A stretch of 64,000 nt of DNA, taken from positions 1-64,000 of the IMG/VR virus record IMGVR_UViG_3300041411_000080; one strand, written 5' to 3'. A program made the position numbers and the translations under genes. The notes under the pieces were generated by a model. It had not been told where the DNA came from. It saw nothing but the letters and a program-made list of their open reading frames with translations, and did no database searches. Numbering within the stretch: the first letter of the stretch is position 1; each line of letters begins with the position of its first letter. Positions 1 to 64,000 of the stretch are shown here, piece after piece.

Positions 1-39
1 GTTACGTACTAGGTCGATAATAAGGATCTGAGAGTTCAT
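1..39 (-). CDS. 5' part of a CDS running off the window (MNSQILIIDLVRN...)
   Basis: ATG at 37-39 with GAGG SD, directly after the stop of 42..686. Confidence 0.6.
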   Translation of the reverse strand, partial: MNSQILIIDLVRN

Positions 40-41
40 GC

Positions 42-686
42 TTAGCCTCGTTTGCTACGATTGCGTGGGACCGTTTGGATTTCGCTGAACCGGATGGACA
101 GATCAGCACCGAAGGTATCAGGGAACAGAGTCGACAACTCTTCACGAAGCATTTCGCATACCGCTTCTTTGGTGATGTAGTTGTACAGAATAATCCCGCG
201 ATGGTAAACCATAGCTGGGTAAACCTTACCGCCTGCACGTACCTCAGCGAAGAAGCCACCGTAGGTAGTCGCCTCATGACGTACTTCATGACGGTATACT
301 TCGATCTGCACATTGTTAGCTGAACAGATCTGAACGAACTCGTTGGAGTTACCACCGAACATCACAGGACGCTTACGACCCGTAGTGATGTCTTGCAGAG
401 AACGCATCAACAAAGGTACGTCCGATTCCAGCGTGACCATGTCGATGATCTGACGCATTGCATCCATGAATTGCTTGTGAACGATTTCTTCGGTCTTCTT
501 CGTCCATGCACTGGTATCGGTAATACCGATGACGTTAATGCCAAACCACACGTAACCGTTGTTGTGTTTAACCTTGACGCAGAGGTGTGGAATGTTAGAG
601 AGACCAGACAGGTGCATGACAGTGTAGTCAGTCAACCGTTTGATCACGAGGGTCATATTGGGGCAAGTTACAATTTGCGTAGACAT
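42..686 (-). CDS. hypothetical protein (214 aa)
   Basis: ORF tiles in minus-strand operon with GAGG SD; no motif recognised. Confidence 0.8.
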   Translation of the reverse strand: MSTQIVTCPNMTLVIKRLTDYTVMHLSGLSNIPHLCVKVKHNNGYVWFGINVIGITDTSAWTKKTEEIVHKQFMDAMRQIIDMVTLESDVPLLMRSLQDITTGRKRPVMFGGNSNEFVQICSANNVQIEVYRHEVRHEATTYGGFFAEVRAGGKVYPAMVYHRGIILYNYITKEAVCEMLREELSTLFPDTFGADLSIRFSEIQTVPRNRSKRG

Positions 687-712
687 TGAGGTGGACCTTT
701 AAATAGATTGAG

Positions 713-1387
713 TTATTCGACAGATTGCCAGTTCAGACTACGTCCATACTTAGCCTCGTCGATATAGACCTGACGCTTCAACCATTCATCTTCCCGATTA
801 TCGAACTTATCGAGATGAGTGATGGTGAAACCAACTTGTTTAATGATGTCATTTGCTTGAGCAGTGATGAATTCATTCATTACCGTATTACGAGTACAAG
901 TCGACTGATTCAACAGACGACCGTAGAAGTTAGACAGTAACGTGTGCGTAGGTAATCCCTGACGATCAGCGATCACGAAATAATCCATGGTCGAATCGTG
1001 ACGGATCACATAAAGATTACCCGGTCCAGTAAGATTACGAGTCTTACGGAATGCCAACAAGTCGGCTGTGTATAACTCGTCTTCCAGAATTTGGGCACTG
1101 AAGATCTCAGGCTTAGTCAAGAAGTAGAGTTCAAGTCTAGCACCGCGTTTAACCGCAGCCTTTACACACTCAGCATTGTTACTGGTAGCGTAAGTGGAAA
1201 GGACCTGTTTAAAGTTACGAGTCTCGCTGAGCCATACTTCCCCAGTATCGCACATCAGGATAGCAAAGAAGCCACCCTTGTTCTTCCCCGGTACAGATGT
1301 TTGGTTGGTGACTTCTGCCATGTATTTACGGCAGATCCGACGAGCTTCCGTGTAGCGTGTTTTTGTGATTGGCCGTACAGCGTACAT
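713..1387 (-). CDS. hypothetical protein with two degenerate GIY-YIG-like segments
   Basis: GFFAILMCDTGEVWLSETRNF and GNLYVIRHDSTMDYFVI resemble the GIY..YIG beta-hairpin. Confidence 0.4.
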   Translation of the reverse strand: MYAVRPITKTRYTEARRICRKYMAEVTNQTSVPGKNKGGFFAILMCDTGEVWLSETRNFKQVLSTYATSNNAECVKAAVKRGARLELYFLTKPEIFSAQILEDELYTADLLAFRKTRNLTGPGNLYVIRHDSTMDYFVIADRQGLPTHTLLSNFYGRLLNQSTCTRNTVMNEFITAQANDIIKQVGFTITHLDKFDNREDEWLKRQVYIDEAKYGRSLNWQSVE

Positions 1388-1413
1388 TACTAGCCCTCTA
1401 GATAAAGTTGTGT

Positions 1414-2283
1414 TTATTCTTCTTGTTGGTTGACGTTGAGAATACTGTAGCGAAGACCGAAGTCAGGACATTTGAACTTGGTACCTAGTAGCGGGGTACC
1501 GGTCATTATGTGATCCATAAACTGACCGTACATCTTAGGGCCATCACTGTCAACCAATTTCCATTCTGGACTAAGGGTGTTATGACGATAGAACACGCGT
1601 ACCAGATCAGGGAAAGCCGTAGATAGACGATGATTATCGAGGTCTCCCTGATCCAGGTTACCATCACGCTTCAGTTGCAGGTAGTACTTGTAAAGCTTCC
1701 ACGCTGTACGTGGCTCACCGACGATCATGAAGTCTGTAGCCAGCCGCTTCTCGCTTGGTGGCAACCCCAACAACTTACCAAAGCTATCGCAGTTGCGCGG
1801 AACGTGTACAGGAGTAACACCTTCAACGAGGTAAGTGCGGCAACCCGGACGCATTGCAATCTTCAAAGGTGCGTTGCTACCACGATCACCGTTATCGAAT
1901 ACCCATGGGAGACGATCATCTTGCATATCAACGTCAACCGTAAAGTTCAGCTCACCGCCGAGTTCTTCCTCGAACTTCTTCAGTTGGATACCGAACGTGA
2001 AGATCGTCCACAGGTTAACTTGGCGGGTATAGCGGTAAGGACGTTTGTACTTGAAGCGGTAGACATGTTTATGAACGATCGCCCCTGATGGGAGTACGGT
2101 CTCAGTAATGTCCTTCCGAATATCGGTCTGTAGACCCAGATCGTTCTTTTTTGGCAAGGCTTCCGAAACGCGCTTCAGGATACCTTCGTTAGCCAGGTTG
2201 CTAAGAGTAGACTTATCAGGCTGACTCCAAACAACACTCACCTTGATACGGTCATGGCCGCGATCTCTTTTCTTAGAGGACAT
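1414..2283 (-). CDS. hypothetical protein, paralogue group A (289 aa)
   Basis: FMIVGEPRTAWKLYKYY and SPEWKLV echo the two upstream ORFs. Confidence 0.75.
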   Translation of the reverse strand: MSSKKRDRGHDRIKVSVVWSQPDKSTLSNLANEGILKRVSEALPKKNDLGLQTDIRKDITETVLPSGAIVHKHVYRFKYKRPYRYTRQVNLWTIFTFGIQLKKFEEELGGELNFTVDVDMQDDRLPWVFDNGDRGSNAPLKIAMRPGCRTYLVEGVTPVHVPRNCDSFGKLLGLPPSEKRLATDFMIVGEPRTAWKLYKYYLQLKRDGNLDQGDLDNHRLSTAFPDLVRVFYRHNTLSPEWKLVDSDGPKMYGQFMDHIMTGTPLLGTKFKCPDFGLRYSILNVNQQEE

Positions 2284-3244
2284 GTTCTAGAATCTCCTTT
2301 ACTTCTTTTTGAGTATAACCACGGTTACCCGGACGCTGGGTTTGAAGGACGTTCAGTACCGCCAAAGGGCATAGGCTACTACGAACCGATGCTTCATGTT
2401 TAAACGGTTCTTCTGAATCCAACCACTTATTCATCTGCTTCGTGTAACGATGCAATGGTCCGTAAATATCTTCATCGCTCAACTGCCATGGTTTAGGATG
2501 AACGATAATCCATTCAGGATCAACCCCATTGCCAGCGATACATTTAACCAACAAGATAGCCTTATTATCCATCTTATCAGTCAGGTTAGCAAAGATCGCA
2601 TCATTGGTCAGTGACTGATGATCTTCAGTGAAAGCCCGGCGTGCTTTGGAAGCTAGACGACCCGCTGCACAAGCCTCACCAATCGCCCATACGGCTTCAA
2701 CGCGAGTATCGTAATAGATACTAGCTTTACCCTGTACCGGGTAGGTAACGATCGGTTCCACGTTGTTACCCAGTTGACACGACTTACCGACATAATGAAG
2801 GCTGATAGGTTTCGAGGTATTAACCAGAATACCAAAGTCATGTTCCCATGTAAACCATTCAGGACGAGCCTTAGTGGAGAACTTGGTTGACATCGATCCG
2901 CCGTCCATGAATGGCTTGGCGGTATCAAGCATTTCACCGATGTCAGACATCAATGCCTTCCAGAGCTTTTCAGAACCCAGTTCCTTACAACTCCCCGAGA
3001 TACGGTACTGAGTAGGACCAGCAGCATCCGAGATACCACCTTCTTTCAATACGATCTTCTCGATACGTACCTGCGGATAGATGAAGATATAATCCGCAGG
3101 GCGAACATCGTCCAGTAGTAGACGATAATGCGCAACGATTTCTTTGATTCGGTATTGAATCCACTTACCAGCCAATGCCATCTCTGGTGTCTTCGGTACA
3201 CCACGTCTTACCCACAAGGTAAGCTCATCTTTCACACGACTCAT
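2273..3244 (-). CDS. hypothetical protein, paralogue group A (323 aa)
   Basis: VWAIGEACAAGRL and DPEWIIV; AGGAG SD downstream of an early promoter. Confidence 0.75.
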   Translation of the reverse strand: MSRVKDELTLWVRRGVPKTPEMALAGKWIQYRIKEIVAHYRLLLDDVRPADYIFIYPQVRIEKIVLKEGGISDAAGPTQYRISGSCKELGSEKLWKALMSDIGEMLDTAKPFMDGGSMSTKFSTKARPEWFTWEHDFGILVNTSKPISLHYVGKSCQLGNNVEPIVTYPVQGKASIYYDTRVEAVWAIGEACAAGRLASKARRAFTEDHQSLTNDAIFANLTDKMDNKAILLVKCIAGNGVDPEWIIVHPKPWQLSDEDIYGPLHRYTKQMNKWLDSEEPFKHEASVRSSLCPLAVLNVLQTQRPGNRGYTQKEVKEILEHVL

Positions 3245-3275
3245 TGGATACTCCTAATGTTTGGGATACACAGCT

Positions 3276-3296
3276 GTAATGTAGATGTGAAATAAA
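3276..3296 (-). promoter_or_regulatory. phiKZ-type early promoter
   Basis: minus strand TTTATTTCACATCTACATTAC, variant of a motif recurring 10 times. Confidence 0.6.
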
Positions 3297-3298
3297 TT

Positions 3299-3320
3299 GA
3301 GATGGCCAAAAGGCCACCTC
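3299..3320 (-). terminator. intrinsic terminator
   Basis: GAGGTGGCC-TTTT-GGCCATCTC followed by AATTTATTT. Confidence 0.65.
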
Positions 3321-3332
3321 GATCAGGTTTAT

Positions 3333-4289
3333 TTACACTTCAGCGACTTCACCAACAGTCTCATCTTCAATAGCCAGAGCTGTACCATCATAGACGGTTT
3401 CTTCTTGGGTTTCGAAGGTTGCGTATTCCATGGTCTTGAAGAAGCGCATGTCAGTTGTGTCGATTGCGCTGTTCCAACGAAGGGAAGTGAACGGCAATGG
3501 AGTTTCCATCATGTTCTTCATGTTGATGTTCACATAGCGAACACCTTCCACCACCCAACGATTGCTTTCGTCAAGGTTACTCACAACCCAGTTACCACCA
3601 GCCGGATTCTGGACGTGTACCCATACCAACAGGTTATGCCATTGGATGTTCGGGTGACTACGCATCATCTGCTTGATGTTGATGCGCGCGCCAGTACCGA
3701 CACCGGCTTTAAACATACTTTCACGCTCAGCAGCAATACGACCAGCGTGACTACGGGCGTAGTACTGCCATACACGACGGAACTTATCGACCGCAGTCGG
3801 TTCACCCATTACGGTCAGGCCGTTCAGTGGGGAATTGAAGTGACCGTCCCAGCTTGGGATGTCGTCGCCGGTTGCGTTCCACTGTTCAGCACCTTTACGG
3901 AGCAGTACTTGTGCAGGGCCAGCAACCATTGCCCACGGATCAGGCATCCCACCGTTATCCAGATAGGATTCCAGACGTACGAACTTGCTCTGGTACTTAG
4001 CCAGAATAGCTGCCAGCTCTTGCAGGATGTAGTGCAGGCGAGCGAACTGGTATTGGTTTGTACCCGTATGGCGGATAGGGAATACCAAGGTCAGGTTGCA
4101 ACCATAGCTCTCGTTACCGTTATGGGTAACAGCAGGCTTGACGTGGTCATGGTGATCCATCAGCTCTTTATGAACCGACAGCAGCGCATTGATGTCAGCC
4201 AGCAGATCGATTTCATTTTTGAATGCTTCACGGTCGTTAGCGCCTTGCATGTAAGCGATAGTTACACTAACGGTGTTCGGTTTGGACAT
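3333..4289 (-). CDS. hypothetical protein, paralogue group A (318 aa)
   Basis: LTVMGEPTAVDKFRRVWQYY matches the motif in 1414..2283. Confidence 0.75.
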   Translation of the reverse strand: MSKPNTVSVTIAYMQGANDREAFKNEIDLLADINALLSVHKELMDHHDHVKPAVTHNGNESYGCNLTLVFPIRHTGTNQYQFARLHYILQELAAILAKYQSKFVRLESYLDNGGMPDPWAMVAGPAQVLLRKGAEQWNATGDDIPSWDGHFNSPLNGLTVMGEPTAVDKFRRVWQYYARSHAGRIAAERESMFKAGVGTGARINIKQMMRSHPNIQWHNLLVWVHVQNPAGGNWVVSNLDESNRWVVEGVRYVNINMKNMMETPLPFTSLRWNSAIDTTDMRFFKTMEYATFETQEETVYDGTALAIEDETVGEVAEV

Positions 4290-4360
4290 TACCTTTCCTC
4301 GGAATAATTAAGATGGTTGGGGAACAGTGTCCCCATTGTATTAGCTTAGCCCGTATTAGC

Positions 4361-4834
4361 TTACTTCTGTGGTGGTGCTGCTGGCAAGAAGCTAATGGTT
4401 TGCTGGAGATAGCCCATGTCCTGGAGGTTGAATCGACCTTTATTAACCGGGTTATGTGCAATCTCACCAAATGAAAGAGTCGTGCCACCTGGATTGAGTG
4501 GTTGGCTCGAGACGCTGTTCTTAGTTACTGTGATGATCCAGCCATCGGCAATCACGACAACCGTCACATTGGTCTTACCGATGAAGTCACGAATATGATC
4601 GGCAGTCAGACAGGTTTTATCCTTGAGCTTATGCTCGATCTCCAGCAATGCATCGATGTGACCGATAGCGAAATAAGCTTGTACCTGTGGGCGGTCCCCG
4701 GTCTCGAACAGGTATTCAGAACGCATGCGTGGAGCGCCTTCAGCAGTTCTCAGTGCCTGAATAAAGGTTACATTGTCGTTAGCGCGATAACCGTAAACAA
4801 CACCTTGTGGTACAGCGTGAAGAATGAAAGACAT
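4361..4834 (-). CDS. hypothetical protein, possible Ntn-hydrolase/proteasome-beta-like fold
   Basis: MSFILH start, YFAIGHIDAL, VVVIADGWIITV, LSFGE pattern. Confidence 0.4.
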   Translation of the reverse strand: MSFILHAVPQGVVYGYRANDNVTFIQALRTAEGAPRMRSEYLFETGDRPQVQAYFAIGHIDALLEIEHKLKDKTCLTADHIRDFIGKTNVTVVVIADGWIITVTKNSVSSQPLNPGGTTLSFGEIAHNPVNKGRFNLQDMGYLQQTISFLPAAPPQK

Positions 4835-4843
4835 CTTGAATCC

Positions 4844-5011
4844 TTAGCGGTGAATGATCAGAGTAGACCAAGTGGATACGAGTAACAGAATGAGTGCAAC
4901 AGTCAGAACTTCACGACGGGCGGGAGCATGGCTCTTAAAGCACAATGCTAACCAGCCCATCCAAGTAATGATCGTAACAACCCACAACAGTCCGATGAGT
5001 GTAGGGTCCAT
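4844..5011 (-). CDS. 55-aa two-TM membrane protein (below ORF-track cutoff)
   Basis: MDPTLIGLLWVVTIITWMGWLALCF...VLTVALILLLVSTWSTLIIHR; AGGA SD; fills the gap exactly. Confidence 0.75.
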   Translation of the reverse strand: MDPTLIGLLWVVTIITWMGWLALCFKSHAPARREVLTVALILLLVSTWSTLIIHR

Positions 5012-5018
5012 AAAGGTC

Positions 5019-5453
5019 CTAGAAGTAGTTGGTTGAATCGACGGTCCAGTGCAACGGAAGTTGAATCCCCTTCATCGCCGATTGTACCTCAGAAGGAGTG
5101 CAACCGATACTGAAAGCATGGTTCCCTTCCACGTAATCTTCGAACGTTCGGGCAGCGTTGCGGTAAATATAGAAGCGCTTGGTGGTAGCCACGAAGATAC
5201 GCACGTCATGCTGACTGCTGAGTTCGATCAGCTTTTCTTCAGACAGATTGTTAGTGAGCCGCAATACGGTAGCCACGAAATTAGTCTGGACAGCCGACCC
5301 GGTTACCCACAGTCCGATTGGAGAACAGATGTTACCATCAGGCTCTGTGAACAAGCGTGCTGTCGATTGGGAAATGTAAGCCCAATCCTTAGCGATGGAT
5401 TTCAACCCACCGAACTTAAGGGTCCGTTCGGTGATGTCAATATAGAAGCTCAT
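5019..5453 (-). CDS. hypothetical protein, possible Ntn-hydrolase-like fold
   Basis: MSFYID start, LWVTGSAVQ, RIFVATTKRFYIY, AFSIGC. Confidence 0.4.
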   Translation of the reverse strand: MSFYIDITERTLKFGGLKSIAKDWAYISQSTARLFTEPDGNICSPIGLWVTGSAVQTNFVATVLRLTNNLSEEKLIELSSQHDVRIFVATTKRFYIYRNAARTFEDYVEGNHAFSIGCTPSEVQSAMKGIQLPLHWTVDSTNYF

Positions 5454-5695
5454 GCCGTCTCCTTGGGTTTGATCGCCCGAATGTTAAAACCTTCAGGGAT
5501 GTCAGCAATCTTTTGACCGAGAGTGTTAACCCGGAAGAAGAAGTCATAACCGAAGAGATGTTTCTCTTCGTCATGCACCAGTTGCACACTACCGTCTTGA
5601 ATGTAGATGTCACGAGCTGGGAGGAACTTGTGACCATGCGAACGAGATTGGTAGATACCGTTCGGCACCGTTTGACCATTTAGTTCACGACTCAT
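5450..5695 (-). CDS. hypothetical protein (81 aa)
   Basis: ORF tiles in operon. Confidence 0.7.
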   Translation of the reverse strand: MSRELNGQTVPNGIYQSRSHGHKFLPARDIYIQDGSVQLVHDEEKHLFGYDFFFRVNTLGQKIADIPEGFNIRAIKPKETA

Positions 5696-5698
5696 TAC

Positions 5699-5887
5699 TT
5701 AATCCTTTTTGTAGTACTTCGATTTAAGACTGTCTGCCAAACCATAGTCCGGGTCACGTACGGGTTCAATCCCATCTGTTGTACCGGTCATGATACGAGG
5801 TGGTGCATGACGAGGCATTTCTGCTACTACACGAGTATTAGTAATGCCTGCCTTCAATACTTCTTCTCTTAACTTTTCCCAATTCAT
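5699..5887 (-). CDS. 62-aa stand-alone fragment of ribonucleotide reductase alpha (NrdA-like)
   Basis: NWEKLREEVLKAGITNTRVVAEMP...TGTTDGIEP matches the class Ia NrdA WE.LR..I...G..N....A.MP...T.GIEP segment; AGGAG SD before ATG 5887. Confidence 0.7.
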   Translation of the reverse strand: MNWEKLREEVLKAGITNTRVVAEMPRHAPPRIMTGTTDGIEPVRDPDYGLADSLKSKYYKKD

Positions 5888-5936
5888 CTTATACTCCTGA
5901 CCACATAAAGCCCCTGCTATTAAGCAGGGACCTATG

Positions 5937-6767
5937 TCAGTGTCGAACGGTTTCGATTTCGTGAGTGAGAGCCATAGTGACAACCGATTCGTGGAATGGG
6001 TTACGACGACTTATTTCATTATGCTTGTAATCACGCAGGGTGACCTGTAAAGGAAACTTACGATACCCGTTGTAGATCAACTTGGTGACGGCTTCGTTGG
6101 ACAACGGTTCTTCTGGTCGAACCCAACTCATTCCACTACGAGTTAGTTTGATCATAGTTCCGACATCGGTGATCAGATACATGGTTGCCCATGCACCCAG
6201 TGCTTCAGCAATGCGTTCCAGTTGTAGTTCAGTCATCCCTCCACACGCAAAATAGCTGGATTCGCGCACTTCCCGTTTTGCATGCTTGTAATGACGCATG
6301 GCATTACGAACACCAACACTACTACCAACGAACAGGATGTCTTTGATGACCAAGCCATGTGCTGGGTAACCACTGATGTCCCACGGGCGATTGCAAACGT
6401 CCTCGCCTTCGAACTGGATGATCTCATCACCGGGGGCAACCCAGATTGATGCACGGCCATCGCCATGTAACTTCAGCACGTGACGGGAATCAGCGTAACC
6501 GGGATTATGGCAGTCGAGTGCGTTATGGACGTTCTGGGTCTCAGCCATCTTTTCAAACGCGTGACGCAGTTCCCAACTAGGGAAGAAGATAACTGCCTCG
6601 TACAACCCTTTCGAGTTACGCGATGGTAAATCGACCCAACGAATGATGTCGACTTTCTTCTTACCATGGTGAGCTTTGTTGAGATCAGCCATTGTCCCAT
6701 GCAGTGCTACTAGGTAGGGAGCTGGGCAATCACGTTTAACGAACAACTGGTATACTCGACCGGACAT
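5937..6767 (-). CDS. hypothetical protein (276 aa)
   Basis: ORF tiles; C-half ILFVGSSVG / MYLITDVGTMIKL resembles 4361 and 5019. Confidence 0.75.
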   Translation of the reverse strand: MSGRVYQLFVKRDCPAPYLVALHGTMADLNKAHHGKKKVDIIRWVDLPSRNSKGLYEAVIFFPSWELRHAFEKMAETQNVHNALDCHNPGYADSRHVLKLHGDGRASIWVAPGDEIIQFEGEDVCNRPWDISGYPAHGLVIKDILFVGSSVGVRNAMRHYKHAKREVRESSYFACGGMTELQLERIAEALGAWATMYLITDVGTMIKLTRSGMSWVRPEEPLSNEAVTKLIYNGYRKFPLQVTLRDYKHNEISRRNPFHESVVTMALTHEIETVRH

Positions 6768-6768
6768 A

Positions 6769-7092
6769 TCAGTTCACCTTTTCGAATTTGAATTCTTTAT
6801 CCGCAGCTTTCCAATTGGGCCAGTAGATCCCACGGATCATAATCCGCTTAGTCAGGATGCTGCTATCTGGGTCCATAGTGAAAAGACGGATCTGGAACGA
6901 GTCACCCGGTTCGATATCGGTGAGTTCGTTAAGTACCGGACGAATGCGTTCCAACACCATGTCTGGATCTGTACCCAGATCGACCAGATGCTCGATAGTG
7001 CTAGGGTTGGAGATAACCCCAACGAGATTGTCAATCGAACCACAAGCGTAGTAAGCCTTGTCCTCAGACAGGTTGTAGAATTCAACGTACAT
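6769..7092 (-). CDS. hypothetical protein (107 aa)
   Basis: ORF tiles in operon; AGGAG SD. Confidence 0.75.
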   Translation of the reverse strand: MYVEFYNLSEDKAYYACGSIDNLVGVISNPSTIEHLVDLGTDPDMVLERIRPVLNELTDIEPGDSFQIRLFTMDPDSSILTKRIMIRGIYWPNWKAADKEFKFEKVN

Positions 7093-7095
7093 GTG

Positions 7096-7389
7096 TTACT
7101 CCTGATTGATAAATGTGTAAAGTTTGCTACGGCTGGTAGTCGAGTCCTTAACAGACTTAACCGAGATATTGACGGGCGCAGTGTGTTCCGAATCTTTACG
7201 GATCAAGCCACGCATTACTTTAGGGAAAGCCGCCATCAACTGTTCTTGTACGGCTGTAGCCAGATCACGAGTGCGGTATTGCTGTGCACTGCGTTGTTTG
7301 GTAGTGGTACCGAAACCTTTCTCCGATTCAGTCAGGAGCAGCTTCTCTTGATCAACACCCAAACACAACTCAATAACGTACGATGCCAT
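7096..7389 (-). CDS. hypothetical protein (97 aa)
   Basis: ORF tiles in operon. Confidence 0.7.
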   Translation of the reverse strand: MASYVIELCLGVDQEKLLLTESEKGFGTTTKQRSAQQYRTRDLATAVQEQLMAAFPKVMRGLIRKDSEHTAPVNISVKSVKDSTTSRSKLYTFINQE

Positions 7390-7678
7390 GATTAGACCCC
7401 GCTACACGTTTGATACTGACCATGATTTTTTGACCAACGTACTCCACCAGATCATTAGCTGGATGATCTTTGAAAGCAAGTACGATATCTTCACCCATGT
7501 CACGGAAGATATCAGCAGCTACCATCGCATTGCCAGCAGACAGATAACCCGGTACTTCGAACTGGTTGTAGTTATCCACGCTATCAGGCCAAAACAGACG
7601 GACACCGACCGTGTAGGTATCTGGGATAGTAGGAGACAGACTTTCCACGATTTCTTGTAATGTAAAAACGCGTTCCAT
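7370..7678 (-). CDS. hypothetical protein (102 aa, start MERVF)
   Basis: AGAGGT SD before ATG 7678. Confidence 0.7.
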   Translation of the reverse strand: MERVFTLQEIVESLSPTIPDTYTVGVRLFWPDSVDNYNQFEVPGYLSAGNAMVAADIFRDMGEDIVLAFKDHPANDLVEYVGQKIMVSIKRVAGSNHGIVRY

Positions 7679-7680
7679 TA

Positions 7681-7806
7681 TTAACCTCTTGAAATCCAGA
7701 TAAGGGCAACACTGCAAATAATCAAGAATAGCAATACCGCTGCCCCTACTTGGTTACTTGCATCGCCGTGTACTTGACGATCGTAATCTTCATCGCTATA
7801 ACGCAT
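7681..7806 (-). CDS. 41-aa single-TM microprotein
   Basis: MRYSDEDYDRQVHGDASNQVGAAVLLFLIICSVALIWISRG; fills the gap. Confidence 0.65.
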   Translation of the reverse strand: MRYSDEDYDRQVHGDASNQVGAAVLLFLIICSVALIWISRG

Positions 7807-7811
7807 CACGA

Positions 7812-8342
7812 TCAGATCTCGATATTAACTGTCAGGAGGACTTCGGTTGGTTCCAAAGTACTCAACTGTTGACGACGGAAAAGATGCAACATCGTTTCCA
7901 TTGGAGTATGGGTATCGACCTTTGGTGCGTCGATAAAGCTGAACGTGAAAGCTTCAGTCATCAATGGATTCATTGCCCAAGAGACTACATCGGTTTCAGT
8001 GTTAAGCTTAGCCAGCAACACTTGGAAGGTATCACCAGTCTCGCCGTGGATATCAACGTAGTCATCCGAGTAAGTCTTGATGTATTGGGGATTACCCTCA
8101 GCGTCTTGAATTACGATACCATCGATTTCCAGTGACTCTTGACGCTCACCGTAGCTGGTGAGGTTCAAACGAATTGCATAGTGATCCCGTGGGACCTGCA
8201 CATAACCTTCAGCCAATCGGTTCATCGCAGTGTTAGCCTCGAAATAAGACAACACGCCATCAGCAACTGTAGCTGGATTCCCTTCGGTATCGATCGCGTA
8301 GGAAACACCAGTGAGTTGATTTACGAACAGAACTTTAGACAT
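7812..8342 (-). CDS. hypothetical protein (176 aa)
   Basis: ORF tiles; GAGGTGA SD. Confidence 0.8.
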   Translation of the reverse strand: MSKVLFVNQLTGVSYAIDTEGNPATVADGVLSYFEANTAMNRLAEGYVQVPRDHYAIRLNLTSYGERQESLEIDGIVIQDAEGNPQYIKTYSDDYVDIHGETGDTFQVLLAKLNTETDVVSWAMNPLMTEAFTFSFIDAPKVDTHTPMETMLHLFRRQQLSTLEPTEVLLTVNIEI

Positions 8343-8350
8343 AGGTCACC

Positions 8351-8701
8351 TCAGATAGATAGTTCGAATGTGTACAGTCTTTTACCGGATGCATCTACAA
8401 CAGACATGCCATACTGGCCTTCCGGGTATTTCTCAAAACGCAGTGTCTCGATAAGGTCTGTAAAATCTCGAGCATACAACCCAAGATTGTAACGAGCTTG
8501 TTCAACGTCGTCTACATAGACGATACGGTGACCATGATCGATGAACTTATCTTTAACAAAGAACGCTCGCTTGGAGTCGATTAAGGTAACCAGTGTTAAA
8601 CACCGATTATCATCTTTGTCATACACGGCGTAGTGATAATCTCGGAACAGGGTCCAATTCATATACGCTGGACGTAATGAATCGATATCCTTTACAGCCA
8701 T
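8351..8701 (-). CDS. hypothetical protein (116 aa)
   Basis: TAATG coupling. Confidence 0.75.
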   Translation of the reverse strand: MAVKDIDSLRPAYMNWTLFRDYHYAVYDKDDNRCLTLVTLIDSKRAFFVKDKFIDHGHRIVYVDDVEQARYNLGLYARDFTDLIETLRFEKYPEGQYGMSVVDASGKRLYTFELSI

Positions 8702-8964
8702 TAAGCCATACCTGGTGGACGCACACCAACCTGAGTAGGATCTTTACGCAGTTGCCCTTCACCTACCCAGACGCGATGGATATCACTCGCTGGAGTAATG
8801 CCATCACCTAAAGCCCGTACACTGTGAGGTGTATCGACCTTGCCCGGATCATAAGCCATGATTTGAAGACGGCCATTCTCTACCGCAAACACTTCACCCT
8901 TTGGACCCATCAGGTCCGCCCCAGCCAAACAAAACTCCCCAGTAAAGAAATTACGCTGCTGCAT
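8701..8964 (-). CDS. hypothetical protein (87 aa)
   Basis: ORF tiles in operon. Confidence 0.7.
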   Translation of the reverse strand: MQQRNFFTGEFCLAGADLMGPKGEVFAVENGRLQIMAYDPGKVDTPHSVRALGDGITPASDIHRVWVGEGQLRKDPTQVGVRPPGMA

Positions 8965-9556
8965 TTAAAACCCCCGTTGTGATAGGCTTAGGAATCGGAG
9001 TGCCGAATGGAACGTAGTCCAGTAGTAGTTGATTTTTAGAGGACACAATCGGGAACTCCGTATCGCCCGGATTACGCCAGACGATCTGTATTGCCTTTGC
9101 TTGTTCAAGATGATTCTGGTCTACCAGCCAGTGACGCAGCATTTGCGCTTGACCGTATACCATGCGCTCAGCGTCCACAGGACGCACTTGGAAGAACTGA
9201 CCTATCTCGGTGTTAGCCAATTCACGGTTCATCGCCATAGCGACTTCCTGAGAGGTCTTAGCGCCATAGCCGTTCTGACTCAACCAACTGTGCATCGCCT
9301 TGATGTGCGGATACAGTAGGTTATAGTTGAAGTCGTTGATAGCAATACCGGAGACGTAAATCTCAGGTAGGTTGAAACGAGAGAACCCGACAGTGTAGAA
9401 CCCGTAAGGGATACCATCATTAGGTTGACCGAACAATGGACGCACTGTGAACTCGACCCGATCCAGTTGATCGTTGATCTGTTCCAGAATTTCTTTTATG
9501 TCGCGTTTAAACAGATGTGCCGAACGAACATAGTCGCTCTTAGTGTACGCTGTCAT
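8951..9556 (-). CDS. DUF4262-like protein
   Basis: FYTVGFSRFNLPEIYVSGI and C-terminal IQIVW....FP. Confidence 0.5.
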   Translation of the reverse strand: MTAYTKSDYVRSAHLFKRDIKEILEQINDQLDRVEFTVRPLFGQPNDGIPYGFYTVGFSRFNLPEIYVSGIAINDFNYNLLYPHIKAMHSWLSQNGYGAKTSQEVAMAMNRELANTEIGQFFQVRPVDAERMVYGQAQMLRHWLVDQNHLEQAKAIQIVWRNPGDTEFPIVSSKNQLLLDYVPFGTPIPKPITTGVLNAAA

Positions 9557-9743
9557 TCAATACCTCGATCTGATCACTGGTGGCATAGAAGTCATTCATT
9601 GGCTCACTAACTTTAGCAACCTGAAAGACTTTACCGTTACGAGTTTCGTCTAGGATGTAAAGTTCATCACCAGCTTCGGCCATAGTGCAATCTACATCGA
9701 GTACAGTAATGACGATCTTGCGTAAAGCCCTTGCCCTTTTCAT
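9540..9743 (-). CDS. hypothetical protein (67 aa)
   Basis: ATGA coupling. Confidence 0.7.
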   Translation of the reverse strand: MKRARALRKIVITVLDVDCTMAEAGDELYILDETRNGKVFQVAKVSEPMNDFYATSDQIEVLNDSVH

Positions 9744-10027
9744 AACTCTCCCCCGAATACGGAATCCATATCTGTTAGCTGAACGGTTTCGATCTGATCA
9801 TGGTTGTCGCAGTTCATGACTCGGAATCCACCACCTGGGTTTTCCGTATCTTCACTGAGTACCATCAGGTCATCACCTTCATTTGCAAACTTTACTTCAG
9901 TATAGCCTTTCTCACGATCTGTGCGATGAATGAAAATGTCGTTAGTCGCTTGTAATAACATACCACGCGCTACATCACTCTTCGAGATGCCATCGATCAG
10001 TTGTGTAAGGTTCTTGAAGAAGCACAT
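9740..10027 (-). CDS. hypothetical protein (95 aa)
   Basis: AGGGG SD, downstream of an early promoter. Confidence 0.75.
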   Translation of the reverse strand: MCFFKNLTQLIDGISKSDVARGMLLQATNDIFIHRTDREKGYTEVKFANEGDDLMVLSEDTENPGGGFRVMNCDNHDQIETVQLTDMDSVFGGEL

Positions 10028-10122
10028 GTTATTTCCCCTGCTCAGTAATTGTTGGCTTCTTTCTCCAAGATTGGTCTAGGATACTATTTGTTGCCAGTTG
10101 AGATAGTGTTGATTGCACAGAC

Positions 10123-10140
10123 ATGATGTAAATCTGAATT
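10123..10140 (-). promoter_or_regulatory. phiKZ-type early promoter
   Basis: AATTCAGATTTACATCAT. Confidence 0.6.
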
Positions 10141-10157
10141 CCGTTGTACTGACATAA

Positions 10158-10177
10158 AGCCTCCCCGAAGGGAGGCT
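10158..10177 (-). terminator. intrinsic terminator, cUUCGg loop
   Basis: AGCCTCCC-TTCG-GGGAGGCT then TTTAT. Confidence 0.8.
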
Positions 10178-10182
10178 ATTTA

Positions 10183-10626
10183 TTATTCGATGAATTGAAA
10201 CAAAGCCCCGATGATTGGTGAACCTTCATCCGCCCGAATGTAGGTACGACCAGACTGCCAACTGAAATGGATGTTGATGCCCCAACGTTTTCCATTGATC
10301 TTGGTAACGTAGCCCGTATAAGTATTACCGACACCCTTCTCGATTGGATGAGGGTTACGCGGTTTTAACTTAACGATCTGTACATTACCCTCTTCGTCCA
10401 GATAGCTGATCTCACGAATGTAGATATACGACCAGTCTTCATTCGTACCGTAGGCTTGTCGGAAATCGAAAGTACGTCCATCTGCCAAGATGTGCACGGT
10501 CTTCTCGAATTCTTGGTTAGCCAACATCACTTGCACTTCGTTCCGTTGGAACCAAGGGTGAAGAATGTTGAGGTTGTAACATGGTCCCGGTTTAGGGAGG
10601 CTGTTAGGTCGGGATGTGTTGTACAT
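10183..10626 (-). CDS. hypothetical protein (147 aa, start MYNTS)
   Basis: AAGGA SD before ATG 10626. Confidence 0.7.
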   Translation of the reverse strand: MYNTSRPNSLPKPGPCYNLNILHPWFQRNEVQVMLANQEFEKTVHILADGRTFDFRQAYGTNEDWSYIYIREISYLDEEGNVQIVKLKPRNPHPIEKGVGNTYTGYVTKINGKRWGINIHFSWQSGRTYIRADEGSPIIGALFQFIE

Positions 10627-11035
10627 AAACGTCCTTTTCATTAACTGGGCCTTCAAAGGTCTCAGTCAAGAAGTTGTAGTTACGACCGGGTACACTTGCG
10701 CTACAGCTTTTAAACTGTACGAAGTTATTGTATCGATCGAAGTTGAATACGAAGACTGGTTGACCCAATACCCTAGCAAGCGACGCTTTCTTTGCGTTAT
10801 GGGTGAAACTTGCATTACCCTGACCTTTGCAGATCAAGTACTGTGTAAGTTTACCTTTAGGTAACCGAATGTGAACTGGGTCAGTAAAGGACATATATCG
10901 AGTTGGATCAAACTCACTGAGTGTAATCCATTGACCGTCACGTCGATTCTGCCAGTTAGCTAGGAGACTCCCAACCTTCCAACCCCCTATTACTATTAGT
11001 GCCGCTTTAAGTATGACGAGTATAGTCATGGTCAC
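10604..11035 (-). CDS. membrane-anchored hypothetical protein (143 aa)
   Basis: N-terminal hydrophobic helix TILVILKAALIVIGGW. Confidence 0.7.
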   Translation of the reverse strand: MTMTILVILKAALIVIGGWKVGSLLANWQNRRDGQWITLSEFDPTRYMSFTDPVHIRLPKGKLTQYLICKGQGNASFTHNAKKASLARVLGQPVFVFNFDRYNNFVQFKSCSASVPGRNYNFLTETFEGPVNEKDVYVQHIPT

Positions 11036-11307
11036 CCCGAGAATGGTTTCCCGATTACCAGATCCCGATGCAGGAAATGTTGTTTCGGTACTACCACTTC
11101 TTTCAATTCGGTTCCGGTGCGGTTATCGGCGATCTTCAAGATCTCACCCTGAGGTGTAATCTCAATTCTAACTGGAGGGATACCCACCAGACCCATGGAT
11201 ACGAAATCGAGATCATCGACCGTAGACATAGCGACTTGGTGATCGTGTCCCATCCAATCAGCAACCCAATGACCGCACTCGGTACGCTTTAGCTTAAGTT
11301 CGCTCAT
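11032..11307 (-). CDS. hypothetical protein (91 aa)
   Basis: GAGGG SD; ORF tiles. Confidence 0.75.
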   Translation of the reverse strand: MSELKLKRTECGHWVADWMGHDHQVAMSTVDDLDFVSMGLVGIPPVRIEITPQGEILKIADNRTGTELKEVVVPKQHFLHRDLVIGKPFSG

Positions 11308-11335
11308 AGTCCCTCTTAGGGGACCAGAGTCCCCG

Positions 11336-11827
11336 TTAGTTCAAAGTCTCGCGTGTGTGGTACTCTGCCAGATCGTTATTACCACCAGCGATCTCCATCA
11401 TATTCATTACGTTGATGAGTAGAGTACGTTGCACACCATTGATCTCAACACACAGCTCTACGCTGGCCGGGAAACATTGGATGCGCTGGACTTTGCCGAA
11501 GGCATAGATGAAGGTCAGCATTGGATCAACCATTGCCAGTTCGTCATCGTTCATGTTTTGCAGGTAAGGTACCAGCGTTTTCTTGACGATCCAGTTCAGG
11601 ACCGTTCCAGAATGTTGCACTTGATCGACACCCCACTGCAACAGATGCGGGATGCATTCCAGATTCGATTCGATACTGTACGCAGCATCATGCCAGGTCA
11701 TCGGAACCTTAACATAGTTATCCGATGGGAATGAGGTCACCAGTGGACCATGCTGCAAGAAGGAGACCCAGCGCAGGTAATCGTTAGTGGTGCCGTAAAG
11801 GTCGCCGTTGCTATGAACTTGTTCCAT
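11336..11827 (-). CDS. hypothetical protein (163 aa)
   Basis: GGAG SD; ORF tiles. Confidence 0.8.
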   Translation of the reverse strand: MEQVHSNGDLYGTTNDYLRWVSFLQHGPLVTSFPSDNYVKVPMTWHDAAYSIESNLECIPHLLQWGVDQVQHSGTVLNWIVKKTLVPYLQNMNDDELAMVDPMLTFIYAFGKVQRIQCFPASVELCVEINGVQRTLLINVMNMMEIAGGNNDLAEYHTRETLN

Positions 11828-11844
11828 TATCTTACTCCAGTATG

Positions 11845-12552
11845 TTATTTTTTAACGATTGTGGCGTCAGTAAAGTCGCCGTTGAATTGGACCACGTAAT
11901 TGTGGCCAACGAAGGAAATCTGCGATATATTTTCCCAGTGGTCCTCTAGGATAATTCCATTCATGAGGTGGGTCTTCAAAGCACGTTGAATGATGATCTC
12001 CGGGTTATGGAACAACTTACGGATAGTCTCACTCATCATTGTTTCAACACCGATACAAGATAACCCCAAGGCCATCATTGTTGCTTGTTCTTGTGGGAAC
12101 AACATTGCACGAAGGTAAGTAGCCCCACGCACAGCGCGGAGTGCGGGGTGCTCATCATTGTCTTTAAGGCTACCGACCACGTAAAGTTCCGGGAATAAGC
12201 GATAGCTTTTCTCACGTACCGTCACTCGGTAGGTATACTCTGAATTTTCCTCAGAGTACATTATATCGTAGGCTTGATCTCGGGTCCAGATTTCGCCATC
12301 TGAATTCAACTCAACCGAACTGCCGATTTTCCACGAATCACGGAATGCACACATGAACTTGGCAACCGTTTCGTGATTCACCATGTAGTGGCCGTAACGC
12401 TGGGCATCCCATGGTTGGTCGGTATCGTTGTGATGTGGATGGACCACGAAGAACTGTGTACCTCGTACCCACTCGATGTAGATACTGATGTTGGTTTCTT
12501 CAGGGTAGCCATATATGTTACGGTTGAAGCGTAAAGTGTCCAGCAGTTGCAT
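11845..12552 (-). CDS. hypothetical protein (235 aa)
   Basis: AGGAGG SD. Confidence 0.8.
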   Translation of the reverse strand: MQLLDTLRFNRNIYGYPEETNISIYIEWVRGTQFFVVHPHHNDTDQPWDAQRYGHYMVNHETVAKFMCAFRDSWKIGSSVELNSDGEIWTRDQAYDIMYSEENSEYTYRVTVREKSYRLFPELYVVGSLKDNDEHPALRAVRGATYLRAMLFPQEQATMMALGLSCIGVETMMSETIRKLFHNPEIIIQRALKTHLMNGIILEDHWENISQISFVGHNYVVQFNGDFTDATIVKK

Positions 12553-12595
12553 TAATGCCTCCTAGCGATTTAACGAAAAAAAGAATTTAGCTAAC

Positions 12596-12613
12596 GGGAG
12601 TCCGAAGACTCCC
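12596..12613 (-). terminator. intrinsic terminator, cUUCGg loop
   Basis: GGGAGTC-TTCG-GACTCCC with a downstream T-run. Confidence 0.7.
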
Positions 12614-12631
12614 ATTGGCTTATTGATCCGA

Positions 12632-12865
12632 TTAGCGAAAGAGTTCAGCTGCCAATGCCTGTTTAAAGGCAAGACGCTGCTGCTCATCGCCACCCCACAA
12701 CTCCACACTGGTAAACCCGTCTGCATTCGGGGAACCGAACGCATTACAGGTTTTACCGAGTGGGGAGGAGATGGAGTTTTGAATGATCCGCTCGCGTTGA
12801 GCGTTCATACGAACAACATCAGGGGTCAGGATCGTTACGTTTACTACGGTCTGCAAATTCAACAC
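12632..12865 (-). CDS. hypothetical protein (77 aa)
   Basis: AAGGAG SD. Confidence 0.75.
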   Translation of the reverse strand: MLNLQTVVNVTILTPDVVRMNAQRERIIQNSISSPLGKTCNAFGSPNADGFTSVELWGGDEQQRLAFKQALAAELFR

Positions 12866-12876
12866 AGCGATGCTCC

Positions 12877-13224
12877 TTATTTAGCTTCAGCGATGAGACG
12901 ATCTACCCAAGTGAGCATTTGTTGCTCAGCTTTGTGCAGGTGGAAGTTATTTGGATCGAGTTCTTCACGCACTTCATATGCAAGTACGTTCTTAGCAGCG
13001 GTCAGGGCTTCCTTCCAGCATTCTTTGGAAGCACCATTGCGCTGCATGTGATTAGTCATAGCGCGGATGCGAGCCGAAGCTTCATCAATCCAGCGCTCAG
13101 CGCGGCGGCGATCGTTTTCACGTTTGGCCACAAGCTGTGCTTGGTAAACCGAGTTAACGAGTAATGCAACGCCAACGACAGCCATGGCGCCATTTGCATA
13201 ATCTTCAAAAGTCCATCTAGCCAT
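12877..13224 (-). CDS. membrane-anchored hypothetical protein (115 aa)
   Basis: AMAVVGVALLVNSVY hydrophobic segment, then helical region. Confidence 0.75.
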   Translation of the reverse strand: MARWTFEDYANGAMAVVGVALLVNSVYQAQLVAKRENDRRRAERWIDEASARIRAMTNHMQRNGASKECWKEALTAAKNVLAYEVREELDPNNFHLHKAEQQMLTWVDRLIAEAK

Positions 13225-13253
13225 GATTTAGAATCCTTCAGCGTTTGAGTTAA

Positions 13254-13496
13254 TTAGTGCAGGGAGATCTTGCAGATTTGTTCGTCCAGCTTTTGAATAG
13301 CCGGAATGACTTCAGCACGGATGCGCGGGCAACCTTCGAAGTTGTACAGGTCCAGGTACAGCTGGTCGAAGAAGCCACGCATTTCTTCATCCGCTTCGTA
13401 GGAAGGGGTTTGAGCTGCGATCAGTTCTTCGATCTTGGTAGCTACAGCCAGGTTGGCTTGAGCGATCCAGGTGTTAACAGTAGGCAGAGTTTGCAT
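13254..13496 (-). CDS. hypothetical acidic protein (80 aa, start MQTLPT)
   Basis: AGGA SD before ATG 13496. Confidence 0.7.
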   Translation of the reverse strand: MQTLPTVNTWIAQANLAVATKIEELIAAQTPSYEADEEMRGFFDQLYLDLYNFEGCPRIRAEVIPAIQKLDEQICKISLH

Positions 13497-13530
13497 GATT
13501 AATTTCCTATAGATAAATTTGAGTTTTAGA

Positions 13531-13668
13531 TTAAGCTGGTTTATTTTCAGTGTCTTCAACGAAGTACACGTAAACAACACTAACCGTTACGACAACAGCA
13601 GTAACGGCCAACACGGCGGCTGCACCAGCAACCACCCCTTTGAAAAAATCGCGGGCTACTTCTTCCAT
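13531..13668 (-). CDS. 45-aa single-TM microprotein
   Basis: MEEVARDFFKGVVAGAAAVLAVTAVVVTVSVVYVYFVEDTENKPA; AGGAG SD. Confidence 0.75.
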   Translation of the reverse strand: MEEVARDFFKGVVAGAAAVLAVTAVVVTVSVVYVYFVEDTENKPA

Positions 13669-13692
13669 TTATTTAACTCCTGTAATTAAAAG

Positions 13693-13720
13693 AAGGTGAT
13701 ACTGGTTAGAGTATCACCTT
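13693..13720. promoter_or_regulatory. perfect 11-bp hairpin immediately downstream of an early promoter
   Basis: AAGGTGATACT-ggttag-AGTATCACCTT. Confidence 0.6.
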
Positions 13721-13721
13721 T

Positions 13722-13740
13722 GTAATATAGCGTTTAAATG
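13722..13740 (-). promoter_or_regulatory. phiKZ-type early promoter
   Basis: CATTTAAACGCTATATTAC (exact TATATTAC). Confidence 0.75.
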
Positions 13741-13747
13741 GGTTCTA

Positions 13748-14056
13748 TTATTTACGGCTTGCCAACAGGTGGCAACGACGCAAAGAGAAGATCAGTTGAC
13801 TTACCAAAGTACGAATGCACTTGATCGCTTCAAAGCGTTCAGTTTCTTCGATGCCCGGCATTTCGTTGAACTTGGTGATCTCTTCTTCAACCATGCTGTT
13901 CAGCTTGGCGATACGATCCAACCAAGGCACGTCGTCTGCATTCATCTGATCAAGCAGGTCACTGATACGTGCAGTGATCTCCATCTCAATGTGAGTTGCA
14001 GTTGGTTCAACCTTGGTCCAGCCGAAGGTGTTCATCATATCGCGGATAAAGCCCAT
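13748..14056 (-). CDS. hypothetical helical protein (102 aa)
   Basis: AAGGA SD; own promoter. Confidence 0.8.
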   Translation of the reverse strand: MGFIRDMMNTFGWTKVEPTATHIEMEITARISDLLDQMNADDVPWLDRIAKLNSMVEEEITKFNEMPGIEETERFEAIKCIRTLVSQLIFSLRRCHLLASRK

Positions 14057-14089
14057 CGTAAATTCCTTTAAGTTAGTTAATCCACAAAA

Positions 14090-14108
14090 GTAATATAGCC
14101 TTTAAAGG
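14090..14108 (-). promoter_or_regulatory. phiKZ-type early promoter
   Basis: CCTTTAAAGGCTATATTAC. Confidence 0.75.
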
Positions 14109-14118
14109 GTTTCTAATA

Positions 14119-14262
14119 TTACTCTTGCGGAGGTTCTTCTGGTTCAGGTTCCGGGTTATCTTTAAACAACCAGACTGTCAGTCCTAACAAAGCTACTGTA
14201 GTCACGACGAATCCTATCACCACATCGCGCAGCTGTATACTACTTTCTCCATGATCTTCCAT
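14119..14262 (-). CDS. 47-aa single-TM microprotein
   Basis: MEDHGESSIQLRDVVIGFVVTTVALLGLTVWLFKDNPEPEPEEPPQE; GAGGT SD. Confidence 0.75.
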   Translation of the reverse strand: MEDHGESSIQLRDVVIGFVVTTVALLGLTVWLFKDNPEPEPEEPPQE

Positions 14263-14295
14263 CTTACACCTCGAATAGTTTGCGGTTTGTAAAGC

Positions 14296-14673
14296 TTAGT
14301 AAAAGTACAGCACGTCTCGCCAGCGGGTCATCAGATGAATCCAGATACCACGTTCAGATGTAGACATGTGGTTGAAGTCATTAGGTCCATGACCCATTTG
14401 CTTCTCCAGTTCAAACTGAAGCCATGCAAAGGTACGACGATATTCCTTCTCCCGACCACCATTGCGGTTAGGAACCCTACGACAACGTTTCAACTCACTG
14501 TTGATCTGTTTGATCCAGTAGTCGTAGAACTGATGGTCTATCCGTTTCGATGGACGGGTGCAATGCCAGAATGCCCAGCCAGCAATCAGTACCATAGAAC
14601 CCATTATCGCCCAGAAGCTCCAAGGCATCAGTAGTGCAGCTTTGTAAAGTTCCTGCATGACAACTCCAGTCAA
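14296..14673 (-). CDS. membrane-anchored hypothetical protein (125 aa)
   Basis: TM segment FWAIMGSMVLIAGWAFW. Confidence 0.75.
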   Translation of the reverse strand: MTGVVMQELYKAALLMPWSFWAIMGSMVLIAGWAFWHCTRPSKRIDHQFYDYWIKQINSELKRCRRVPNRNGGREKEYRRTFAWLQFELEKQMGHGPNDFNHMSTSERGIWIHLMTRWRDVLYFY

Positions 14674-14690
14674 GATTTAATTACACGGCT

Positions 14691-14708
14691 ATGATATAGC
14701 TGTAAAAC
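14691..14708 (-). promoter_or_regulatory. phiKZ-type early promoter
   Basis: GTTTTACAGCTATATCAT. Confidence 0.6.
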
Positions 14709-14734
14709 CATTTCTAATAAACGAGGAAATCGCT

Positions 14735-14959
14735 ATGCCCACTAAGAGTCCAGCTCAAGCCAGATTGATGCGTGCTGCTGCACATGATCCAGAGTTCGCC
14801 AAGAAAGTTAAGGTTCCACAAGAAGTAGCTAAAGAATTCGTTGATGCCGATAAGAAAGAAAAAGAGAAGGCTGAGAAAGACAAGAAAAAGAAAGCGGATA
14901 AGAAAGACGATCATCACACCAAGTCTAGTATTACCACTCGATACAAAAAAGAAGCATAA
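14735..14959 (+). CDS. small Lys-rich conserved phage protein (MPxKSxAQARLMxAAAHxPxFAKKV family)
   Basis: GAGG SD; recognisable N-terminal motif; converges on a hairpin; only convincing plus-strand gene. Confidence 0.75.
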   Translation: MPTKSPAQARLMRAAAHDPEFAKKVKVPQEVAKEFVDADKKEKEKAEKDKKKKADKKDDHHTKSSITTRYKKEA

Positions 14960-14962
14960 CAA

Positions 14963-14984
14963 AGCCCCTCCAATCGGAGGGGCT
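14963..14984. terminator. hairpin terminator between convergent genes
   Basis: AGCCCCTCC-aatc-GGAGGGGCT. Confidence 0.7.
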
Positions 14985-14992
14985 ATATGTCG

Positions 14993-15619
14993 TTAGATCT
15001 TGGTATTGTGATACACTACATCATCGACGCCCAGCGTGTAAGATGGTCCACCTCCAATCAGAATACCTTTGGCCTTAACACGTTCTTTATAAGCCGCGTA
15101 TTCAGTTGGGTCAGTAGTGATATCCCAATGATCAGGTTGCTTGATATCGTTATCACATTCAATGACTTCGATTCCTGGATCGATATCACGGAGCATCAAC
15201 TTAAACTCATTAAGGACATAGGTCTTACCTGAGTTGCATTCCCCTATAAACATCGCATGGAAGATTGGTGCCTTCCCACGGTTAACGTACGCATATGCAT
15301 CCATAGAGGGCTTGGTCCGCCAAGGGGCCTGGAACACACGTACAGCTTCTCGCTGTGTAGTCATCGCGTAATGACGACCTAGGAAATGTTCAGACAAGAA
15401 CACCGGATTGATTATCAACGATGTAATCTCTTCGCGAGTCAACTCTACCACAGGCATGTAACACTGTGTATCGAATACCGCGTTACCGAAGCCTTGCTCA
15501 TTCAAACGTTGACGAAGCATTTGATACAGCTTCAACATAATAGGCTCGGCACGCAGATTGAGTTCTATGTTCTGGAGTTTACGGGAGAAAACGAATACAT
15601 CATACTTAGGGCAGTTCAT
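14993..15619 (-). CDS. hypothetical protein with a C-terminal P-loop (208 aa, start MNCPK)
   Basis: FIGECNSGKT Walker A; AAGGA SD before ATG 15619. Confidence 0.65.
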   Translation of the reverse strand: MNCPKYDVFVFSRKLQNIELNLRAEPIMLKLYQMLRQRLNEQGFGNAVFDTQCYMPVVELTREEITSLIINPVFLSEHFLGRHYAMTTQREAVRVFQAPWRTKPSMDAYAYVNRGKAPIFHAMFIGECNSGKTYVLNEFKLMLRDIDPGIEVIECDNDIKQPDHWDITTDPTEYAAYKERVKAKGILIGGGPSYTLGVDDVVYHNTKI

Positions 15620-15645
15620 TGGATTTTCCTTGAGACGAAATAAAA

Positions 15646-15663
15646 CCCTACCCGAAGGTAGGG
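15646..15663 (-). terminator. intrinsic terminator, cUUCGg loop
   Basis: CCCTACC-TTCG-GGTAGGG then TTTTATTT. Confidence 0.8.
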
Positions 15664-15671
15664 CGTGATAC

Positions 15672-16031
15672 TTAAGCGCCACCTTCAGGTTCAGGCGGTA
15701 CAACAGCAGCAGGTTTGAACGATACGAACAGAACCTTATCAGCAGGACCAGTAGAAATACCGATACCTTCAGCAGCAGGACCATATTGGTTCTCTACCTT
15801 AACGTCACTCCAACCACCAGCGGTGATCGATGCCTTGAGAGCAGTGATACCAGGAGCGGTCAGTTCCTTACCTTTGTAGGTACGGATGACAGTATGATCA
15901 GTTACGCTGGTATTCTCGAGGAATGCCAGAGTAGCCGCAGTTTGCAGGTGAGCGGTAATGTCAGCTTCAAAAGGTGCGATCTCAGCAGCGCTTACGGCTA
16001 CTTTCAGATCGGCAAGACTTGGGATTGCCAT
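15672..16031 (-). CDS. hypothetical protein (119 aa), possible paralogue of 55531..55905
   Basis: MAIP start and ..GGWSDVKV motif. Confidence 0.75.
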   Translation of the reverse strand: MAIPSLADLKVAVSAAEIAPFEADITAHLQTAATLAFLENTSVTDHTVIRTYKGKELTAPGITALKASITAGGWSDVKVENQYGPAAEGIGISTGPADKVLFVSFKPAAVVPPEPEGGA

Positions 16032-16081
16032 GGCATGAATTTCCTTTTAACATGGTCCGCGGTATTGCAGGACCTATACTA

Positions 16082-16555
16082 TCAGGAAACAGGGACAAAA
16101 TTAAACCGCACCTTAAACATCTCGACCTGATACTTACCATTCGGTTGAATATCACGGAATCGAATCTGACCATCAGATACGGTTATGGCCACAATACCCA
16201 AGTCTGATTCAATATAAGCTGACTTCGCCGCTAGGTCAGTGTCAAATTCGTAAAGCTTACCATCTTGATCGACCCGTAGATAAATGGTCTGCGAGAAGTC
16301 TCCACGAATGATTCCATCGAAGCTAAATACCTGTGGCACACGTTTATTGATGATGCCTGAGGTGTGACCACGCTCGAAACTAACTGACTGTATATAGATA
16401 GCCTTAATCACATCTCGAACATAAGTCCGCGACGCTTTCTTATCTTTGAGCAGTTCGTCTTGGTAAAATTTATCACGGTACCACTTCGGTGGAACTAAGA
16501 TAGACCAGAGGATATAAAGGATTAACGCTCCGCTGGCATAAGCTACCACATTCAT
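16082..16555 (-). CDS. membrane-anchored hypothetical protein (157 aa)
   Basis: N-terminal TM segment; ATGA coupling. Confidence 0.75.
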   Translation of the reverse strand: MNVVAYASGALILYILWSILVPPKWYRDKFYQDELLKDKKASRTYVRDVIKAIYIQSVSFERGHTSGIINKRVPQVFSFDGIIRGDFSQTIYLRVDQDGKLYEFDTDLAAKSAYIESDLGIVAITVSDGQIRFRDIQPNGKYQVEMFKVRFNFVPVS

Positions 16556-16773
16556 ACGCCGTACCCCTTAGATACAAAGAAACCGGTACTCGAGATGATA
16601 GTGATAATACCTGACCATTGCCAGAATTTAACCATCTTCGACCAGTCCGGTAGATTTGCCCCGAATGCAAATGCAATGATACCTAGTAGTTGAAACATTG
16701 ACGTAAACGAAAATGCTACTAGGCTTAAGGCCATCAATGCAAAGAATGTTACTGTTAACATTGAATTCCTCAT
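16552..16773 (-). CDS. small multi-TM membrane protein (73 aa)
   Basis: almost wholly hydrophobic. Confidence 0.75.
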   Translation of the reverse strand: MRNSMLTVTFFALMALSLVAFSFTSMFQLLGIIAFAFGANLPDWSKMVKFWQWSGIITIISSTGFFVSKGYGV

Positions 16774-16775
16774 AA

Positions 16776-16797
16776 TGCCCTCCGGTTAAGGAGGGCA
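16776..16797 (-). terminator. hairpin, probable terminator
   Basis: TGCCCTCC-ggttaa-GGAGGGCA on the plus strand; short U tract on the minus strand. Confidence 0.55.
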
Positions 16798-16804
16798 CCT
16801 TATG

Positions 16805-16984
16805 TTACTTGTAACCCAACTGCACCAGTTCACGATGGAGACGTTTAGCCACCCATGCGCGTTCTACTTGATGAGCGAGAACTTTGTTGCGCTTATTACT
16901 CGACAGGTACGCACTGTAGGGACGATCGCGATCCCAGAGATCTTTGCCACGCGAGTAATAACAGGTACGATAAGATTTTGCCAT
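16805..16984 (-). CDS. 59-aa basic Arg/Lys-rich peptide (start MAKSYR)
   Basis: GGAGG SD before ATG 16984. Confidence 0.7.
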   Translation of the reverse strand: MAKSYRTCYYSRGKDLWDRDRPYSAYLSSNKRNKVLAHQVERAWVAKRLHRELVQLGYK

Positions 16985-17048
16985 GGTACATAACCTCCAC
17001 AGGTTTACGTTAATAAACCGTGGCCACAGCTGAAAGTAAACAGGCATC

Positions 17049-17348
17049 TTAGCTACTCACTGTATTCCAATATTGTTCAGCCAGATTATCGACCGTTTCA
17101 GTATATGAAACTTTCAACAGTTGAACGTCTGGACCAACATGTCCGGGTGGTGGTACCAGATCCGTCTCAGTGTAGGTGATATCCATGAATCGCTCAACTA
17201 CCCCTAAGGCTCGAGCGATTGCCATTTCCATCATTTCTATTTCATCAGTATCCCCGCAGACTTCATTGATGACAGCTTCGGGGATCTTCCTAAGTTCACA
17301 CAATACAACTTGAACCATGCTGGGTTCAGGTACGTAAGTGTCGTCCAT
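17049..17348 (-). CDS. acidic protein, C-terminal-tag family (...QYWNTVSS)
   Basis: TAATG coupling; shared C-terminal motif. Confidence 0.8.
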   Translation of the reverse strand: MDDTYVPEPSMVQVVLCELRKIPEAVINEVCGDTDEIEMMEMAIARALGVVERFMDITYTETDLVPPPGHVGPDVQLLKVSYTETVDNLAEQYWNTVSS

Positions 17349-17677
17349 TAAGAACTCACTTGATCAAAGTAGGACTGCGCCAGATTCGCCTTGAGGCGGA
17401 TATCCACATGAACTTCTCCAGGGACTTCGGTCTTTTCGACGGAAGCTACGAAGCCGAGGAAGTTATCTTGAACTTCAGTCAGCGCGCTGCTCAAGGCATG
17501 ATCGATTGCTTTAGCAGCCGAACCTACCAGCAGGTCATGACCATCCAGACATTTGTCTTTAGCCAAATCACGCAGTGTATCCTTAAAAACCTCGATCGAG
17601 TCGGTACGAATCTTTACGAAGGTTTCGATTGGGTCAGTACCTTCAGTGATGATCTTTGGTTCAGTTGTTTGTTCCAT
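17348..17677 (-). CDS. acidic protein, C-terminal-tag family (...SYFDQVSS)
   Basis: TAATG coupling; shared C-terminal motif. Confidence 0.8.
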   Translation of the reverse strand: MEQTTEPKIITEGTDPIETFVKIRTDSIEVFKDTLRDLAKDKCLDGHDLLVGSAAKAIDHALSSALTEVQDNFLGFVASVEKTEVPGEVHVDIRLKANLAQSYFDQVSS

Positions 17678-17970
17678 TAAGAAGCCACCTCTTCGAAGTA
17701 CAGTGTAGACAGACCAGTAGAAATGCTCAGTTCAACCGAGACTTCTTCACCTTCGGAATCAGTAGCACTACCCGTAACCAGATCCGTATAACGTTCTTCG
17801 ACTACATCCAGAACCGCACCGACCAATTGATCAACACCTTTCTTAACTACGTCTTCTGGACTTTCAACACCATTGGCCATAGCCTGATGGAAGTCTTCGG
17901 ACATGAAGTAGTCCACCGCTTCGTTACGTTTCTCTTTGATTGCCGATACAAAATTGTCAACTTCGCTCAT
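17677..17970 (-). CDS. acidic protein, C-terminal-tag family (...LYFEEVAS)
   Basis: AGGTGA SD; shared C-terminal motif. Confidence 0.8.
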   Translation of the reverse strand: MSEVDNFVSAIKEKRNEAVDYFMSEDFHQAMANGVESPEDVVKKGVDQLVGAVLDVVEERYTDLVTGSATDSEGEEVSVELSISTGLSTLYFEEVAS

Positions 17971-17998
17971 ATGTCACCTGTCTATTAAAATGGTTTGG

Positions 17999-18094
17999 TT
18001 AGATGGAAACGGAATTCCACAACTCATAGAGTGGTTCAGTAATTGCTTCGGTAGGAGCTGTACGAGTAACCAGCTTGTCATCGAAGGCGTGCAT
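17999..18094 (-). CDS. 31-aa micropeptide, C-terminal-tag family (...ELWNSVSI)
   Basis: MHAFDDKLVTRTAPTEAITEPLYELWNSVSI; GAGGT SD. Confidence 0.65.
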   Translation of the reverse strand: MHAFDDKLVTRTAPTEAITEPLYELWNSVSI

Positions 18095-18101
18095 GTATAC
18101 C

Positions 18102-18350
18102 TCAATAGGAAAGCTTCAGGGGTTCCCAGAGCAACGCTAGCGGTGCATTAGGGTCAACGTACCATTGCCATACCCAGAAGCTACAGAACGCAATCAGGAA
18201 CACCCCAATGGCAATCTTACCATAGCGGTTAGATATACCGAAGATAGTTTCGATCTTGTACTTCTGTAGACGTGGGTGTTCGCCGAGGATCAACCAGAAA
18301 CCAGCAATGGTCCAACATACCACCAAGAAGAAAGTAAAGATATCCATCAA
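18102..18350 (-). CDS. two-TM membrane protein (82 aa)
   Basis: two hydrophobic helices. Confidence 0.75.
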   Translation of the reverse strand: MMDIFTFFLVVCWTIAGFWLILGEHPRLQKYKIETIFGISNRYGKIAIGVFLIAFCSFWVWQWYVDPNAPLALLWEPLKLSY

Positions 18351-18892
18351 GCTACGTCCTTCACGGTGGTAACACCAGCTTTAACCATCTGACGATACAT
18401 TTTCATCTTAGCTGCTTTCTGTTCTGCATTTCGGGCCTTGATCCAATCACCATACTTCGCAAGGGATTCTCTGGATGGGGTAACGAACTGGCCCATCTCC
18501 AGAATGAAGTTGCGGGTAAAGAAATTCCGCCAGCCAGCGAAACCACGGTAAGCGCCTAGTACCGAGTTACCGGACCAGTTCTCACGGATCGCATTAACCA
18601 GCAACGTACCCACACCTTTACCACGCCAGTGCGGTAATACGTAAAACTCACAGGTCTTCTCTTTAGGGTAGTAGAATGCATACCCCACCAGAGCACCAGT
18701 TTCAGTGTTAACTTTGGCGATATGGAAAGGTGTTTCGAACTTACCCTTTTGGTCGAAGTATTCCAGTTCAACCATCAAAATCGATTTAACGAAACCCAGT
18801 GGTTCATAGACACTCATGAGGTCAAGCAGACGAAGGAATCTGTTCTTCTCCTTGGTGTCAGTATGTTCGATCAGTGTAGTAATGTAGGTCAT
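18347..18892 (-). CDS. GNAT-family N-acetyltransferase
   Basis: acetyl-CoA motif A FYVLPHWRGKGVGTLLVNAI. Confidence 0.75.
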   Translation of the reverse strand: MTYITTLIEHTDTKEKNRFLRLLDLMSVYEPLGFVKSILMVELEYFDQKGKFETPFHIAKVNTETGALVGYAFYYPKEKTCEFYVLPHWRGKGVGTLLVNAIRENWSGNSVLGAYRGFAGWRNFFTRNFILEMGQFVTPSRESLAKYGDWIKARNAEQKAAKMKMYRQMVKAGVTTVKDVA

Positions 18893-19266
18893 GAATTTAC
18901 ATCATCCCAAAGAGTGGTTACGTAGTCGTTGAATGTGTGGGCGGCTCCATGAGCAATCAGTCCCGGAGCGTTCTCAGAACACAGGCCAAGGAAGTTCTCA
19001 TGTAGATTGACGTGGGCAGCCATGTAACTGCAAGCAAAGTTCACACCTTCGCCAATGCATGCTTTAACTACTTTCAGTTGCTGAGGTGTCATATCCGTGT
19101 AAGCTTGAATTAGCTTATTCATCCCATAGTCAACACCATCGACCATGCTTTTATGGATGCTTTCACGAGTCTGGGTTTCAAGTAATTCCATTGCTAGACT
19201 TACTTCAGTGGACACATGAATCAACTCGTCGATTTCTTGCCCACTCGGAACCTGTGCCGTTTTCAT
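18889..19266 (-). CDS. acidic protein, C-terminal-tag family (...TLWDDVNS)
   Basis: ORF tiles; shared C-terminal motif. Confidence 0.8.
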   Translation of the reverse strand: MKTAQVPSGQEIDELIHVSTEVSLAMELLETQTRESIHKSMVDGVDYGMNKLIQAYTDMTPQQLKVVKACIGEGVNFACSYMAAHVNLHENFLGLCSENAPGLIAHGAAHTFNDYVTTLWDDVNS

Positions 19267-19269
19267 AGG

Positions 19270-19611
19270 TTACACCCGTTCGACCTTACGGAACTTGATC
19301 AGGGCACTACCAATGACTACACCTGTTTCCATGTTAGTCAGTACGCCATAGGTTTGAAATGGTGGTTCACCGCTGCCATCGATCTTAGACCGTGCATCGA
19401 ATACACCAGTAGCTTCGACTGGATCAACGTATAGGAAATGTCGACCTTCGTACTCTTTAGGGATTTGTTCCCCAAGCGGCCAGACTGTAAACAACAGCTT
19501 GTTTTCGTACCAACCTTTAAAAGACAGTTGGACTACAGTGCCATAAGCTGGAAGATGGTCAGCCTCCAGTATAGGGAACTCAGCTGTATAACGTTCGTGT
19601 GGTTTAAACAT
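19270..19611 (-). CDS. hypothetical protein (113 aa)
   Basis: ORF tiles; AAGGA SD. Confidence 0.75.
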   Translation of the reverse strand: MFKPHERYTAEFPILEADHLPAYGTVVQLSFKGWYENKLLFTVWPLGEQIPKEYEGRHFLYVDPVEATGVFDARSKIDGSGEPPFQTYGVLTNMETGVVIGSALIKFRKVERV

Positions 19612-19848
19612 TTAATCTTCCTTAGGGATTAGCAGCTTCCAGCTATCGAGGTCTTTTACCTCACGCCAGTTCCACGAATCCTTTACAACGGTTAGGATTT
19701 TCTGAGCAGCTTCTTCGATAGTGGTTTCAACTGGACGCCACCATCCAGTACTACAACCTGCTGTGCCTGAACTGGTTTCATTTTGTTGTTGGTAAGCGAT
19801 ACTCAAGTTGAGTACATTATTTTCGGATACCCACCATTCGGCTCTCAT
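19612..19848 (-). CDS. hypothetical protein (78 aa)
   Basis: ATGA coupling. Confidence 0.75.
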   Translation of the reverse strand: MRAEWWVSENNVLNLSIAYQQQNETSSGTAGCSTGWWRPVETTIEEAAQKILTVVKDSWNWREVKDLDSWKLLIPKED

Positions 19849-20099
19849 GTACTTACCTCAGACCAATAGCGATTACATTCGATAGCAATCCCCTTACACC
19901 AGTGTGGATCACCATTAGATTCACATACACCAATAGCCTTCAACTCGAAGAGACCTTCAATAGCATCGGTCGTACGTAAGATTGCAGCTTCGATCAGCTG
20001 GGTCGGTGTAAGCTTGGGGCTATCTTTTATTAGCTCGTCACGAATACTATCCAGCTCGCCAAACGCCGTGTGTAACACATCTTGCTCTAGGCTAGCCAT
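19845..20099 (-). CDS. acidic protein, C-terminal-tag family (...RYWSEVST)
   Basis: TAATG coupling; shared C-terminal motif. Confidence 0.8.
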   Translation of the reverse strand: MASLEQDVLHTAFGELDSIRDELIKDSPKLTPTQLIEAAILRTTDAIEGLFELKAIGVCESNGDPHWCKGIAIECNRYWSEVST

Positions 20100-20455
20100 T
20101 ATGAATTCACCAATGCCCAGTAAGCCTCAAGTCCTTGGCCGAAGTCAGCGAACTCGCGGTGATCGATGTAGTTAGCTCCGGCTGCGATTGCCTCTTCTTT
20201 ATCCTCAGGTGGATCATACGCAATCAGGTTAACAGCAGGGAAGTGTTCACTGTTGCCATCCAGAATACCGAGAACACCACCGATGATCTTATTGGCTACT
20301 GCGGTGTCACGCGCAGCTGAATCCTCATAGGCATCCAGATAAGGATCTTGCAGAGCTTCGTCACGCATCTCTTTCAATGCGTATACGAATTGGTCACGTG
20401 CTTCACCCACAGTTACTGGACGAGGTTTGCCATTACCTTCAAAATAAATACTCAT
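20099..20455 (-). CDS. acidic protein, C-terminal-tag family (...AYWALVNS)
   Basis: ATGA coupling; GVLGILDGNSEHFPAVNL core. Confidence 0.8.
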   Translation of the reverse strand: MSIYFEGNGKPRPVTVGEARDQFVYALKEMRDEALQDPYLDAYEDSAARDTAVANKIIGGVLGILDGNSEHFPAVNLIAYDPPEDKEEAIAAGANYIDHREFADFGQGLEAYWALVNS

Positions 20456-20886
20456 AGATCTCCACCCATTGCTAGTAAAATGATTTTATTGCCTTCATCG
20501 TCATCATGGGATTTGATAACGAGGTCAAAGTTTTCTGGACGTTCGCTGGAATAATGGATTGGCGGGAAGTTCATGACAAAGAAACGATCACGTCCCGTCT
20601 TAATAATCCTTACTCTTCGGTCGTACCACATGTCGGGATACATGTTGTAGTCGGTGATAACCTCTACCTGCCATTGTCCCGCCAACTCACTGGTCGTAAG
20701 ATTTCTCAGTTGTAACGTCCACAGTACCTTTGCACTAGGGCATTGGATTAGACCCTGTCTATTAAAGGGCACCTTAATGCGTGGGTTACACAGGAGATAC
20801 TTTCGCATCTTACGTTTGAATAGCCCGGTGAACCACTCCTTACCTAGCCTACGCTTGAGTACAAGTGGGCTGTTATCAAAATGCAT
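20452..20886 (-). CDS. hypothetical protein (144 aa)
   Basis: ORF tiles. Confidence 0.75.
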   Translation of the reverse strand: MHFDNSPLVLKRRLGKEWFTGLFKRKMRKYLLCNPRIKVPFNRQGLIQCPSAKVLWTLQLRNLTTSELAGQWQVEVITDYNMYPDMWYDRRVRIIKTGRDRFFVMNFPPIHYSSERPENFDLVIKSHDDDEGNKIILLAMGGDL

Positions 20887-20887
20887 G

Positions 20888-21352
20888 TTACACCTTAGGG
20901 TTAAAAGTTATATGGTGCGGTGCTTCCAACCGGTTCAGTGCTTCGTAGATCTGGAAATCGAGCTGATCATCACTTTCATCAATCCCCAGATCTTCTACGT
21001 ACATGTAACCTTCTTGCACGATAGACGAGTGGGTTGGACTGTGGGTCATGTCAGCTGTAGGGCAAACCAGAAACAGATCTAGTTCTTCAGCACTGTGGTC
21101 GTCTTCTACAACACCGAGGTTGTACAACGACATGTTAGACACTGCTGGAGCATCTGAGCTGAACATCTTCTCGATGGCATCTACTGGAGTACCGATTGTC
21201 TTCAGTACATCGGGCTGCACCAATACGAACGAAGCGTACAACGGTGGTTCATCAGCGCGCGGTACGATAGTTACGATTGGATAAACAGCTAGATGCCAAC
21301 CATCGCTATTGTCGTAGATCCAGTTACCGTGGATGACTGCCTTCTCTCTCAT
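20888..21352 (-). CDS. hypothetical acidic protein (154 aa)
   Basis: first gene after an early promoter. Confidence 0.75.
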   Translation of the reverse strand: MREKAVIHGNWIYDNSDGWHLAVYPIVTIVPRADEPPLYASFVLVQPDVLKTIGTPVDAIEKMFSSDAPAVSNMSLYNLGVVEDDHSAEELDLFLVCPTADMTHSPTHSSIVQEGYMYVEDLGIDESDDQLDFQIYEALNRLEAPHHITFNPKV

Positions 21353-21364
21353 TGTATTACCCTA

Positions 21365-21385
21365 GTGATATAAATGTGAAATAAA
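21365..21385 (-). promoter_or_regulatory. phiKZ-type early promoter
   Basis: TTTATTTCACATTTATATCAC. Confidence 0.75.
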
Positions 21386-21390
21386 ATGAA

Positions 21391-21747
21391 TTAGAGCGCT
21401 TGACCGATGTTAGCCAAGCACGCTTCATTTACAGTACTCAGGATCTGTTCGTCCTTAAAACCTTTATGGACGTTCTTCATCAGGTCCAGTACGATGACTT
21501 GAGTATAGACCTTTGCCCCTTCTGAACCATTCCAATAGTTGGAAGGTTGGTTATTCAGCTTACTCATTACATCGAACTGAGTCTTACCAGCACGGAAGTC
21601 CGTTAGGACCTCCTGTGCGGCTTTATGAACGACTTTACAAGCCGGTCCGTTCAATGTTACGGCATTTGCATAAGAAGGCGTACAGCCTACGAAGGCAAGG
21701 ATTATGAGAGCAGCAAATATCTTACGCAGCATGTAGTATGTCTCCAT
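21391..21747 (-). CDS. secreted/periplasmic helical protein with a Cys pair
   Basis: signal peptide MLRKIFAALIILAFVGCTPSYANA; C...G and C-terminal C. Confidence 0.7.
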   Translation of the reverse strand: METYYMLRKIFAALIILAFVGCTPSYANAVTLNGPACKVVHKAAQEVLTDFRAGKTQFDVMSKLNNQPSNYWNGSEGAKVYTQVIVLDLMKNVHKGFKDEQILSTVNEACLANIGQAL

Positions 21748-22345
21748 TGCGTGAACGCAGTTCGTTGAGAAGCGTCATGTGAATCGATCCAATGACTGGA
21801 TGACTCGGACGATAGAACAGAATGTCCGAACGGTGGCGCCGAATCACGTTCTGGTAAATTTGATCAGGTTTCTCACCTGGGCGAATACCTTCGAAGGCTT
21901 CCAGTACATAAATCAGCTCGTAGATATTCATGACCATGTGAATGTCACTAAGCTCAGGGCCGGGCATCCCATTTTCTTTTTGGGTGATTTGTCGGAAGTT
22001 ATGCATGATCTTAGGAATCGTTGCACTGTCCAGAGTGTTAGTCATGTCAAGCCAGTTCTTGAACTGGAATGGTGTATAAGAAACACTGGAGATACACTTG
22101 ATCAACATTGCACTGGAGACCATCGAAGGCGAACCGTCAAACAGTGCCATGATAGCGCCTATAGCAAAGCAAGCATCCCAAGGACGGGATACTCGACCGA
22201 AGTCTGCCATGGCATCGATAGACTTAGCTCCGATAACCATGTTGGCTGCTGCACGGATAGAACCACGATCAGGCAAGTTACCTACAGTGTAACCTTTGGT
22301 CAATGCCAGTTGACGAATCTTGGCAATCAGTTCATTGTCGTTCAT
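21722..22345 (-). CDS. hypothetical protein (207 aa)
   Basis: ORF tiles. Confidence 0.8.
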   Translation of the reverse strand: MNDNELIAKIRQLALTKGYTVGNLPDRGSIRAAANMVIGAKSIDAMADFGRVSRPWDACFAIGAIMALFDGSPSMVSSAMLIKCISSVSYTPFQFKNWLDMTNTLDSATIPKIMHNFRQITQKENGMPGPELSDIHMVMNIYELIYVLEAFEGIRPGEKPDQIYQNVIRRHRSDILFYRPSHPVIGSIHMTLLNELRSRNGDILHAA

Positions 22346-22881
22346 TCAAAAATATCCTTACGTACGGCCCGGAGGAAACGATCTTTCTTATCGATGAAGA
22401 TACCACGACAACCAGTTTGGACTTCTTCATCAGAGTAAGTAACGGTAAAGGCAGGATCATCCAGACTAAGGGTGATCTCTTTATTCCGCCAACCACAGAC
22501 ATAACGGAGCCCCTTCAACGGGTGCCCTTGTTCAGTCACGGTAAACATCAACCAGACCAGATCCTTAACTTCTTCGAGGACCATGGTATTGGTTTCAGCA
22601 GTAATCTTCATCGGGGTCGGACGAATCACATCCAGACCAACGGAAGTCATCCCATCGATCATGTTCATCGCAACCGGCATAATGGTGGGTTGATACCCAT
22701 CCAAGTTAAAGGTGTGATCGTCGAAGGTTTGTAGACGACTGAGGAAGACTTCTTCACCCAGTCGATCTACCATGTAACCTGACCACATCTCGAACATTGT
22801 TTCCAGATCGTCAGCCATGGAGATAGCATTACGCGCTCCGGTGACACTCTGTGACATCAATCTCTCGATAGTGCGATCCAT
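22342..22881 (-). CDS. hypothetical protein (179 aa)
   Basis: GGAG SD. Confidence 0.8.
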   Translation of the reverse strand: MDRTIERLMSQSVTGARNAISMADDLETMFEMWSGYMVDRLGEEVFLSRLQTFDDHTFNLDGYQPTIMPVAMNMIDGMTSVGLDVIRPTPMKITAETNTMVLEEVKDLVWLMFTVTEQGHPLKGLRYVCGWRNKEITLSLDDPAFTVTYSDEEVQTGCRGIFIDKKDRFLRAVRKDIFE

Positions 22882-22883
22882 AG

Positions 22884-23324
22884 TTACTCCATTACTGCAA
22901 GGTTAGCGGCAACACTCTCAGTAGCAAGACTGATAGCATATTCGAATTCAATTGAAGTAGTCTTGCGTTGTTCTTCATCTACCGATTCATCAGTTAAGTA
23001 ATCAATCAGTACATGTGGACTCCGATCAGGGGAATCGTCTTGCAGTACCAGAAGACTTTCCTGTGACAACATCACGCCGAAGTTGTAGTTCTGGCAGAAT
23101 AGGAACTTGCGTGGACCTACATCTACTTGAATCGTTGCACGCGACTTCTGCTTACTGTCACCGATGAAATCGTGTGAGTAAGTAATGCCTTCAGCTTGAG
23201 TAACAACTAATGGTTTAAACTCGTTAAACTTACTGCGGTGAATACCACGATCGTACACCGCACGGAACAACTCACCCAGCTGACGTTGTAATAGTTCCGT
23301 ATGAATTCTTGGTTGATTGCTCAT
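22884..23324 (-). CDS. hypothetical protein (146 aa)
   Basis: GGAG SD. Confidence 0.8.
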   Translation of the reverse strand: MSNQPRIHTELLQRQLGELFRAVYDRGIHRSKFNEFKPLVVTQAEGITYSHDFIGDSKQKSRATIQVDVGPRKFLFCQNYNFGVMLSQESLLVLQDDSPDRSPHVLIDYLTDESVDEEQRKTTSIEFEYAISLATESVAANLAVME

Positions 23325-23427
23325 TGGGTTGCTCCAAATGATGATTTGTAATTACGGTCCGGTTTAGAGCGTAACCGAGACCGATTGTAAGAAACGTTGA
23401 CAGAACAAGGCTTGCGAAGATTTTCAT
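23272..23427 (-). CDS. tentative 51-aa signal-anchored microprotein
   Basis: MKIFASLVLSTFLTIGLGYAL...; fills the gap but has a weak SD and a 53-nt overlap. Confidence 0.35.
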   Translation of the reverse strand: MKIFASLVLSTFLTIGLGYALNRTVITNHHLEQPNEQSTKNSYGTITTSAG

Positions 23428-23446
23428 ATTCGACTCACGGCTAAAT

Positions 23447-23466
23447 GGAGGGGTGTAGTCCCCTCC
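23447..23466 (-). terminator. hairpin, probable terminator
   Basis: GGAGGGG-tgtagt-CCCCTCC after the 23471 stop. Confidence 0.6.
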
Positions 23467-23470
23467 TTTA

Positions 23471-24106
23471 TTAGTTGCTTTGACGTTGACGACGTACGGT
23501 TTCTTTGAAGGTCAAACGTTCAGCATCTGGATCACTATACTTTTCTTCGAACTGGTACATGTCGGTACTGGAGTACATACGGAAGCCAGCATCATGGATC
23601 TTGATCTTACCTTGAACTACATAAGCTTGCAGTGCAGCGCGAAGAGCGATCGTTGCTTCTTCCTGCCAGTTAGCTTTACGCATCTCATCGGTATACATGA
23701 CCTTGAGATCTGGCATTGGAGGGAACTCAAGTTCATCCATTACTTCCACCAACAACAGTTGGTCAGGCAGATCGGTGTTGGAGTAGATGATCCGTGGGAA
23801 CACAACAAAGAACTGGCCTACGTTGTAAGTATCTGGACCGCTGATCATGGTCTGGAAAACGTATTGACGTTGAGCTTCAAGTTCTTCGATGGTGTTTGGG
23901 ATACCATGCTTGGTCAGCCATTCCAAACCCAGTGGATGGTCATACTTGCGTTCTGGCTCAGGGGTGAACTCACCGGTATTAACTGCCACGTCGTTATACG
24001 CTTCTTTAGCGAACAGAGTTTGCAGTTCTTTCGGGAGAGTCTGCACCAGACGGAACACTTGGTTCGGTGAAACTTTGGTACGTTGTACTGGAACTTCAGT
24101 GGTCAT
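23471..24106 (-). CDS. hypothetical protein (211 aa)
   Basis: AAGGT SD. Confidence 0.8.
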   Translation of the reverse strand: MTTEVPVQRTKVSPNQVFRLVQTLPKELQTLFAKEAYNDVAVNTGEFTPEPERKYDHPLGLEWLTKHGIPNTIEELEAQRQYVFQTMISGPDTYNVGQFFVVFPRIIYSNTDLPDQLLLVEVMDELEFPPMPDLKVMYTDEMRKANWQEEATIALRAALQAYVVQGKIKIHDAGFRMYSSTDMYQFEEKYSDPDAERLTFKETVRRQRQSN

Positions 24107-24142
24107 GGAATTACCTTATTTAGATTGAATGTGTATTGCAGA

Positions 24143-24562
24143 TCATTTGGATTGTGGGTAGACTTTCTCTTCCTCATTAATCCATCGAGCTTTATAACCC
24201 TTAGACCTTACGTAGAAAATGTCTGTGTCTAGAAAGAATGGGTGAACTCGTTCGGTGAATTGAACGTAGCTTTCAGACTCATTCATAGCGGCTGCTTTCT
24301 TAGCAGCTTTACAGTTACCACGTGTCCACCAGAAAGGATGGTTAGGTTCCTTGCCTGGATCATTATTTACGTCTTGGAGAATATAACGAGCCTTGATGAC
24401 GTAAGCCTTTGGGCAGAAGAAATACTGGAACCATCCGAAGATAAGGATGTGTAGTAACCAGAAGAGCATCAACATCGCACAGAACGCAAATGTCTGCCAA
24501 TGATGATAGTATTTATTCTTGAGGCGATACCACCGGGTATCCCATGGATATTTTTGTGACAT
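24143..24562 (-). CDS. membrane-anchored hypothetical protein (139 aa, start MSQKY)
   Basis: GAGGA SD; TM segment FAFCAMLMLFWLLHILIFGWF. Confidence 0.75.
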   Translation of the reverse strand: MSQKYPWDTRWYRLKNKYYHHWQTFAFCAMLMLFWLLHILIFGWFQYFFCPKAYVIKARYILQDVNNDPGKEPNHPFWWTRGNCKAAKKAAAMNESESYVQFTERVHPFFLDTDIFYVRSKGYKARWINEEEKVYPQSK

Positions 24563-24575
24563 TGTAGTTTCCTCG

Positions 24576-24608
24576 AGACAAAATAAAAAAGAGTCCCCGA
24601 AGGGACTC
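24576..24608. repeat. 33-bp exact repeat, copy 1 (copy 2 at 45405..45437)
   Basis: AGACAAAATAAAAAAGAGTCCCCGAAGGGACTC. Confidence 0.85.
24591..24608 (-). terminator. intrinsic terminator, cUUCGg loop
   Basis: GAGTCCC-TTCG-GGGACTC-TTTTTTATTTT; identical to 45420. Confidence 0.85.
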
Positions 24609-24684
24609 ATTTGTGTAGATCAAGCAACCATTCACCATAGCTCTTTTTATAGCCATGGATAACAGCTGCTTCATAAGCACTCAT
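24607..24684 (-). CDS. 25-aa micropeptide MSAYEAAVIHGYKKSYGEWLLDLHK
   Basis: ATGA overlap with the upstream micro-ORF; SAYE.A...G....EWL motif. Confidence 0.6.
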   Translation of the reverse strand: MSAYEAAVIHGYKKSYGEWLLDLHK

Positions 24685-24731
24685 ATCCAATCTTCTTCAC
24701 GAGTGATTATGTCTGGGCGTTCATCATTCAT
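24681..24731 (-). CDS. 16-aa micropeptide MNDERPDIITREEDWI
   Basis: ATGA overlaps on both sides; GAGGA upstream. Confidence 0.5.
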   Translation of the reverse strand: MNDERPDIITREEDWI

Positions 24732-24766
24732 ACCCATTCCTCTTCAGATGTCTGGACGTACGTCAT
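24728..24766 (-). CDS. 12-aa micropeptide MTYVQTSEEEWV
   Basis: ATG 2 nt after the upstream TAA; AAGGT SD; ATGA overlap downstream. Confidence 0.5.
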   Translation of the reverse strand: MTYVQTSEEEWV

Positions 24767-24768
24767 GG

Positions 24769-24939
24769 TTAGATACCTTCGTATTCATCGCGAATACCCT
24801 CTCCTACACCACTGATGCCCCCACCCACTCCGATGCTATCGCCGAAGCCAGTGATTTCTTCACAGCCAATTTCTTGACTGCCGATAAGCAGATACATTTC
24901 TTTCATAGCAATTACCTCATGGTTGATTGTACATACCAT
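24769..24939 (-). CDS. small Gly/acidic protein (56 aa; alternative start 24906 gives 45 aa)
   Basis: TAATG coupling; GAGGT SD for the internal ATG. Confidence 0.6.
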   Translation of the reverse strand: MVCTINHEVIAMKEMYLLIGSQEIGCEEITGFGDSIGVGGGISGVGEGIRDEYEGI

Positions 24940-25172
24940 TAGGCGACCAGTTCTTTTAACCGGACTGGGTCCCAAGGAGTGCGTCCTTCCAACATCAGTT
25001 CACGTTCACTGAGTTCAGCTACGGGCTTACGACCTTCAGCTTTACGCCAAGCCTTATCGAGGTCCTCCACATGCTTATCAAGCTCTTTGGACTTCTTCTC
25101 AGTAGCCAATTCGAAGCCAGTGGTGCCAGGCTGCATCCACAACCCGCTTTTATGCCGTATTGCCTTAGCCAT
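24939..25172 (-). CDS. hypothetical protein (77 aa)
   Basis: GAGGA SD. Confidence 0.75.
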   Translation of the reverse strand: MAKAIRHKSGLWMQPGTTGFELATEKKSKELDKHVEDLDKAWRKAEGRKPVAELSERELMLEGRTPWDPVRLKELVA

Positions 25173-25353
25173 GTATTAATCCTCTTACGATTTCTTCAGG
25201 GGACGGACCCTTGTGTAATTCTGCTGGGTGGAACCGGTCTCGGATAAATTGACGACGTTGCTTACCCGTCAATCCGCGTGGAAAGCTAACTATCCCTGAG
25301 TCGATAGAAGCTTTCATTCGAGTCAGATCAAAGTTGAAGCTACCTTTAGTCAT
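25165..25353 (-). CDS. hypothetical protein (62 aa)
   Basis: ORF tiles. Confidence 0.7.
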   Translation of the reverse strand: MTKGSFNFDLTRMKASIDSGIVSFPRGLTGKQRRQFIRDRFHPAELHKGPSPEEIVRGLIHG

Positions 25354-25359
25354 GGCACA

Positions 25360-26088
25360 TTACTCAGGCTTAAACCAAATCCCCGGAATACCCGCTTCAG
25401 CACGGCGACGCATGAGGTATAGGTAATCCCCGCCATCGATACCATCGGTAGTGTCAGGCCATGTCCAATCACCCACTTTAAGACGCTGGTCACCTACACC
25501 CGTATGGATAATAAGATCACCACCGTCAAAACTGGTCTTGAAATGTTTACCGTAGTAAAGTTCGATGTCATCACGGTTGGCACCTGTCCACTGGATAGCT
25601 TCATTATTACAGTAAGCTCGACGTGGGTCCTGAGCGAACTCTTTGAAGATTACAGATATTTTATCCGAGGGGTAAAGATCGTAGTAATCTGGGTTAGTGA
25701 TATTACGAACGTACTCGAGGTAACGTTGAGTACTGTAATAGCATACCCAGTTACGTGGATCAGCCATATGGTCATAGGCTGCTGGATGATGCTCGAAATT
25801 ACGACCCCATTCAGCGATCGCGCCCTCGGTATCGTCAGCAAGGATAGCCTGCTTTTGAACTGGGTCCAGTCGGTTGTAGAGTACCCACAAGAACTTAGCA
25901 GATGGATTGTTGATCATCGGGCGTGATACGTGAACCTTCAGCATTGTAGGAATGCGGTACAGGATACGTCGCTTGACGAAATCGAACTCATCAGCAGGCA
26001 ATGTTAATGGAGCGTTATACATAAACGTGTACAGCTCAGCACGAGCGTGCTCTTCAGTTTGTTGCCAGATACGACCTAGGGTAGCCAT
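25360..26088 (-). CDS. hypothetical protein (242 aa)
   Basis: C-terminal QWTG.N...IIHT..GD...VGDW, a common phage motif. Confidence 0.75.
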   Translation of the reverse strand: MATLGRIWQQTEEHARAELYTFMYNAPLTLPADEFDFVKRRILYRIPTMLKVHVSRPMINNPSAKFLWVLYNRLDPVQKQAILADDTEGAIAEWGRNFEHHPAAYDHMADPRNWVCYYSTQRYLEYVRNITNPDYYDLYPSDKISVIFKEFAQDPRRAYCNNEAIQWTGANRDDIELYYGKHFKTSFDGGDLIIHTGVGDQRLKVGDWTWPDTTDGIDGGDYLYLMRRRAEAGIPGIWFKPE

Positions 26089-26098
26089 GGTATTTTCC

Positions 26099-26194
26099 TT
26101 ATTCGTCAGTTGAAGGGGGTTGGACAGAAGTGGTACTGCCTGACAATAGCAGGCAGGTCACAATGAAGAGTACGATTATCCCGAATGTTACCAT
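26099..26194 (-). CDS. 31-aa single-TM microprotein
   Basis: MVTFGIIVLFIVTCLLLSGSTTSVQPPSTDE; start overlaps the upstream stop; fills the gap. Confidence 0.6.
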   Translation of the reverse strand: MVTFGIIVLFIVTCLLLSGSTTSVQPPSTDE

Positions 26195-26394
26195 TTTCGC
26201 ATCTTCCCACCTGAACCACGTTGATAGAAAGGCTGATCTTTGATCTTACGGTTAGTACGCTCACCGTGATCGTTTTTCATCTCACCTTTATACGCACTAC
26301 CCCAGTGTACACCGCAAAGCTCTTCCAGCTTATCCTTACCGCTTACTCGGCGACCGAAGTTACTGAGATGAATGTCTGACATTAGTCCAAGCAT
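26188..26394 (-). CDS. 68-aa protein with DHGERTN...KDQPFY.RG..GKM C-terminal module
   Basis: TAATG coupling; module shared with the next ORF. Confidence 0.75.
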   Translation of the reverse strand: MLGLMSDIHLSNFGRRVSGKDKLEELCGVHWGSAYKGEMKNDHGERTNRKIKDQPFYQRGSGGKMRKW

Positions 26395-26786
26395 TAGTAC
26401 CCCTTCATCTTACCGTTACGACCACGCATGTAAAATGGTTGGTCTTTTAGTTTGTAGTTGGTGCGCTCACCATGATCTGTTTTGCAGTCAGGGTTAATGC
26501 GGAAGATACCGTCCTCACAACCGGCATCTGGTCCCAACCAATCTTTGTCAAGGTCCTGATGGATTTGCTCTGCCAGAATAAGCTCGGTCATAGTAGAAGC
26601 AATCAACCGACTCCTTGCTCCGAAACCGGTCACCAGTATTGGAGAAGCTACGTACTCCTCCTTTGCAAAGACTGGCATCGGTTCATTACCAGTCACGCAG
26701 ATAATCACATTACTGTCATCGGTGGCAGAGTCGTCGAACGTCATTTCGAGAACCGGTGAAGCGCCGATCGTATTCAAAGAAAGCAT
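26394..26786 (-). CDS. 130-aa protein with DHGERTN...KDQPFY.RG..GKM C-terminal module
   Basis: module shared with 26188..26394. Confidence 0.75.
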   Translation of the reverse strand: MLSLNTIGASPVLEMTFDDSATDDSNVIICVTGNEPMPVFAKEEYVASPILVTGFGARSRLIASTMTELILAEQIHQDLDKDWLGPDAGCEDGIFRINPDCKTDHGERTNYKLKDQPFYMRGRNGKMKGY

Positions 26787-27126
26787 CTATTCGTTCCCTT
26801 TCTTCTGGTGGGAGAACATGCATAGGCATGCGGTTATTTGGATAAGTGAACATACGGTGGCCTGGGCGTGGCTTAGTGGTATAATCCAATACCACGTCGG
26901 TCCACGTTACTACAAAACCACCGAACCATCCAACGATAGGCTTACGTCGCTCAATCTCCTCCCATGTAACTCTGGTGTATCCAGCGTACTCTTTACCGTC
27001 GAGATCATAGAAGCGTTCTTCAACAGTAACTTTACCTAGGAACACACCGAGGTCTTCATCAAAACATTGTTTTAATGCATCCCAAGATGGGATATCTGGA
27101 TTGGAGTCTGAGCTATACGTCTTCAT
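26716..27126 (-). CDS. hypothetical protein (136 aa)
   Basis: ATGA coupling to the RNA ligase stop. Confidence 0.7.
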   Translation of the reverse strand: MKTYSSDSNPDIPSWDALKQCFDEDLGVFLGKVTVEERFYDLDGKEYAGYTRVTWEEIERRKPIVGWFGGFVVTWTDVVLDYTTKPRPGHRMFTYPNNRMPMHVLPPEERERIDAFFEYDRRFTGSRNDVRRLCHR

Positions 27127-28565
27127 TCAGCTGCGGCCTCTTCGGCATCAGTTTCTTTCTCTTTTTGCAACAGGTACTCATTGCTGATGGCCTTGAAAGA
27201 GAAATCACGAGTGGTGGATTTGAATACGATACCTTCACGTTTTACTTCAGGAACGGTTTCGTGTTCGCCATGGATCTCAGCGTAAACACCCTTACCTTTA
27301 GCACGAGCCAATACTTCCTTCAGTGTAGCAGGAAGTACGGTCTCTTCGTTCAACACGTGGATGTATTCCATACCCATGGCTTTAACGATCTCACGGGCTT
27401 CTTTAGGAGCAACCCACAGCTTACCATTACGGTACACTTGGTATACAACGTAACGTGTGTTACCGACCTGCTCATGGTTCTTCTGGATACCCGGACCAAA
27501 CAACTCGCCTTGAACAGTGATCGAGTCGCCATTAGCTTTGTTGTAGGTAGCCAGTTTATCCAGCAACTGGTTATTCAAAGCGTAGCGTACGCAGTTGTCA
27601 TCCTTAGCACGGATAACACGTTTGAAACCAGCGTACCAGAAGTAACGTTTGAACAGGATCTCTTTCAACGCTTCCATTGGAGAGATCTTGCGTTGGCTAA
27701 CTTGACCAACGAAGTGTTTAGCCGTACGGTAAATCCCGCTGAAGCCGCCAGTGAAGGCCAGCATGTTCTGGGCCAAGAATCGACGGATCGTTTGTTCCCA
27801 AGTGAGGTGGATATCCTCCAGACTCATATCGAAGTTACGAGAGCAGACACCATAACGACGGATAGGACCAGCTTCATCCATGTCGTTAATGCTGTAGACT
27901 GTCATCGATTGCCCATCAGCTTTCACAGTCTCTTCAAACAGCTCGCCTTCTTGCGAAGCAGCTGCGAAGTGATGACCGATGTTCTGCACACGTTCTTGAT
28001 CAGACTTGGACAACTGCGAAGGCCAAGCACGGAATGGCGACTCAGCAGGCTTACCCGCAACCCAGCGAACAAAACGCTCGTACCAGCTTACCTCACCTTC
28101 ACGGTTCAGACGACCATCAAAACCATCGGTGTTCAGTACTTGCTCTTCCAGCTTACGTACGCCGAGCCGGTTAGTCAGGTTAGTACCAACCTTCTCTTTA
28201 GCGAACTCTGGTGGAACTGGGATCAACAAACCTTGCGATACTTCACCACGCAGTTTCACAGTACGAATACGAGAGTACACTACGCCATCGAAAGTCTTTT
28301 GACCTTCGCTACGTTCCCCTAGGAAAGACCAGAGTGGATTGGTGATAGGCAACAGAGAATCGATCTCGACATACAGTGCCAGACCACCCTCTTGGAACTC
28401 ACCTTTCTTTACGACACATTGCCACCCACCGACTTTAGCCAACTCAACGAAGTCAGCTTTCTTGATCGGTACGATTGCATCTACTTTAACAACCCGTACG
28501 AGTGCACGAGTGTTTTCTACGACAGCGGAATATTTAACACCAGACATTGTAAACTCCAATAGCAA
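27123..28565 (-). CDS. ATP-dependent RNA ligase (DRB0094/Rnl-type) with N-terminal OB-like domain
   Basis: GWQCVVKKGEF...YVEIDSLLP; motif I KADGQS, III QGELFGPGIQKN, IV REGIVFK, V FKAISNEYL. Confidence 0.85.
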   Translation of the reverse strand: MLLEFTMSGVKYSAVVENTRALVRVVKVDAIVPIKKADFVELAKVGGWQCVVKKGEFQEGGLALYVEIDSLLPITNPLWSFLGERSEGQKTFDGVVYSRIRTVKLRGEVSQGLLIPVPPEFAKEKVGTNLTNRLGVRKLEEQVLNTDGFDGRLNREGEVSWYERFVRWVAGKPAESPFRAWPSQLSKSDQERVQNIGHHFAAASQEGELFEETVKADGQSMTVYSINDMDEAGPIRRYGVCSRNFDMSLEDIHLTWEQTIRRFLAQNMLAFTGGFSGIYRTAKHFVGQVSQRKISPMEALKEILFKRYFWYAGFKRVIRAKDDNCVRYALNNQLLDKLATYNKANGDSITVQGELFGPGIQKNHEQVGNTRYVVYQVYRNGKLWVAPKEAREIVKAMGMEYIHVLNEETVLPATLKEVLARAKGKGVYAEIHGEHETVPEVKREGIVFKSTTRDFSFKAISNEYLLQKEKETDAEEAAAE

Positions 28566-28572
28566 AATAGAA

Positions 28573-28594
28573 AAGGGCTCCCGAAGGAACCCTT
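28573..28594 (-). terminator. intrinsic terminator, cUUCGg loop
   Basis: AAGGGTTCC-TTCG-GGAGCCCTT-TTCTATTTT. Confidence 0.75.
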
Positions 28595-28597
28595 AGG

Positions 28598-28834
28598 TTA
28601 TTTAGGTACGTTTTCTTTATCAAGCCAGTCTGAGATAATTTCATCTGTAACTTCTCGACCTTGCCTGCTGAATAAGGCTTTTACATCGGCAACTGATGCG
28701 AGGATAGGCTCCATACCACTACGGAACTTATCAAGCTGCTTACACTCGTAGTAATACACCCGCTCATCAAGTGTAAGTGGAACACCCTCAGCGATCTTGG
28801 TATCGATCTTAACACGAGTTTCAGTTTTCATCAA
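28598..28834 (-). CDS. hypothetical protein (78 aa)
   Basis: coupled to the thyA stop. Confidence 0.75.
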   Translation of the reverse strand: MMKTETRVKIDTKIAEGVPLTLDERVYYYECKQLDKFRSGMEPILASVADVKALFSRQGREVTDEIISDWLDKENVPK

Positions 28835-30276
28835 ACGGCTACCTTACCGGCGATGTGTGGATGTGATTCATACCCGAGGATAACGAAATCGTCCGGTGTA
28901 ATCTCACGCTGGTCTTTACCATACACTTCGGGCTTGAACAGGATGCGGGGTGTATCGTACGGTTCACGAGTCAGCTGAAGATCAGTTTGTTCCTGATGAT
29001 TCGAATAAATGTGGCAGTCCCCGCCAGTCCAGATGAACTCTTCCGCAGCCATGTTGAACTGGTTAGCGAGTTGGTGAGTCATCAACGAATAGAAGGTGAT
29101 GTTGAACGGCTTACCGAGGAAGGTATCCACCGAACGCTGATACAGATGGCAGCTCAGACCACGGCGTGGTGCCTGTACATTATCAAGCCAACTATGCATG
29201 AACTCTTCAGTGACATCACTTGGCTTATTCAAGGCACACAGACTACTCTTGAAATTTTCCACTGAACGAATCGGTGGCAACCCGCGAGCTGGATCAAATG
29301 CTGCTTGAGCATCTAGTCGGTCTTGATATGCATTGAGGCGTTCTTCCAGATTCAGTTCACGAGTCCAGAACTGGAAGAAGCAGTGGCATGGCGGGAGAGC
29401 CTGATCTTCTACCAGACGTGGGTCCCATGCACAGACGATAATCCGACGGGAGTCAGGACCATTAGCCAGCTGATCCATTACATCTTGCAGTTGGTCAATA
29501 CGACGACGGATAACACATTGGTCAGTCGCAGTATCTGTACCCGGAATGTCTACAACGAAAGTGAAACCACGTTTCTCGTAATCCACCCATTCCAACTTAG
29601 GGATGATACGGACATCATCGATGTTCCGCCACGTCTTACCGTACACTGCACCCAGATCACCACCGATCAAACGTTGTGGTTCGGATTTGAAGAACAGTCG
29701 ATGTAGACGCTTCATGCACTCAAAACCGAAGTTGGTCGCATGGGTAGCATCAGGTGACTCGACTTCTTTCCATTTAACAAGATTAACCTTAACGATCTTC
29801 TTAACGTCTTCACGATCTTTGATGTTAGGGTACTGTGCCCAGAATGCTTCAACTCCTTCAGGACTCAGTTCCGCGAGGAAGCTCTGGATATCCTCAATAG
29901 CGATATCGTTCTCGACGTCGAAGGTAGTGAACACAAGTACCCACTTACCGTCAATGTGCTTATCGATCTTGATGGTAAGATCGTATTCATCCAATGGTGC
30001 GTATTCAGCGGTTTCTGGTTTAACCCATTCGTTCCAGATACGTACACCATTACGGATCAGGTAGTCTACACGAGTATCACCAGAAGACATCCAGATCAGT
30101 TCATGGATTACCGAGTGAAGGTGAATCTTCTTGGTGGTTACCACAGGCAACTTATTGTTACGCAGATCGTAACGTTCGTGTTGACCAAACATGGACTGTG
30201 TGCCAGTACCAGTACGGTCACCTTTAAAGATGCCGAGGTCTTTGATCATTTGAAGCGATTGAAGATACTGATGCAT
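28831..30276 (-). CDS. thyA: thymidylate synthase with three insertions
   Basis: VTTKK, IWNEW, LGAVYG, SRRII..AW, ALPPCH, YQRSVD.FLG.PFN, GDCHIY.NH. Confidence 0.95.
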   Translation of the reverse strand: MHQYLQSLQMIKDLGIFKGDRTGTGTQSMFGQHERYDLRNNKLPVVTTKKIHLHSVIHELIWMSSGDTRVDYLIRNGVRIWNEWVKPETAEYAPLDEYDLTIKIDKHIDGKWVLVFTTFDVENDIAIEDIQSFLAELSPEGVEAFWAQYPNIKDREDVKKIVKVNLVKWKEVESPDATHATNFGFECMKRLHRLFFKSEPQRLIGGDLGAVYGKTWRNIDDVRIIPKLEWVDYEKRGFTFVVDIPGTDTATDQCVIRRRIDQLQDVMDQLANGPDSRRIIVCAWDPRLVEDQALPPCHCFFQFWTRELNLEERLNAYQDRLDAQAAFDPARGLPPIRSVENFKSSLCALNKPSDVTEEFMHSWLDNVQAPRRGLSCHLYQRSVDTFLGKPFNITFYSLMTHQLANQFNMAAEEFIWTGGDCHIYSNHQEQTDLQLTREPYDTPRILFKPEVYGKDQREITPDDFVILGYESHPHIAGKVAV

Positions 30277-30318
30277 GTATTTACCTTTAGTGAATTAGGA
30301 AGGACCACATAAGTGATC

Positions 30319-30723
30319 CTATTGGGTAGAACTTAGACCATGGAAACCTGGGATGTTATGCTCTGGTTCAACCATATCCAAATAAGCAATGTCCTGACTG
30401 AGTTCAGTAGACCGAACCCAGCCAAGCATGTCCGCCAGTGAACCCGCCGTAGCTGCACAGTAGATAGCAGCGTAAGGAACGTTAACCACTTTACCCTCTG
30501 GGAAGGTCACAGCAACGTGATCTTCATTTAATACCGTTCTGGTATTACGGGTGATAGAGCCCAAGGCTAGAGACATAACGTCGGCCCCTTCTGCACCGGT
30601 AATCAATGGCAAAACCTCAGGGGCTAATGCCACTGTAATCCAAAGATCCAGTGGATCGGCTATCATTTCCATCCGCTCGATTGCTTCACCAAGGTGTTGC
30701 TTAACAGCTTCGTCACGAGACAT
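30319..30723 (-). CDS. divergent SspB-like protein
   Basis: VNVPYAAIYCA parallels LEIPYTAVYAA of the neighbour and SspB VSVPLAAVLAI. Confidence 0.45.
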   Translation of the reverse strand: MSRDEAVKQHLGEAIERMEMIADPLDLWITVALAPEVLPLITGAEGADVMSLALGSITRNTRTVLNEDHVAVTFPEGKVVNVPYAAIYCAATAGSLADMLGWVRSTELSQDIAYLDMVEPEHNIPGFHGLSSTQ

Positions 30724-30725
30724 AA

Positions 30726-31898
30726 TTATGCTTCCGCCATGGTTGGAACTTTCTTTGGTTTACCGGTGAGCACTTTCAGCCAAGAAGGACGAGCCTTACG
30801 CTTACCCGGCCAAGTGCATTTGGTTACATCCAGATCAGGGAAGAAGCAGCTATTGCCATTAGCCCCATCGGAACGAAGCTCTGGTTGGGTAGACTTCATG
30901 GCATTCGCTATAACGAACTTATCGGTAGGAGCGAGCTTCTCAAGAGCTTCACGACGAGCCAACTTTTCACGATGTACGGTATCGATCCAAGGCATACTGG
31001 CTTGAGGCTTCTGCTTACCGCCTTCGATTACGGTCCAATTACGATCACGCATTTTAGTTTCCAATGTGTCATGGCCGATCATGCGACCCCATTCACCTTG
31101 TGGTTTAAGGTCAACCTTACCGGGAAAGTTAAGGATGGTAGCGTCACCACTGAAAGTAGCATTGCCCTTATCACCGAAATCAACTTTGAAGACGTTGGTA
31201 TCTTCTTTGATTGGACTAGCCAGTATAACCAACTTACCTTCAGAGTCAACTTTGAAACCATCACATTGAATAGACATACCTTGTTTACGCCATGATTCAT
31301 TCAATGCGTCGATTTCTGCTTGGGTTGGAATTGATACCTCAACCGTAGTACCATCAGTCTTAACTACTGATACAGTCGACTCAGGCGTAGCTACGTCAAT
31401 CGCCGCCAACTCTCGGGCTTTGATATCGGCACGGAGAGCAGCCAACTCTTCATCGGTGATCTCATCAATGCTCTCAACATGACCGTTGTTGAAAGTAATG
31501 CGATGTTTACCATTATCCAGTACTTCGACACCAACTGGTTCGATGCCATCTGGAAGATCCAATTCAACATCACCGTAATCTTCGAAGTAAGGGAAGATGT
31601 TAGGGATACCTGTGGTAGGATCTTCAGCAGCATATACTGCGGTGTAAGGAATCTCCAGTTGGATCTCCTTACCTTGACGACGGGACCAGAAACTGAACGA
31701 CTCATCACCGGTAGTGAAGTGACGGGTAGCATTCGCTGAGATGTTCAAACAAATCATCCCAGAGACGGGGTTCATATCCTCGAGGTAGTCCTTTGGATCG
31801 AACTGTGCAGCCTGTACGTAGATGTGCCATTTGGCAGCATTCTCGGTAACGAACCAATCCAGCAATGCTTGAAACGTAACTTTAGCCATGGGTATCAT
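30726..31898 (-). CDS. sspB: SspB-like ClpXP adaptor with a long acidic linker
   Basis: ALLDWF...LNISANAT...FWSRRQG..QLEIPYTAVYA; C-terminal RPSWLKV resembles the XB ClpX-binding tail. Confidence 0.7.
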   Translation of the reverse strand: MIPMAKVTFQALLDWFVTENAAKWHIYVQAAQFDPKDYLEDMNPVSGMICLNISANATRHFTTGDESFSFWSRRQGKEIQLEIPYTAVYAAEDPTTGIPNIFPYFEDYGDVELDLPDGIEPVGVEVLDNGKHRITFNNGHVESIDEITDEELAALRADIKARELAAIDVATPESTVSVVKTDGTTVEVSIPTQAEIDALNESWRKQGMSIQCDGFKVDSEGKLVILASPIKEDTNVFKVDFGDKGNATFSGDATILNFPGKVDLKPQGEWGRMIGHDTLETKMRDRNWTVIEGGKQKPQASMPWIDTVHREKLARREALEKLAPTDKFVIANAMKSTQPELRSDGANGNSCFFPDLDVTKCTWPGKRKARPSWLKVLTGKPKKVPTMAEA

Positions 31899-31932
31899 GA
31901 TTCTTTCCTCTAGTTAATGTTGCATCCAATGA

Positions 31933-31953
31933 ATAATATAAATCTCAAATAAA
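31933..31953 (-). promoter_or_regulatory. phiKZ-type early promoter
   Basis: TTTATTTGAGATTTATATTAT. Confidence 0.7.
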
Positions 31954-31955
31954 AT

Positions 31956-32174
31956 CTAGTGGTTAGTCGAATGGATGACACATAACAAACTAATAACAAA
32001 TCCTGCCATTGAAAGCCAAGTACAGATATGCCAGCGAAGTTTACCGCCATCATGGAATACGACAGGGTTATTGGGAACAGGTCCTCTCGATTGCCATGTA
32101 AGTTGGATGAATAGGAACATCAGACATATGAACACTAGTGGTGTCAAATGCCACAAGCTAAAATTGTCGAACAT
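31956..32174 (-). CDS. two-TM membrane protein (72 aa)
   Basis: two hydrophobic helices; GGTGA SD. Confidence 0.75.
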   Translation of the reverse strand: MFDNFSLWHLTPLVFICLMFLFIQLTWQSRGPVPNNPVVFHDGGKLRWHICTWLSMAGFVISLLCVIHSTNH

Positions 32175-32201
32175 AAATCACCAAAAAAGAAATAAAAGAA
32201 A

Positions 32202-32223
32202 GCTCCTACCCGAAGGTAGGAGC
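32202..32223 (-). terminator. intrinsic terminator, cUUCGg loop
   Basis: GCTCCTACC-TTCG-GGTAGGAGC-TTTCTTTT. Confidence 0.85.
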
Positions 32224-32232
32224 GATATGCCG

Positions 32233-32661
32233 TTACTGAGGGTTGTAGTCGATGTGACGAGTGGCGTCAATCATATCGAACGCAAGGATGTTAGTAATCT
32301 TACCTGCGGTGGTTTCGTGTTTACGAACCGAGATAGAGAACTCCTTGTGTTTAGGTTCTGTTTGGAGACGCACGAAAGTTTCTGCGAATGGACCGTAAGG
32401 TTCACAAGTAAAACTGACGCTATCCTCAGACCAGACTGGATTGATCAACCGGCAACATACGCGATCCATGTTAACTTCACGCATACGTCGGAACCACCAA
32501 GTGATATCCAGATCCCCACGGATAGGGGAACCGAACTCACAATACACTCCATCCTTAACACATGGCTGCTTAAGGAATTCCTCAAGTGCAATGCGAAAGG
32601 CGGGAGACTTACGGGTCAAATCGATTTCGTAATGCATATTACCCCAGCATGGCTCGTTCAC
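32233..32661 (-). CDS. degenerate T4 gp21-like (S77) prohead-protease-fold protein
   Basis: CEFGSP...DRVC...PYGP...FSISVR...FDMI. Confidence 0.4.
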   Translation of the reverse strand: MNEPCWGNMHYEIDLTRKSPAFRIALEEFLKQPCVKDGVYCEFGSPIRGDLDITWWFRRMREVNMDRVCCRLINPVWSEDSVSFTCEPYGPFAETFVRLQTEPKHKEFSISVRKHETTAGKITNILAFDMIDATRHIDYNPQ

Positions 32662-34375
32662 GGACTTGAGCGAAAGTTACTTCATTAGGGAACTTGCCAT
32701 CTTTGAAGATGACTTTCAGTTCACCCGAGGAAGTATCGATCTCATCAATCCCGAAAGTTTGGTTCTGTTGCAGAACGTAGTCACCTGCTTCATCACGGAC
32801 AACCTTCAGGAAACCTTTAGCCGATTTCTTGTTGGTTTCACCTTCGGTCTTAGGTGCTTTGAACAGTTCAACGAACAGGTCGTCTACTTGAACAGCGGTA
32901 GCTTTAACCGCAAAGCCGAAAGTGTCACGGGTGTTGTGCTGATAGGTGTAAGAACCGATACCCAGTACCCAGTTAGACGATGCAAAGCCTTTCTTCATCA
33001 GGCGACGCATGATCTCTTCGGTACGGGCTACAGTGATCGAGTCACCATAGATCAAGCCGATACGTTCGTGGAGAACTTTGAAGCCTTTCTCGTTGATAGT
33101 ACCACCGAAGGTTTCCCACAGCAGTTCAACTGCACCACGTTGTTCAGGAGTCAGTTCAACAGGAACGTATTCGTACCCATCGCGCTCCAATACAACCTTG
33201 CGGATCTGACCATCGACACTGACGTATTTACCAGTGATAGATTTACCTGCATGAATCATGTCCGAGATTTCAGACACGGTGAAGATCTCAGCGCCACAGA
33301 TTACTTCTACAGGATCACCCGAGTCAGGACGAACCACAACTTTAGCCAGACCGTTAGCATCCGGTTGACGACCGAGGATCTCAGCCTTAATGGATGGGAA
33401 GACGTTGGTCAGAACACCCCAGAAGTCAAAGCTGTCCGATACCAGAGAGATGATCCCTTTAGGTACCTTAACAGTAATGGCTTCAATGATGAACTCACGT
33501 TCTGCTTCCAGCTTCAGGGTATTGAGTTCGTCAGCAGTAAAGTCTGCTTCGGTCTTACCCAGCTCCTTCAGCTTAACAGCCAGACGGTACAGGATGTTCG
33601 AAGTGGCGACGGCGTGTTCGGTAGCTACTACGGAAGCGGCCAGGAACTCTTTGTCAGCATCTGCAAAGTACATGTCTTCAACGAAGTCAATCGCTGGCAG
33701 AGTGTCAGTACCTTTGAAGAACACCAAGTGACCAGCGTTCGAGAATGCAGCTGCTTGTGGGTTGTTGATACCACGCAGTGCAAAGTCGTGACCTTGGAAG
33801 TCAACACCTTCGATTGGAGAACCAGTCAGGTGTGCGAAGTGTTCCAGTACACGGCGATACTCGTAAGCGATGGTGGTGTTGCAGACCATAGCCCAGATCA
33901 ACGAGGACATGAAGGTTTCGAGATAGTTCACAACCCAGTAGAACTCAGGGAGCGTATTGTAGATCACGTAACCCGGAACGTTCATGTTCAGGCGGGAACC
34001 TTCTGGTACCGACAGTACAGTAATAGGCAGGTAACCCAGATCGTGCAGAGCAGCCATGGCTTCGATGTCAACCATACCTTCACCGAGGTAAGTATCCATA
34101 CGACGCTTGTAACGACGGATCACAGTGGCCTTGTCTTTCTTGAAGAAACTGGCATCCCAGATACCGGCAACTTCACGCATTACGGCTTGGATACCAAACC
34201 AAACAACTTTGTGGTCCCAGAACATCGATTGGGACTTAGAACCCAGGAACAAGCGGTCAGCACGTGGAGTACCGTTACCGTAAGCGAAGTTAGTGCCGTA
34301 TGGATACAGAGGACCGTGCCCCATTTTGTAACCATCAGCTACGGTTGGACCAAACAGTTGAAAGTTAGTAGACAT
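32639..34375 (-). CDS. nadV: nicotinamide phosphoribosyltransferase-like protein (Namat-like in the NARP1 context)
   Basis: DGYKMGH, DFALRG, ATEHAV, VSDSFD, VRPDSGDP, IYGDSIT, G.GSYTYQHNTRDTFGFAVKAT. Confidence 0.9.
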   Translation of the reverse strand: MSTNFQLFGPTVADGYKMGHGPLYPYGTNFAYGNGTPRADRLFLGSKSQSMFWDHKVVWFGIQAVMREVAGIWDASFFKKDKATVIRRYKRRMDTYLGEGMVDIEAMAALHDLGYLPITVLSVPEGSRLNMNVPGYVIYNTLPEFYWVVNYLETFMSSLIWAMVCNTTIAYEYRRVLEHFAHLTGSPIEGVDFQGHDFALRGINNPQAAAFSNAGHLVFFKGTDTLPAIDFVEDMYFADADKEFLAASVVATEHAVATSNILYRLAVKLKELGKTEADFTADELNTLKLEAEREFIIEAITVKVPKGIISLVSDSFDFWGVLTNVFPSIKAEILGRQPDANGLAKVVVRPDSGDPVEVICGAEIFTVSEISDMIHAGKSITGKYVSVDGQIRKVVLERDGYEYVPVELTPEQRGAVELLWETFGGTINEKGFKVLHERIGLIYGDSITVARTEEIMRRLMKKGFASSNWVLGIGSYTYQHNTRDTFGFAVKATAVQVDDLFVELFKAPKTEGETNKKSAKGFLKVVRDEAGDYVLQQNQTFGIDEIDTSSGELKVIFKDGKFPNEVTFAQVRERAMLG

Positions 34376-34384
34376 GTAGTTTCC

Positions 34385-35290
34385 TTAGATGGCAAGCCAA
34401 TTCATTTTTGGATTTACGAGACCGTTACCGTCAGTGTTGCCGGTAGCAGTAGGTTGGAACGAGTTGGTGGTAGTAACACGATCGAAGAGTTCGGTTACAA
34501 CTTCAGTACCGTAGCTGAAGATACCGTGAGTAACCCAGAGTTCAAGACTCAGAGGTTCGTATTCACGGATAGCTTTAGCCAGAGCAATAAAGGTACGACC
34601 ACCGTCACAGATGTCATCGACTACGAGCAGACGCTTGTTACCCACATGGGCATCAAAGCGAGTACCGGTGATTTCCATGGTTTCCAGATCACGATCTTTA
34701 GTAGCGCAGATGTAACCTGCTGCACCCAGTTCGGTAGCCAGTGCTTTAACGCGTTTCTGCGCACCAGCATCTGGAGCTACCAAATAGACTTCACTGAAAT
34801 CCATGTTACCGTAATAGGTATCACGACGCATGACATCCGCCAGAGGACGTACAACCGAACGCTTGATCAGCGCCGGAGTAACGTCACTGTGTGGGTCAAG
34901 CAAAGTCACTTTAGTGAAAGCCAGACGGTTGATTACGTCAGCAAACACTGCAATGCCATTTGCTTCACCCGGATTGCATACTCGGTCTTGCCGAGCGTAC
35001 GGCGTGTAACCCATCTCCAGAGCGACAGGCATGTCGGGATCGATACGACGGATCGCATCTACTACCAGCATCAGTTCAAAGCAAGTATCTGCCGAGTTGA
35101 GGTATGTCTTAAGTACAATCTCAGAAGCTGTGTCAATCCGTTCACGTACAGGTTGTGGAAGGCGAGGGTTTACCTCACCTCCTTTGAAGACTGGAGCTGA
35201 ACTGTTAATCCAGCTAGTACGGATGGTTTGACCCGCTTCGTGACGAACCAATTGAATTTCAATCATGATCGATACCTTGGTTAGATTCAT
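34385..35290 (-). CDS. prs: ribose-phosphate pyrophosphokinase-like protein (Adps-like in the NARP1 context)
   Basis: F.GGEV, PYARQDR, DPHS, APDAGA, VVDDICDGGRTF. Confidence 0.9.
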   Translation of the reverse strand: MNLTKVSIMIEIQLVRHEAGQTIRTSWINSSAPVFKGGEVNPRLPQPVRERIDTASEIVLKTYLNSADTCFELMLVVDAIRRIDPDMPVALEMGYTPYARQDRVCNPGEANGIAVFADVINRLAFTKVTLLDPHSDVTPALIKRSVVRPLADVMRRDTYYGNMDFSEVYLVAPDAGAQKRVKALATELGAAGYICATKDRDLETMEITGTRFDAHVGNKRLLVVDDICDGGRTFIALAKAIREYEPLSLELWVTHGIFSYGTEVVTELFDRVTTTNSFQPTATGNTDGNGLVNPKMNWLAI

Positions 35291-35299
35291 TACACCACA

Positions 35300-35319
35300 G
35301 TGATATAAATCTGAAATTT
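35300..35319 (-). promoter_or_regulatory. phiKZ-type early promoter driving the prs-nadV pair
   Basis: AAATTTCAGATTTATATCAC. Confidence 0.75.
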
Positions 35320-35330
35320 ATTGAGTTGAC

Positions 35331-35537
35331 CTAGAACCCAGCTAAAGTAGCTAACAGCTTGAAAATTCCCGCAACTACACTTAGGAGAATGCCGTAGAGA
35401 CTGATAACCCATCCAAGGGTCATCAGTCCGGCAAAGCCGGAATGGTTGTCTTTCATCAGGTAGCACATCAAAGACATGATGAAGAAGAATGTCCAGAGTA
35501 CTGTGTGTGCAATAATCATAATTAACCTTTTACGCAA
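35331..35537 (-). CDS. two-TM membrane protein (68 aa)
   Basis: two hydrophobic helices. Confidence 0.7.
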   Translation of the reverse strand: MRKRLIMIIAHTVLWTFFFIMSLMCYLMKDNHSGFAGLMTLGWVISLYGILLSVVAGIFKLLATLAGF

Positions 35538-36766
35538 ACGATTTGCTTGAGTGTATGAACGATCTCAACGAGGTCAGCCTGAGCAGCCATAACGTCTTCA
35601 ATGTTCTTGTAAGCCTTAGGGGTTTCATCCAAGACTTCTTTATCTTTACGACATTCAACACCGAAAGTATCACGTAGGTGATCTTCCATGGTGAAGACTT
35701 TCTTAGCCTGGTTACGGGACATCACCCGACCAGCACCATGAGAACACGAGCAGAAGGATTCTTCGTTACCCAGCCCACGAACGATGAAAGACTTAGCACC
35801 CATCGAGCCAGGGATAATACCCAGTTGATCTTTCTGTGCCGACACTGCACCTTTACGCGTCACGACGACTTGCTCACCGAAATGGGTCTCTTCCGACACG
35901 TAGTTGTGGTGGCAGTTAACTGCATTCAAGGTGGTGGTGATAGGACGACCCATGAACTTAGCGAAGGCTTCGATGGTGTTACGCATCATTACCGAACGGT
36001 TGAGTGCAGCAAATCGCTGAGCAGCCAGTACACCACGACGGTAGTCATTGTAGCTCTCGGTATCGATATTCAGGTAAGCGAGATCTTGATCAACAAGCTG
36101 AATACCCGCTTGGATCATTTCTTCTTTAGCCTGATTGATGAACAATGTACCGATAGCATTACCTACACCACGTGAACCGGAGTGCAACATAATCCACACA
36201 CGTTGTTCTTCGTCTAGACAGATCTCCACGAAGTGGTTACCAGTACCCAGAGTACCACAATGGTTGAATGCGTTATCCACAGCTCGCTTCAGAGTTTTGT
36301 ATTTACCCGACAGGTAAGCGAACTCTGATCTGATCGCCTGGACTTCTGTTTGCATCGCCATATCCAGCTTATCATAGACGATCGAGAAGTTACCCCATGC
36401 ACCACGGTCACCAGGACGACCGTTATTAGTGCGACCATGTGGCACTGCGGCTTCGATCAGACTACGTAGACCCGACAAGTCATCAGGTAGGTCTGATGCT
36501 ACGAAGTTGGTCATCTGTGCGGCCATACCGCAACCTAGGTCTACCCCTACAGCTGCCGGAATGATAGCTTGTTTAGTGGCGATCACGGAACCAATGGTTG
36601 CACCTTTACCAAGATGTACGTCAGGCATTACTGCAAGATGCTTGTGGATGAATGGGAGGTTAGCAATATTTTTCAATTGCTTCAGAGCTTCGGCCTCCAC
36701 AGGAACACCTTTAACCCAAGCTTTGATGGGAGTTTCGTTTTCAGCAGACAGATTAATGTACGACAT
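35522..36766 (-). CDS. rtcB: RtcB 3'-phosphate RNA ligase
   Basis: MPDVH.GKG..IG, GVDLGCGM, GTLGTGNHF, HSGSRG, HHNY, RKGA, PGSMG, HGAGR, DE.PKAYK. Confidence 0.95.
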   Translation of the reverse strand: MSYINLSAENETPIKAWVKGVPVEAEALKQLKNIANLPFIHKHLAVMPDVHLGKGATIGSVIATKQAIIPAAVGVDLGCGMAAQMTNFVASDLPDDLSGLRSLIEAAVPHGRTNNGRPGDRGAWGNFSIVYDKLDMAMQTEVQAIRSEFAYLSGKYKTLKRAVDNAFNHCGTLGTGNHFVEICLDEEQRVWIMLHSGSRGVGNAIGTLFINQAKEEMIQAGIQLVDQDLAYLNIDTESYNDYRRGVLAAQRFAALNRSVMMRNTIEAFAKFMGRPITTTLNAVNCHHNYVSEETHFGEQVVVTRKGAVSAQKDQLGIIPGSMGAKSFIVRGLGNEESFCSCSHGAGRVMSRNQAKKVFTMEDHLRDTFGVECRKDKEVLDETPKAYKNIEDVMAAQADLVEIVHTLKQIVCVKG

Positions 36767-36797
36767 TTAAAACCTCACACAGACGGAAAGAGATTGC

Positions 36798-37001
36798 TTA
36801 TTTAAGGAACAGTTGGCCACCGATGAAACCAGTGGCTAATGAAAAGACGATACCTAGTACCTTGCACCATGTGGCGTATTTGTTATAACGCTTCCATAGT
36901 TCGTAAGGTGTCCCAACCTTCTTACGGTTGAAGTAGATTTCACCGCTAGCACCAGCGAGGGCGAAAAGCAGTATCAGTGTAAATAACAGGTAAGCTGTCA
37001 T
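36798..37001 (-). CDS. two-TM membrane protein (67 aa)
   Basis: two hydrophobic helices; ATGA coupling. Confidence 0.75.
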   Translation of the reverse strand: MTAYLLFTLILLFALAGASGEIYFNRKKVGTPYELWKRYNKYATWCKVLGIVFSLATGFIGGQLFLK

Positions 37002-37276
37002 TGATGATTCTCCAATAGTCGTCTGACGGCATCACTGGTGTACGGAACATGTGACATCATCTCATTCAAGGCTTGTGCCAAGAGACTAGTGTCAGGGACC
37101 GATGTGAAACCTTTTGGAATAGGCAATAAACCCGGACGAACTCTGCGGCGGGGGTCCATTGCATAGAATCCGCCTACCAAGTATGGTTTCGGTGCCTCTA
37201 GACAACGTCTGTTCCAAAAGAACTTCGGGGCTCCATGCGGATGTGCCCATGGTGACCTAGGAAATCCGTAATGCAT
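36998..37276 (-). CDS. hypothetical protein (92 aa)
   Basis: ORF tiles. Confidence 0.65.
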   Translation of the reverse strand: MHYGFPRSPWAHPHGAPKFFWNRRCLEAPKPYLVGGFYAMDPRRRVRPGLLPIPKGFTSVPDTSLLAQALNEMMSHVPYTSDAVRRLLENHQ

Positions 37277-37439
37277 TGTACACCGCCGTAACTAAGCCAA
37301 TGAAACTAATGGTTACTCCAACCATTTGACATTTGTCGACCTTCGAGTAACGCCCTTCTTTTAAGAACCACTTAAATGGTGCAAACCCCACACCTATGGT
37401 TATTGCCGTACCGATGAAAATCAGTAACCCACCTATCAT
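37257..37439 (-). CDS. two-TM membrane protein (60 aa)
   Basis: GGAGG SD; two hydrophobic helices. Confidence 0.75.
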   Translation of the reverse strand: MIGGLLIFIGTAITIGVGFAPFKWFLKEGRYSKVDKCQMVGVTISFIGLVTAVYNALRIS

Positions 37440-37461
37440 AAAACCTCCGAGACGGTATAAA

Positions 37462-37481
37462 GGCCCTCCCGAAGGAGAGCC
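37462..37481 (-). terminator. intrinsic terminator, cUUCGg loop
   Basis: GGCTCTCC-TTCG-GGAGGGCC-TTTAT. Confidence 0.75.
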
Positions 37482-37486
37482 CTTTT

Positions 37487-37654
37487 TTATACGCTAAGCA
37501 TCATTAAGAAGCCAGCAAAAGCAACTCCAGCACCCACCAAGTACATGAGTACATTTAGGATATTACCGATACGAGATCGGCGAGTTGGAGCTGTATCAAT
37601 AAAGGTGGCAAGTGAAACCAGTGCACACCCTATGATGATCATAACTAGTGACAT
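37487..37654 (-). CDS. two-TM membrane protein (55 aa, start MSLVM)
   Basis: GAGGTG SD; two hydrophobic helices. Confidence 0.7.
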   Translation of the reverse strand: MSLVMIIIGCALVSLATFIDTAPTRRSRIGNILNVLMYLVGAGVAFAGFLMMLSV

Positions 37655-37662
37655 TACCCACC

Positions 37663-38031
37663 TCAGTTCAATGAGACTAAGTTGCCATAGTCGTTTTGCA
37701 TGCAAGTATTAAAAGATTGCACGTAAGTTTCAATTGGGGTTTTATGCCATTTGTACACTTGTGGTGCTTCTTCTATTACTCTGGGCAGAACGCGGTAAAG
37801 AACGTTATCTTTGTTGCGCACGCCGTAACCTTTCATGGCTTGAAGGTTCTGTTTCCACTTAGGGAGACTTTCACCTCGTTGTTTAGCTTCTGCTCCAGCT
37901 TTAGCCATCAAGGCTGCACTGTCACAATAAAGCTGATCAACCACCACTTGCTCGCCATGGGCCATGGTAGGGATCATTAAGACTCCTACCAGCAACCCTA
38001 GACGCAGTACGTGTGTTAAACATTGCATCAC
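37663..38031 (-). CDS. secreted/periplasmic helical protein with a Cys pair
   Basis: signal peptide ...LLVGVLMIPTMAHG; CDSAA..A....QRGES and C-terminal C. Confidence 0.7.
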   Translation of the reverse strand: MMQCLTHVLRLGLLVGVLMIPTMAHGEQVVVDQLYCDSAALMAKAGAEAKQRGESLPKWKQNLQAMKGYGVRNKDNVLYRVLPRVIEEAPQVYKWHKTPIETYVQSFNTCMQNDYGNLVSLN

Positions 38032-38078
38032 GTTGGACCTTAGTTGTTTGATTCAGAAGATAGGGTACTCAATCACCG

Positions 38079-38270
38079 TTAATAGGCTGCGAAAGCCACT
38101 CCGAGACAGAGCGCCCCGCCGATGGCTAGAATTAAACTGACCAAGAAAACGAAAGCACCTAACTCGATGTTCTCGCCGGGGTACCAACGCTTACTGGTCG
38201 TCTTAAAGATACCTATCAACCCCACTACCACCAGTGCAACCATGATCAGGATCTTAATCACTGGAGCCAC
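38079..38270 (-). CDS. two-TM membrane protein (63 aa)
   Basis: two hydrophobic helices. Confidence 0.75.
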   Translation of the reverse strand: MAPVIKILIMVALVVVGLIGIFKTTSKRWYPGENIELGAFVFLVSLILAIGGALCLGVAFAAY

Positions 38271-39168
38271 CAGACGAACTGGAACTACTCGAATCAGAAT
38301 AACTCACTGGCGTGCAGACGTAGTCACGTTCGTAGCCACTCTTCACTTCAGTACTGATGTTAGCTGGTACGCTAATAGCAGCGAACGACTCTGGGATCTG
38401 TCGACTGAGGACTTCAGCTATGTTCCTTGGCTCAGTAGACGATACGAATGACTCGCGCTCATCAATAGCACGGACGTCCAAAGGTACATCGTCCAGAACC
38501 ACGTCAGGTTTGATGTTGTGCTCTTTCCATTCCTCATATTCGACTGCGGTCAGTTCACCAACCAGAAGCCATGGGTAGGCATCTTCGATAGCTGGATCTT
38601 CGGCGTAAGCGCGCATGAACAGCAATGGTACGGCAGCATCACCCTCAGTAACTGGATCAGAGTGTTCTACCTTAGTGGTCCACAGCTGGGCTACTTCAAT
38701 GTCACTGGTGTAAGAAATACTGGTGTCTTCAGGATTATCAAAGATAGCAATAGTGATAGCGTTATGCGTAACCACTGCACCAGTCTCATCCGTCTCGAAA
38801 TCAACCTTGTATTTAAACATGGCGTTCGATACAGCTACCTGAATAGCCTGACGGTTAACGTGTGTACTAACATCACCCGGTAGCGGGTTAAAGGTGTTAT
38901 ACTCAGCTGAACCTTCAAGGAACTTCTGGCAACGCAGTTCCCATGGATCTTTCAGTTCACCTACCAGTTGAGCAGACTCGGTGATCTTAACATGAATGGT
39001 TGGATCGAATGCAGTTTCAATAACCCAGGACACGTTAAGACGAATCCACGCATCCCAGATCTGATAACCATTCAAGCCAGATTCACATTTGACTTTAGTG
39101 TAGAGTGGGAAACCCAGCGACAAAGCTTTGCTTCGTAGTGCGGCATGTGATACAACTGCAACCGGCAT
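38254..39168 (-). CDS. acidic hypothetical protein with a Ser-rich tail (304 aa)
   Basis: ends SYSDSSSSSSSGGSSD; AAGGA SD. Confidence 0.8.
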   Translation of the reverse strand: MPVAVVSHAALRSKALSLGFPLYTKVKCESGLNGYQIWDAWIRLNVSWVIETAFDPTIHVKITESAQLVGELKDPWELRCQKFLEGSAEYNTFNPLPGDVSTHVNRQAIQVAVSNAMFKYKVDFETDETGAVVTHNAITIAIFDNPEDTSISYTSDIEVAQLWTTKVEHSDPVTEGDAAVPLLFMRAYAEDPAIEDAYPWLLVGELTAVEYEEWKEHNIKPDVVLDDVPLDVRAIDERESFVSSTEPRNIAEVLSRQIPESFAAISVPANISTEVKSGYERDYVCTPVSYSDSSSSSSSGGSSD

Positions 39169-39179
39169 GTTTATTTCCT

Positions 39180-39377
39180 TCAGTTAGTTGTTGTTAGCTC
39201 TTCGACCATTCGTTTCAGAGTCGAGACTTCTTTAGTCAGCTTAGAGATGTTCTCAGCTTGAGCTGCTACCATTTGTTCCAACTCAACCAGCCGATCTTTC
39301 TTCGATGATTTCTTTTCTTTCACTGGGACTTTACCCCGACTGAATACTTTTGAAAGGAGTTGCCAAAGATCATTCAT
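39180..39377 (-). CDS. small coiled-coil protein (65 aa)
   Basis: heptad LVELEQMVAAQAENISKLTKEVSTLKRMV. Confidence 0.7.
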   Translation of the reverse strand: MNDLWQLLSKVFSRGKVPVKEKKSSKKDRLVELEQMVAAQAENISKLTKEVSTLKRMVEELTTTN

Positions 39378-39808
39378 TAAATGACGTCCTTATAACGCCA
39401 GTCACCGTAAGGTACGCCAACACGATACGCATTGGTTTCGTTTGGTTCCTGTGGTGTATGAAATACTGTCAGCATCATCGTTAGACGATAACAGTGATAG
39501 CGTTGTTCGAGTTGGATCTCATAAGTATCGTCTGTCGAGTCGATTATCACTTTACCCATGTACTTGGGTACAGCGAGTTGATACTTGTCATAGATCTCGA
39601 ACTCGAATTTACCAGTGTAGTTCTGTAGGGCTGGGACGACACTCGTATTAAAGATTGCCCAACCATCAGGGAACTGGATCTCAAGTGGCACTACCCAATG
39701 GACTTTACCATTTACCTTTCCACCATCCTTCGTCCAAGGAGATTCAAAGAGATCACCCTTAACGCCGGGATATAGCGGAATGCTAACAACTGTAGAGGCT
39801 GTCGTCAT
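39377..39808 (-). CDS. hypothetical protein (143 aa)
   Basis: GGAGG SD. Confidence 0.8.
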   Translation of the reverse strand: MTTASTVVSIPLYPGVKGDLFESPWTKDGGKVNGKVHWVVPLEIQFPDGWAIFNTSVVPALQNYTGKFEFEIYDKYQLAVPKYMGKVIIDSTDDTYEIQLEQRYHCYRLTMMLTVFHTPQEPNETNAYRVGVPYGDWRYKDVI

Positions 39809-39822
39809 AATAACCTCCGTGG

Positions 39823-40098
39823 TTATTGGTATTGGGTTCCAAGGTAATGCTCGTCCATATACTTATTCCAATCTTCAGCCACGGCCATCACGTTGTGGAG
39901 TCTGGTCGAGTTGTAATAAGCATTATTGTTAAACCGCATCACTTGTTTAAAGTCTTTGAGTGCTTTCTTCACACCCGCCGGACTAGGGTCTTTCCTGATG
40001 TCGTAAGCTACTTGACGAACGCAGTAATGCCATTCATCAAACTCCCCGTCTAGCTTACCCATCTTGTTGCGTATTCGTTGGTTATAGCCGTATTTCAT
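39823..40098 (-). CDS. hypothetical protein (91 aa)
   Basis: ATGA coupling. Confidence 0.75.
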   Translation of the reverse strand: MKYGYNQRIRNKMGKLDGEFDEWHYCVRQVAYDIRKDPSPAGVKKALKDFKQVMRFNNNAYYNSTRLHNVMAVAEDWNKYMDEHYLGTQYQ

Positions 40099-40550
40099 GA
40101 GTAGTGCCCTGTCCAGATATAAGTGGTGCAGTTAGGATCTTGTGTTATTTTAAGCCTAACTGCCATGTCTGCATAAACTAGCCCCGGTCGGTTCTGTCGC
40201 CAGTAACTACGCTTCTCACTGAGGATCACATGGAGTTCAGTAATGATGATAGTTTCCTCTACGTCAAAGATTGTAAAGACAATCTCATCGGGCTTTGGAT
40301 ACAACCGTTCCTTATGGAAGCTGATCTCTTTATGATCTTTACCTTTAGCGTAGTTAATGATCTCCACAATATCAGCATCTGAGAAACCAATCTCAGGATT
40401 ACCTTGTTTGCGAAGATCATTACCGTGTTCGTAGTAGCTGTGATTGAACCGATAGGGTAACTCGATCTCAGACGTAACGATATTGAAAGCCATGGCCATT
40501 ACCTGTAAGTTATTCACAGGATTGGTTATCGTAGACCTTCCCGTCCCCAC
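40095..40550 (-). CDS. hypothetical protein (start uncertain)
   Basis: ORF tiles. Confidence 0.7.
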   Translation of the reverse strand: MGTGRSTITNPVNNLQVMAMAFNIVTSEIELPYRFNHSYYEHGNDLRKQGNPEIGFSDADIVEIINYAKGKDHKEISFHKERLYPKPDEIVFTIFDVEETIIITELHVILSEKRSYWRQNRPGLVYADMAVRLKITQDPNCTTYIWTGHYS

Positions 40551-40801
40551 GCATTACCCATACAGTCTTTAAACATCAGGTTCATCCGAGTAGCGGTAAA
40601 CCAACGATTGGACTTTCGTACCGTACGTTTGGTGTATCGTTCTTTAAACTGCTTACGGATGAGACTGAGTGAACTACCGTCGGTTAAAGCCTCCATCAAA
40701 TACATGCGGAAGTCATTCCACCATGCTACGTATTGATCAAGGTCTTTTTCGTCCCGCCGTTTCTTTTTCGGCAATCGTGTTGCAGGTCTCGGTTTCTTCA
40801 T
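40526..40801 (-). CDS. basic hypothetical protein (91 aa, start MKKPR)
   Basis: GGAG SD before ATG 40801. Confidence 0.65.
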   Translation of the reverse strand: MKKPRPATRLPKKKRRDEKDLDQYVAWWNDFRMYLMEALTDGSSLSLIRKQFKERYTKRTVRKSNRWFTATRMNLMFKDCMGNAWGREGLR

Positions 40802-41816
40802 CTGTTGTAATTCTCCACGAAACAGTACCCATATAGACACTGTACAAAACCTTTAAAGGGGGATTCACTAATAGAGGCTGTGTATCAACGCTAGCTGGGT
40901 ACTTAGACTGATTAGTGCAATAAACACCAACCGGTACAGTTTTACCATCCCAGGTGAAGTCAATGGCGTCGGTAAAGATGTCCAGCTGATAATCACCAAT
41001 CTTGTAATCTTTTGCCAACCGTTCAATAGCGCTGACCAACAGTTCTTTAACGTAAAACGGACGGGATGCAGTAGCCTTAGAATCAGCGATGATCTCCATC
41101 GCATAATAATGAATCGGAGCGTGTGCAGTTTTCCGATGCGTGAGTCGTATCGCATGCTTGTCATTTACCGAATCCACTTTCTTTATTTCGTACCAACGCT
41201 TCGGATCGGTGTCTTTACGGTGCTTACGGTCTATTTTGGCGTCATCAAAAACACCAACTTGATTAGGGTCGAATGCTGTACCCAGTTCAGACGATGTAAT
41301 CAACCGGCGATTACCTATGTACTCTCGTGGTACTAGGATCTCTTTTTTATCGACATACAGGCGAATGTTATCACCCGAGAAGATCTCATTGGTAATTGCC
41401 ATCTCGTGCAGTCTGTAATACTGATGTGGCTTCAACCGACTGGCGATCTTCTTCAACCATGCAATGACTTCTTCACGATCGTTCTCACCTTCCTGGTCAC
41501 GCAACTCATGGAAATCACTATCCTCCAAATCCATGAGGTTAATCCTCATGTAGGCCACGTCGTCCACAGGGTTCCAATCTGAGAGCGTATCAGTTCGATT
41601 ACCTTTATGGCCAAGGACCTGATAGTGTACATCGTATCGCTTGTTGATACCACGACCACCAAGATATCTACCTGTGCCTTTAAAGTAGACCAAAGCAGTC
41701 TCTCGGTGTGCATACGCCTTAACGTAAGGAACGCCGTTGCGTAACCGTTCAGCGATCAGTTCAAGTCCTTCGTTCTTGCCGAACCAATTATCAAAAATTG
41801 ATTTTAATATTTCCAT
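40737..41816 (-). CDS. hypothetical protein (359 aa)
   Basis: long ORF coupled to the ligA end. Confidence 0.8.
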   Translation of the reverse strand: MEILKSIFDNWFGKNEGLELIAERLRNGVPYVKAYAHRETALVYFKGTGRYLGGRGINKRYDVHYQVLGHKGNRTDTLSDWNPVDDVAYMRINLMDLEDSDFHELRDQEGENDREEVIAWLKKIASRLKPHQYYRLHEMAITNEIFSGDNIRLYVDKKEILVPREYIGNRRLITSSELGTAFDPNQVGVFDDAKIDRKHRKDTDPKRWYEIKKVDSVNDKHAIRLTHRKTAHAPIHYYAMEIIADSKATASRPFYVKELLVSAIERLAKDYKIGDYQLDIFTDAIDFTWDGKTVPVGVYCTNQSKYPASVDTQPLLVNPPLKVLYSVYMGTVSWRITTDEETETCNTIAEKETAGRKRP

Positions 41817-43902
41817 CAGGATGCACCACCAAGCTTAAGAATGTAATTTCATCAGGGGATGATTGTTCGATGACCTTTTCTTCGTTGTGGATAACCCAAG
41901 GGATACCCAGCTCTTTAGCGCTGGCTAGTTTATGAGCGGTGTACTTGGTACCACAAACGATCATCGACGTTTTGGATGTAACGTCTTTAGTAATCTTAGC
42001 TCCCAAACTTTTATAGTGAGCCTCGACTTCTTTACGTTTCTGACCAGAGAAGTTGCTACCAGTTACAACGATAGATGCATTACCTAAGACACCGTCACCT
42101 TGACGCTTAGCAGGTGCTCTCAACCATTGCATCTTAGGGAAGTTCCGCCAACTAGATTCTTCTTCTGGTTTAGCACGATCTTCATCGAAGTATTCAAAGA
42201 TACATGTAGCACCAAGCTTACCGATATCTTCGACTTCTAACAGATCATTGTAGGACGCAGTAGAAAGATCATGGATATGCTGGAAGTGTTGTGCCAGTTT
42301 CTCCGAAGAGTTCTTAGCAATACCGTCAATACCGAACGACATCACCAAACGTTCCAGTGTCATGTTGGCTTGAGCGATTACGATAGCCTCTAGAAGCTTC
42401 TCAGTCTCTCGCTCAGACAGTCCAACGCTCAACAGGTCCTCACGTGTCAGATCGAACACTTTAGCAGGCTGGTAAGCTTCTAGGATCTTAGCGTCATGTA
42501 GCTGCTTAATAGTAGCTGGACCCAGACCTTTGATGTTAAAGACATCGCGATCCATGCAGTACTCTAGATGAGCAATGCGTCGACCATAGCACTGACGGTT
42601 ATCACAGTTGTCAGTTTCTTTACCATCTTTGTTAACCACGATAGAGGTTGGGGTGTTACATACTGGACAATGAGTCAGTGGCTCGTAGAGGACCTGATCG
42701 GTGTGTTCTACGGTTGTACCCATTACGTAGGGGATCACATCACCTGCACGTTTGATTTGCACGCTACAGCCTTTATAGAGCTTTAGACGGTCAACCTCGT
42801 TACGGTTATGCAACGTTACGTTAGAGATCATCGTACCATGAACATGAACTGGTTCTACACGAGCCACTGGAGTCAGTCGGCCTGTACGACCTACCTGATA
42901 CTCGACGTTGAGTAGTGGTGTTACACCTTCAGATGCAGGGAACTTAAAAGCAGTAGCCCACTTAGGTGCACGGGAAGTCATGCCGAGGAATTTACGATGC
43001 GCATGCTTAACTACCTTGAAGACGATACCATCGACTTCGTAAGGTTGCTCAGAACGAATGGACTGCATCTTCTCGATGAACTTTGGCCACCCGGTGATGT
43101 AATGATCCGATGGGTAGTTTAGTACATCAGGAATAGCCGCTACTTCGAATCCGTTTGTAGTAAGAGACTCTTGTTCATAGTACCAATCGCGATCGATTGT
43201 GTCCCCTTCACTGTCAAACGAGTATCCCACAAACTGCAACTTACGCTCAGCTGTTACAGCTGGGTCTTTTTGACGCAAACTACCGGCGGCGTAGTTTCGT
43301 GGGTTAGCAAAGGTCTTCTTACCCTCGGCTGCTAACGCATCGTTAATAGCCCTGTAGTCCGCTAGAGCCACCACCACTTCACCTGTAACCAACGTATACT
43401 CATTGGTCCAGGTAGTCAGTGTTTTAGGGATACCCTTGATCTGCAAAGCATTAAGAGTTACGTTCTCACCTGTTTCACCATCGCCACGAGTTACAGCCCA
43501 AAGCAGTTTACCATTGCGGTAAACCAGTCTTAGGCTCAGACCGTCTAGCTTCCATTCACCTCTCACTTCAAGACCCGTAGTCTCTGGATCACCAGTGATG
43601 TCGATGCTCCAGTCAACCGCTTCATCAGAATCAAAGGTGTTAGCCAGACTCAACATTGGCAAACGGTGCTTCAACGGTTTGAAGTGACCAAACGTCATTG
43701 CATGTCCGACTTTCTGAGTTGGAGAAGCTGGAGTTACCAACTCTGGGAACTGCTTCTCTATATGAACCAGTGCACGGAACTTCTGGTCATACTCAGCGTC
43801 TGGGATCTTCGCATCATCCAAGACATGGTAATGATAGTTCAGCTCATCAATCTCAGCACAGGCAATAGCATAAGCTTCACGTAGTTCTTTCATGTTCGTC
43901 AT
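41791..43902 (-). CDS. ligA: NAD+-dependent DNA ligase
   Basis: Y...DAEYD, PMLSLAN, EWKLDG, TRGDG..GE, NPRNYAAGSLRQ, DGIVFK, PKWATAFKFP, VGRTG, Zn finger CPVC, BRCT. Confidence 0.95.
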   Translation of the reverse strand: MTNMKELREAYAIACAEIDELNYHYHVLDDAKIPDAEYDQKFRALVHIEKQFPELVTPASPTQKVGHAMTFGHFKPLKHRLPMLSLANTFDSDEAVDWSIDITGDPETTGLEVRGEWKLDGLSLRLVYRNGKLLWAVTRGDGETGENVTLNALQIKGIPKTLTTWTNEYTLVTGEVVVALADYRAINDALAAEGKKTFANPRNYAAGSLRQKDPAVTAERKLQFVGYSFDSEGDTIDRDWYYEQESLTTNGFEVAAIPDVLNYPSDHYITGWPKFIEKMQSIRSEQPYEVDGIVFKVVKHAHRKFLGMTSRAPKWATAFKFPASEGVTPLLNVEYQVGRTGRLTPVARVEPVHVHGTMISNVTLHNRNEVDRLKLYKGCSVQIKRAGDVIPYVMGTTVEHTDQVLYEPLTHCPVCNTPTSIVVNKDGKETDNCDNRQCYGRRIAHLEYCMDRDVFNIKGLGPATIKQLHDAKILEAYQPAKVFDLTREDLLSVGLSERETEKLLEAIVIAQANMTLERLVMSFGIDGIAKNSSEKLAQHFQHIHDLSTASYNDLLEVEDIGKLGATCIFEYFDEDRAKPEEESSWRNFPKMQWLRAPAKRQGDGVLGNASIVVTGSNFSGQKRKEVEAHYKSLGAKITKDVTSKTSMIVCGTKYTAHKLASAKELGIPWVIHNEEKVIEQSSPDEITFLSLVVHPDGNIKINF

Positions 43903-44899
43903 TGGATTTTCCTTTTAGTAGTTTGATGGCCCATTCAGGGTAGCGTGATGTATACCCCAACTCCAACCGGCGTTGAGTCTCCAGTACCCGGAAGGTAAGA
44001 CCATCTGTCGGGAACATGTAATCATTCAAGTTCTCTGATACAAAAGACTCGATGCATTCTTCAATAGCACCGACCTCACGAACCTTACCATTGAAGACGA
44101 ATGCTGGCATGTGATGGAATCCCCAACTGGACATTATAGCCCGTAGTTCCATCAGCTCGAAGGTACAACCTGGAATGTTGACGGTGTGCGGGATGAACGT
44201 CAGACAATCTGGTTTTATCCCTTGATCACGAAACATGTTCATCATGACCTGTGTAGCTGTCATCTCAGGACCCACATCTTTCCAATCAGTTAACTCCATG
44301 TGTTCCGCTGTTGAGATAACAACTTTCCCATGGATATTAACACGCTCAGTTTCATTGATGTGTTGTGGTACACCATCAACCATGTACATGTGCATAGTGA
44401 CGTCTTTACCTACCAGACCATCACCATAATTAACGGCCTTGTGTAAAGACCCACCCACGTAAACCAACTCAACCTCAATACCTCTAAGAGCTGGCTCACA
44501 CAGGATGTCTTTTGCATCCACCGACTCAAACCAACGTCTTAGACTAGAAACGTCATGAGCTTCTCTCAGAGGTAACATTGGGAAGTCGTGTTTGGTTAAC
44601 TCCCCACGCGATAACATCTGTTCACGAATATTACGTGCTTGTGGTATGGCCGTCGCTGCATGTGGGTTCTCACGACACATACGTTCGTAATCTCGCTTGT
44701 AAATATCGTACTGCACGTCTGAGATCAATGGTTCTTTAAAGACGTGGTACATCAAGTCGTAGTTAGTGAGGGTGGCTCTCAATTCGTGGAGCTTTTGTAT
44801 CGATTGCATCGCCGTATTGCTCGGCAGCTTTGGCCCACCAGTCTGGGGTATGTGCATAGTAGTATTCACCGAAGATGTGGGTTGCGAGGGCATTATCAA
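43877..44899 (-). CDS. LigA adenylation-domain paralogue lacking the catalytic Lys (pseudo-ligase)
   Basis: ISDVQYD, FPMLPL, EPALRG in place of KxDG, GDG.VG.DVT, TDGLTF, GYTSRYPEWAIK; no OB, Zn finger or BRCT. Confidence 0.75.
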   Translation of the reverse strand: MIMPSQPTSSVNTTMHIPQTGGPKLPSNTAMQSIQKLHELRATLTNYDLMYHVFKEPLISDVQYDIYKRDYERMCRENPHAATAIPQARNIREQMLSRGELTKHDFPMLPLREAHDVSSLRRWFESVDAKDILCEPALRGIEVELVYVGGSLHKAVNYGDGLVGKDVTMHMYMVDGVPQHINETERVNIHGKVVISTAEHMELTDWKDVGPEMTATQVMMNMFRDQGIKPDCLTFIPHTVNIPGCTFELMELRAIMSSWGFHHMPAFVFNGKVREVGAIEECIESFVSENLNDYMFPTDGLTFRVLETQRRLELGYTSRYPEWAIKLLKGKSNDEHERTT

Positions 44900-45395
44900 A
44901 AGCGTCTAGCTTAGCTTGGTTGAGCTTTTTGATATTATGCTCCACCATGTTCATGAAGTGCTTGACGACAACCGACTGTGTAGCCAGAACGCAGTCAGAC
45001 TTACATGAAATGTCCACGAAACTGAGCGAATGACGATCACGTATCCCGTGACACGTTACGAGTAGGATATCTTCCACAAACAGTGAATATAATTCACGTA
45101 GGTCCTTGGAGTAGTCATCCGAGTCCTGTGTAAAGATCAGTTCCAACAGTCGGAGAGTCGGTTTAAGACGTTTAGGAATACGATCAGCGAAGCGTGAATA
45201 GTTGTCAAGGTCTTCACGATCTTTCTCCGTAAGCGTAAACATGAAACCGTAGATCGGTTCCAAGTACTTACCAGCTTTGAACAGATAAGGTTTATCCCGT
45301 TTTGGTGGTTCCCAGATGTAGTGCTTCTTAATGGTAGGTTGCTTGAACTGGTGTACCTCAATCGGTAACCCATCCGTGAATGTTAAGAAATGCAT
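44763..45395 (-). CDS. hypothetical protein (210 aa, start MHFLT)
   Basis: GAGG SD after a terminator. Confidence 0.75.
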   Translation of the reverse strand: MHFLTFTDGLPIEVHQFKQPTIKKHYIWEPPKRDKPYLFKAGKYLEPIYGFMFTLTEKDREDLDNYSRFADRIPKRLKPTLRLLELIFTQDSDDYSKDLRELYSLFVEDILLVTCHGIRDRHSLSFVDISCKSDCVLATQSVVVKHFMNMVEHNIKKLNQAKLDAFDNALATHIFGEYYYAHTPDWWAKAAEQYGDAIDTKAPRIESHPH

Positions 45396-45404
45396 GGTAA
45401 CCTC

Positions 45405-45437
45405 AGACAAAATAAAAAAGAGTCCCCGAAGGGACTC
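45405..45437. repeat. 33-bp exact repeat, copy 2 (terminator plus T-rich tail)
   Basis: identical to 24576..24608. Confidence 0.85.
45420..45437 (-). terminator. intrinsic terminator, cUUCGg loop
   Basis: GAGTCCC-TTCG-GGGACTC-TTTTTT. Confidence 0.85.
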
Positions 45438-45450
45438 CGTTTAGATGTTA

Positions 45451-46038
45451 TTACGCGATAGCATCTTGGGTGCCAGACTGACCCTGATACTTACCGTCGC
45501 CGTAACCAGACTCACATGGTTCACCTTGCAAGAACAATACCTGAGCAATACCACAGTTCAAGTACACTCGTACTGGCAAGTTGCAGTTGTTCACTACTTC
45601 TACCACAAGGTTACCTTTCCAACCCGGCTCCAGTGGCGTGACGATTACCGAGACAGCACCACGAGCATAGGTCGACTTACCGAGGCAGTTACCCAGAACG
45701 TCCTTCGGCATATCAAACCATTCAGGTGTATGACCCAACAGGAAACCGTTAGGTGGCAGCGATACGTAAGCTGCACCGTCAGTGGCGTACTTGATCACTG
45801 GTTCAATATAGATCTTTGGATCAATGTTCCGTGGATCAACTTCGACACAGTGTACGTCAGTGAACAGCTTCAGACCTTTGTCTGAAAGACTGATGTCGTA
45901 ACCATAGCTGGACAGACCATACGAAGGAACGCGGCTGCCGTCTTCGGTGTAGCGAACCTTCGTTGGATGAAACGGTTTGATCATTGGTGTGTCGCTAGTA
46001 CACAGATCACGAATTTGCCAATCGGCGAGAATAGTCAT
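45451..46038 (-). CDS. dcd: dCTP deaminase
   Basis: SYGLSSYGYD, GKSTYARG, TPLEPGW.G, IAQVLF, Y..GKYQGQ. Confidence 0.9.
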   Translation of the reverse strand: MTILADWQIRDLCTSDTPMIKPFHPTKVRYTEDGSRVPSYGLSSYGYDISLSDKGLKLFTDVHCVEVDPRNIDPKIYIEPVIKYATDGAAYVSLPPNGFLLGHTPEWFDMPKDVLGNCLGKSTYARGAVSVIVTPLEPGWKGNLVVEVVNNCNLPVRVYLNCGIAQVLFLQGEPCESGYGDGKYQGQSGTQDAIA

Positions 46039-46074
46039 TGGAATAACCTTGAATTGTTCATGTACACTATTAAG

Positions 46075-46599
46075 CTAGTAGGTAGGATCTTGCAGAGCCC
46101 CAGCTTTCTCTTGCGAAACCATATCCCAATAAGCCTGACAGATGTTGGTACATGGACGAGTAGCTTCCACTAACTTGATCTTATCGCCCTCTTTAGCCAT
46201 GGCCGGTACAGCGTAGTCACTGATAACGAACCGCGAGTCATGGATACCTGTACCTTCCAGTTTACAGATGGCATTGCCAACGATCAGATCCAAGGTCTTC
46301 ATGAACTGTTCAGGATTAACTGGAATGTTACCATGCTCATCGTATTTAATACGACTGACACATTCGCCTGGCTTTGGTAGGTCATGAATAGTGCTGCCAT
46401 TCAATGCGTTTTCGATATCGCAACGCATATCGAAGAAGACCCCGGCTGGACCACCTTTACGGATGCGGTAATCTTCCGTAAGGTCACGTTTTCTCAACTC
46501 TGGATCAACGAGTTGGAATCCCGACTGGTCACCAACCAAGGCCAATATTTCTTCCAATGGGTAGTCTTGGGGAAAGACCGGTTTAGAGGTATCGATCAT
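46075..46599 (-). CDS. hypothetical protein (174 aa)
   Basis: TAATG coupling. Confidence 0.8.
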   Translation of the reverse strand: MIDTSKPVFPQDYPLEEILALVGDQSGFQLVDPELRKRDLTEDYRIRKGGPAGVFFDMRCDIENALNGSTIHDLPKPGECVSRIKYDEHGNIPVNPEQFMKTLDLIVGNAICKLEGTGIHDSRFVISDYAVPAMAKEGDKIKLVEATRPCTNICQAYWDMVSQEKAGALQDPTY

Positions 46600-46892
46600 T
46601 ACACGTACCCCAGATATTCTTTCAGGATAGACTCAATACCCGACAGGTACTGCGGCTTCTTGATGGTCATGTTAACCAGACGCTCGCCATGGGATTGGAA
46701 GATCTCCCATTTGACTTGAATCGGATGCTCTTCATTCGGAGTGGTATAGTCAGCTGCGGTTGGGTAGATGACGATCTTGTTATGACCCGAATCAAAACTT
46801 ACCCAATCAGGAGTTTCATCTTTCTGACCACGACCCTTCCAATTAAGGTTATAGATCGTTTGTAACATTGACTCTACGGAATGTATGCTCAT
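46599..46892 (-). CDS. hypothetical protein (97 aa, start MSIHS)
   Basis: AAGGA SD; ATGA overlap with a micro-ORF. Confidence 0.7.
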   Translation of the reverse strand: MSIHSVESMLQTIYNLNWKGRGQKDETPDWVSFDSGHNKIVIYPTAADYTTPNEEHPIQVKWEIFQSHGERLVNMTIKKPQYLSGIESILKEYLGYV

Positions 46893-47038
46893 ACGGTGTC
46901 CTTCACATTGCGTGCCTTCCACCAATTCTCGACTGGTGGGATATCACATTTTGGTTTGGTCGCTATCATATCACAGATGCGAGTAGATTTACGATTCAGA
47001 TGCAGTTTACGGAACAACTTGGAATTACCGACCTTCAT
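46889..47038 (-). CDS. 49-aa basic peptide MKVGNSKLFRKLHLNRK...
   Basis: ATGA overlaps at both ends; fills the gap exactly. Confidence 0.65.
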   Translation of the reverse strand: MKVGNSKLFRKLHLNRKSTRICDMIATKPKCDIPPVENWWKARNVKDTV

Positions 47039-47826
47039 AGCGTAATACCACTCAATCCTCTTTGATCACGAGTAACGATGAATTCGTCATTGGCTTCACA
47101 GATGCACCGACGAGCGAGAAAGGTAAGTGCTGTAGGTGTAGCGATTTCGTACTTGGCATTAAGGACGATGTAGTAAGACGTAAGGATCAGTTCATTCAAC
47201 TCAGCTTCTGACAACTTATCCCATTCGTCTAGTGTGAAGTGTGGTGCAGTAGCCCATTCATCAGTGTGTTTGGACTTCACGATATCGATCGCACCCGGAG
47301 TCTCTACACCTACTACCGTAACATCGCTAAGTGGGATATACTTCTGCACTTTAGCGCAGAGCCTTTTACCAGCGGACATAGCTGAATCAAAAACAACGTT
47401 GCCATTCAGGACATCGCTGCTTATAATTTTCTGATGTACGTCACCCCATTTAAAGCCAGACTGATCACGGAGTTCAGTGAAACGACCACCTTCTTCAATG
47501 ATGACGCTATTCGGTATAAAGAACAAGACTCCCGGTACATGGCAAATTTCATCACGTGCTACATAACGAGTGAGGATCAGATGCTTACCAACGTACTTCT
47601 CTTTCTCGAGATTTGACATGAAGAACCACTCTTTGAATGGTACTACTTCAGCTTCACTCCAAACCTTAGGGAGACGAGACAACAACGTACCGAGTTGTTC
47701 TGAACTACGAGCGTTATAAACCATCGTAGTCGATTTCGGAATCCAATGAAACAGAATCTCACGGTTGTCAGGCCATTCGATATCTACCGCTTCCTTCGTT
47801 ACGCTACGTGCAAAGTTAAGTGACAT
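47035..47826 (-). CDS. hypothetical protein (263 aa)
   Basis: ORF tiles. Confidence 0.8.
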   Translation of the reverse strand: MSLNFARSVTKEAVDIEWPDNREILFHWIPKSTTMVYNARSSEQLGTLLSRLPKVWSEAEVVPFKEWFFMSNLEKEKYVGKHLILTRYVARDEICHVPGVLFFIPNSVIIEEGGRFTELRDQSGFKWGDVHQKIISSDVLNGNVVFDSAMSAGKRLCAKVQKYIPLSDVTVVGVETPGAIDIVKSKHTDEWATAPHFTLDEWDKLSEAELNELILTSYYIVLNAKYEIATPTALTFLARRCICEANDEFIVTRDQRGLSGITL

Positions 47827-47829
47827 CTA

Positions 47830-48240
47830 TTATACCTTCATATCCAAGTCGAGTTGCAATTCAAACACCACCACGTAACGATCCCATTCATTAACGATGT
47901 TCACGGTCAGTAGTTGTTTGGTCAGAGCATGTTCTGGGTTCTGCTTGAGGACTTCTGCGATAGAGTACTCTACTTCAGCACCAATCGATTCACGAACCAT
48001 TGCACCGCCAGTGATGGTCCATGGTGCAGAGTTTTTGTCACGCTTAACCGTAGTGTTAATACGGACGAATGCTGTACCCGAGGTAGGCATGCTGTAGTCA
48101 AGTATGCGATTGTATTTATCTACAATCGCAATGACCTCGTTAACTTTATCTTCTGCCGTGTAATGATAGACGATACCGTTATCAAACGTTAGGTTGATCT
48201 TGTTCAGATGACTCGCTGTTAAGACTCGACTCTTCGACAT
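47830..48240 (-). CDS. hypothetical protein (136 aa, start MSKSR)
   Basis: GGAGA SD before ATG 48240. Confidence 0.7.
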   Translation of the reverse strand: MSKSRVLTASHLNKINLTFDNGIVYHYTAEDKVNEVIAIVDKYNRILDYSMPTSGTAFVRINTTVKRDKNSAPWTITGGAMVRESIGAEVEYSIAEVLKQNPEHALTKQLLTVNIVNEWDRYVVVFELQLDLDMKV

Positions 48241-48898
48241 CTGTAATCTCCGGGTAGACGTGTTCACGAAATTCAGTGTAGCTCATGAATTCGTCGGTGG
48301 CATTGAAGTGGGTACTCCAAACGTTGTAATGGGTCCATGCGTCAACATACACTTCCTTACCGGCAGCGAATGCTGTCTCAACGGCAGAATCATAGATCGC
48401 TGTGCGGGCCATACGACGATTCATTGCAGCTAGTAGCTGGACTTTTTCATCCAGATACACGTACGCGAACTTCTTATCGTGGCGAGCAATGGACTTGGTA
48501 TTGGAGATCAGATCTGACAACTTCAGTTCCAGCGTCTTATCACAACGTGCCATTACGTGCGACCGGTCGATCCCTTTACGGACCGCACGGTTACCATCTT
48601 CTGGTGTGGAGATGTCGGTTACACCTTCAACCAGACGGGCAACTTCCTGACCGAATACTTGAGCGACGTGTGCCAGCGTTACGCTGGTATCTTCCACCAC
48701 GTCATGCAGAAGAATCGCTACCTGTTGCGCGATACTTGGTTCACAGTGCGTCAGGAGGATCTGTAATGCTTCCTCAGGATGATTATGGTAATCCTCGCCC
48801 GTGTACTTACGTTTCTGCCCGACAGCGGCATGAGCAGCGATACAGAAGGCCCTTGCCATTTCTACAACGGTGTAATCTCTAGGTGCTTGAGTGCGCAT
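48182..48898 (-). CDS. HD-domain (p)ppGpp-hydrolase-like protein (Mesh1/small alarmone hydrolase)
   Basis: AAH..GQKRKYTGEDY.NHP, LLHDVVEDT, FG.EVA.LV..VT, KLSD.ISN. Confidence 0.8.
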   Translation of the reverse strand: MRTQAPRDYTVVEMARAFCIAAHAAVGQKRKYTGEDYHNHPEEALQILLTHCEPSIAQQVAILLHDVVEDTSVTLAHVAQVFGQEVARLVEGVTDISTPEDGNRAVRKGIDRSHVMARCDKTLELKLSDLISNTKSIARHDKKFAYVYLDEKVQLLAAMNRRMARTAIYDSAVETAFAAGKEVYVDAWTHYNVWSTHFNATDEFMSYTEFREHVYPEITDVEESSLNSESSEQDQPNV

Positions 48899-49068
48899 TA
48901 GTCATCCTTCATTACGTGTTCAGCCCAACGTCTAAGGAAGTCCGCAAAAGGGCTACTGTAGGTTTCTCTGAAAGATACCCGTACCCAGCGTTTTGGATTG
49001 TACTTATCGTTAAGCTTGAGGCGATGTTTTAGTTTGGTCTTAAACCAGTGCCGACTTTGTTTTGCCAT
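48898..49068 (-). CDS. 56-aa basic peptide MAKQSRHWFKTKLKHRLK...
   Basis: TAATG overlaps at both ends. Confidence 0.7.
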   Translation of the reverse strand: MAKQSRHWFKTKLKHRLKLNDKYNPKRWVRVSFRETYSSPFADFLRRWAEHVMKDD

Positions 49069-49715
49069 TAGCGTTCACCAATAACATCGTAGGCTACAGC
49101 ACTTTCCAGTTTTGGTGTCGGGTTACTTTCCCGAAAAGCTGCTTTACGCTGCTTCTCTAGGTACTGCTCACGTTCCCAATCTTCCCGTTCAGCCTGTTCT
49201 TGTAGATGATACCAGTGGATAGGTGACCATTCCTTCACCACGAGTCCTCGATAAACCCCTGGACCCAACAGTAGGATGTAACCTTCAGGCATGTCATAGA
49301 TAACCTGATTAGCTGTAATGCATTGACGTAAAGACCGCTGCTGTTTAATGTTTTCAGGTCTGTATACGTCAACCAGATAACGCTTTTCACGGTTTACGCA
49401 CGCAACGCGAACTTGTGTATAGACCTCACCTTGTAAAGCAGCGTCATCACGATGTTGATTGACTCTGGTAACAGCGTACACCAGCTTTCCGTGATAGTTC
49501 TCTACCAGTCCACGTGCTTCACGAATATTCTTGGAACGTACTTGCTCAAAAGCCTGAACCGTAGCCTGATGTTCAGGTTGCAGGAAAGGGTTATGCTTGC
49601 GCACATGACGTTCGATCTTGGATGTAATGTATTTACTACGATCAGCCATACCCAAGAGGTTACGGTAATGTTCAATCGACATTACGATTTGTTGTTCGTT
49701 ATGATTACGTTCCAT
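49068..49715 (-). CDS. hypothetical protein (215 aa)
   Basis: GAGGTGA SD. Confidence 0.8.
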   Translation of the reverse strand: MERNHNEQQIVMSIEHYRNLLGMADRSKYITSKIERHVRKHNPFLQPEHQATVQAFEQVRSKNIREARGLVENYHGKLVYAVTRVNQHRDDAALQGEVYTQVRVACVNREKRYLVDVYRPENIKQQRSLRQCITANQVIYDMPEGYILLLGPGVYRGLVVKEWSPIHWYHLQEQAEREDWEREQYLEKQRKAAFRESNPTPKLESAVAYDVIGER

Positions 49716-49723
49716 GGTTCACC

Positions 49724-50095
49724 TCAGTTGATTAAACAGTAAGGAGCCGTGTTAGTTTCACGGATTTCCTTAAGGGTCTTTTTGATGTCTTTGTCGTTCT
49801 TGAGTGGATACTCGATAACCACGAATGTAGCTACCTTAGTCTTACCTTTCTCATCACGATTAATTTCTTGATCATGGAGATTCTGGAAAAACCGATTAGG
49901 GTGCTTCCCTGACGTCAGTAGCTTGAGGTGTTTATCAACGTCCTTAGAGACATCGCTAGACGAACCCATAATAAACCGACCTGAATCACGATGATCGATT
50001 ATGTAAGCACCTTTCTTTACGACATCACGACGACCACCTTTAATGGAAGCGCTATGCGTCCACTGGTTACCTCTATGGGTTGTCTCGAAACTCAT
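49724..50095 (-). CDS. stand-alone degenerate GIY-YIG-like protein
   Basis: GAYII....GRFIMGSS.D...H...L..GKHPN..FQ; the catalytic Arg position appears to be Asp. Confidence 0.6.
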   Translation of the reverse strand: MSFETTHRGNQWTHSASIKGGRRDVVKKGAYIIDHRDSGRFIMGSSSDVSKDVDKHLKLLTSGKHPNRFFQNLHDQEINRDEKGKTKVATFVVIEYPLKNDKDIKKTLKEIRETNTAPYCLIN

Positions 50096-50104
50096 GGTTA
50101 ATCC

Positions 50105-50470
50105 TTAGAGGCTGATGTGTTCTGACATATGCATCGCATGATCGGTGAGTGTGGCCAACGCATGGACGAACACCGTCTGACCTTCGCGCCAATTAGGGCT
50201 GAAGATGAAATCACCTTTAACATGCCAAGGGCGACCAACATCCCAGTCTACTGAATAGACCTTACCCAAGTACTGACATTCGAGGCGGTTCTTCCACAGC
50301 TGGAGTACCAGACCTTGCATAGTACGTGAGTTAAGTTTGATGGTAGCATAATCACCGTGAAAAATCATCGGAGCGATAAAGCATTGTTTCCACAACAACG
50401 GGATCTGAGTTTTGAAGGTCAACTTAATCAGATCGGCAACCTCGGTGTTAACTAGGTTGGGTTTGGTCAT
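50105..50470 (-). CDS. hypothetical protein (121 aa)
   Basis: GAGGT SD. Confidence 0.8.
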   Translation of the reverse strand: MTKPNLVNTEVADLIKLTFKTQIPLLWKQCFIAPMIFHGDYATIKLNSRTMQGLVLQLWKNRLECQYLGKVYSVDWDVGRPWHVKGDFIFSPNWREGQTVFVHALATLTDHAMHMSEHISL

Positions 50471-50477
50471 ACTTACC

Positions 50478-51128
50478 TCAGCAAAGATTTTCTAAACGTG
50501 GATCTGTTGGCTTCAGGATTTGACGCCAATCAATTTCTTCATAGGGGTAGTCTTCCTCGTAACGCTTGAGGAATTCCAATGCCCACTTAGTACCTGCTTC
50601 AGTGAACAGGTTCTTGCGAATAGGTACACCTGCTTCAATAGCCAGATGTAGGGCTGTAGCGGTGCCACCCGTAATCACTTCGCGTTTAGGGTCACCCTTG
50701 GTAGGGGCAGAATAGATAATCGCTCTCACATGCGATTTAAGGTCATGTCCAAAGATTTGGAACACGTTACGAGTATGTAGTGATTCCCCGTAATCATCCA
50801 GTCCCCTGAATGAACCTCTAGCTGACTGTGCCATAGCTCTAGCTAGATCCCAGTTCTCTGCGAAGTCTTGTGCGATCATAAAGAATGGATGTTGAGCAAC
50901 TCGTCTACGAGAAGCTTTAGACTCCACCAAATAAATTCTAGCCCCTACCTCGGAATACTTCCGGGATTGTTTAGCACCATACCAACCAGCGCGGTCAGCC
51001 CCGAAAGCATCGCCTGAACTAACAGCGATCCCTAGATCCGTATAGGTACGACCTATACGAATCAGTAGTTCAAGATCATCAAGACTCGCTTCACGCGAAC
51101 CTACTATTGCAACGTATTCTTGTTCCAT
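50478..51128 (-). CDS. SLOG/DprA-like nucleotide-binding protein
   Basis: VAIVGSR, SSGDAFGAD, GGTA.A. Confidence 0.7.
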   Translation of the reverse strand: MEQEYVAIVGSREASLDDLELLIRIGRTYTDLGIAVSSGDAFGADRAGWYGAKQSRKYSEVGARIYLVESKASRRRVAQHPFFMIAQDFAENWDLARAMAQSARGSFRGLDDYGESLHTRNVFQIFGHDLKSHVRAIIYSAPTKGDPKREVITGGTATALHLAIEAGVPIRKNLFTEAGTKWALEFLKRYEEDYPYEEIDWRQILKPTDPRLENLC

Positions 51129-51940
51129 CCATTACTCTCCAAAACATCCCCGAAGAAGAACTCTACAGGATTAGTCAGTTGAGTAATTGGTGGTAATTCA
51201 AGTTCGGTCATTATACGCGCGTCCTTAAGAATGTACCCGCCGTTTGTACGAGCGTGGTGCTTAGGAGGCAATAGATCGATGTCAGCTTGATCGAGTTTCT
51301 TATCCGTAGTTAACTCTTTCCAACCAATATAGGTACCACGTTTGAAGAAGTACGGATAGTGGTTCCAGTTCACACCGTGTTCAGACCACAACATCTCCTG
51401 AATCTCTGATGTATTCTTTTTGTGGAGTTGTTTATTGGAGAAGTAGTGGTGACCTGCCATTTGAATGGAATTCTTGGTAGCATCCCATTCACGCCAGATC
51501 AATACGTTCACAGCTTCCATGAGGTTTGGTACGTTCCATACGCGTGCATCAAACGTAGGGTTACGTTTAGCGTATTTCGGCATGTGCTCTAGGATGTACT
51601 GGTTGAAGTAAAGCGTGGCATGTGACCCTAGAAGGCTAACCATCTTCTGTACTCGTCCGTCAAACCAAGTCTTGGATTTAAATGAAGGACTAAACCAGAT
51701 AAGCGTAATCTCATCAGACTGTGTATAACCTACGGTTGCGTTAGTGTGCCTCACCAGTTCCTTAGTGGTGTGGATCATTGCTTTCGACATCGTGGCGTCG
51801 AATGGACGTTCCATACCGCGAGTGAATCTGGAGAATCCACGTCCATCAATCCGAGCTACGATTGGTACTAACGGCATAAAGCGCTCTTGCGCCATAGCCG
51901 ATTCATAAAGCTTCATACGATCGCCAAGTGCATCATTCAT
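51104..51940 (-). CDS. thg1: Thg1-like tRNA-His guanylyltransferase / 3'-5' polymerase
   Basis: RIDGRGFSRF, PFD, YTQSDEI, FDGRVQK, FDAR, WREWDA.KNS. Confidence 0.9.
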   Translation of the reverse strand: MNDALGDRMKLYESAMAQERFMPLVPIVARIDGRGFSRFTRGMERPFDATMSKAMIHTTKELVRHTNATVGYTQSDEITLIWFSPSFKSKTWFDGRVQKMVSLLGSHATLYFNQYILEHMPKYAKRNPTFDARVWNVPNLMEAVNVLIWREWDATKNSIQMAGHHYFSNKQLHKKNTSEIQEMLWSEHGVNWNHYPYFFKRGTYIGWKELTTDKKLDQADIDLLPPKHHARTNGGYILKDARIMTELELPPITQLTNPVEFFFGDVLESNGWNKNTLQ

Positions 51941-51946
51941 TTCTTA

Positions 51947-52159
51947 TTAATCCCATTCTTCATCAGATGCTTGTTCATCTGCGTTTTTACTGATAGCCCG
52001 CTTTTGTTCTATGGTAAAGGTATGCCACATTTCACGGAGGTCGTCATTGATGTAGTTCCGCCAGTTGTGAACGCGCCCACCAATTTCCCAGTTAGGTTCG
52101 TCGCAATCTACGTCAAGCACTATTGGCCTCCCGCATGCTATCGATCTCGAGTTGTACAC
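51947..52159 (-). CDS. small conserved phage protein
   Basis: VHNWRNY....W.TF..EQK...EEWD. Confidence 0.7.
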   Translation of the reverse strand: MYNSRSIACGRPIVLDVDCDEPNWEIGGRVHNWRNYINDDLREMWHTFTIEQKRAISKNADEQASDEEWD

Positions 52160-52595
52160 TAAGATCAGTTAGGAACAAGATTACCGAATGATGCATGTCC
52201 TGAACTTCAACAGGCAGCTTAGCTGCCACTAATGGATTAAATATAAGGTCGCCACAAATAATACTAATCCCAACGACTTGTGCTATGAGGATGGATTCAT
52301 CCTGAACAGCACGATTACAGCGATACGCATTGGTCTGGATGACCAATTGAACTGTGCAACCTACTGGAAGGCGATACTGATAAGTTTCAAGTACAGTTCC
52401 CTTAGCGAATGTTTCTTCACCACGCGTTTCCCTATGGGACTGACCTCTTAAAATTATGCTCCATCCTTGTTCGGTGAACGATGTCTTCTCGAGCCATTCG
52501 TTAATGAAGTAGATTGCACTTGCGTAACCACCGGCCACATTAAAGGCATGTACATCGGGTAGATCATTCATTTTCGATAGATCATTCATCTTCAA
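52113..52595 (-). CDS. hypothetical protein (160 aa)
   Basis: ORF tiles. Confidence 0.7.
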   Translation of the reverse strand: MKMNDLSKMNDLPDVHAFNVAGGYASAIYFINEWLEKTSFTEQGWSIILRGQSHRETRGEETFAKGTVLETYQYRLPVGCTVQLVIQTNAYRCNRAVQDESILIAQVVGISIICGDLIFNPLVAAKLPVEVQDMHHSVILFLTDLSVQLEIDSMREANSA

Positions 52596-53055
52596 ACCCC
52601 TTTACAGTAGTGTAGTGCTTTACATTTCCGATGGGGGCGCATTTAACAGCCTTAACCAGTAGGTCACCTTGTTTGTGTGCATCACCCCAAGCAGTTACCA
52701 AACCAGTTTTATGATCCTCATGTTCGAGCAACCATTCGGCTGCACGCTTGAGTAGTTCGTCATGATCCCAATGATGGAAACCAATCTTACCATGGTAGAC
52801 TTCTTTTGGTTCCCAACGCCACAGACGATCTTCGAAATCGTAAGGAGCACGTTTAACCATTACTTCTACCAACAACTTCCAACAGTAGGGTTGATCATCG
52901 GCAAACTTGTCTTCTTCAGGGGACAGATAGATCTCAAGAAGATTTCCACCGACACAACGTTCCATCAAGTGGACGCGACTATTGGAGTTACCGCCATAGC
53001 TGAGTTCCAATTTCATGGATCGGCTAAAAGAACGGATGATGTCAATGTGCTTCAT
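52582..53055 (-). CDS. hypothetical protein (157 aa)
   Basis: AAGGA SD; ATGA coupling. Confidence 0.75.
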   Translation of the reverse strand: MKHIDIIRSFSRSMKLELSYGGNSNSRVHLMERCVGGNLLEIYLSPEEDKFADDQPYCWKLLVEVMVKRAPYDFEDRLWRWEPKEVYHGKIGFHHWDHDELLKRAAEWLLEHEDHKTGLVTAWGDAHKQGDLLVKAVKCAPIGNVKHYTTVKGFEDE

Positions 53056-53213
53056 TTAAGTATCCTTGGTCGCAGAGATTTGATTTGCTTGATTAGATCG
53101 TTACGATAATAACGCTGACTAATATTAGCCTTAACCCGTTCAGCATGCTCCACTGTGAAGTAATGGTGTAAGTTTTCGTAGATCCAGTTGTGTTCCCATT
53201 GTAGCGGATTCAT
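53052..53213 (-). CDS. 53-aa peptide MNPLQWEHNWIYENLHHY...
   Basis: start overlaps the 53210 stop and the stop overlaps the 53055 start; AAGGA SD. Confidence 0.7.
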   Translation of the reverse strand: MNPLQWEHNWIYENLHHYFTVEHAERVKANISQRYYRNDLIKQIKSLRPRILK

Positions 53214-53641
53214 TCTACGACAGTCCTTTTAAAGAGATAACCTGTAATGTCCAAATGTTCCCAACCCTCTAGGAAATCTTTAGAGTGAGTCAATCGGATA
53301 TTACCATCGGTCATAGCCTCGAGCGAGTAGCACCATGTGTTCACATGTAGTCGATTGTATTTCGTAACTTTGAGGACTTCGCCAGTGGCTGTACGGATCT
53401 CATTCGGTGTGTTCCAATCTTCTGGTCGATAGATCGCAAAGTCAAAGCGATGGTTATCTCCGAAGTCTCCTAAGAAGCCTTCCGTCTTTAATACTCGAAC
53501 AAGGTTATTTACCTTATCAATTCTCAAGAAAGGTAACGTACCCTCAACAGCTGGAACTGTACGGTAGATAATGTCAGCAAAGTTAAGAGAAGTACCTAGA
53601 AACTCCAGTGAAGTTATGATACTAGCTTTCTTTTTCTTCAT
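53210..53641 (-). CDS. hypothetical protein (143 aa)
   Basis: TAATG coupling. Confidence 0.75.
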   Translation of the reverse strand: MKKKKASIITSLEFLGTSLNFADIIYRTVPAVEGTLPFLRIDKVNNLVRVLKTEGFLGDFGDNHRFDFAIYRPEDWNTPNEIRTATGEVLKVTKYNRLHVNTWCYSLEAMTDGNIRLTHSKDFLEGWEHLDITGYLFKRTVVE

Positions 53642-54684
53642 TATAGATCACTCATCATTTTTAGGGTGAGCGTAGTACATCTCGTATGCCCTTCAAATTT
53701 TACATCTGTCCAACCTACTCGTTGCAGATCACGGATAAGTCGTTCTCGGTTAGCCTCTAAGAGACGAAAGTCAAACAACGTAAATACATAAGCTTGAGTA
53801 GCTGGGTTGAAATTATTCCCACCAACGTTGGTCAGCGCTTTCTGTATAGTGGCCAGGCATTTATCATAGTTCTCAACTAACTTCTCCCCCGTCTGCTTAC
53901 TTACCGTAATTGGACCCATAAGCTCTAGTTGAGTAGTATTGTAATGCCATTCATTGAATGCTTCATTCCCATTGGAGAGATAATACACCACGTTAATGTC
54001 ACGGTAGAGATTTTTGCGATCTAGGAATAAGTTCTCGACATCCTCGACCTTCGATGCGACATAGGGGAGAAACCTTTGCTTTACAGTAGCGGGTGAGTGG
54101 TCGACTTTGAAAGGGGTCATAATGAATACGACTGTAAATCGACCAACGTGTTTGTTCGGTTCGACTACGAACTGTTCATTCTCGCCATTGTCGTATTTAA
54201 TTCTAACTGTAATTGGGACCCGCCTTACTCGTGCAGCTAAAGCTACTGACTCACGTAGACCATCGTAATCGTTAGCAACGACAAGATTATAGAACCAGAT
54301 GTCTTGATTGGGCGAACCATTTAAACTTCGTCCATACCACGTGTCAACATCTGTCATCTTACGTGGTAGTGATTGCTGTACAACTGGTACTGGATCGATA
54401 TCGTAACCTGTGAAACGTTCTATCTCAGCAGAGTCCTTCGGAGAAGAGGTCTGTACCGGGACAGTTGTCGGGATATCTGATTTGTCCTCGCTTGAGGGCG
54501 ATTTTCTTCGCTTCAACCCGATTGTAGAAAGTGCCGTACTGATCCACGAAGCCTTGTTCATAATCTTCCCCTGCGTATTTACGAAGTAATTTGATGCCGC
54601 CATATGCCTCAATATGACCGTACATGAGATTTGAGTAGTGGCGAGGTCCCATGACAATAATGTCTTTATAACGGTTGGCTGCAC
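53641..54684 (-). CDS. hypothetical protein (start uncertain, 54561 or 54357)
   Basis: long ORF whose 5' part overlaps 54425..54931. Confidence 0.65.
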   Translation of the reverse strand: MQPTVIKTLLSWDLATTQISCTVILRHMAASNYFVNTQGKIMNKASWISTALSTIGLKRRKSPSSEDKSDIPTTVPVQTSSPKDSAEIERFTGYDIDPVPVVQQSLPRKMTDVDTWYGRSLNGSPNQDIWFYNLVVANDYDGLRESVALAARVRRVPITVRIKYDNGENEQFVVEPNKHVGRFTVVFIMTPFKVDHSPATVKQRFLPYVASKVEDVENLFLDRKNLYRDINVVYYLSNGNEAFNEWHYNTTQLELMGPITVSKQTGEKLVENYDKCLATIQKALTNVGGNNFNPATQAYVFTLFDFRLLEANRERLIRDLQRVGWTDVKFEGHTRCTTLTLKMMSDL

Positions 54685-54931
54685 TGACTATCACAAAGTC
54701 AACTTTATGTTTATCCCAGCGCCAGCCAGTAAAGCCATCAGCATCATTCTTAATCCACGCTCGATGCATATAGCCATCAAGCAACATCTTACCTATGCCT
54801 TCAAGGCGCTTTACTGGATACTGACCTGTAACAATCCACCACAAACGTTTAAGCTTTTGACCTTTCTGGCTATGAAATGGAGTAGGATATTCTGGAACGT
54901 TATAACCTGAATCACGAGTTGGCCAAACCAT
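54425..54931 (-). CDS. conserved phage protein
   Basis: G.RH...EQGFVDQ.G.F..R.EA..IA...GQ....LFSE. Confidence 0.75.
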   Translation of the reverse strand: MVWPTRDSGYNVPEYPTPFHSQKGQKLKRLWWIVTGQYPVKRLEGIGKMLLDGYMHRAWIKNDADGFTGWRWDKHKVDFVIVSAANRYKDIIVMGPRHYSNLMYGHIEAYGGIKLLRKYAGEDYEQGFVDQYGTFYNRVEAKKIALKRGQIRYPDNCPGTDLFSEGLC

Positions 54932-55418
54932 CTTGAGTCTCCACTACGTTATAGATTTTGATGAGGTAGGTAACACCCGTAGATTCGCCGGTTATAATGC
55001 CGCGATGAGTGGTGCGAGTTTTAAATGTGCCATCCACGGTATACTCGAAACGTTTCCAACCGTTCAGTTTGAAGTAACGTGCCAACAGTTCCCAAGCAAC
55101 ATCGGAAGGCTCCTGATAGTAACCAACCATGACACTATAACCTTTACCGTTTTCATCATCAAGACGGTCGAGTTCATACGGGTTACTGAACGATTCTTCT
55201 ACCTTCTTACGTAATGCACGGAACTGACGATAGTCAAGTTCGTCAATGTCGGGATTGTTCTCAGCGAACTGGAGAGCCGATTCACACAGCTCTGGTGATA
55301 CATCTGTACTACTGAATTCATATTGGATAAAGTCGTTGGTATCCCATGCTGGTGGAGCTACTGTTAATTCACCAGCTGGATCAAGGGTGAGTCGAGTTAC
55401 TTGTTCAGTGTTAGACAT
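54912..55418 (-). CDS. acidic hypothetical protein (168 aa)
   Basis: first gene after an early promoter. Confidence 0.8.
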   Translation of the reverse strand: MSNTEQVTRLTLDPAGELTVAPPAWDTNDFIQYEFSSTDVSPELCESALQFAENNPDIDELDYRQFRALRKKVEESFSNPYELDRLDDENGKGYSVMVGYYQEPSDVAWELLARYFKLNGWKRFEYTVDGTFKTRTTHRGIITGESTGVTYLIKIYNVVETQDGLANS

Positions 55419-55451
55419 GATGTACTCTCATTGAGTTTAGGGATCAACAGC

Positions 55452-55472
55452 ATGATATAAATTTGAAATAAA
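55452..55472 (-). promoter_or_regulatory. phiKZ-type early promoter
   Basis: TTTATTTCAAATTTATATCAT. Confidence 0.75.
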
Positions 55473-55501
55473 TTGAGTTGGCAAAAAGAAAAGGGAATAA
55501 A

Positions 55502-55521
55502 GCCAGTCCCGAAGGACTGGC
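55502..55521 (-). terminator. intrinsic terminator, cUUCGg loop
   Basis: GCCAGTCC-TTCG-GGACTGGC-TTTATT. Confidence 0.8.
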
Positions 55522-55530
55522 AATATGACG

Positions 55531-55905
55531 TCATGCAGCTACTTTACTCTTGGACACAGATACTTGTACCCATGGGAATTGACTATTACCAGTCACGCCT
55601 TCATTGGTGTAATCAGCTGCTTCAATATCGACCATGTAGGCAGGTGGCATATAACCAACACGTTGCTTGAATACGTGCACATCATAACCGGCTTCACGCA
55701 GTTGCTTAGTTACTTCAATCTCTACGGTATTGTCGTAGGTGATATAGCCCGGCACATAGAAGCTGAAAAGACCGCTACCACGATAAGCGTCAGAGACTAC
55801 AGCTGGATCGGCCATCAGGGCACTGAGCTTAGCTGCGAAGCCAGTAGGTGTTTCTGGAACAGGTTTAACGATAGCGATCAGACTATCGGGCGTTGGGATT
55901 GCCAT
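55531..55905 (-). CDS. hypothetical protein (124 aa), possible paralogue of 15672..16031
   Basis: MAIP start; LREAGYDVHV; GAGGT SD. Confidence 0.75.
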   Translation of the reverse strand: MAIPTPDSLIAIVKPVPETPTGFAAKLSALMADPAVVSDAYRGSGLFSFYVPGYITYDNTVEIEVTKQLREAGYDVHVFKQRVGYMPPAYMVDIEAADYTNEGVTGNSQFPWVQVSVSKSKVAA

Positions 55906-55945
55906 GGTGTTACCTCAGTTAGGAAGGAAGTTCATAGAATCATAC

Positions 55946-56233
55946 TCAATGGTTTTCATTTACACGATGTTTGTTACGCTCGTCGTTTTTGGCTGACCAC
56001 TTGCCCGCTAACGTAGAACGACATTCAGCACCGTCACCCTCACGGAAGAATTCAGAGTAGCCACCTTCACGACGATTTCGCATTAGCTTTACAGGTTCGT
56101 AATCTCGGATTGAGGGATTACTCTTTGATAGATCGAATCCATCCATGCCACCCAGTTCAATATGAACCATAGGTACTTCTGGAACCGTTCTGTGTTCATA
56201 TCGGAAACACTTACCTCCAAACTTCCTACTCAT
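55946..56233 (-). CDS. charged peptide, array A (95 aa)
   Basis: AGGAG SD; R/E/G-rich; no hydrophobic run. Confidence 0.75.
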   Translation of the reverse strand: MSRKFGGKCFRYEHRTVPEVPMVHIELGGMDGFDLSKSNPSIRDYEPVKLMRNRREGGYSEFFREGDGAECRSTLAGKWSAKNDERNKHRVNENH

Positions 56234-56472
56234 GTAGGTCTCCTACTACCATAGTCGTTTTCAGCAAAACTACTTAATCGTGGGTCATTCCAACAACTTG
56301 TACGCCACCCTTCGTGAATTGGTCTGGTATCGAGATCATAACCATTCCCCCGTCTATGTTTGGCATTGATCCCACCGTGGTACCGGTGGCGCATTGCTAT
56401 ATGAGGTTCTAATGAACGAAAAATTACCTTATTACGGTCTAGCTGCCAAGCCTCCCCTAAGTATTTAACCAT
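56230..56472 (-). CDS. charged peptide, array A (80 aa)
   Basis: coupled at both ends; R/H/G-rich. Confidence 0.7.
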   Translation of the reverse strand: MVKYLGEAWQLDRNKVIFRSLEPHIAMRHRYHGGINAKHRRGNGYDLDTRPIHEGWRTSCWNDPRLSSFAENDYGSRRPT

Positions 56473-56785
56473 TGTGTCTACTCTGGTCTGTATCAGTGTA
56501 GTGCGACCATACCGTAGTAGCTAGGTTATGTCGTTCAGCATCGGGTGTCCATTGTTCATCGAACGCTTTGTCTGACTCGTACAACTCACGGGTTGATGAA
56601 CAACACTGCATACTCAGTTCGTCTTCAGGGTTGCGCCGATCTCTATCGATAACCCATTTGATATTGGCTATAGGACCCAAGGGGTAGAAATAGGCATGTA
56701 TGTCTGTATCGCCGTCTATACCTCGACCCATCGCTGGATGGCACTTACCCTTATAGTACTTCTCACGTGCGATGTTATTCCGCAT
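56465..56785 (-). CDS. charged peptide, array A (106 aa)
   Basis: SD present; D/R-rich. Confidence 0.75.
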   Translation of the reverse strand: MRNNIAREKYYKGKCHPAMGRGIDGDTDIHAYFYPLGPIANIKWVIDRDRRNPEDELSMQCCSSTRELYESDKAFDEQWTPDAERHNLATTVWSHYTDTDQSRHNG

Positions 56786-56789
56786 AGTT

Positions 56790-57005
56790 TCACTCTCTTC
56801 CAGTAATACCGCTAGCGTTACGTAGTTCTATACCGACGACACGGGCCCATCTGAATTGATTGCTACGTAGGCATTTATTGAGTGGTTCACTAGAGCGTTC
56901 ATGGCGAATGTCTTCAGGTTCATTACGAATAATGAACCCGCCTCGATCGGAATCACGTCTATTACCTAGCGGTTTGGTTTCAACCTTCCGAGTCGATGGT
57001 TTCAA
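56790..57005 (-). CDS. charged peptide, array A (71 aa)
   Basis: overlaps the 3' end of the QueC-like gene; R-rich. Confidence 0.65.
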   Translation of the reverse strand: MKPSTRKVETKPLGNRRDSDRGGFIIRNEPEDIRHERSSEPLNKCLRSNQFRWARVVGIELRNASGITGRE

Positions 57006-57765
57006 GTTTGTACTCCGGCGGACATTTGTAATAGTCGTAACTCGGATAACGAATGTCTACATACGAGCACTTACCCACATGTTGCATGACACGTTGTTCT
57101 GCCCGATCTGTACAGTATGGACCTTTACGTTGTGCTCTAGCCACAGCTCGCCATACCGTTTCTTCGTGTTTCTGTTTGTATTGATAAAGTGTTAGGTTAG
57201 CCAACATACAGGGAGAGCACTTCTGACAGGCTTTACCCTCAGATGGCATTTCACATACCCACACCATCGGTAGCAGTCGCTTATCAATCTCCTCAAGCAC
57301 GTTGAGTTTGGTCATATGTAGCAATGGGAACTCTAGTGGGATTGGATCACCATGAAAGCCATGCTTCAACATGCTGTTCCACTGGTCTTCAACATGCTGG
57401 AGGTGTTTACCGAAGTATGCCCCATCACTGTCGACATAAGCCACGCGAACACAACTGTGACGTTTTGCATCCAGTACACGATACGCGCCTTGCATCCAAG
57501 AATTTGGTTGATTCCACTTTTTACTTTGACCATCATGGAGATAGACCGGTTGCAAGATCTCATACTGACGTTGAATCTTGTTGGGGTATTCACGGTTCAT
57601 GAACTCAATCAAACGATCCCGAGCTTCCAACTCAAGTTTCATTTTCTCTTGTGCTTGTCCGCCGTTTACGTACAGAATATCAATCGGACCATCTTCAGCC
57701 AACATATAAGAAACGAGGTAGGTAGAATCCATACCACCCGACAACAACACCAATGGAACTTTCAT
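56980..57765 (-). CDS. divergent QueC-like PP-loop ATPase
   Basis: LLSGGMDST, GQ...E, FPLL..TK, WVC...C..C..C Zn motif; lacks QueC VP.RN and YPDC. Confidence 0.8.
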   Translation of the reverse strand: MKVPLVLLSGGMDSTYLVSYMLAEDGPIDILYVNGGQAQEKMKLELEARDRLIEFMNREYPNKIQRQYEILQPVYLHDGQSKKWNQPNSWMQGAYRVLDAKRHSCVRVAYVDSDGAYFGKHLQHVEDQWNSMLKHGFHGDPIPLEFPLLHMTKLNVLEEIDKRLLPMVWVCEMPSEGKACQKCSPCMLANLTLYQYKQKHEETVWRAVARAQRKGPYCTDRAEQRVMQHVGKCSYVDIRYPSYDYYKCPPEYKLETIDSEG

Positions 57766-57791
57766 AGCTACTCCAAAAAGAAAATATGAAA

Positions 57792-57809
57792 GGGGAGCCG
57801 AAGCTCCCC
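57792..57809 (-). terminator. intrinsic terminator, cUUCGg loop
   Basis: GGGGAGC-TTCG-GCTCCCC-TTTCAT. Confidence 0.75.
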
Positions 57810-57815
57810 AGTCAA

Positions 57816-58949
57816 TTAAGCGGCGAAACCCATACCTGTTTTCTGATGACCTTCACCAACCTCGTGAGCATTGATAGCCTCAGCGAGAGTAATGTCAGTA
57901 CGACCTTCTTTGAACTCGAACGGATCGATCGACATCATGTCACGGATATCGTTAGCCTGTTCGTTGTTCAGGTTCTGGAACTTCAGTACACGGAAGCAAC
58001 GGCCCGGACGCAGCAGAGCATCATCGATATCACGGGTGGAGGTCAAGTTGGTGCAGATGATCAGCTTGATGTCACGTGCCACGATACCAGCGGTAGCGTT
58101 GAGCAGAGCCGACATCGAGACGTTACCTTCAGTACGCTTCTTAACCAGAATATCCGCGTCTTCGGTGAGTACGATGGAACCAGCTGGCAGTTCACGGATG
58201 AAGTCAGGGAAGCCTGGGTGACCCAGTACGTCCATACGGTCAGCCAGATAGATCTTATCATCCCAACCACGGGCGTTGATAACTTCCATCATCCAGTTCG
58301 ACTTACCAGTACCCGGTACACCGTAGATCAGTGCAACGTTGGAATTCGAAACCGAGAACTCTTTGAAGAACTCTGCTGGAGTGAAGTTGAAGTACGGGTA
58401 GAACTTGTTGACATCCAGTACATCACGGTTACCTTGAATGGTTTCCATAACAGTGCACAGGTTGCCTTGGCCGTCTACACGAATACGGGTCAGGTAACGA
58501 GTAGGGGTAGCGTTCAGGTGCTTGGTGAACTCTTCTTTGAACCACTGACAGAATACTGGCAGACCGAGTACGTCATAGGTCGACTTAGTAGCAGTAACCG
58601 ATGGGTTAACGAAGGCACCGATGATGTGGGTATCGGAAACGATTACACGACCCATTACGCAACGGATCATACGCAGACCAGCTTTAGCCAGAATGTCTTC
58701 AGACACTACGCGAGTAACGTCGTTAGCCGATTCTTCTTTGGTACCACCGTGAGGAATGTCGACCAACAGTTCATGCTGTTCCGAATGTTGACCTTGGGTG
58801 GAGAAGTACAGACGCACTACGTCGTAGATGTTATCACCACGCAGTAGTTCCAGTTTGGAGTTGAAGATCTCCATACGAGCTTTCAGTTCTGGAGTGATGC
58901 CGTTGAATTCAGCGAGGTTAGCGGCGTCTTGCATTTCGATAAAGTTCAT
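57816..58949 (-). CDS. AAA+ ATPase (BCS1-like) with N-terminal domain
   Basis: Walker A YGVPGTGKS, Walker B LTEDAD, sensor ICTN, SRH DDALLRPGR. Confidence 0.9.
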   Translation of the reverse strand: MNFIEMQDAANLAEFNGITPELKARMEIFNSKLELLRGDNIYDVVRLYFSTQGQHSEQHELLVDIPHGGTKEESANDVTRVVSEDILAKAGLRMIRCVMGRVIVSDTHIIGAFVNPSVTATKSTYDVLGLPVFCQWFKEEFTKHLNATPTRYLTRIRVDGQGNLCTVMETIQGNRDVLDVNKFYPYFNFTPAEFFKEFSVSNSNVALIYGVPGTGKSNWMMEVINARGWDDKIYLADRMDVLGHPGFPDFIRELPAGSIVLTEDADILVKKRTEGNVSMSALLNATAGIVARDIKLIICTNLTSTRDIDDALLRPGRCFRVLKFQNLNNEQANDIRDMMSIDPFEFKEGRTDITLAEAINAHEVGEGHQKTGMGFAA

Positions 58950-58974
58950 TGCGTTTTCCTTTGTTTAAATTGGA

Positions 58975-59205
58975 TTAGTAAGTCATTCTTTCAACGATGG
59001 CATCGTCGATATGTACAAGTTCACGGGTACGGGAATCTACACGGTTAGCTCGGGGCGCTCGCGGTACGTCTTCACCGGTACGTTTAGAGGGTCCGATATG
59101 CGGTTTATTGCGTACGTCTACGAGATCGATCGCACAACCCTGACCAGTTACTTCAGGTTTGATGTTGTGCTTTCTCGTCCATGCGTCTGGTTCAGCTCTT
59201 CGCAT
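58975..59205 (-). CDS. charged peptide, array B (76 aa)
   Basis: AGGTGA SD; R/D-rich. Confidence 0.75.
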   Translation of the reverse strand: MRRAEPDAWTRKHNIKPEVTGQGCAIDLVDVRNKPHIGPSKRTGEDVPRAPRANRVDSRTRELVHIDDAIVERMTY

Positions 59206-59212
59206 ATGTCAC

Positions 59213-59509
59213 CTAGAGTGATGTACGGAGAAAGGTGGATGCGTGATTGGACATGTCCTTAAATCGTCGGTTCAGATCTCGAGTAAACCCCGCTTGGTCA
59301 TTATGACGAACCTCAGGAACACCCTCCTCGCCCCAACTGTGGCGATCAGCTTCACGCCGAAAGTTGTAGTAGGATTCATCATGTTGCCGCCAGAAGAGGA
59401 TGTCAGAATCACACAACTGTTCAGGATGCATCGGGTCATCCTCCCGAGAGAAGCTGGCGTACTGGCGCTCTCTTTGGTTACGGCCTTCCGATTTTAAGAA
59501 TCGCACCAC
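59213..59509 (-). CDS. charged peptide, array B (about 98 aa)
   Basis: GAGGA SD; R/D/E-rich. Confidence 0.7.
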   Translation of the reverse strand: MVRFLKSEGRNQRERQYASFSREDDPMHPEQLCDSDILFWRQHDESYYNFRREADRHSWGEEGVPEVRHNDQAGFTRDLNRRFKDMSNHASTFLRTSL

Positions 59510-59748
59510 TCATCCTCCCGTTTCTCTATACGTCTATCTAGGGTCTGTTTATCGATATCGAGCCGTTCTTCATCGTCTTCTTCATTAATAGAACGATGAG
59601 CCCAACTTCGGTCAAGTGGTCCGCGAACAACGCCCGGACACCATTCCCACTCAGCCTCCGGTGTTGTGTTTCCGTAACGAACATAATCCAACGTTTCTTC
59701 GTCGTAGGAAAATGGATCGTTAGGGTCATGCATAACGTGTTCGCGCAT
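59494..59748 (-). CDS. charged peptide, array B (84 aa)
   Basis: AAGGTGA SD; D/E/R-rich; WCPGVVRGP. Confidence 0.75.
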   Translation of the reverse strand: MREHVMHDPNDPFSYDEETLDYVRYGNTTPEAEWEWCPGVVRGPLDRSWAHRSINEEDDEERLDIDKQTLDRRIEKREDEWCDS

Positions 59749-59756
59749 AGATCACC

Positions 59757-60026
59757 TTAACAAACTAGTTCTTCATGATCTTGATCAGGTCGGTACATGT
59801 CACCATCGTCACTTGGTGGTTCCACACGTTCTCGAAGTCGATCAGGAACATAGGTGCTGGTACGGTGAACCGGGGCTAGCTTACGCTCACCTATACGCTT
59901 GTCGTTCGTTTGGCTAAACGGAATAGTCGTATCTCGATCAGGACGAGTAACGACTTTACGGTTAACTAGGGATGGTTCACCTTTACGCATTACTTCAGGT
60001 CCTGACTCAAGATCACGATGAACCAT
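59757..60026 (-). CDS. charged peptide, array B (about 89 aa)
   Basis: ORF tiles; R/D/P-rich. Confidence 0.7.
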   Translation of the reverse strand: MVHRDLESGPEVMRKGEPSLVNRKVVTRPDRDTTIPFSQTNDKRIGERKLAPVHRTSTYVPDRLRERVEPPSDDGDMYRPDQDHEELVC

Positions 60027-60577
60027 TTGGAGAAACCATTACCGCGATTAACGATACGCAGGTTCTTCCACAAGTCGGGCCGGATGGCCGACTCACGCAA
60101 CTTAACGATTTCGTCTTGTTCCATCCAGCCTGGGAAACTGAACTTAGCCGACCGCGCTACTGCACGATCGTCATGAGGGTCAGTACTAACACCAGCTTGC
60201 ATCTGTCCTGCACCAGTGATGTTATCCACTGGAGTAAAAGCCTCATTGAAGTTATGATCGGACAGCACAGTGATAATACTAAGTGCTGAAGTCGGTTCAC
60301 CTACCTCATAGAAGTCAGGAGGGGGCAGCGATGGCAACTCAGGTTCTTTTGGGGCTACTACGTGATCCACCAATGGAATCACTGAGTACGTGTCAGCTTC
60401 CGCGCCATAGATCGTTCGATCAATGAGGTGCCGGGTCATGTGTTCACGCGCTTCAGTAAAAGACGTAAAGGTTTTACCCTTATCCGACGTAGCCGCCAGA
60501 GTACCGTCTTCTTTAAGGAACGAAATCCGTGCTCCGCAAACGGTCATGATTGCGAAGCGTTGATCTAATGGATGCAT
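59990..60577 (-). CDS. hypothetical protein (195 aa)
   Basis: GAGGT SD. Confidence 0.8.
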   Translation of the reverse strand: MHPLDQRFAIMTVCGARISFLKEDGTLAATSDKGKTFTSFTEAREHMTRHLIDRTIYGAEADTYSVIPLVDHVVAPKEPELPSLPPPDFYEVGEPTSALSIITVLSDHNFNEAFTPVDNITGAGQMQAGVSTDPHDDRAVARSAKFSFPGWMEQDEIVKLRESAIRPDLWKNLRIVNRGNGFSKWFIVILSQDLK

Positions 60578-60586
60578 ATCTACCTC

Positions 60587-61489
60587 TTAGGAATCGAAAC
60601 CAAATACCATCCGCACTTCACCATACTTCTCGTGAAGACGTTTTACTTCATCGGTGAAGTAAGCGAACTCTTTATTGATTGCAGCATTATCCAGAGTCCA
60701 CTGACAACGAATGTTCAGTTTCTCTACGCGCCCGGCATAACGTCTAAGTTTAGCCAGATGCTTAAGCGCCGATTTCTTACGTTTAACTACACGTTGGCGA
60801 ACGATCTTCTCGACTTTAGGTACATGACGGAAGTTTCCTGGACGATCGAGGATACTCCACGAATCATGTTGGTAGTCTGGATGATCAGGGACCATTTTCT
60901 TAACGTGACGTCGAACCCAGCGGATTTTCTTCTGTGCTTCGTCAACTTCATTCAGAATATGCATGGCATAAGACTGACTACGGATTTTCTCCGGTGTCAA
61001 CTGCGATTGGTCAATAGTAATCTGTTTACCACCCCAGATACCACCACACCAACTTTCAGGTTGAGAGACTTTATCCCACTTGACGTACTGATCCATGGTG
61101 AGAACGCCACGTTTATGGACTGGATTGAAATGCTTGGTACCTTCCAGAATCTCAGTACTGGTCAACCAGCTAAAAGAATGATCGCCGAAACTACCACCGC
61201 ATTTATAATACTCTTCCCAGTCAGGGGCCTTCCAGTCCCAACGAGATTTTGGCTCTTCACGTTTCACAAGGTCCTCAGGTAATCCCCGTGGCTCAGCCAA
61301 AGGTTTGATTGAATCCCCAGTATCAGTACCGCCGAAGCCATAACCGTTACGAACGTTGGCCAACCAACCGAACAAGAAGTAGTGGCGGTTACCTTCGTAT
61401 TTATGATCCGTGATATATTCCCAACTGTCTTCAGCTGGGGTAGACCCCAGTACTTTACGTTGGAACGCTGGATGAACATCAGTACCCAT
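60587..61489 (-). CDS. conserved phage protein (MGxDxH...R.Y.LF..LA.VRN family) with an insertion
   Basis: MGTDVH, RHYFLFGWLANVRN, RGLPED, HSFSWL, RMVFGFDS. Confidence 0.75.
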   Translation of the reverse strand: MGTDVHPAFQRKVLGSTPAEDSWEYITDHKYEGNRHYFLFGWLANVRNGYGFGGTDTGDSIKPLAEPRGLPEDLVKREEPKSRWDWKAPDWEEYYKCGGSFGDHSFSWLTSTEILEGTKHFNPVHKRGVLTMDQYVKWDKVSQPESWCGGIWGGKQITIDQSQLTPEKIRSQSYAMHILNEVDEAQKKIRWVRRHVKKMVPDHPDYQHDSWSILDRPGNFRHVPKVEKIVRQRVVKRKKSALKHLAKLRRYAGRVEKLNIRCQWTLDNAAINKEFAYFTDEVKRLHEKYGEVRMVFGFDS

Positions 61490-61499
61490 GAATTACCCC

Positions 61500-61868
61500 T
61501 TAGTTAATGTGAAGATGTTTTTCGCGAGTTACTTTGGAAGGAACGTGTTTGAATTCCACTTTCAGGAAACGTTCCAACAGTTTGATGGCTTTAGCATCGT
61601 CGACGTAACGCAGGCAATCGCCATTGTATTGCTCAACGGTCAGATTACCCCACAACAGTTCGATGACCGTATGGATACCATCCATAGGACCACTGTAGTT
61701 AAGACTCATGGTCCCTTTAGCCGTAACACCGATCGTAAACCAAGTGTTGTCATTACGCAGGGTCTTATTGACTCGACCAGACTTACTACTGGATTTATTC
61801 TGGTAATACGTACCGATGGTCAACAGACGACGACCGAGTTTGGTCTTTGGATCGATCTTACGCAGCAT
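61500..61868 (-). CDS. basic hypothetical protein (122 aa)
   Basis: AAGGT SD. Confidence 0.75.
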   Translation of the reverse strand: MLRKIDPKTKLGRRLLTIGTYYQNKSSSKSGRVNKTLRNDNTWFTIGVTAKGTMSLNYSGPMDGIHTVIELLWGNLTVEQYNGDCLRYVDDAKAIKLLERFLKVEFKHVPSKVTREKHLHIN

Positions 61869-61869
61869 G

Positions 61870-62301
61870 TTATTTACCTTTTCGTTTTTTGAACTGTTCC
61901 CAGAAACAGATTATGAGTTGGAGCCAGACCACGATAGTGAGGCCGTAAACGAGCAATGGCCCGAAGAACCAATAAAGGTTATCACGCGGTGTTTGCTTTA
62001 TATCGAACTGACGAAGGTTTAAGGTAAGCTTTTCACCCAAGTGCATTTGTCGATACATGTACCCACTTATCTCTCGGTCAAATACGTAACCACTCTCTGT
62101 TTTAAACAGCCCTTCTAATCGTGCTGTACAACTATGCTTACCACAAGCCTGTACCGTATATTTGTCGATGAAAGTAACCGGTACGTCTTGATGTTTCATG
62201 TAGACGTTATTATTCCAAACATAGACCGACCAAGAACTAAGAGTGATGATTAGAAACAATAAGAAAAGACCACTGATATTAAATGTAGATTTACTTGACA
62301 T
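61870..62301 (-). CDS. membrane protein with TMs at both ends (143 aa)
   Basis: two TMs flanking a soluble loop with CGKHSC. Confidence 0.75.
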   Translation of the reverse strand: MSSKSTFNISGLFLLFLIITLSSWSVYVWNNNVYMKHQDVPVTFIDKYTVQACGKHSCTARLEGLFKTESGYVFDREISGYMYRQMHLGEKLTLNLRQFDIKQTPRDNLYWFFGPLLVYGLTIVVWLQLIICFWEQFKKRKGK

Positions 62302-62337
62302 GATTAAACACTCTTAGTGGATAAGTATTGCCCGTCT

Positions 62338-62357
62338 ATGATATAAATCTGAACTTT
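62338..62357 (-). promoter_or_regulatory. phiKZ-type early promoter
   Basis: AAAGTTCAGATTTATATCAT. Confidence 0.75.
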
Positions 62358-62360
62358 TTT

Positions 62361-62582
62361 CTATTGCTCATCAACTGGACCACGCTTGAATTCCATGTTA
62401 GTCCAGCTGTCATCTTCATCCATTTCAGCTCGACCGTCAACCCAATGACAGTTACGCTGTTCTTCACCTGCACCTAAAGGTCTCCGGGCTTCGGCCTTAC
62501 GAATGGTTGTGATATTGTGTTCGGATAACCTTGGGAACACCCCTCTAGCAAATAGGGTTGGTATGCAGTCACGTTTAAACAT
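62361..62582 (-). CDS. charged peptide, array C (73 aa)
   Basis: AAGGT SD; ends WTNMEFKRGP... Confidence 0.75.
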   Translation of the reverse strand: MFKRDCIPTLFARGVFPRLSEHNITTIRKAEARRPLGAGEEQRNCHWVDGRAEMDEDDSWTNMEFKRGPVDEQ

Positions 62583-62585
62583 TGA

Positions 62586-62795
62586 TCAGACCTTATATAA
62601 CCCACGTTTTATATCTGTGTCCCATATGTACCGATCTATATCCTTCCGGTAGTCATCTGCTCCACAGGTCTCATCATCAAATAACCGCCTACCTTCTAGA
62701 GGTCGGTATTCCGTCACACATCGTTCAAAGATTACATGACGTCTTTGGTCAGAGCTACGGTCATTTAAACCAACCCCCTGATAGTCTCTACTCAT
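62586..62795 (-). CDS. charged peptide, array C (69 aa)
   Basis: GGTGA SD; ends WDTDIKRGL... Confidence 0.75.
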   Translation of the reverse strand: MSRDYQGVGLNDRSSDQRRHVIFERCVTEYRPLEGRRLFDDETCGADDYRKDIDRYIWDTDIKRGLYKV

Positions 62796-62796
62796 A

Positions 62797-63039
62797 TCAC
62801 CACCACTTGTTGTCTATCAAACCCCGTTGAACATCTGTAGCCCAATCTAATTTATTTTGATCTGTACGGACACCGCTAAGATCGTCGCCATCTAACTCAG
62901 TGGTCATCTTTAACCCTTCCGGTTGGATACGTGGATGATCACTCTTACCGCGCTCACCGAACATGCGATAATCCGTTTTCTTATCCTTGATATCCACAGG
63001 TGATGTCGCGCCTGCGGTTTTATCTGAAGTTCTGCCCAT
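62797..63039 (-). CDS. charged peptide, array C (80 aa)
   Basis: ends WATDVQRGL... Confidence 0.75.
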   Translation of the reverse strand: MGRTSDKTAGATSPVDIKDKKTDYRMFGERGKSDHPRIQPEGLKMTTELDGDDLSGVRTDQNKLDWATDVQRGLIDNKWW

Positions 63040-63050
63040 GGGTCGATTAC

Positions 63051-63245
63051 TCAGTAAGTTAAATGTGATGGTCGTTCACAATCAAGTTTTGGATTAGATA
63101 TATCGAAGACAACTGGGCGCCAACTGACATGTTCGGGATTGGAGCGATTACCACTGTCTCTTAAGGATGCTCGTCCACCGACGGTTACATGTCGTCCCGG
63201 CATTAGTCTGGTGTCGAGATAGGTATCTTCTTGCTCTCTACTCAT
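63051..63245 (-). CDS. charged peptide, array C (64 aa)
   Basis: start overlaps the upstream stop; R/D/S-rich. Confidence 0.7.
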   Translation of the reverse strand: MSREQEDTYLDTRLMPGRHVTVGGRASLRDSGNRSNPEHVSWRPVVFDISNPKLDCERPSHLTY

Positions 63246-63421
63246 CGGAAGCGTCTCTCATTAACGTTAGGTTCATCATTGGTTCTAGAAACGTTTGTAT
63301 CTAGATGTACAAACTCACGGTAACCTTCACCCTTACGTTTGAGTCGCTCCGAGGACAATCCTTGTAGGCGATGAATAACCACATTACCGCGTCCATATTC
63401 TGAATTATAATCTAGTTTCAT
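63242..63421 (-). CDS. charged peptide, array C (59 aa, start MKLDY)
   Basis: GAGG SD before ATG 63421. Confidence 0.7.
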   Translation of the reverse strand: MKLDYNSEYGRGNVVIHRLQGLSSERLKRKGEGYREFVHLDTNVSRTNDEPNVNERRFR

Positions 63422-63452
63422 TGTAAACCTCATTTGTTAGTGGCGGCATAAA

Positions 63453-63470
63453 GCTTCCCCGAAGGGAAGC
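63453..63470 (-). terminator. intrinsic terminator, cUUCGg loop
   Basis: GCTTCCC-TTCG-GGGAAGC-TTTAT. Confidence 0.75.
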
Positions 63471-63496
63471 AGTATACCCATTAGATTAGATAAGCC

Positions 63497-63637
63497 TAAT
63501 GAAAGTCGAAGAAGCACGTAGTTAGGTACTGACGTTAGCTCCCGCTAATGTTCTTAACGTACCAGGTCACCTATGGCTGGATCACCCCCTTGAACGCAGT
63601 GCGTATTTGCACGGACTGCTTCTTGACTATACCATTA
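63497..63637 (-). ncRNA. candidate structured non-coding RNA
   Basis: ORF-free gap between two terminators; end-to-end helix UAAUG..AGUCAAGAAGCA / UGCUUCUU-C-GACU..CAUUA enclosing several hairpins; strand inferred. Confidence 0.5.
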
Positions 63638-63679
63638 CACTCAGAGTATTCTTTTAACCAAAAAAAGAAAAGGTATAAC

Positions 63680-63699
63680 GCCCTACCTTACGGTAGGGC
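63680..63699 (-). terminator. intrinsic terminator, GNRA loop
   Basis: GCCCTACC-GTAA-GGTAGGGC then a T-rich run. Confidence 0.75.
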
Positions 63700-63705
63700 T
63701 ATTAT

Positions 63706-63942
63706 TTATTCTAAGGTGAAGTTTCGGTATAACACAATGTCTTGCTCCAAATCGATAACGGTGTAGTACTTTGCGAACTCGTTATCGATCGGTAAATCGT
63801 AATTGTGATCTACCCATGCTTCCATCTCCTTCTGGGTATTGAAAGAGATCTTAACATAGTGCGTAGGACAGGTACGACCTGGACCCCATGACCGAAGTTT
63901 ATATTCGGCTTCAAACAATGGTTTAACGACTTTATTCTGCAT
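63706..63942 (-). CDS. hypothetical protein (78 aa)
   Basis: AAGGA SD. Confidence 0.75.
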   Translation of the reverse strand: MQNKVVKPLFEAEYKLRSWGPGRTCPTHYVKISFNTQKEMEAWVDHNYDLPIDNEFAKYYTVIDLEQDIVLYRNFTLE

Positions 63943-63964
63943 CTTTAAAATCCTTTAAGTTAAC

Positions 63965-63984
63965 GCCTTACCGAATAGTAAGGC
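63965..63984 (-). terminator. hairpin, probable terminator
   Basis: GCCTTAC-cgaata-GTAAGGC on the plus strand. Confidence 0.5.
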
Positions 63985-64000
63985 TATTGGTTACAGATGG

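Follow-up and report, generated by a model that had tools for sequence, protein, structure and literature searches.

The 64,000-nt stretch of DNA analysed here (the window) comes from a jumbo phage, uncultured and chimallivirus-like, that is a relative of Pseudomonas phage Phabio. On its minus strand, 13 ORFs of 59-106 aa tile three stretches of ~1.05 kb each (arrays A, B and C), essentially at the coordinates proposed in an earlier, sequence-only reading of the same DNA. That reading had also placed a QueC-like ATPase, an AAA+ ATPase and a candidate non-coding RNA beside the arrays, and all three were recovered, the two enzymes by Pfam and the RNA as a conserved, structured intergenic candidate upstream of array C that shows compensatory base changes. 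The features are listed below from high to low coordinates; L numbers denote related phage sequences.

63242-63421, minus strand: C1, 59 aa, basic (the 63-aa form has pI 10), with GAGG 7 nt upstream of its ATG (63421)
63051-63245, minus strand: C2, 64 aa, dN/dS 0.27
62797-63039, minus strand: C3, 80 aa, with C-terminal W-x-T-D-[VI]-Q-R-G-L-I-D-x-[KR]-W-W
62586-62795, minus strand: C4, 69 aa, tandem paralogue of C3 (BLASTP E=7e-4), absent from L003
62361-62582, minus strand: C5, 73 aa, conserved C-terminal FKRGPVDEQ (L007 96%, L010 52%)
59757-59990, minus strand: B1, 77 aa, weak paralogue of B4 (hhalign 40%), dN/dS 0.19
59494-59748, minus strand: B2, 84 aa, net charge -14, 4 Trp, dN/dS 0.18-0.27, homologue in L014 (E=1e-8)
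59213-59509, minus strand: B3, 98 aa, the most widely conserved array family, dN/dS 0.07-0.13
58975-59205, minus strand: B4, 76 aa, absent from L010, dN/dS 0.06
57816-58949, minus strand: classic-clade AAA ATPase of the phiKZ gp208 family (Pfam AAA 32.1 bits, cutoff 21.2)
57792-57809, minus strand: terminator-like hairpin separating the AAA gene from the QueC-like gene
56980-57765, minus strand: QueC-like gene, a divergent QueC-family PP-loop protein (Pfam QueC 38.9 bits, cutoff 22)
56790-57005, minus strand: A1, 71 aa, basic (pI 10.7), TTG start
56465-56785, minus strand: A2, 106 aa, 37 invariant columns in 8 homologues, dN/dS 0.12-0.13
56230-56472, minus strand: A3, 80 aa, tandem paralogue of A4 (BLASTP E=2e-4, hhalign 80%), absent from L003
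55946-56233, minus strand: A4, 95 aa, the second widely conserved family (8 homologues), dN/dS 0.02-0.03

The head-to-tail tiling with SDs or overlaps that had been claimed for these ORFs holds up well. The fraction of each array covered by same-strand ORFs of 59 aa or more is 0.98-0.99, a value attained by none of 1000 Markov shuffles (means 0.14-0.19), and an SD-like motif precedes 12 of the 13 starts, compared with 24% of all same-strand ATGs (binomial P=4e-7, for a motif set picked after the sequences had been inspected). Neighbouring array ORFs overlap by 4-8 nt or are separated by a few nt, and the genes are translationally coupled. Overlap extends to genes outside the arrays, as the start of B1 overlaps the stop of a preceding 195-aa gene and that of A1, which begins with ATG in L003, overlaps the final 26 nt of the QueC-like gene. 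We set the start of B1 at the ATG at 59990, although the ORF is open to 60026, because relatives begin there; C1, open to 63433, was set to begin at 63421 on the basis of its SD and one relative's gene call.

Short ORFs of this kind could be non-functional, whether as chance or decaying ORFs in spacers, as fragments of broken genes or as regions with an RNA product. Consistent with such a view, a protein language model gives the array proteins low recognition, no fold is predicted for them, codon-usage scores are negative for A3, C2 and C4, and GC3 lies below that of reference genes. Leucine codons are also atypical, with CTA plus TTA making up 57% in the arrays versus 15% in reference genes; codon usage otherwise broadly resembles that of the rest of the phage. 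Against it, all 13 ORFs are kept intact in related metagenomic phages across deep divergence, and the source pipelines had made independent calls of the orthologous ORFs in L003, L007, L008, L009 and L010. Substitutions number 69, 49 and 205 at the first, second and third codon positions, a third-position excess with P ~1e-29, and dN/dS is 0.02-0.27 in the arrays and 0.03-0.18 in flanking genes. No frame with few enough stops to suggest a read-through gene runs across the arrays, which have no tRNA match, Rfam match or DNA repeats, and tblastx against Phabio found no similarity to larger genes. The comparative data thus effectively refute the non-functional reading, which is almost certainly wrong, and they indicate that the 13 ORFs are genuine genes, each under purifying selection.

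BLASTP and hhalign sort the 13 proteins into ~10 unrelated families, with paralogy within arrays only (A3/A4, C3/C4 and B1/B4). None of the 13 matches Pfam or PHROGs, PADLOC gave no match for the 7 array proteins tested, and tblastn of A2 and B3 against 50,697 GenBank phages found no homologue; for the families searched, only 7-10 relatives each exist in billions of proteins. B3, for instance, forms 10 clusters among 1.84 billion representative proteins. Its family carries the motif RED-x-P-x-HPE-x-LCD-x-DIL-x-WR ... VR-x-ND, and the gene sits in the array upstream of AAA at every locus examined, either adjoining AAA or 1-2 small ORFs away. A4 is marked by KFGGKCF ... LGG-x-DGF ... MR-x-RREGG and reaches L016 (E=3e-17) and L018 (E=1e-11). 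C1 retains a C-terminal EPNVNERR[FY]R (dN/dS 0.05) in orthologues from L003 (47%) and L007 (98%), and B4 has the conserved C-terminus RTRELVHIDDAI-x-ER. C3 is paralogous both to C4 and to one L010 ORF (hhalign 57.5%, 87.7%) and has a weak match in L016.

What the families share is their composition. GRAVY lies between -0.95 and -1.45 for all 13 proteins, and values below -0.9 recur in only 5 scattered ORFs among ~118 in the window. Relative to reference genes, R (2.2x), D (1.6x), E (1.25x) and P (1.2x) are enriched, in line with the composition described earlier, and the G, W, H and C also named there are raised merely 1.14-1.17x. The contrast with the surrounding ORFs in hydrophobic content was borne out, with A, Q, F, V, I and L depleted to 0.56-0.68x. 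Net charge is about zero for most members and strongly acidic for several, B2 among them. The earlier reading had called for disorder prediction, and here a charge-hydropathy plot places all 13 proteins beyond its boundary, among disordered proteins, and AF2 returned no confident fold for A2 (pLDDT 36.7) or B3 (57.2), although low confidence can also stem from the shallow alignments used (8 and 13 sequences). ESM Atlas models gave pLDDT 0.36 for A2 and 0.38 for A4. The array proteins are, therefore, predicted to be largely disordered on their own.

The arrays occupy three fixed, hyperplastic slots of one long, conserved minus-strand operon: the first after the conserved small-RNA element, the second upstream of AAA, and the third between AAA/QueC and a gp244-like capsid-decoration gene. 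The hairpin at 57792-57809 divides a unit running from array C through array B to AAA from a unit of QueC, array A and the gp244-like gene. Within these slots, content is fluid. In DNA comparison with L003 the flanks are 76-89% identical and the arrays mostly unalignable, and in comparison with L007 A1 shows only 54% and A3 an allele-like 51% identity, amid 95-99% for AAA, A4 and gp244. Presence or absence also differs by relative for A3, B4, C2 and C4; C2 was found only in the nearest relative, L007 (92%), and is missing from L003 and L010. The arrays thus turn over quickly: genes are duplicated in tandem, gained and lost, and individual genes are replaced by divergent alleles. Phabio has arrays in the same three syntenic slots (PHABIO_299-300, 302-306 and 309-311, annotated as hypothetical), of similar size range, charged, Arg-rich and poor in hydrophobic residues, and likewise with internal paralogy (305/306, hhalign 96%). 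Its small ORFs nevertheless have no homology to the window families detectable by tblastn, tblastx or hhalign, and Phabio differs further in having an RNA ligase between array and AAA and no QueC-like gene.

From composition, conservation pattern and evolutionary dynamics we infer a binder or effector role for the array proteins, and the most economical reading is that of a putative arsenal of binders in which every protein has a target of its own. The arrays may then be a hyperplastic arsenal of small disordered binder proteins that serve as diversifying host-takeover or counter-defence effectors, a proposal that we hold with confidence and doubt in about equal measure. Such proteins would act stoichiometrically, each binding a different host or phage macromolecule through its conserved charged and aromatic motifs and probably folding upon binding, and together they would form a diversifying effector set comparable to the small genes of T4-type hyperplastic regions. 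These regions lie between conserved core genes and consist of clustered small ORFs that are lineage-specific and mostly early. The window arrays resemble them in their tightly packed same-strand small ORFs, modular replacement and orphan families, and in a small-gene content that varies among close relatives and is bounded by conserved syntenic genes. They differ in that every occupant is hyper-hydrophilic and predicted to be disordered, and in that the arrays hold the same three slots clade-wide, with B3 and A4 conserved at fixed positions.

The sequence-only reading had likewise proposed an arsenal in which each peptide blocks a different host target, but a RiPP-like or decoy one. In this model the QueC-like enzyme adenylates and modifies the small proteins, which would be RiPP-like precursors or substrates for conjugation, and the AAA+ ATPase helps to process them. 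The locus resembles RiPP multi-precursor clusters in having several short ORFs beside an ATP-dependent enzyme of a carboxylate-adenylating superfamily. The QueC-like protein retains the PP-loop (SGGMDS at residues 9-14) and C-terminal Cys cluster (C-x9-C-x2-C-x2-C near residues 170-190 of the translation) of QueC, although it scores 24 bits against a cutoff of 150.3 for the equivalog TIGR00364 and has no PDB sequence match. Array A directly follows and overlaps its gene in the same terminator-bounded unit, QueC through A3 behave as a single divergent recombination block relative to L007, and a single invariant Cys occurs in each of A2, A4 and B3. The proposed tie between arrays and enzyme does not survive comparison, however, as L016, L018 and Phabio lack QueC and keep hydrophilic arrays in the same slots, and PS119XW has QueC and no arrays; the precursor reading is already weakened by this missing co-occurrence. 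Nor do the proteins look like precursors. All-vs-all BLASTP and hhalign found no N- or C-terminal segment (leader or follower) common to the 13, constraint is spread along most of each protein instead of following a conserved leader and variable core, and their size (59-106 aa) and division into ~10 unrelated families set them apart from multi-copy precursors. In A2 the C-terminal Gly is not conserved, and Pfam and PHROG annotation of neighbours and precomputed Pfam annotation of relatives contain no protease, transporter, RRE or other RiPP-associated family. The array proteins are thus probably not precursors processed by the QueC-like enzyme, and we regard the RiPP-like role as very unlikely. 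Arginine-rich RNA-binding or chaperone proteins, working with the small RNA near array C or with nearby RNA-repair and modification enzymes (RtcB, RNA ligase, Thg1-like and QueC-like), would account for the Arg enrichment, the mixed charge and the setting of array C directly after a conserved RNA element. RNA-repair genes are abundant in the region, and in Phabio the equivalent element is likewise followed by hydrophilic proteins (PHABIO_299 and 300). Lambda N, a disordered phage regulator of 107 aa with an arginine-rich motif, offers a parallel in its size and Arg enrichment, and also in its predicted disorder and the logic of folding on binding; the arrays, however, encode 13 different proteins that have no sequence similarity to it and no such N-terminal motif. 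An RNA-binding or chaperone role is improbable, given that 201phi2-1 and Viktualia carry the RNA element without hydrophilic arrays, that several members are strongly acidic, and that no arginine-rich motif family or known RNA-binding domain was detected in the array proteins. A place inside the capsid, with the proteins ejected alongside the DNA to act at once, is suggested by the T4 internal proteins IPI-III, small charged proteins of polymorphic tandem loci, one of which counters host defence. Like these, the array proteins are small and charged, and a large myovirus encodes them in tandem loci that are polymorphic. The gp244-like gene belongs to the same transcription unit as array A, and 9 of the 13 proteins have R at position 2 or 3. 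They have no common N-terminal capsid-targeting sequence, though; most are near neutral and not basic, and a candidate protease site (S/A/G-x-E) is not maintained across the A2 family. Packaging in the capsid is, therefore, distinctly improbable.

To return to the arsenal of binders, two features of the arrays sit less comfortably with it. Because B3 and A4 are conserved over a broader clade and at fixed positions, a housekeeping phage function fits them as well as an arms-race role. Moreover, every slot occupant is hyper-hydrophilic in four lineages, which a generic insertion hotspot would not explain, and this uniformity hints at a shared mechanism, possibly AAA-related, that the arsenal leaves unspecified.

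The arrays and AAA may be functionally tied. The array proteins, at least those of the slot upstream of AAA, might be clients, adaptors or regulators of the AAA unfoldase, for instance by being threaded, delivered or recycled, a role that we consider unlikely. The Walker A motif of the ATPase, GVPGTGKS, is invariant, its domain is closest to substrate-threading AAA proteins, and its best PDB matches are proteasomal Rpt subunits (Rpt2, Rpt6), Bcs1 and Cdc48. Hydrophilic small-ORF arrays lie upstream of AAA in four lineages, namely the window clade (9 contigs), Phabio (where the RNA ligase intervenes), L021 and L022, and the constant position of B3 points the same way. This adjacency is not independent evidence, however, because gene order is collinear across these genomes; arrays A and C do not adjoin AAA, and phiKZ-like and PS119XW-like phages have AAA of the gp208 family without any array. 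In L021 and L022 each array unit carries an N-terminal M-x(3-6)-RKK with varying synonymous codons, and no stop separates the last unit from the AAA ORF, with which it is in frame. The window families have no detectable homology to these RKK units, and a strong SD (AAGGAG) precedes the internal AAA start in L022, so that the apparent fusion may be read-through of the upstream ORF. It is nevertheless tempting to speculate that in Phabio-related chimalliviruses the AAA unfoldase acquired a rapidly diversifying repertoire of disordered small proteins, which it handles as clients or adaptors, doubtful as we hold this scenario to be. If so, AAA might thread or deliver these proteins across a phage-built compartment, or use them to capture different host targets. 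The association would then have left a Rosetta-stone trace in L021 and L022, where an RKK unit lies in frame at the N-terminal end of the AAA ORF.

The 13 small ORFs of arrays A, B and C are present where the sequence-only reading had placed them, and they code for proteins; readings as chance ORFs, gene fragments or RNA were rejected. In each array, 98-99% of the length is covered by same-strand ORFs of 59 aa or longer, as against 14-19% in shuffled sequence (n = 1000, none reaching the observed value), an SD-like motif precedes 12 of the 13 starts compared with 24% of all ATGs on the same strand, and neighbouring ORFs either overlap slightly or lie a few nt apart. Comparison with relatives most likely upholds the start originally chosen for C1, at 63421 (59 aa), and moves that of B1 to the ATG at 59990 (77 aa). 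An origin of each array (~1055 nt) as a single broken or read-through gene was rejected, since every frame holds 11-34 stops and the ORF frame changes at every junction. ARAGORN found no tRNA genes, Rfam gave no matches at gathering thresholds, and no DNA repeats between arrays rose above chance seeds.

Metagenomic contig L003, whose AAA gene (the gp208-family ATPase gene downstream of array B) is 88% identical to that of the window, retains ten uninterrupted array ORFs whose order, starts and stops match those of the window; most of its array DNA lies beyond blastn alignment with the window, while the flanks align at 76-89%. The same arrays recur in four more metagenomic contigs (L007-L010), in which the ORFs were gene-called independently by the source pipelines. 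In unsaturated comparisons, substitutions at codon positions 1/2/3 number 69/49/205, and dN/dS of the array ORFs is 0.02-0.27, with flanking genes in the same range. Purifying selection thus acts on all 13. Array codon usage is close to that of the phage overall, but A-ending codons are favoured and Leu codons are unusual: CTA and TTA together account for 57% in the 13 array ORFs versus 15% in the rest of the phage, and CTG for 5% versus 29%. GC3 is lower, at 0.29-0.53 in the 13 ORFs versus 0.49 elsewhere in the phage.

The window covers the initial 64 kb of IMGVR_UViG_3300041411_000080, a 320,858-bp contig from an uncultured virus (coordinates identical in both), and the phage is one of the chimallivirus-like Pseudomonas jumbo phages. 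Its AAA protein shares 54% identity with the Phabio protein and 37% with phiKZ gp208, and a homologue of the PhiKZ_gp244 capsid-decoration protein adjoins array A. Almost all genes lie on the minus strand, in the following order of transcription:

Minus strand, first part: 78-aa gene with terminator, small-RNA element, C1-C5
Minus strand, middle: 143-, 122-, 300- and 195-aa genes, B1-B4, AAA gene, terminator-like hairpin
Minus strand, end: QueC-like gene, A1-A4, gp244-like gene with terminator
57792-57809, minus strand: the strong terminator-like hairpin between the AAA and QueC-like genes, GGGGAGC-TTCG-GCTCCCC followed by a T-rich tail

Because of this hairpin, the two ATPase genes may be transcribed in separate units. 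A 353-aa plus-strand ORF at 57786-58847, also kept in L003 (398 aa), shadows the AAA gene in antisense and is not a gene in its own right. Elsewhere in the window, ~27100-52000 is dense in RNA-repair and nucleotide-salvage genes, including RtcB, an RNA ligase, a Thg1-like protein, an HD domain, a DprA-like protein, NAPRTase, a phosphoribosyltransferase, thymidylate synthase and an NAD-dependent DNA ligase. The RNA ligase gene adjoins the AAA gene in Phabio and lies ~30 kb from it in the window.

All 13 array proteins are strongly hydrophilic, with GRAVY values of -0.95 to -1.45. Arg is raised 2.2-fold and Asp 1.6-fold, and Ala, Gln, Phe, Val, Ile and Leu are lowered to ~0.6; net charge is near zero for most, with extremes of -14 (B2) and +6 (A1). 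Only five similarly hydrophilic ORFs (GRAVY < -0.9) occur elsewhere in the window, isolated, scattered and Lys-rich rather than Arg-rich:

14735-14959, plus strand: isolated Lys-rich ORF outside the arrays
26188-26394, 39823-40098, 48898-49068 and 53052-53213, minus strand: isolated Lys-rich ORFs outside the arrays

Disorder prediction had been proposed as a check, and here the indicators agree: all 13 proteins fall on the disordered side of the charge-hydropathy boundary, and model confidence is low, consistent with predicted disorder. AlphaFold2 gave no usable model of A2 (pLDDT 36.7, 8-sequence alignment) or B3 (57.2, 13 sequences), and A2 and A4 have pLDDT of 0.36 and 0.38 in their ESM Atlas models. 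Look-alikes in the ESM Atlas scored 0.52-0.81, short of the 0.9 counted as more than a lead. Conserved motifs nonetheless stand out sharply in every family, with many R, D, E, G, P, W and H residues and single Cys residues, a pattern that would suit proteins lacking structure by themselves and gaining it on a partner. No N-terminal signal is shared across the window arrays: Arg occupies position 2 or 3 in nine of the 13 proteins, a dibasic motif occurs in only five, and the Arg was not accepted as a targeting sequence.

The 13 proteins form about ten unrelated families, none with a match in Pfam or PHROGs, and the seven tested in PADLOC gave none either. A tblastn search of 50,697 GenBank phage records with A2 and B3 returned no credible match; among billions of metagenomic proteins, A2 has seven homologues and A4 eight, and an exhaustive profile search with B3 yielded 10 clusters at 50% identity. 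A 799-aa match from that B3 search, P0026, is an unrelated low-complexity repeat protein. By tblastn, tblastx and hhalign, the arrays have no homology to small ORFs or larger genes of Phabio, and we found such arrays undescribed in the literature on Phabio, small or disordered chimallivirus proteins, jumbo-phage QueC, chimallivirus AAA+ proteins and gp208. The array families are limited to a narrow uncultured clade. Paralogy detected by hhalign (A3-A4, C3-C4 and, weakly, B1-B4) is confined within arrays, which points to tandem duplication; it never crosses between arrays, and the idea that the arrays are duplicated cassettes was rejected.

As in a phage hyperplastic region, small-gene content varies between close relatives. 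A3, C2 and C4 are absent from L003, and B4 from L010. Between the window and L007, identity is 85% for the QueC-like protein, 54% for A1, 84% for A2 and 51% for A3, compared with 95-100% for the genes on both sides, among them AAA, A4 and gp244 at 95-99%. This divergent block (window 56230-57765, L007 9021-10559) between near-identical flanks indicates recent allelic replacement by recombination. More distant relatives (L014/L015, L016/L017 and L018, AAA 75-77%) fill the same slots with small, hyper-hydrophilic ORFs and retain B3, A4, B2 and a C3-like gene, with other array content different, and Phabio, whose AAA gene is PHABIO_308, has arrays of the same composition in all three slots, namely PHABIO_299-300, 302-306 and 309-311. 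None were found in phiKZ-like, PS119XW-like or 201phi2-1-like phages. The arrays are hotspots of duplication, allele swaps and gene gain and loss within three fixed slots of one operon. Among non-array genes, the 78-aa gene (63706-63942) is absent from L007, and genes of 65 and 126 aa are inserted between the 143-aa and 122-aa genes in both L007 (4339-4916) and L008, all whole-gene indels between near-identical relatives.

Hyperplastic sets of small orphan accessory genes are familiar from large phages, and no part of jumbo-phage genomes is less understood than their small orphan genes. The arrays are a set of this kind, unusual in composition, and both their reality as genes and their hyperplasticity are nearly certain. 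We favour, at about even odds, the reading that the encoded proteins are disordered binders or effectors diversifying under host pressure, with the effector component much less certain than the reality and hyperplasticity of the genes. The main rival, a functional partnership of the array proteins with the AAA unfoldase, we consider unlikely, yet worth taking seriously. The AAA protein does belong to the substrate-threading classic clade, and four lineages have hydrophilic arrays upstream of its gene, including two loci with AAA of 48% identity:

L022 4047-5960 and L021 4515-5976: arrays of five to seven tandem hydrophilic paralogous ORFs upstream of AAA, in RKK units

Every unit in L021 and L022 begins with M-x(3-6)-RKK, a peptide motif, as synonymous codons vary between units, and the final unit continues in frame, uninterrupted by a stop, into the AAA ORF. 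However, a strong SD precedes the internal AAA start in L022, the B3 HMM has no significant match to the RKK units of either locus, and the AAA gene is widespread and in other phages does its work with no arrays. Gene order is, moreover, collinear across the genomes with arrays and AAA, and for this reason adjacency is weak evidence. A broad AAA-based scan of viral contigs was dominated by the generic P-loop pattern and gained only two informative loci.

The sequence-only reading had joined the arrays, the QueC-like gene and the AAA+ gene in a RiPP-like or decoy-peptide arsenal. The enzyme itself is a PP-loop protein that diverges from other QueC-family members, scoring 24 bits where the equivalog cutoff is 150. 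Co-occurrence in relatives, one of the comparisons by which that reading was to stand or fall, separates it from the arrays: L016, L018 and Phabio have arrays without QueC, and PS119XW has QueC without arrays. The array proteins share no leader and have no variable core, and Pfam annotation of the neighbours lists neither a protease nor a transporter nor any further RiPP-associated family. A RiPP/QueC system is therefore very improbable; its parts do not hold together, the mechanism is not supported, and adjacency to a PP-loop enzyme must not by itself be taken as a RiPP system.

A hyperplastic set of putative effectors nevertheless makes a good experimental lead, as a coherent class of small proteins that are conserved, predicted to be disordered and encoded in fixed slots adjoining AAA, and as a defined, testable set of candidates for host takeover or counter-defence. 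The arrays also raise a specific question on an ATPase that is so far unstudied, the gp208-family AAA protein of nucleus-forming phages. It is directly testable in Phabio, which has the same architecture and is cultured on a harmless laboratory strain of Pseudomonas, P. fluorescens SBW25.

Upstream of array C lies a structured small-RNA candidate that also occurs in relatives:

~63448-63655, minus strand: candidate of ~190-200 nt, flanked by the 78-aa gene's terminator and by a terminator hairpin of its own
L003 ~5510-5790, Phabio (L001) ~4620-4900, 201phi2-1 (L012) ~5940-6250, and also Viktualia (L013): the candidate in relatives

Its DNA is 78-89% identical across otherwise divergent Pseudomonas chimalliviruses (~80% with 201phi2-1 and Viktualia), and an invariant TTTATGCCG follows its terminator hairpin. 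It carries no annotation in 201phi2-1, and Rfam gave no matches around it even at E<=1. RNAalifold predicts 66 pairs, 19 of them with compensatory changes, and the element may act as a free sRNA or form the 5' leader or attenuator of the array C operon.

What the first reader, a model, noticed from the sequence alone, without database searches (positions are those of the whole stretch)
56980..57765. Orphan QueC-like enzyme with a remodelled substrate pocket
Seen: PP-loop and Zn site are intact, but VPxRN and YPDC are replaced (WNQPN; DSDGAYF), and no folE, queD, queE or dpdA lies in these 64 kb. Known: QueC homologues in QatABCD and type IV CBASS conjugate to a protein N-terminal Gly. Nearby products begin with Gly after Met (60587 MGTD, 62797 MGRT). 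Inference: not a preQ0 synthase; possibly a protein or peptide ligase, or an anti-Qat/CBASS mimic.
Basis: partly seen in the sequence, partly recalled or inferred. Interest (0 to 1): 0.65.

Follow-up and report, generated by a model that had tools for sequence, protein, structure and literature searches.

The report
Orphan viral QueC-fold enzyme, not QueC
A 320-kb phiKZ-like jumbo phage carries a well-conserved enzyme with the fold of the queuosine-pathway enzyme QueC. It has lost the residues that recognise QueC's substrate and has no pathway partners, so it belongs to a large, virus-specific, uncharacterised branch whose substrate is unknown.

Summary
ORF 56980-57765 (-) encodes a 261-aa QueC-fold PP-loop ATPase with an intact SGGxDS loop and an intact Cx8CxxCxxC zinc site. 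The complete 320,858-bp phage genome lacks FolE, QueD, QueE and TGT/DpdA, as do ten other complete phage genomes that carry this family.

The protein belongs to a large, mostly viral clade: 1,572 50%-identity clusters in the profile search. The clade has its own conserved signature (Q37, K41, E45, Q86, W90, H103, Y110, D114, K153, W-x-CE-x-P) and is under purifying selection. It usually sits in replication or nucleotide-metabolism modules of large phages.

It is therefore very unlikely to be a preQ0 synthase. It most likely adenylates a different carboxylate or carbonyl substrate, which remains unidentified.

The protein-ligase and anti-Qat/CBASS ideas have no support here. The neighbouring Met-Gly proteins belong to core chimallivirus families that also occur in phages without this gene. 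Hutinet et al. (2019) already flagged such singleton phage QueC-like genes as a probable separate subfamily, so this is a new variant of a known kind, of moderate interest.

The parts
56980..57765 (-). QueC-fold PP-loop ATP pyrophosphatase gene, 261 aa. It belongs to a virus-specific orphan clade.
   Evidence: ORF. Pfam PF06508 38.9 bits against a cut-off of 22. phrog_1550 at 1.9e-25. AF2 model pLDDT 85.6. Structural matches: Cap9 Z 16.8, QueC Z 15.7-15.9, QatC Z 14.2.
57724..57741 (-). PP-loop S9-G-G-M-D-S14 (SGGxDS), the pyrophosphate-binding motif.
   Evidence: Sequence. G11, D13 and S14 are invariant and S9 and G10 are 95-97% conserved in 148 family representatives.
57631..57669 (-). V33-N-G-G-Q37-x3-K41-x3-E45: the family-specific replacement of the canonical YxQxHxxE motif.
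   Evidence: hhalign against E. coli QueC gives Y35->G35, Q37 kept, H39 and E42 gapped. In the family, Q37 is 88%, K41 96% and E45 100% conserved.
57496..57516 (-). W84-N-Q-P-N-S-W90: the replacement of VPxRN(xxF). Q86 lies opposite the essential Arg and W90 opposite the Phe.
   Evidence: HMM alignment to 2pg3. Q86 and W90 are each 98% conserved in the family.
57412..57432 (-). D112-S-D-G-A-Y-F118: the shortened loop that replaces the xxDxSGYPDC base-recognition loop.
   Evidence: D114 aligns to the conserved Asp, and F118-G-K-H aligns to YPDC. Only D114 is conserved family-wide, at 97%.
57208..57255 (-). Zinc motif C171-E-x7-C180-xx-C183-xx-C186. Glu replaces the essential Tyr189 of QueC, as in Cap9's 'CE'.
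   Evidence: All four Cys are invariant and E172 is 99% conserved. It aligns with the QueC and Cap9 zinc motifs.
56980..57153 (-). Variable C-terminal tail (residues 205-261), partly low-confidence. It is absent from canonical QueC.
   Evidence: pLDDT drops after about residue 210 and is below 50 from residue 254. Conservation is poor. Tails differ between lineages.
57792..57809 (-). Terminator-like GC hairpin between the upstream AAA gene and the QueC-like gene, followed by a GGAG ribosome-binding site at 57771-57774.
57816..58949 (-). Upstream neighbour: AAA+ ATPase, homologous to phiKZ gp208. It is loosely linked (within 3 kb in 7 loci) but is also present in phages that lack the QueC-like gene.
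   Evidence: Pfam AAA and phrog_14322. Synteny.

Best explanation
The gene encodes an active, zinc-capped PP-loop ATP pyrophosphatase of the QueC fold. It belongs to a large, almost exclusively viral clade that has diverged from preQ0 synthase.

It most likely still performs the chemistry of the superfamily. It binds ATP at the SGGxDS loop, with the adenine held by the Q86...W90 pair that replaces R...F. It then adenylates a carboxylate or carbonyl of a first substrate, releasing PPi, and passes the activated group to a nitrogen nucleophile.

The first substrate is not 7-carboxy-7-deazaguanine. The Tyr/Asp/Arg residues that hold that base are gone, and a different, strongly conserved set lines the pocket (Q37, K41, E45, H103, Y110, E172).

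The gene is an accessory insertion in the early/middle 'replication and nucleotide-metabolism' block of a phiKZ/201phi2-1-like jumbo phage. The same family sits in such modules in unrelated large phages. I therefore infer a nucleotide-, nucleobase- or cofactor-type substrate drawn from the host pool, rather than a phage-made precursor.

Shown here: the fold, the motifs, the clade, the orphan status and purifying selection. Inferred: retained ATP-PPase activity, the adenine-binding role of Q86/W90, and the class of substrate.
For: Fold. AF2 model with pLDDT 85.6. Best structural matches are Cap9 (Z 16.8), QueC (Z 15.7-15.9), QatC (Z 14.2) and YcfA (Z 13.9).

Sequence family. Pfam QueC hit above cut-off, but only 24 bits against the 150-bit cut-off of the QueC equivalog TIGR00364.

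Motifs. PP-loop and four zinc Cys are invariant. YxQxHxxE, VPxRN, YPDC and Y189 are replaced, judged against the experimentally defined QueC signature (PMC13329287) and the Cap9/QueC base contacts (10.1101/2025.04.06.647259; PMC13279940).

Clade.
- The profile search finds 1,572 representatives at E<=1e-3 and 88 at E<=1e-30.
- 148 of them share a private signature.
- The nearest ESM Atlas clusters by sequence features are 67-100% Viruses.
- In IMG/VR, 44 family members score >=104 bits, while 5 canonical-type QueCs (PxRN and CY, four also with YxDC) score 42-64 bits.

Selection. dN/dS is about 0.04 against a 78%-identical relative, with dS saturated.

Orphan status. No TGT, FolE, QueD or QueE in the complete genome. 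No QueD or TGT in ten more complete genomes that carry the family.

Context.
- The region is syntenic with phiKZ gp206-208 and 201phi2-1 gp311-321, which lack the gene.
- In about 25 loci the gene lies between an SNF2 helicase and a family-B DNA polymerase, followed two genes on by a NUDIX hydrolase.
- dCTP deaminase is nearby in 6 loci.
Against: - No substrate is identified, so the statement is generic.
- Lack of the Tyr/Asp pair does not by itself exclude a 7-deazapurine. QatC also lacks it and its substrate is still unknown (PMC13279940, PMC13376578).
- The residue correspondences rest on profile alignments at about 20% identity and differ by one or two positions between methods. I could not superpose coordinates.
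- Location in replication modules may reflect only where accessory genes accumulate in large phages.
- The host could supply CDG, so orphan status alone does not exclude deazaguanine chemistry.
Confidence: 0.6

Rival explanations
1. It is a protein-modifying ligase that works like Cap9 or QatC. It activates a small carboxylate with ATP and conjugates it to the N-terminal amine of a phage or host protein.
For: - The closest solved structure is Cap9 (Z 16.8, rmsd 2.8 A over 175 residues), although this is within about 1 Z unit of QueC.
- The Cys-Glu at the first zinc ligand is shared with Cap9's CE(x)6C motif and not with QueC's Cys-Tyr (PMC13329287).
- The YPDC loop is shortened, which could open the pocket (inference).
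- In 17 IMG/VR loci of one lineage, a 120-aa protein with a conserved N-terminus M-(G/A)-x-x-Y-x-W-x-x-N-P-F is encoded immediately upstream and is often translationally coupled.
Against: - That 120-aa family has no homologue in this genome and is missing from several loci of its own lineage.
- No partner is conserved across lineages.
- Met-Gly starts are not enriched: 13 of 441 ORFs.
- The protein lacks partner-binding extensions like those of QatC.
Confidence: 0.15
2. It modifies nucleic acid directly, either tRNA or replicating DNA, in the way other PP-loop enzymes (TilS, ThiI, TtcA/TtuA) adenylate a base before amination or thiolation.
For: - Fold neighbours include ThiI (Z 12.7), TilS (Z 11.7) and NcsA/TtuA.
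- The gene lies beside polymerase and helicase genes in about 25 loci.
- The window carries RNA ligase and RtcB RNA-repair genes.
- The genome encodes tRNA-Tyr(GUA), tRNA-Asn(GUU) and tRNA-Trp. PA1C, Vi01 and FLC9, which all have the gene, also carry Asn(GUU) and Tyr(GUA).
Against: - There is no THUMP, PUA or other RNA-binding domain, and the C-terminal tail is short and not conserved.
- The family median pI is 6.6.
- RSF1 and pEa_SNUABM_54 have the gene but no tRNA genes.
- No Fe-S cysteine triad for thiolation is present; the four Cys fit the structural zinc site.
Confidence: 0.12
3. It is a counter-defence enzyme aimed at QueC-family immunity (QatABCD or type IV CBASS). For example, it might consume their small-molecule substrate or mis-modify the N-terminal Gly of QatB or the CD-NTase.
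For: It is a phage-borne homologue of a defence enzyme. It is accessory and sporadic among chimalliviruses: present in the PA1C group, RSF1/RSL2 and Noxifer, absent in phiKZ and 201phi2-1. This is the distribution expected of anti-defence genes (inference only).
Against: - There is no direct evidence.
- It scores only against PADLOC's generic QueC model and not against QatC.
- It lacks the QatC extensions that bind QatB (PMC13279940).
- It lacks the CDG-binding residues that would be needed to deplete CDG.
- The family is very broad and lies in replication modules, which fits a metabolic role better.
Confidence: 0.06
4. It is a genuine, merely divergent preQ0 synthase that uses host-made CDG, for instance to raise queuosine supply for the phage's GUN-anticodon tRNAs.
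For: It scores above the Pfam QueC cut-off and is annotated as 7-cyano-7-deazaguanine synthase in PA1C and JGI records. The phage encodes tRNA-Tyr(GUA) and tRNA-Asn(GUU).
Against: - The residues equivalent to Y35, R99 and Y189 are substituted, and the Asp of YPDC is lost. Alanine substitution of Y35, R99, Y131 or Y189 abolishes activity in E. coli QueC (PMC13329287).
- It scores 24 bits against the 150-bit cut-off of TIGR00364.
- It forms a separate clade from the canonical-type viral QueCs.
- The likely hosts already have QueC (general knowledge).
Confidence: 0.05

Closest known systems
Canonical QueC (7-cyano-7-deazaguanine synthase; PF06508 Cluster 1 of Libby et al. 2026; PDB 3BL5, 2PG3)
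   Same: Same Rossmann-type PP-loop fold (Z 15.7-15.9). It shares the SGGxDS loop, the Cx8CxxCxxC zinc site, a conserved Lys equivalent to K165 (K153), similar core length, and the conserved Gln of YxQ.
   Different: - It lacks Y35, H39 and E42 of YxQxHxxE.
- R-N of VPxRN becomes Q-P.
- The YPDC loop is shortened and its Asp is lost.
- Y189 becomes Glu.
- It has a 55-residue C-terminal tail.
- It is never linked to queD, queE, folE or dpdA.
- Its distribution is viral.
Cap9 of type IV CBASS (PDB 9NTO)
   Same: It is the best structural match (Z 16.8, 175 of 181 residues). Both have Cys-Glu at the first zinc ligand and a compact core.
   Different: Cap9 keeps the RN and YxDC base-binding residues and uses CDG; this protein does not keep those residues. 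There is no CD-NTase, Cap10 (TGT) or Cap11 in the genome. No partner with an N-terminal Gly was identified.
QatC of QatABCD (PDB 9Y01, 9VLK)
   Same: It is a QueC fold with the PP-loop and zinc site kept but the Tyr/Asp base-recognition pair replaced. In both cases the first substrate is unknown and is not CDG (PMC13279940, PMC13376578).
   Different: [quoted passage not shown] It has its own motifs (TxT, Cx19CGxCxxRR) and sits in an operon with qatA, qatB and qatD. None of these features is present here.
Singleton phage 'QueC-like' proteins (phrog_1550; Vi01_023, ECML-4 YP_009101458, PA1C QBX32403)
   Same: This is the family the window protein belongs to: phrog_1550 at 1.9e-25, 45% identity to the PA1C protein and 25% to Vi01. 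Hutinet et al. 2019 (PMC6884629) already suggested that such singletons are another subfamily of N-type ATP pyrophosphatases.
   Different: Nothing essential differs. This is a new, divergent member from an uncultured 320-kb phage.
YcfA of Erwinia amylovora (PDB 9KQ6-9KQD; solved with ATP and with GTP)
   Same: A small stand-alone PP-loop enzyme of similar size that binds a purine nucleotide as substrate (Z 13.4-13.9). It is a model for the 'nucleotide substrate' reading.
   Different: Sequence identity is 10-11%. The YcfA match ends before the model's zinc motif (model residues 1-184), so no shared zinc site is evident. There is no detectable sequence relationship beyond the PP-loop (E 0.41).

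Membership tests
PF06508 QueC superfamily (fold level) | Pfam score above the gathering cut-off, and a QueC-type fold | tested here: met
   38.9 bits against a cut-off of 22. Z 15.7-16.8 to QueC and Cap9.
PF06508 QueC superfamily (fold level) | SGGxDS PP-loop and C(x)8CxxCxxC zinc motif | tested here: met
   S9-S14 and C171/C180/C183/C186 are present and invariant in the family.
Canonical QueC / preQ0 synthase (TIGR00364 equivalog; Cluster 1) | Score at or above the curated equivalog cut-off | tested here: not met
   24 bits against a cut-off of 150.3.
Canonical QueC / preQ0 synthase | YxQxHxxE motif (Y35 essential) | tested here: not met
   G35 lies opposite Y35. H39 and E42 fall in gaps. Only Q37 is kept.
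Canonical QueC / preQ0 synthase | VPxRN motif (R99 essential) | tested here: not met
   Q86-P87 lie opposite R-N in the HMM alignment, and N88-S89 in the hhalign alignment. No Arg is present under either alignment.
Canonical QueC / preQ0 synthase | YPDC motif (Tyr stacks on the 7-deazaguanine, Asp reads its edge) | tested here: not met
   F118-G-K-H121 lie opposite YPDC. The loop is 1-2 residues shorter and is not conserved in the family.
Canonical QueC / preQ0 synthase | Tyr after the first zinc Cys (Y189 essential) | tested here: not met
   E172 is there instead, 99% conserved in the family.
Canonical QueC / preQ0 synthase | Co-occurrence with queD, queE, folE or a TGT/DpdA | tested here: not met
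   None of these occurs in the complete genome. QueD and TGT are also absent from ten other complete genomes carrying the family.
Canonical QueC / preQ0 synthase | Converts CDG to preQ0; complements a queC deletion | not testable with these tools
   Needs a complementation or enzyme assay.
Cap9 (type IV CBASS) | RN and H(x)4YxDC base-binding motifs retained | tested here: not met
Cap9 (type IV CBASS) | Encoded next to a CD-NTase (SMODS) and a TGT-like Cap10 | tested here: not met
   No PF18144 and no PF01702 in the genome.
Cap9 (type IV CBASS) | CE at the first zinc ligand | tested here: met
   C171-E172.
QatC (QatABCD) | N- and C-terminal extensions (about 400 aa or more) and QatC-specific motifs; match to a QatC model | tested here: not met
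   The protein is 261 aa. PADLOC matches only the generic QueC model. QatC in the PDB aligns only at the PP-loop and zinc region.
QatC (QatABCD) | Operon with a KAP NTPase (QatA), QatB with an MGTS N-terminus, and TatD (QatD) | tested here: not met
   No PF07693 or PF01026 in the genome. The MGTD neighbour is a phiKZ gp206 homologue, not demonstrably QatB-like.
Viral orphan QueC-like clade (phrog_1550 and relatives) | Match to the family profile, and the private signature Q37/K41/E45/Q86/W90/H103/Y110/D114/K153/W169-x-CE-x-P | tested here: met
   phrog_1550 at 1.9e-25. All signature residues are present in P0001.

The most novel reading that the evidence does not exclude
Phages have recruited the QueC fold for their own protein-conjugation chemistry. 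On this reading the clade attaches an ATP-activated small molecule to the N-terminal amine of a target protein. The target could be a phage partner, such as the M(G/A)xxYxWxxNPF protein coupled to it in one lineage, or a host immunity protein such as QatB or a CD-NTase. That would make it a viral counterpart or antagonist of Cap9 and QatC.
Probability: 0.12. Interest if true: 0.85.

Novelty: new variant of a known kind. Interest (0 to 1): 0.5.

Why it matters
The QueC fold has recently been shown to be re-used for protein deazaguanylation in bacterial immunity (Cap9), and for a still unknown reaction in QatC. The published map of the family (PMC13329287) does not treat the viral singletons.

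The clade has its own invariant pocket, is under purifying selection, has consistently no deazaguanine pathway, and is typically embedded in replication modules of jumbo and other large phages.

Finding its substrate would define a new viral enzyme activity. It might also give a handle on QatC's unknown first substrate, since both have lost the same base-reading residues. Practically, the annotations '7-cyano-7-deazaguanine synthase' and 'QueC-like queuosine biosynthesis' on these phage genes should not be read as evidence of queuosine or deazaguanine metabolism.

Tried and rejected
- Near-identity DNA search of the phage collection with window 55500-60500 found no match. The phage is known only from metagenomes.
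- Single-sequence phmmer against the PDB found nothing meaningful. Profiles were needed.
- Fused domains. The 320-450-aa family members have C-terminal extensions with no Pfam hit and no similarity to neighbouring genes or to ORFs of this genome, so there is no Rosetta-stone clue.
- Partner search by neighbourhood clustering over 54 loci found no gene that travels with the family across lineages. AAA ATPase, Arn.3/T4_Y16D-like, DprA-like and dCTP deaminase genes recur, but all also exist in phages without the gene.
- Complex prediction on the L056 QueC-like protein with its upstream 120-aa protein returned 'no answer' (ipSAE 0.00). That is evidence neither for nor against binding.
- Link to phage tRNA genes. 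Two of five complete QueC-like-bearing phages have no tRNA genes, so I rejected an obligate link.
- The radical-SAM-like ORF as a QueE candidate: rejected. It is below the Pfam cut-off and matches phrog_27142, an Fe-S redox family.
- pI as a hint of nucleic-acid binding was uninformative.
- Not used: sequencing-run and read tools, because no expression claim is made.
Full report
**1. What is in the sequence**

The window is the first 64 kb of a complete 320,858-bp viral record with direct terminal repeats. About 105 of 125 non-overlapping ORFs in the window run on the minus strand.

ORF 56980-57765 (-) encodes 261 residues starting MKVPLVLLSGGMDST. The start is well defined:
- A GGAG lies 6 nt upstream of the ATG.
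- A GC-rich hairpin followed by a T-tract (57809-57792) separates the gene from the upstream AAA ATPase gene, which ends at 57816.
- All 21 metagenomic relatives at 50-86% identity begin at the same methionine.

- the PP-loop S9-GGMD-S14;
- the zinc motif C171-x8-C180-xx-C183-xx-C186;
- W84-NQP-N88;
- D112-SDGAY-F118.

**2. It has a QueC fold but is not a QueC**

Family scans place it in the QueC superfamily but outside the enzyme family proper:
- Pfam PF06508 is matched above its cut-off, in two pieces (38.9 bits).
- PHROG 1550, 'QueC-like', is matched at 1.9e-25.
- The NCBIfam equivalog for QueC gives 24 bits against a cut-off of 150.3.
- PADLOC reports only its generic QueC model, not QatC.

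An AlphaFold2 model built on the 22-sequence alignment is confident (pLDDT 85.6, pTM 0.83). Re-alignment of the Foldseek hits gave these matches:

| Structure | Z | Notes |
|---|---|---|
| Cap9 (9NTO) | 16.8 | rmsd 2.8 A over 175 residues |
| B. subtilis QueC (3BL5) | 15.9 | |
| Pectobacterium QueC (2PG3) | 15.7 | |
| QatC core | 14.2 | |
| YcfA | 13.4-13.9 | |
| ThiI | 12.7 | |

The first three are tied within the tool's stated uncertainty.

Libby et al. 2026 (PMC13329287) define the canonical signature as SGGxDS, YxQxHxxE, VPxRN, YPDC and C(x)8CxxCxxC. They show that Y35A, R99A, Y131A and Y189A each abolish queuosine formation in E. coli.

In the Cap9-CdnD structure the conjugated 7-deazaguanine is held by the Tyr and Asp of YxDC and by the Arg of RN (bioRxiv 10.1101/2025.04.06.647259). 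The same Tyr/Asp pair is present in B. subtilis QueC (PMC13279940).

I aligned the family profile with E. coli QueC (hhalign, 97% probability, E 6.7e-11) and with 2PG3. The results for each motif:
- **YxQxHxxE:** G35 lies opposite Y35, Q37 is kept, and H39 and E42 fall in gaps.
- **VPxRN:** Q86-P87 (HMM alignment) or N88-S89 (hhalign) lie opposite R-N. There is no Arg either way.
- **YPDC:** F118-G-K-H121 lie opposite it, in a loop that is shorter and not conserved.
- **Y189:** E172 lies opposite it.

Of the five signature motifs, three are replaced, and the zinc motif has lost its essential Tyr.

**3. It belongs to a large viral clade with its own signature**

A profile of the 22 close relatives was searched against 1.84 billion cluster representatives. 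It found 1,572 proteins at E<=1e-3, 580 at E<=1e-10 and 88 at E<=1e-30.

In an alignment of 148 of the best hits (25-57% identical to the query), these positions are conserved in 88-100% of sequences:
- P4, L5, S9, G10, G11, D13, S14;
- Y32, Q37, K41, E45;
- Q86, W90, H103, Y110, D114, W129, P147, K153;
- W169, C171, E172, P174, C180, C183, C186.

130 of the 148 match Pfam QueC, and none carries an informative second domain.

The spacing of Q86 and W90 (i, i+4) matches R and F in VPxRNxxF of QueC, and R233 and F237 of QatC, which hold the adenine of ATP (PMC13279940). I infer that Q86 and W90 retain that role.

The nearest ESM Atlas clusters by sequence features are 67-100% viral (Uroviricota).

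In IMG/VR, a pattern scan recovered 53 loci:
- 44 proteins score 104-280 bits against the family HMM and lack YxDC.
- 5 score 42-64 bits and have PxRN and Cys-Tyr (four also YxDC); these are canonical-type viral QueCs.

Two of those five fragmentary contigs carry QueD.

In GenBank phages, the family occurs in:
- PA1C-like Pseudomonas jumbo phages (45% identity);
- Erwinia pEa_SNUABM_54 (38%);
- Burkholderia FLC9 (35%);
- Ralstonia RSF1/RSL2-like phages (25-31%);
- Pseudomonas phage Noxifer (26%);
- about 100 Vi01-like Ackermannviridae (25%).

Against a 78%-identical relative, dN is 0.17 while dS is saturated. That gives dN/dS of about 0.04, so the gene is under purifying selection and is not a decaying QueC.

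**4. It is an orphan, here and everywhere I looked**

The whole genome has no match to TGT/DpdA, GTP cyclohydrolase I or PTPS/QueD at E<=1.

The single radical-SAM-like ORF (genome 315362-316267) scores 19.8 bits, below the Pfam cut-off. It belongs to phrog_27142, 'Fe-S-cluster redox domain', so it is not QueE.

Ten further complete or nearly complete genomes that carry the family have neither QueD nor TGT. They are PA1C, Vi01, RSF1, pEa_SNUABM_54, FLC9 and five IMG/VR genomes of 310-363 kb.

The genome also has no SMODS/CD-NTase, KAP NTPase or TatD. The gene is therefore not part of a type IV CBASS-like or Qat-like cassette.

Hutinet et al. [quoted passage not shown] The present gene is a member of that overlooked group.

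**5. Genomic context**

The region is syntenic with PA1C, with phiKZ gp206-gp208 and with 201phi2-1 gp311-gp321. The correspondences are:

| Window ORF | Identity |
|---|---|
| 60587-61489 | gp206 family |
| 57816-58949 | gp208 AAA ATPase |
| 55531-55905 | gp244-like |
| 54425-54931 | Arn.3 / T4_Y16D-like |
| 50478-51128 | gp207 DprA-like |
| 45451-46038 | dCTP deaminase |

phiKZ and 201phi2-1 have these neighbours but no QueC-like gene. The gene is therefore an accessory insertion into a conserved chimallivirus block.

Close relatives at 78% and 55% identity keep the order AAA, QueC-like, gp244-like, Y16D-like.

Other lineages show different contexts:
- In about 25 IMG/VR loci of one lineage, the gene lies between an SNF2 helicase and a 1,230-aa family-B DNA polymerase, followed two genes on by a NUDIX hydrolase.
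- In six loci a dCTP deaminase is nearby.
- In Vi01 a dCMP deaminase lies 2.4 kb downstream.

The recurring theme is the replication and nucleotide-metabolism module of large phages. No single gene travels with the family.

**6.

The literature premise is partly right.
- Cap9 does conjugate 7-amido-7-deazaguanine to the N-terminal Gly of its CD-NTase.
- For QatC the reaction is unresolved. The QatB MGTS N-terminus is essential and enters the active site, but CDG gave no activity and was not seen bound (PMC13279940, PMC13376578).

The evidence offered from the window does not hold.
- Met-Gly starts are found in 13 of 441 ORFs genome-wide and 4 of 125 in the window.
- The 300-aa MGTD protein is a gp206 homologue. 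Its N-terminus (MGTDVHP here, MGCDIHP in 201phi2-1, MGDYVY in phiKZ) is equally conserved in phages that lack the QueC-like gene.

One lead in favour of a protein substrate did emerge elsewhere. In 17 loci of the helicase/polymerase lineage, a 120-aa protein is encoded immediately upstream, often overlapping the QueC-like start. Its N-terminus is conserved as M-(G/A)-x-x-Y-x-W-x-x-N-P-F.

That lead is weak for this window:
- The protein has no homologue in this genome.
- It is absent from several loci of its own lineage.
- The one complex prediction gave no verdict.

**7. Most likely mechanism**

What is shown:
- an intact ATP-pyrophosphatase scaffold with a structural zinc site;
- a remodelled but strongly conserved pocket;
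- viral distribution;
- purifying selection;
- no deazaguanine pathway.

What is inferred:
- The enzyme still adenylates a carboxylate or carbonyl and transfers it to a nitrogen nucleophile.
- The first substrate is not CDG.
- From context, the substrate is a nucleotide, nucleobase or cofactor-type metabolite available in the host.

I put 0.6 on this general statement. The rival explanations, listed separately with their tests, are:

| Rival explanation | Confidence |
|---|---|
| Cap9/QatC-like protein ligase | 0.15 |
| Direct nucleic-acid modifier | 0.12 |
| Counter-defence enzyme against Qat or CBASS IV | 0.06 |
| True preQ0 synthase using host CDG | 0.05 |

**8. Novelty and verdict**

The gene family is already catalogued (phrog_1550). 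Its oddity was noted in one sentence in 2019, and its function is unknown.

New here:
- the explicit signature;
- the size and viral nature of the clade;
- its consistent orphan status in eleven complete genomes;
- its module context;
- the refutation of the Met-Gly-neighbour argument.

I rate it a new variant of a known kind, with interest 0.5. It is a good candidate for enzymology, but the sequence alone does not reveal a new mechanism.

Noticed in passing
genome (outside the window) C1:309979-310524: The phage encodes three tRNAs: Tyr(GTA), Asn(GTT) and Trp(CCA). Two of them belong to the queuosine-modified GUN set. PA1C, Vi01 and FLC9, which all carry the QueC-like gene, also encode Asn(GTT) and Tyr(GTA). 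RSF1 and pEa_SNUABM_54 carry the gene but no tRNA. The pattern may only reflect which tRNAs phages usually carry.
   Followed up: partly
IMG/VR loci, e.g. L056:312-671, L033:659-1018, L032:893-1255: A 120-aa protein family with the conserved N-terminus M-(G/A)-x-x-Y-x-W-x-x-N-P-F is encoded immediately upstream of the QueC-like gene in 17 loci, often overlapping its start. It lies between an SNF2 helicase and a family-B DNA polymerase. It has no homologue in the window genome. The complex prediction gave no verdict.
   Followed up: partly
window 60587-61489 (-): The phiKZ gp206-family protein has a conserved extreme N-terminus: MGTDVHP here, MGCDIHP in 201phi2-1 gp311, MGDYVY in phiKZ gp206. 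The D-x-H could be a metal-binding motif. Partial homologues occur in Aeromonas, Acinetobacter and actinophage genomes.
   Followed up: partly
window 55946-56785, 58975-60026, 62361-63433 (-): Runs of small (63-106 aa), very hydrophilic, Arg/Asp/Glu/Trp-rich ORFs with overlapping stops and starts lie around the AAA and QueC-like genes. The seven scanned have no PHROG match, and the three of those scanned against Pfam have no Pfam match. Some C-termini look alike, for example ...DTDIKRGLYKV and ...ATDVQRGLIDNKWW, which suggests paralogy.
   Followed up: no
window 57792-57809 and 55502-55521 (-): Two strong terminator-like hairpins (GGGGAGC-TTCG-GCTCCCC and GCCAGTCC-TTCG-GGACTGGC, each followed by T-rich sequence) bracket the QueC-like gene plus four or five small ORFs. 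This suggests one transcription unit separate from the AAA gene.
   Followed up: no
window 27123-28565, 35522-36766 (-): An RNA ligase (phrog_968) and an RtcB tRNA-splicing ligase (phrog_1075) are present, indicating an RNA-repair capability.
   Followed up: no
window 41791-43902 and 43877-44899 (-): A full-length NAD-dependent DNA ligase is immediately preceded by a second 340-aa ORF that matches only the N-terminal half of the same ligase family. This may be a duplicated or split adenylation domain.
   Followed up: no
window 28831-30276 (-): The thymidylate synthase ORF is 481 aa, but the match spans only 276 profile positions. That implies an insertion of about 200 residues, possibly an intein, a homing element or an extra domain.
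   Followed up: no
window 54425-54931 (-): An Arn.3 / T4_Y16D-like protein (phrog_839) lies within 1-3 kb of the QueC-like gene here, in PA1C, in Vi01 and in close relatives. It is also present in 201phi2-1, which lacks the QueC-like gene.
   Followed up: partly
genome C1:315362-316267 (+): A 301-aa Fe-S / radical-SAM-like protein (phrog_27142, 8.9e-160) of unknown role. It is not QueE.
   Followed up: partly
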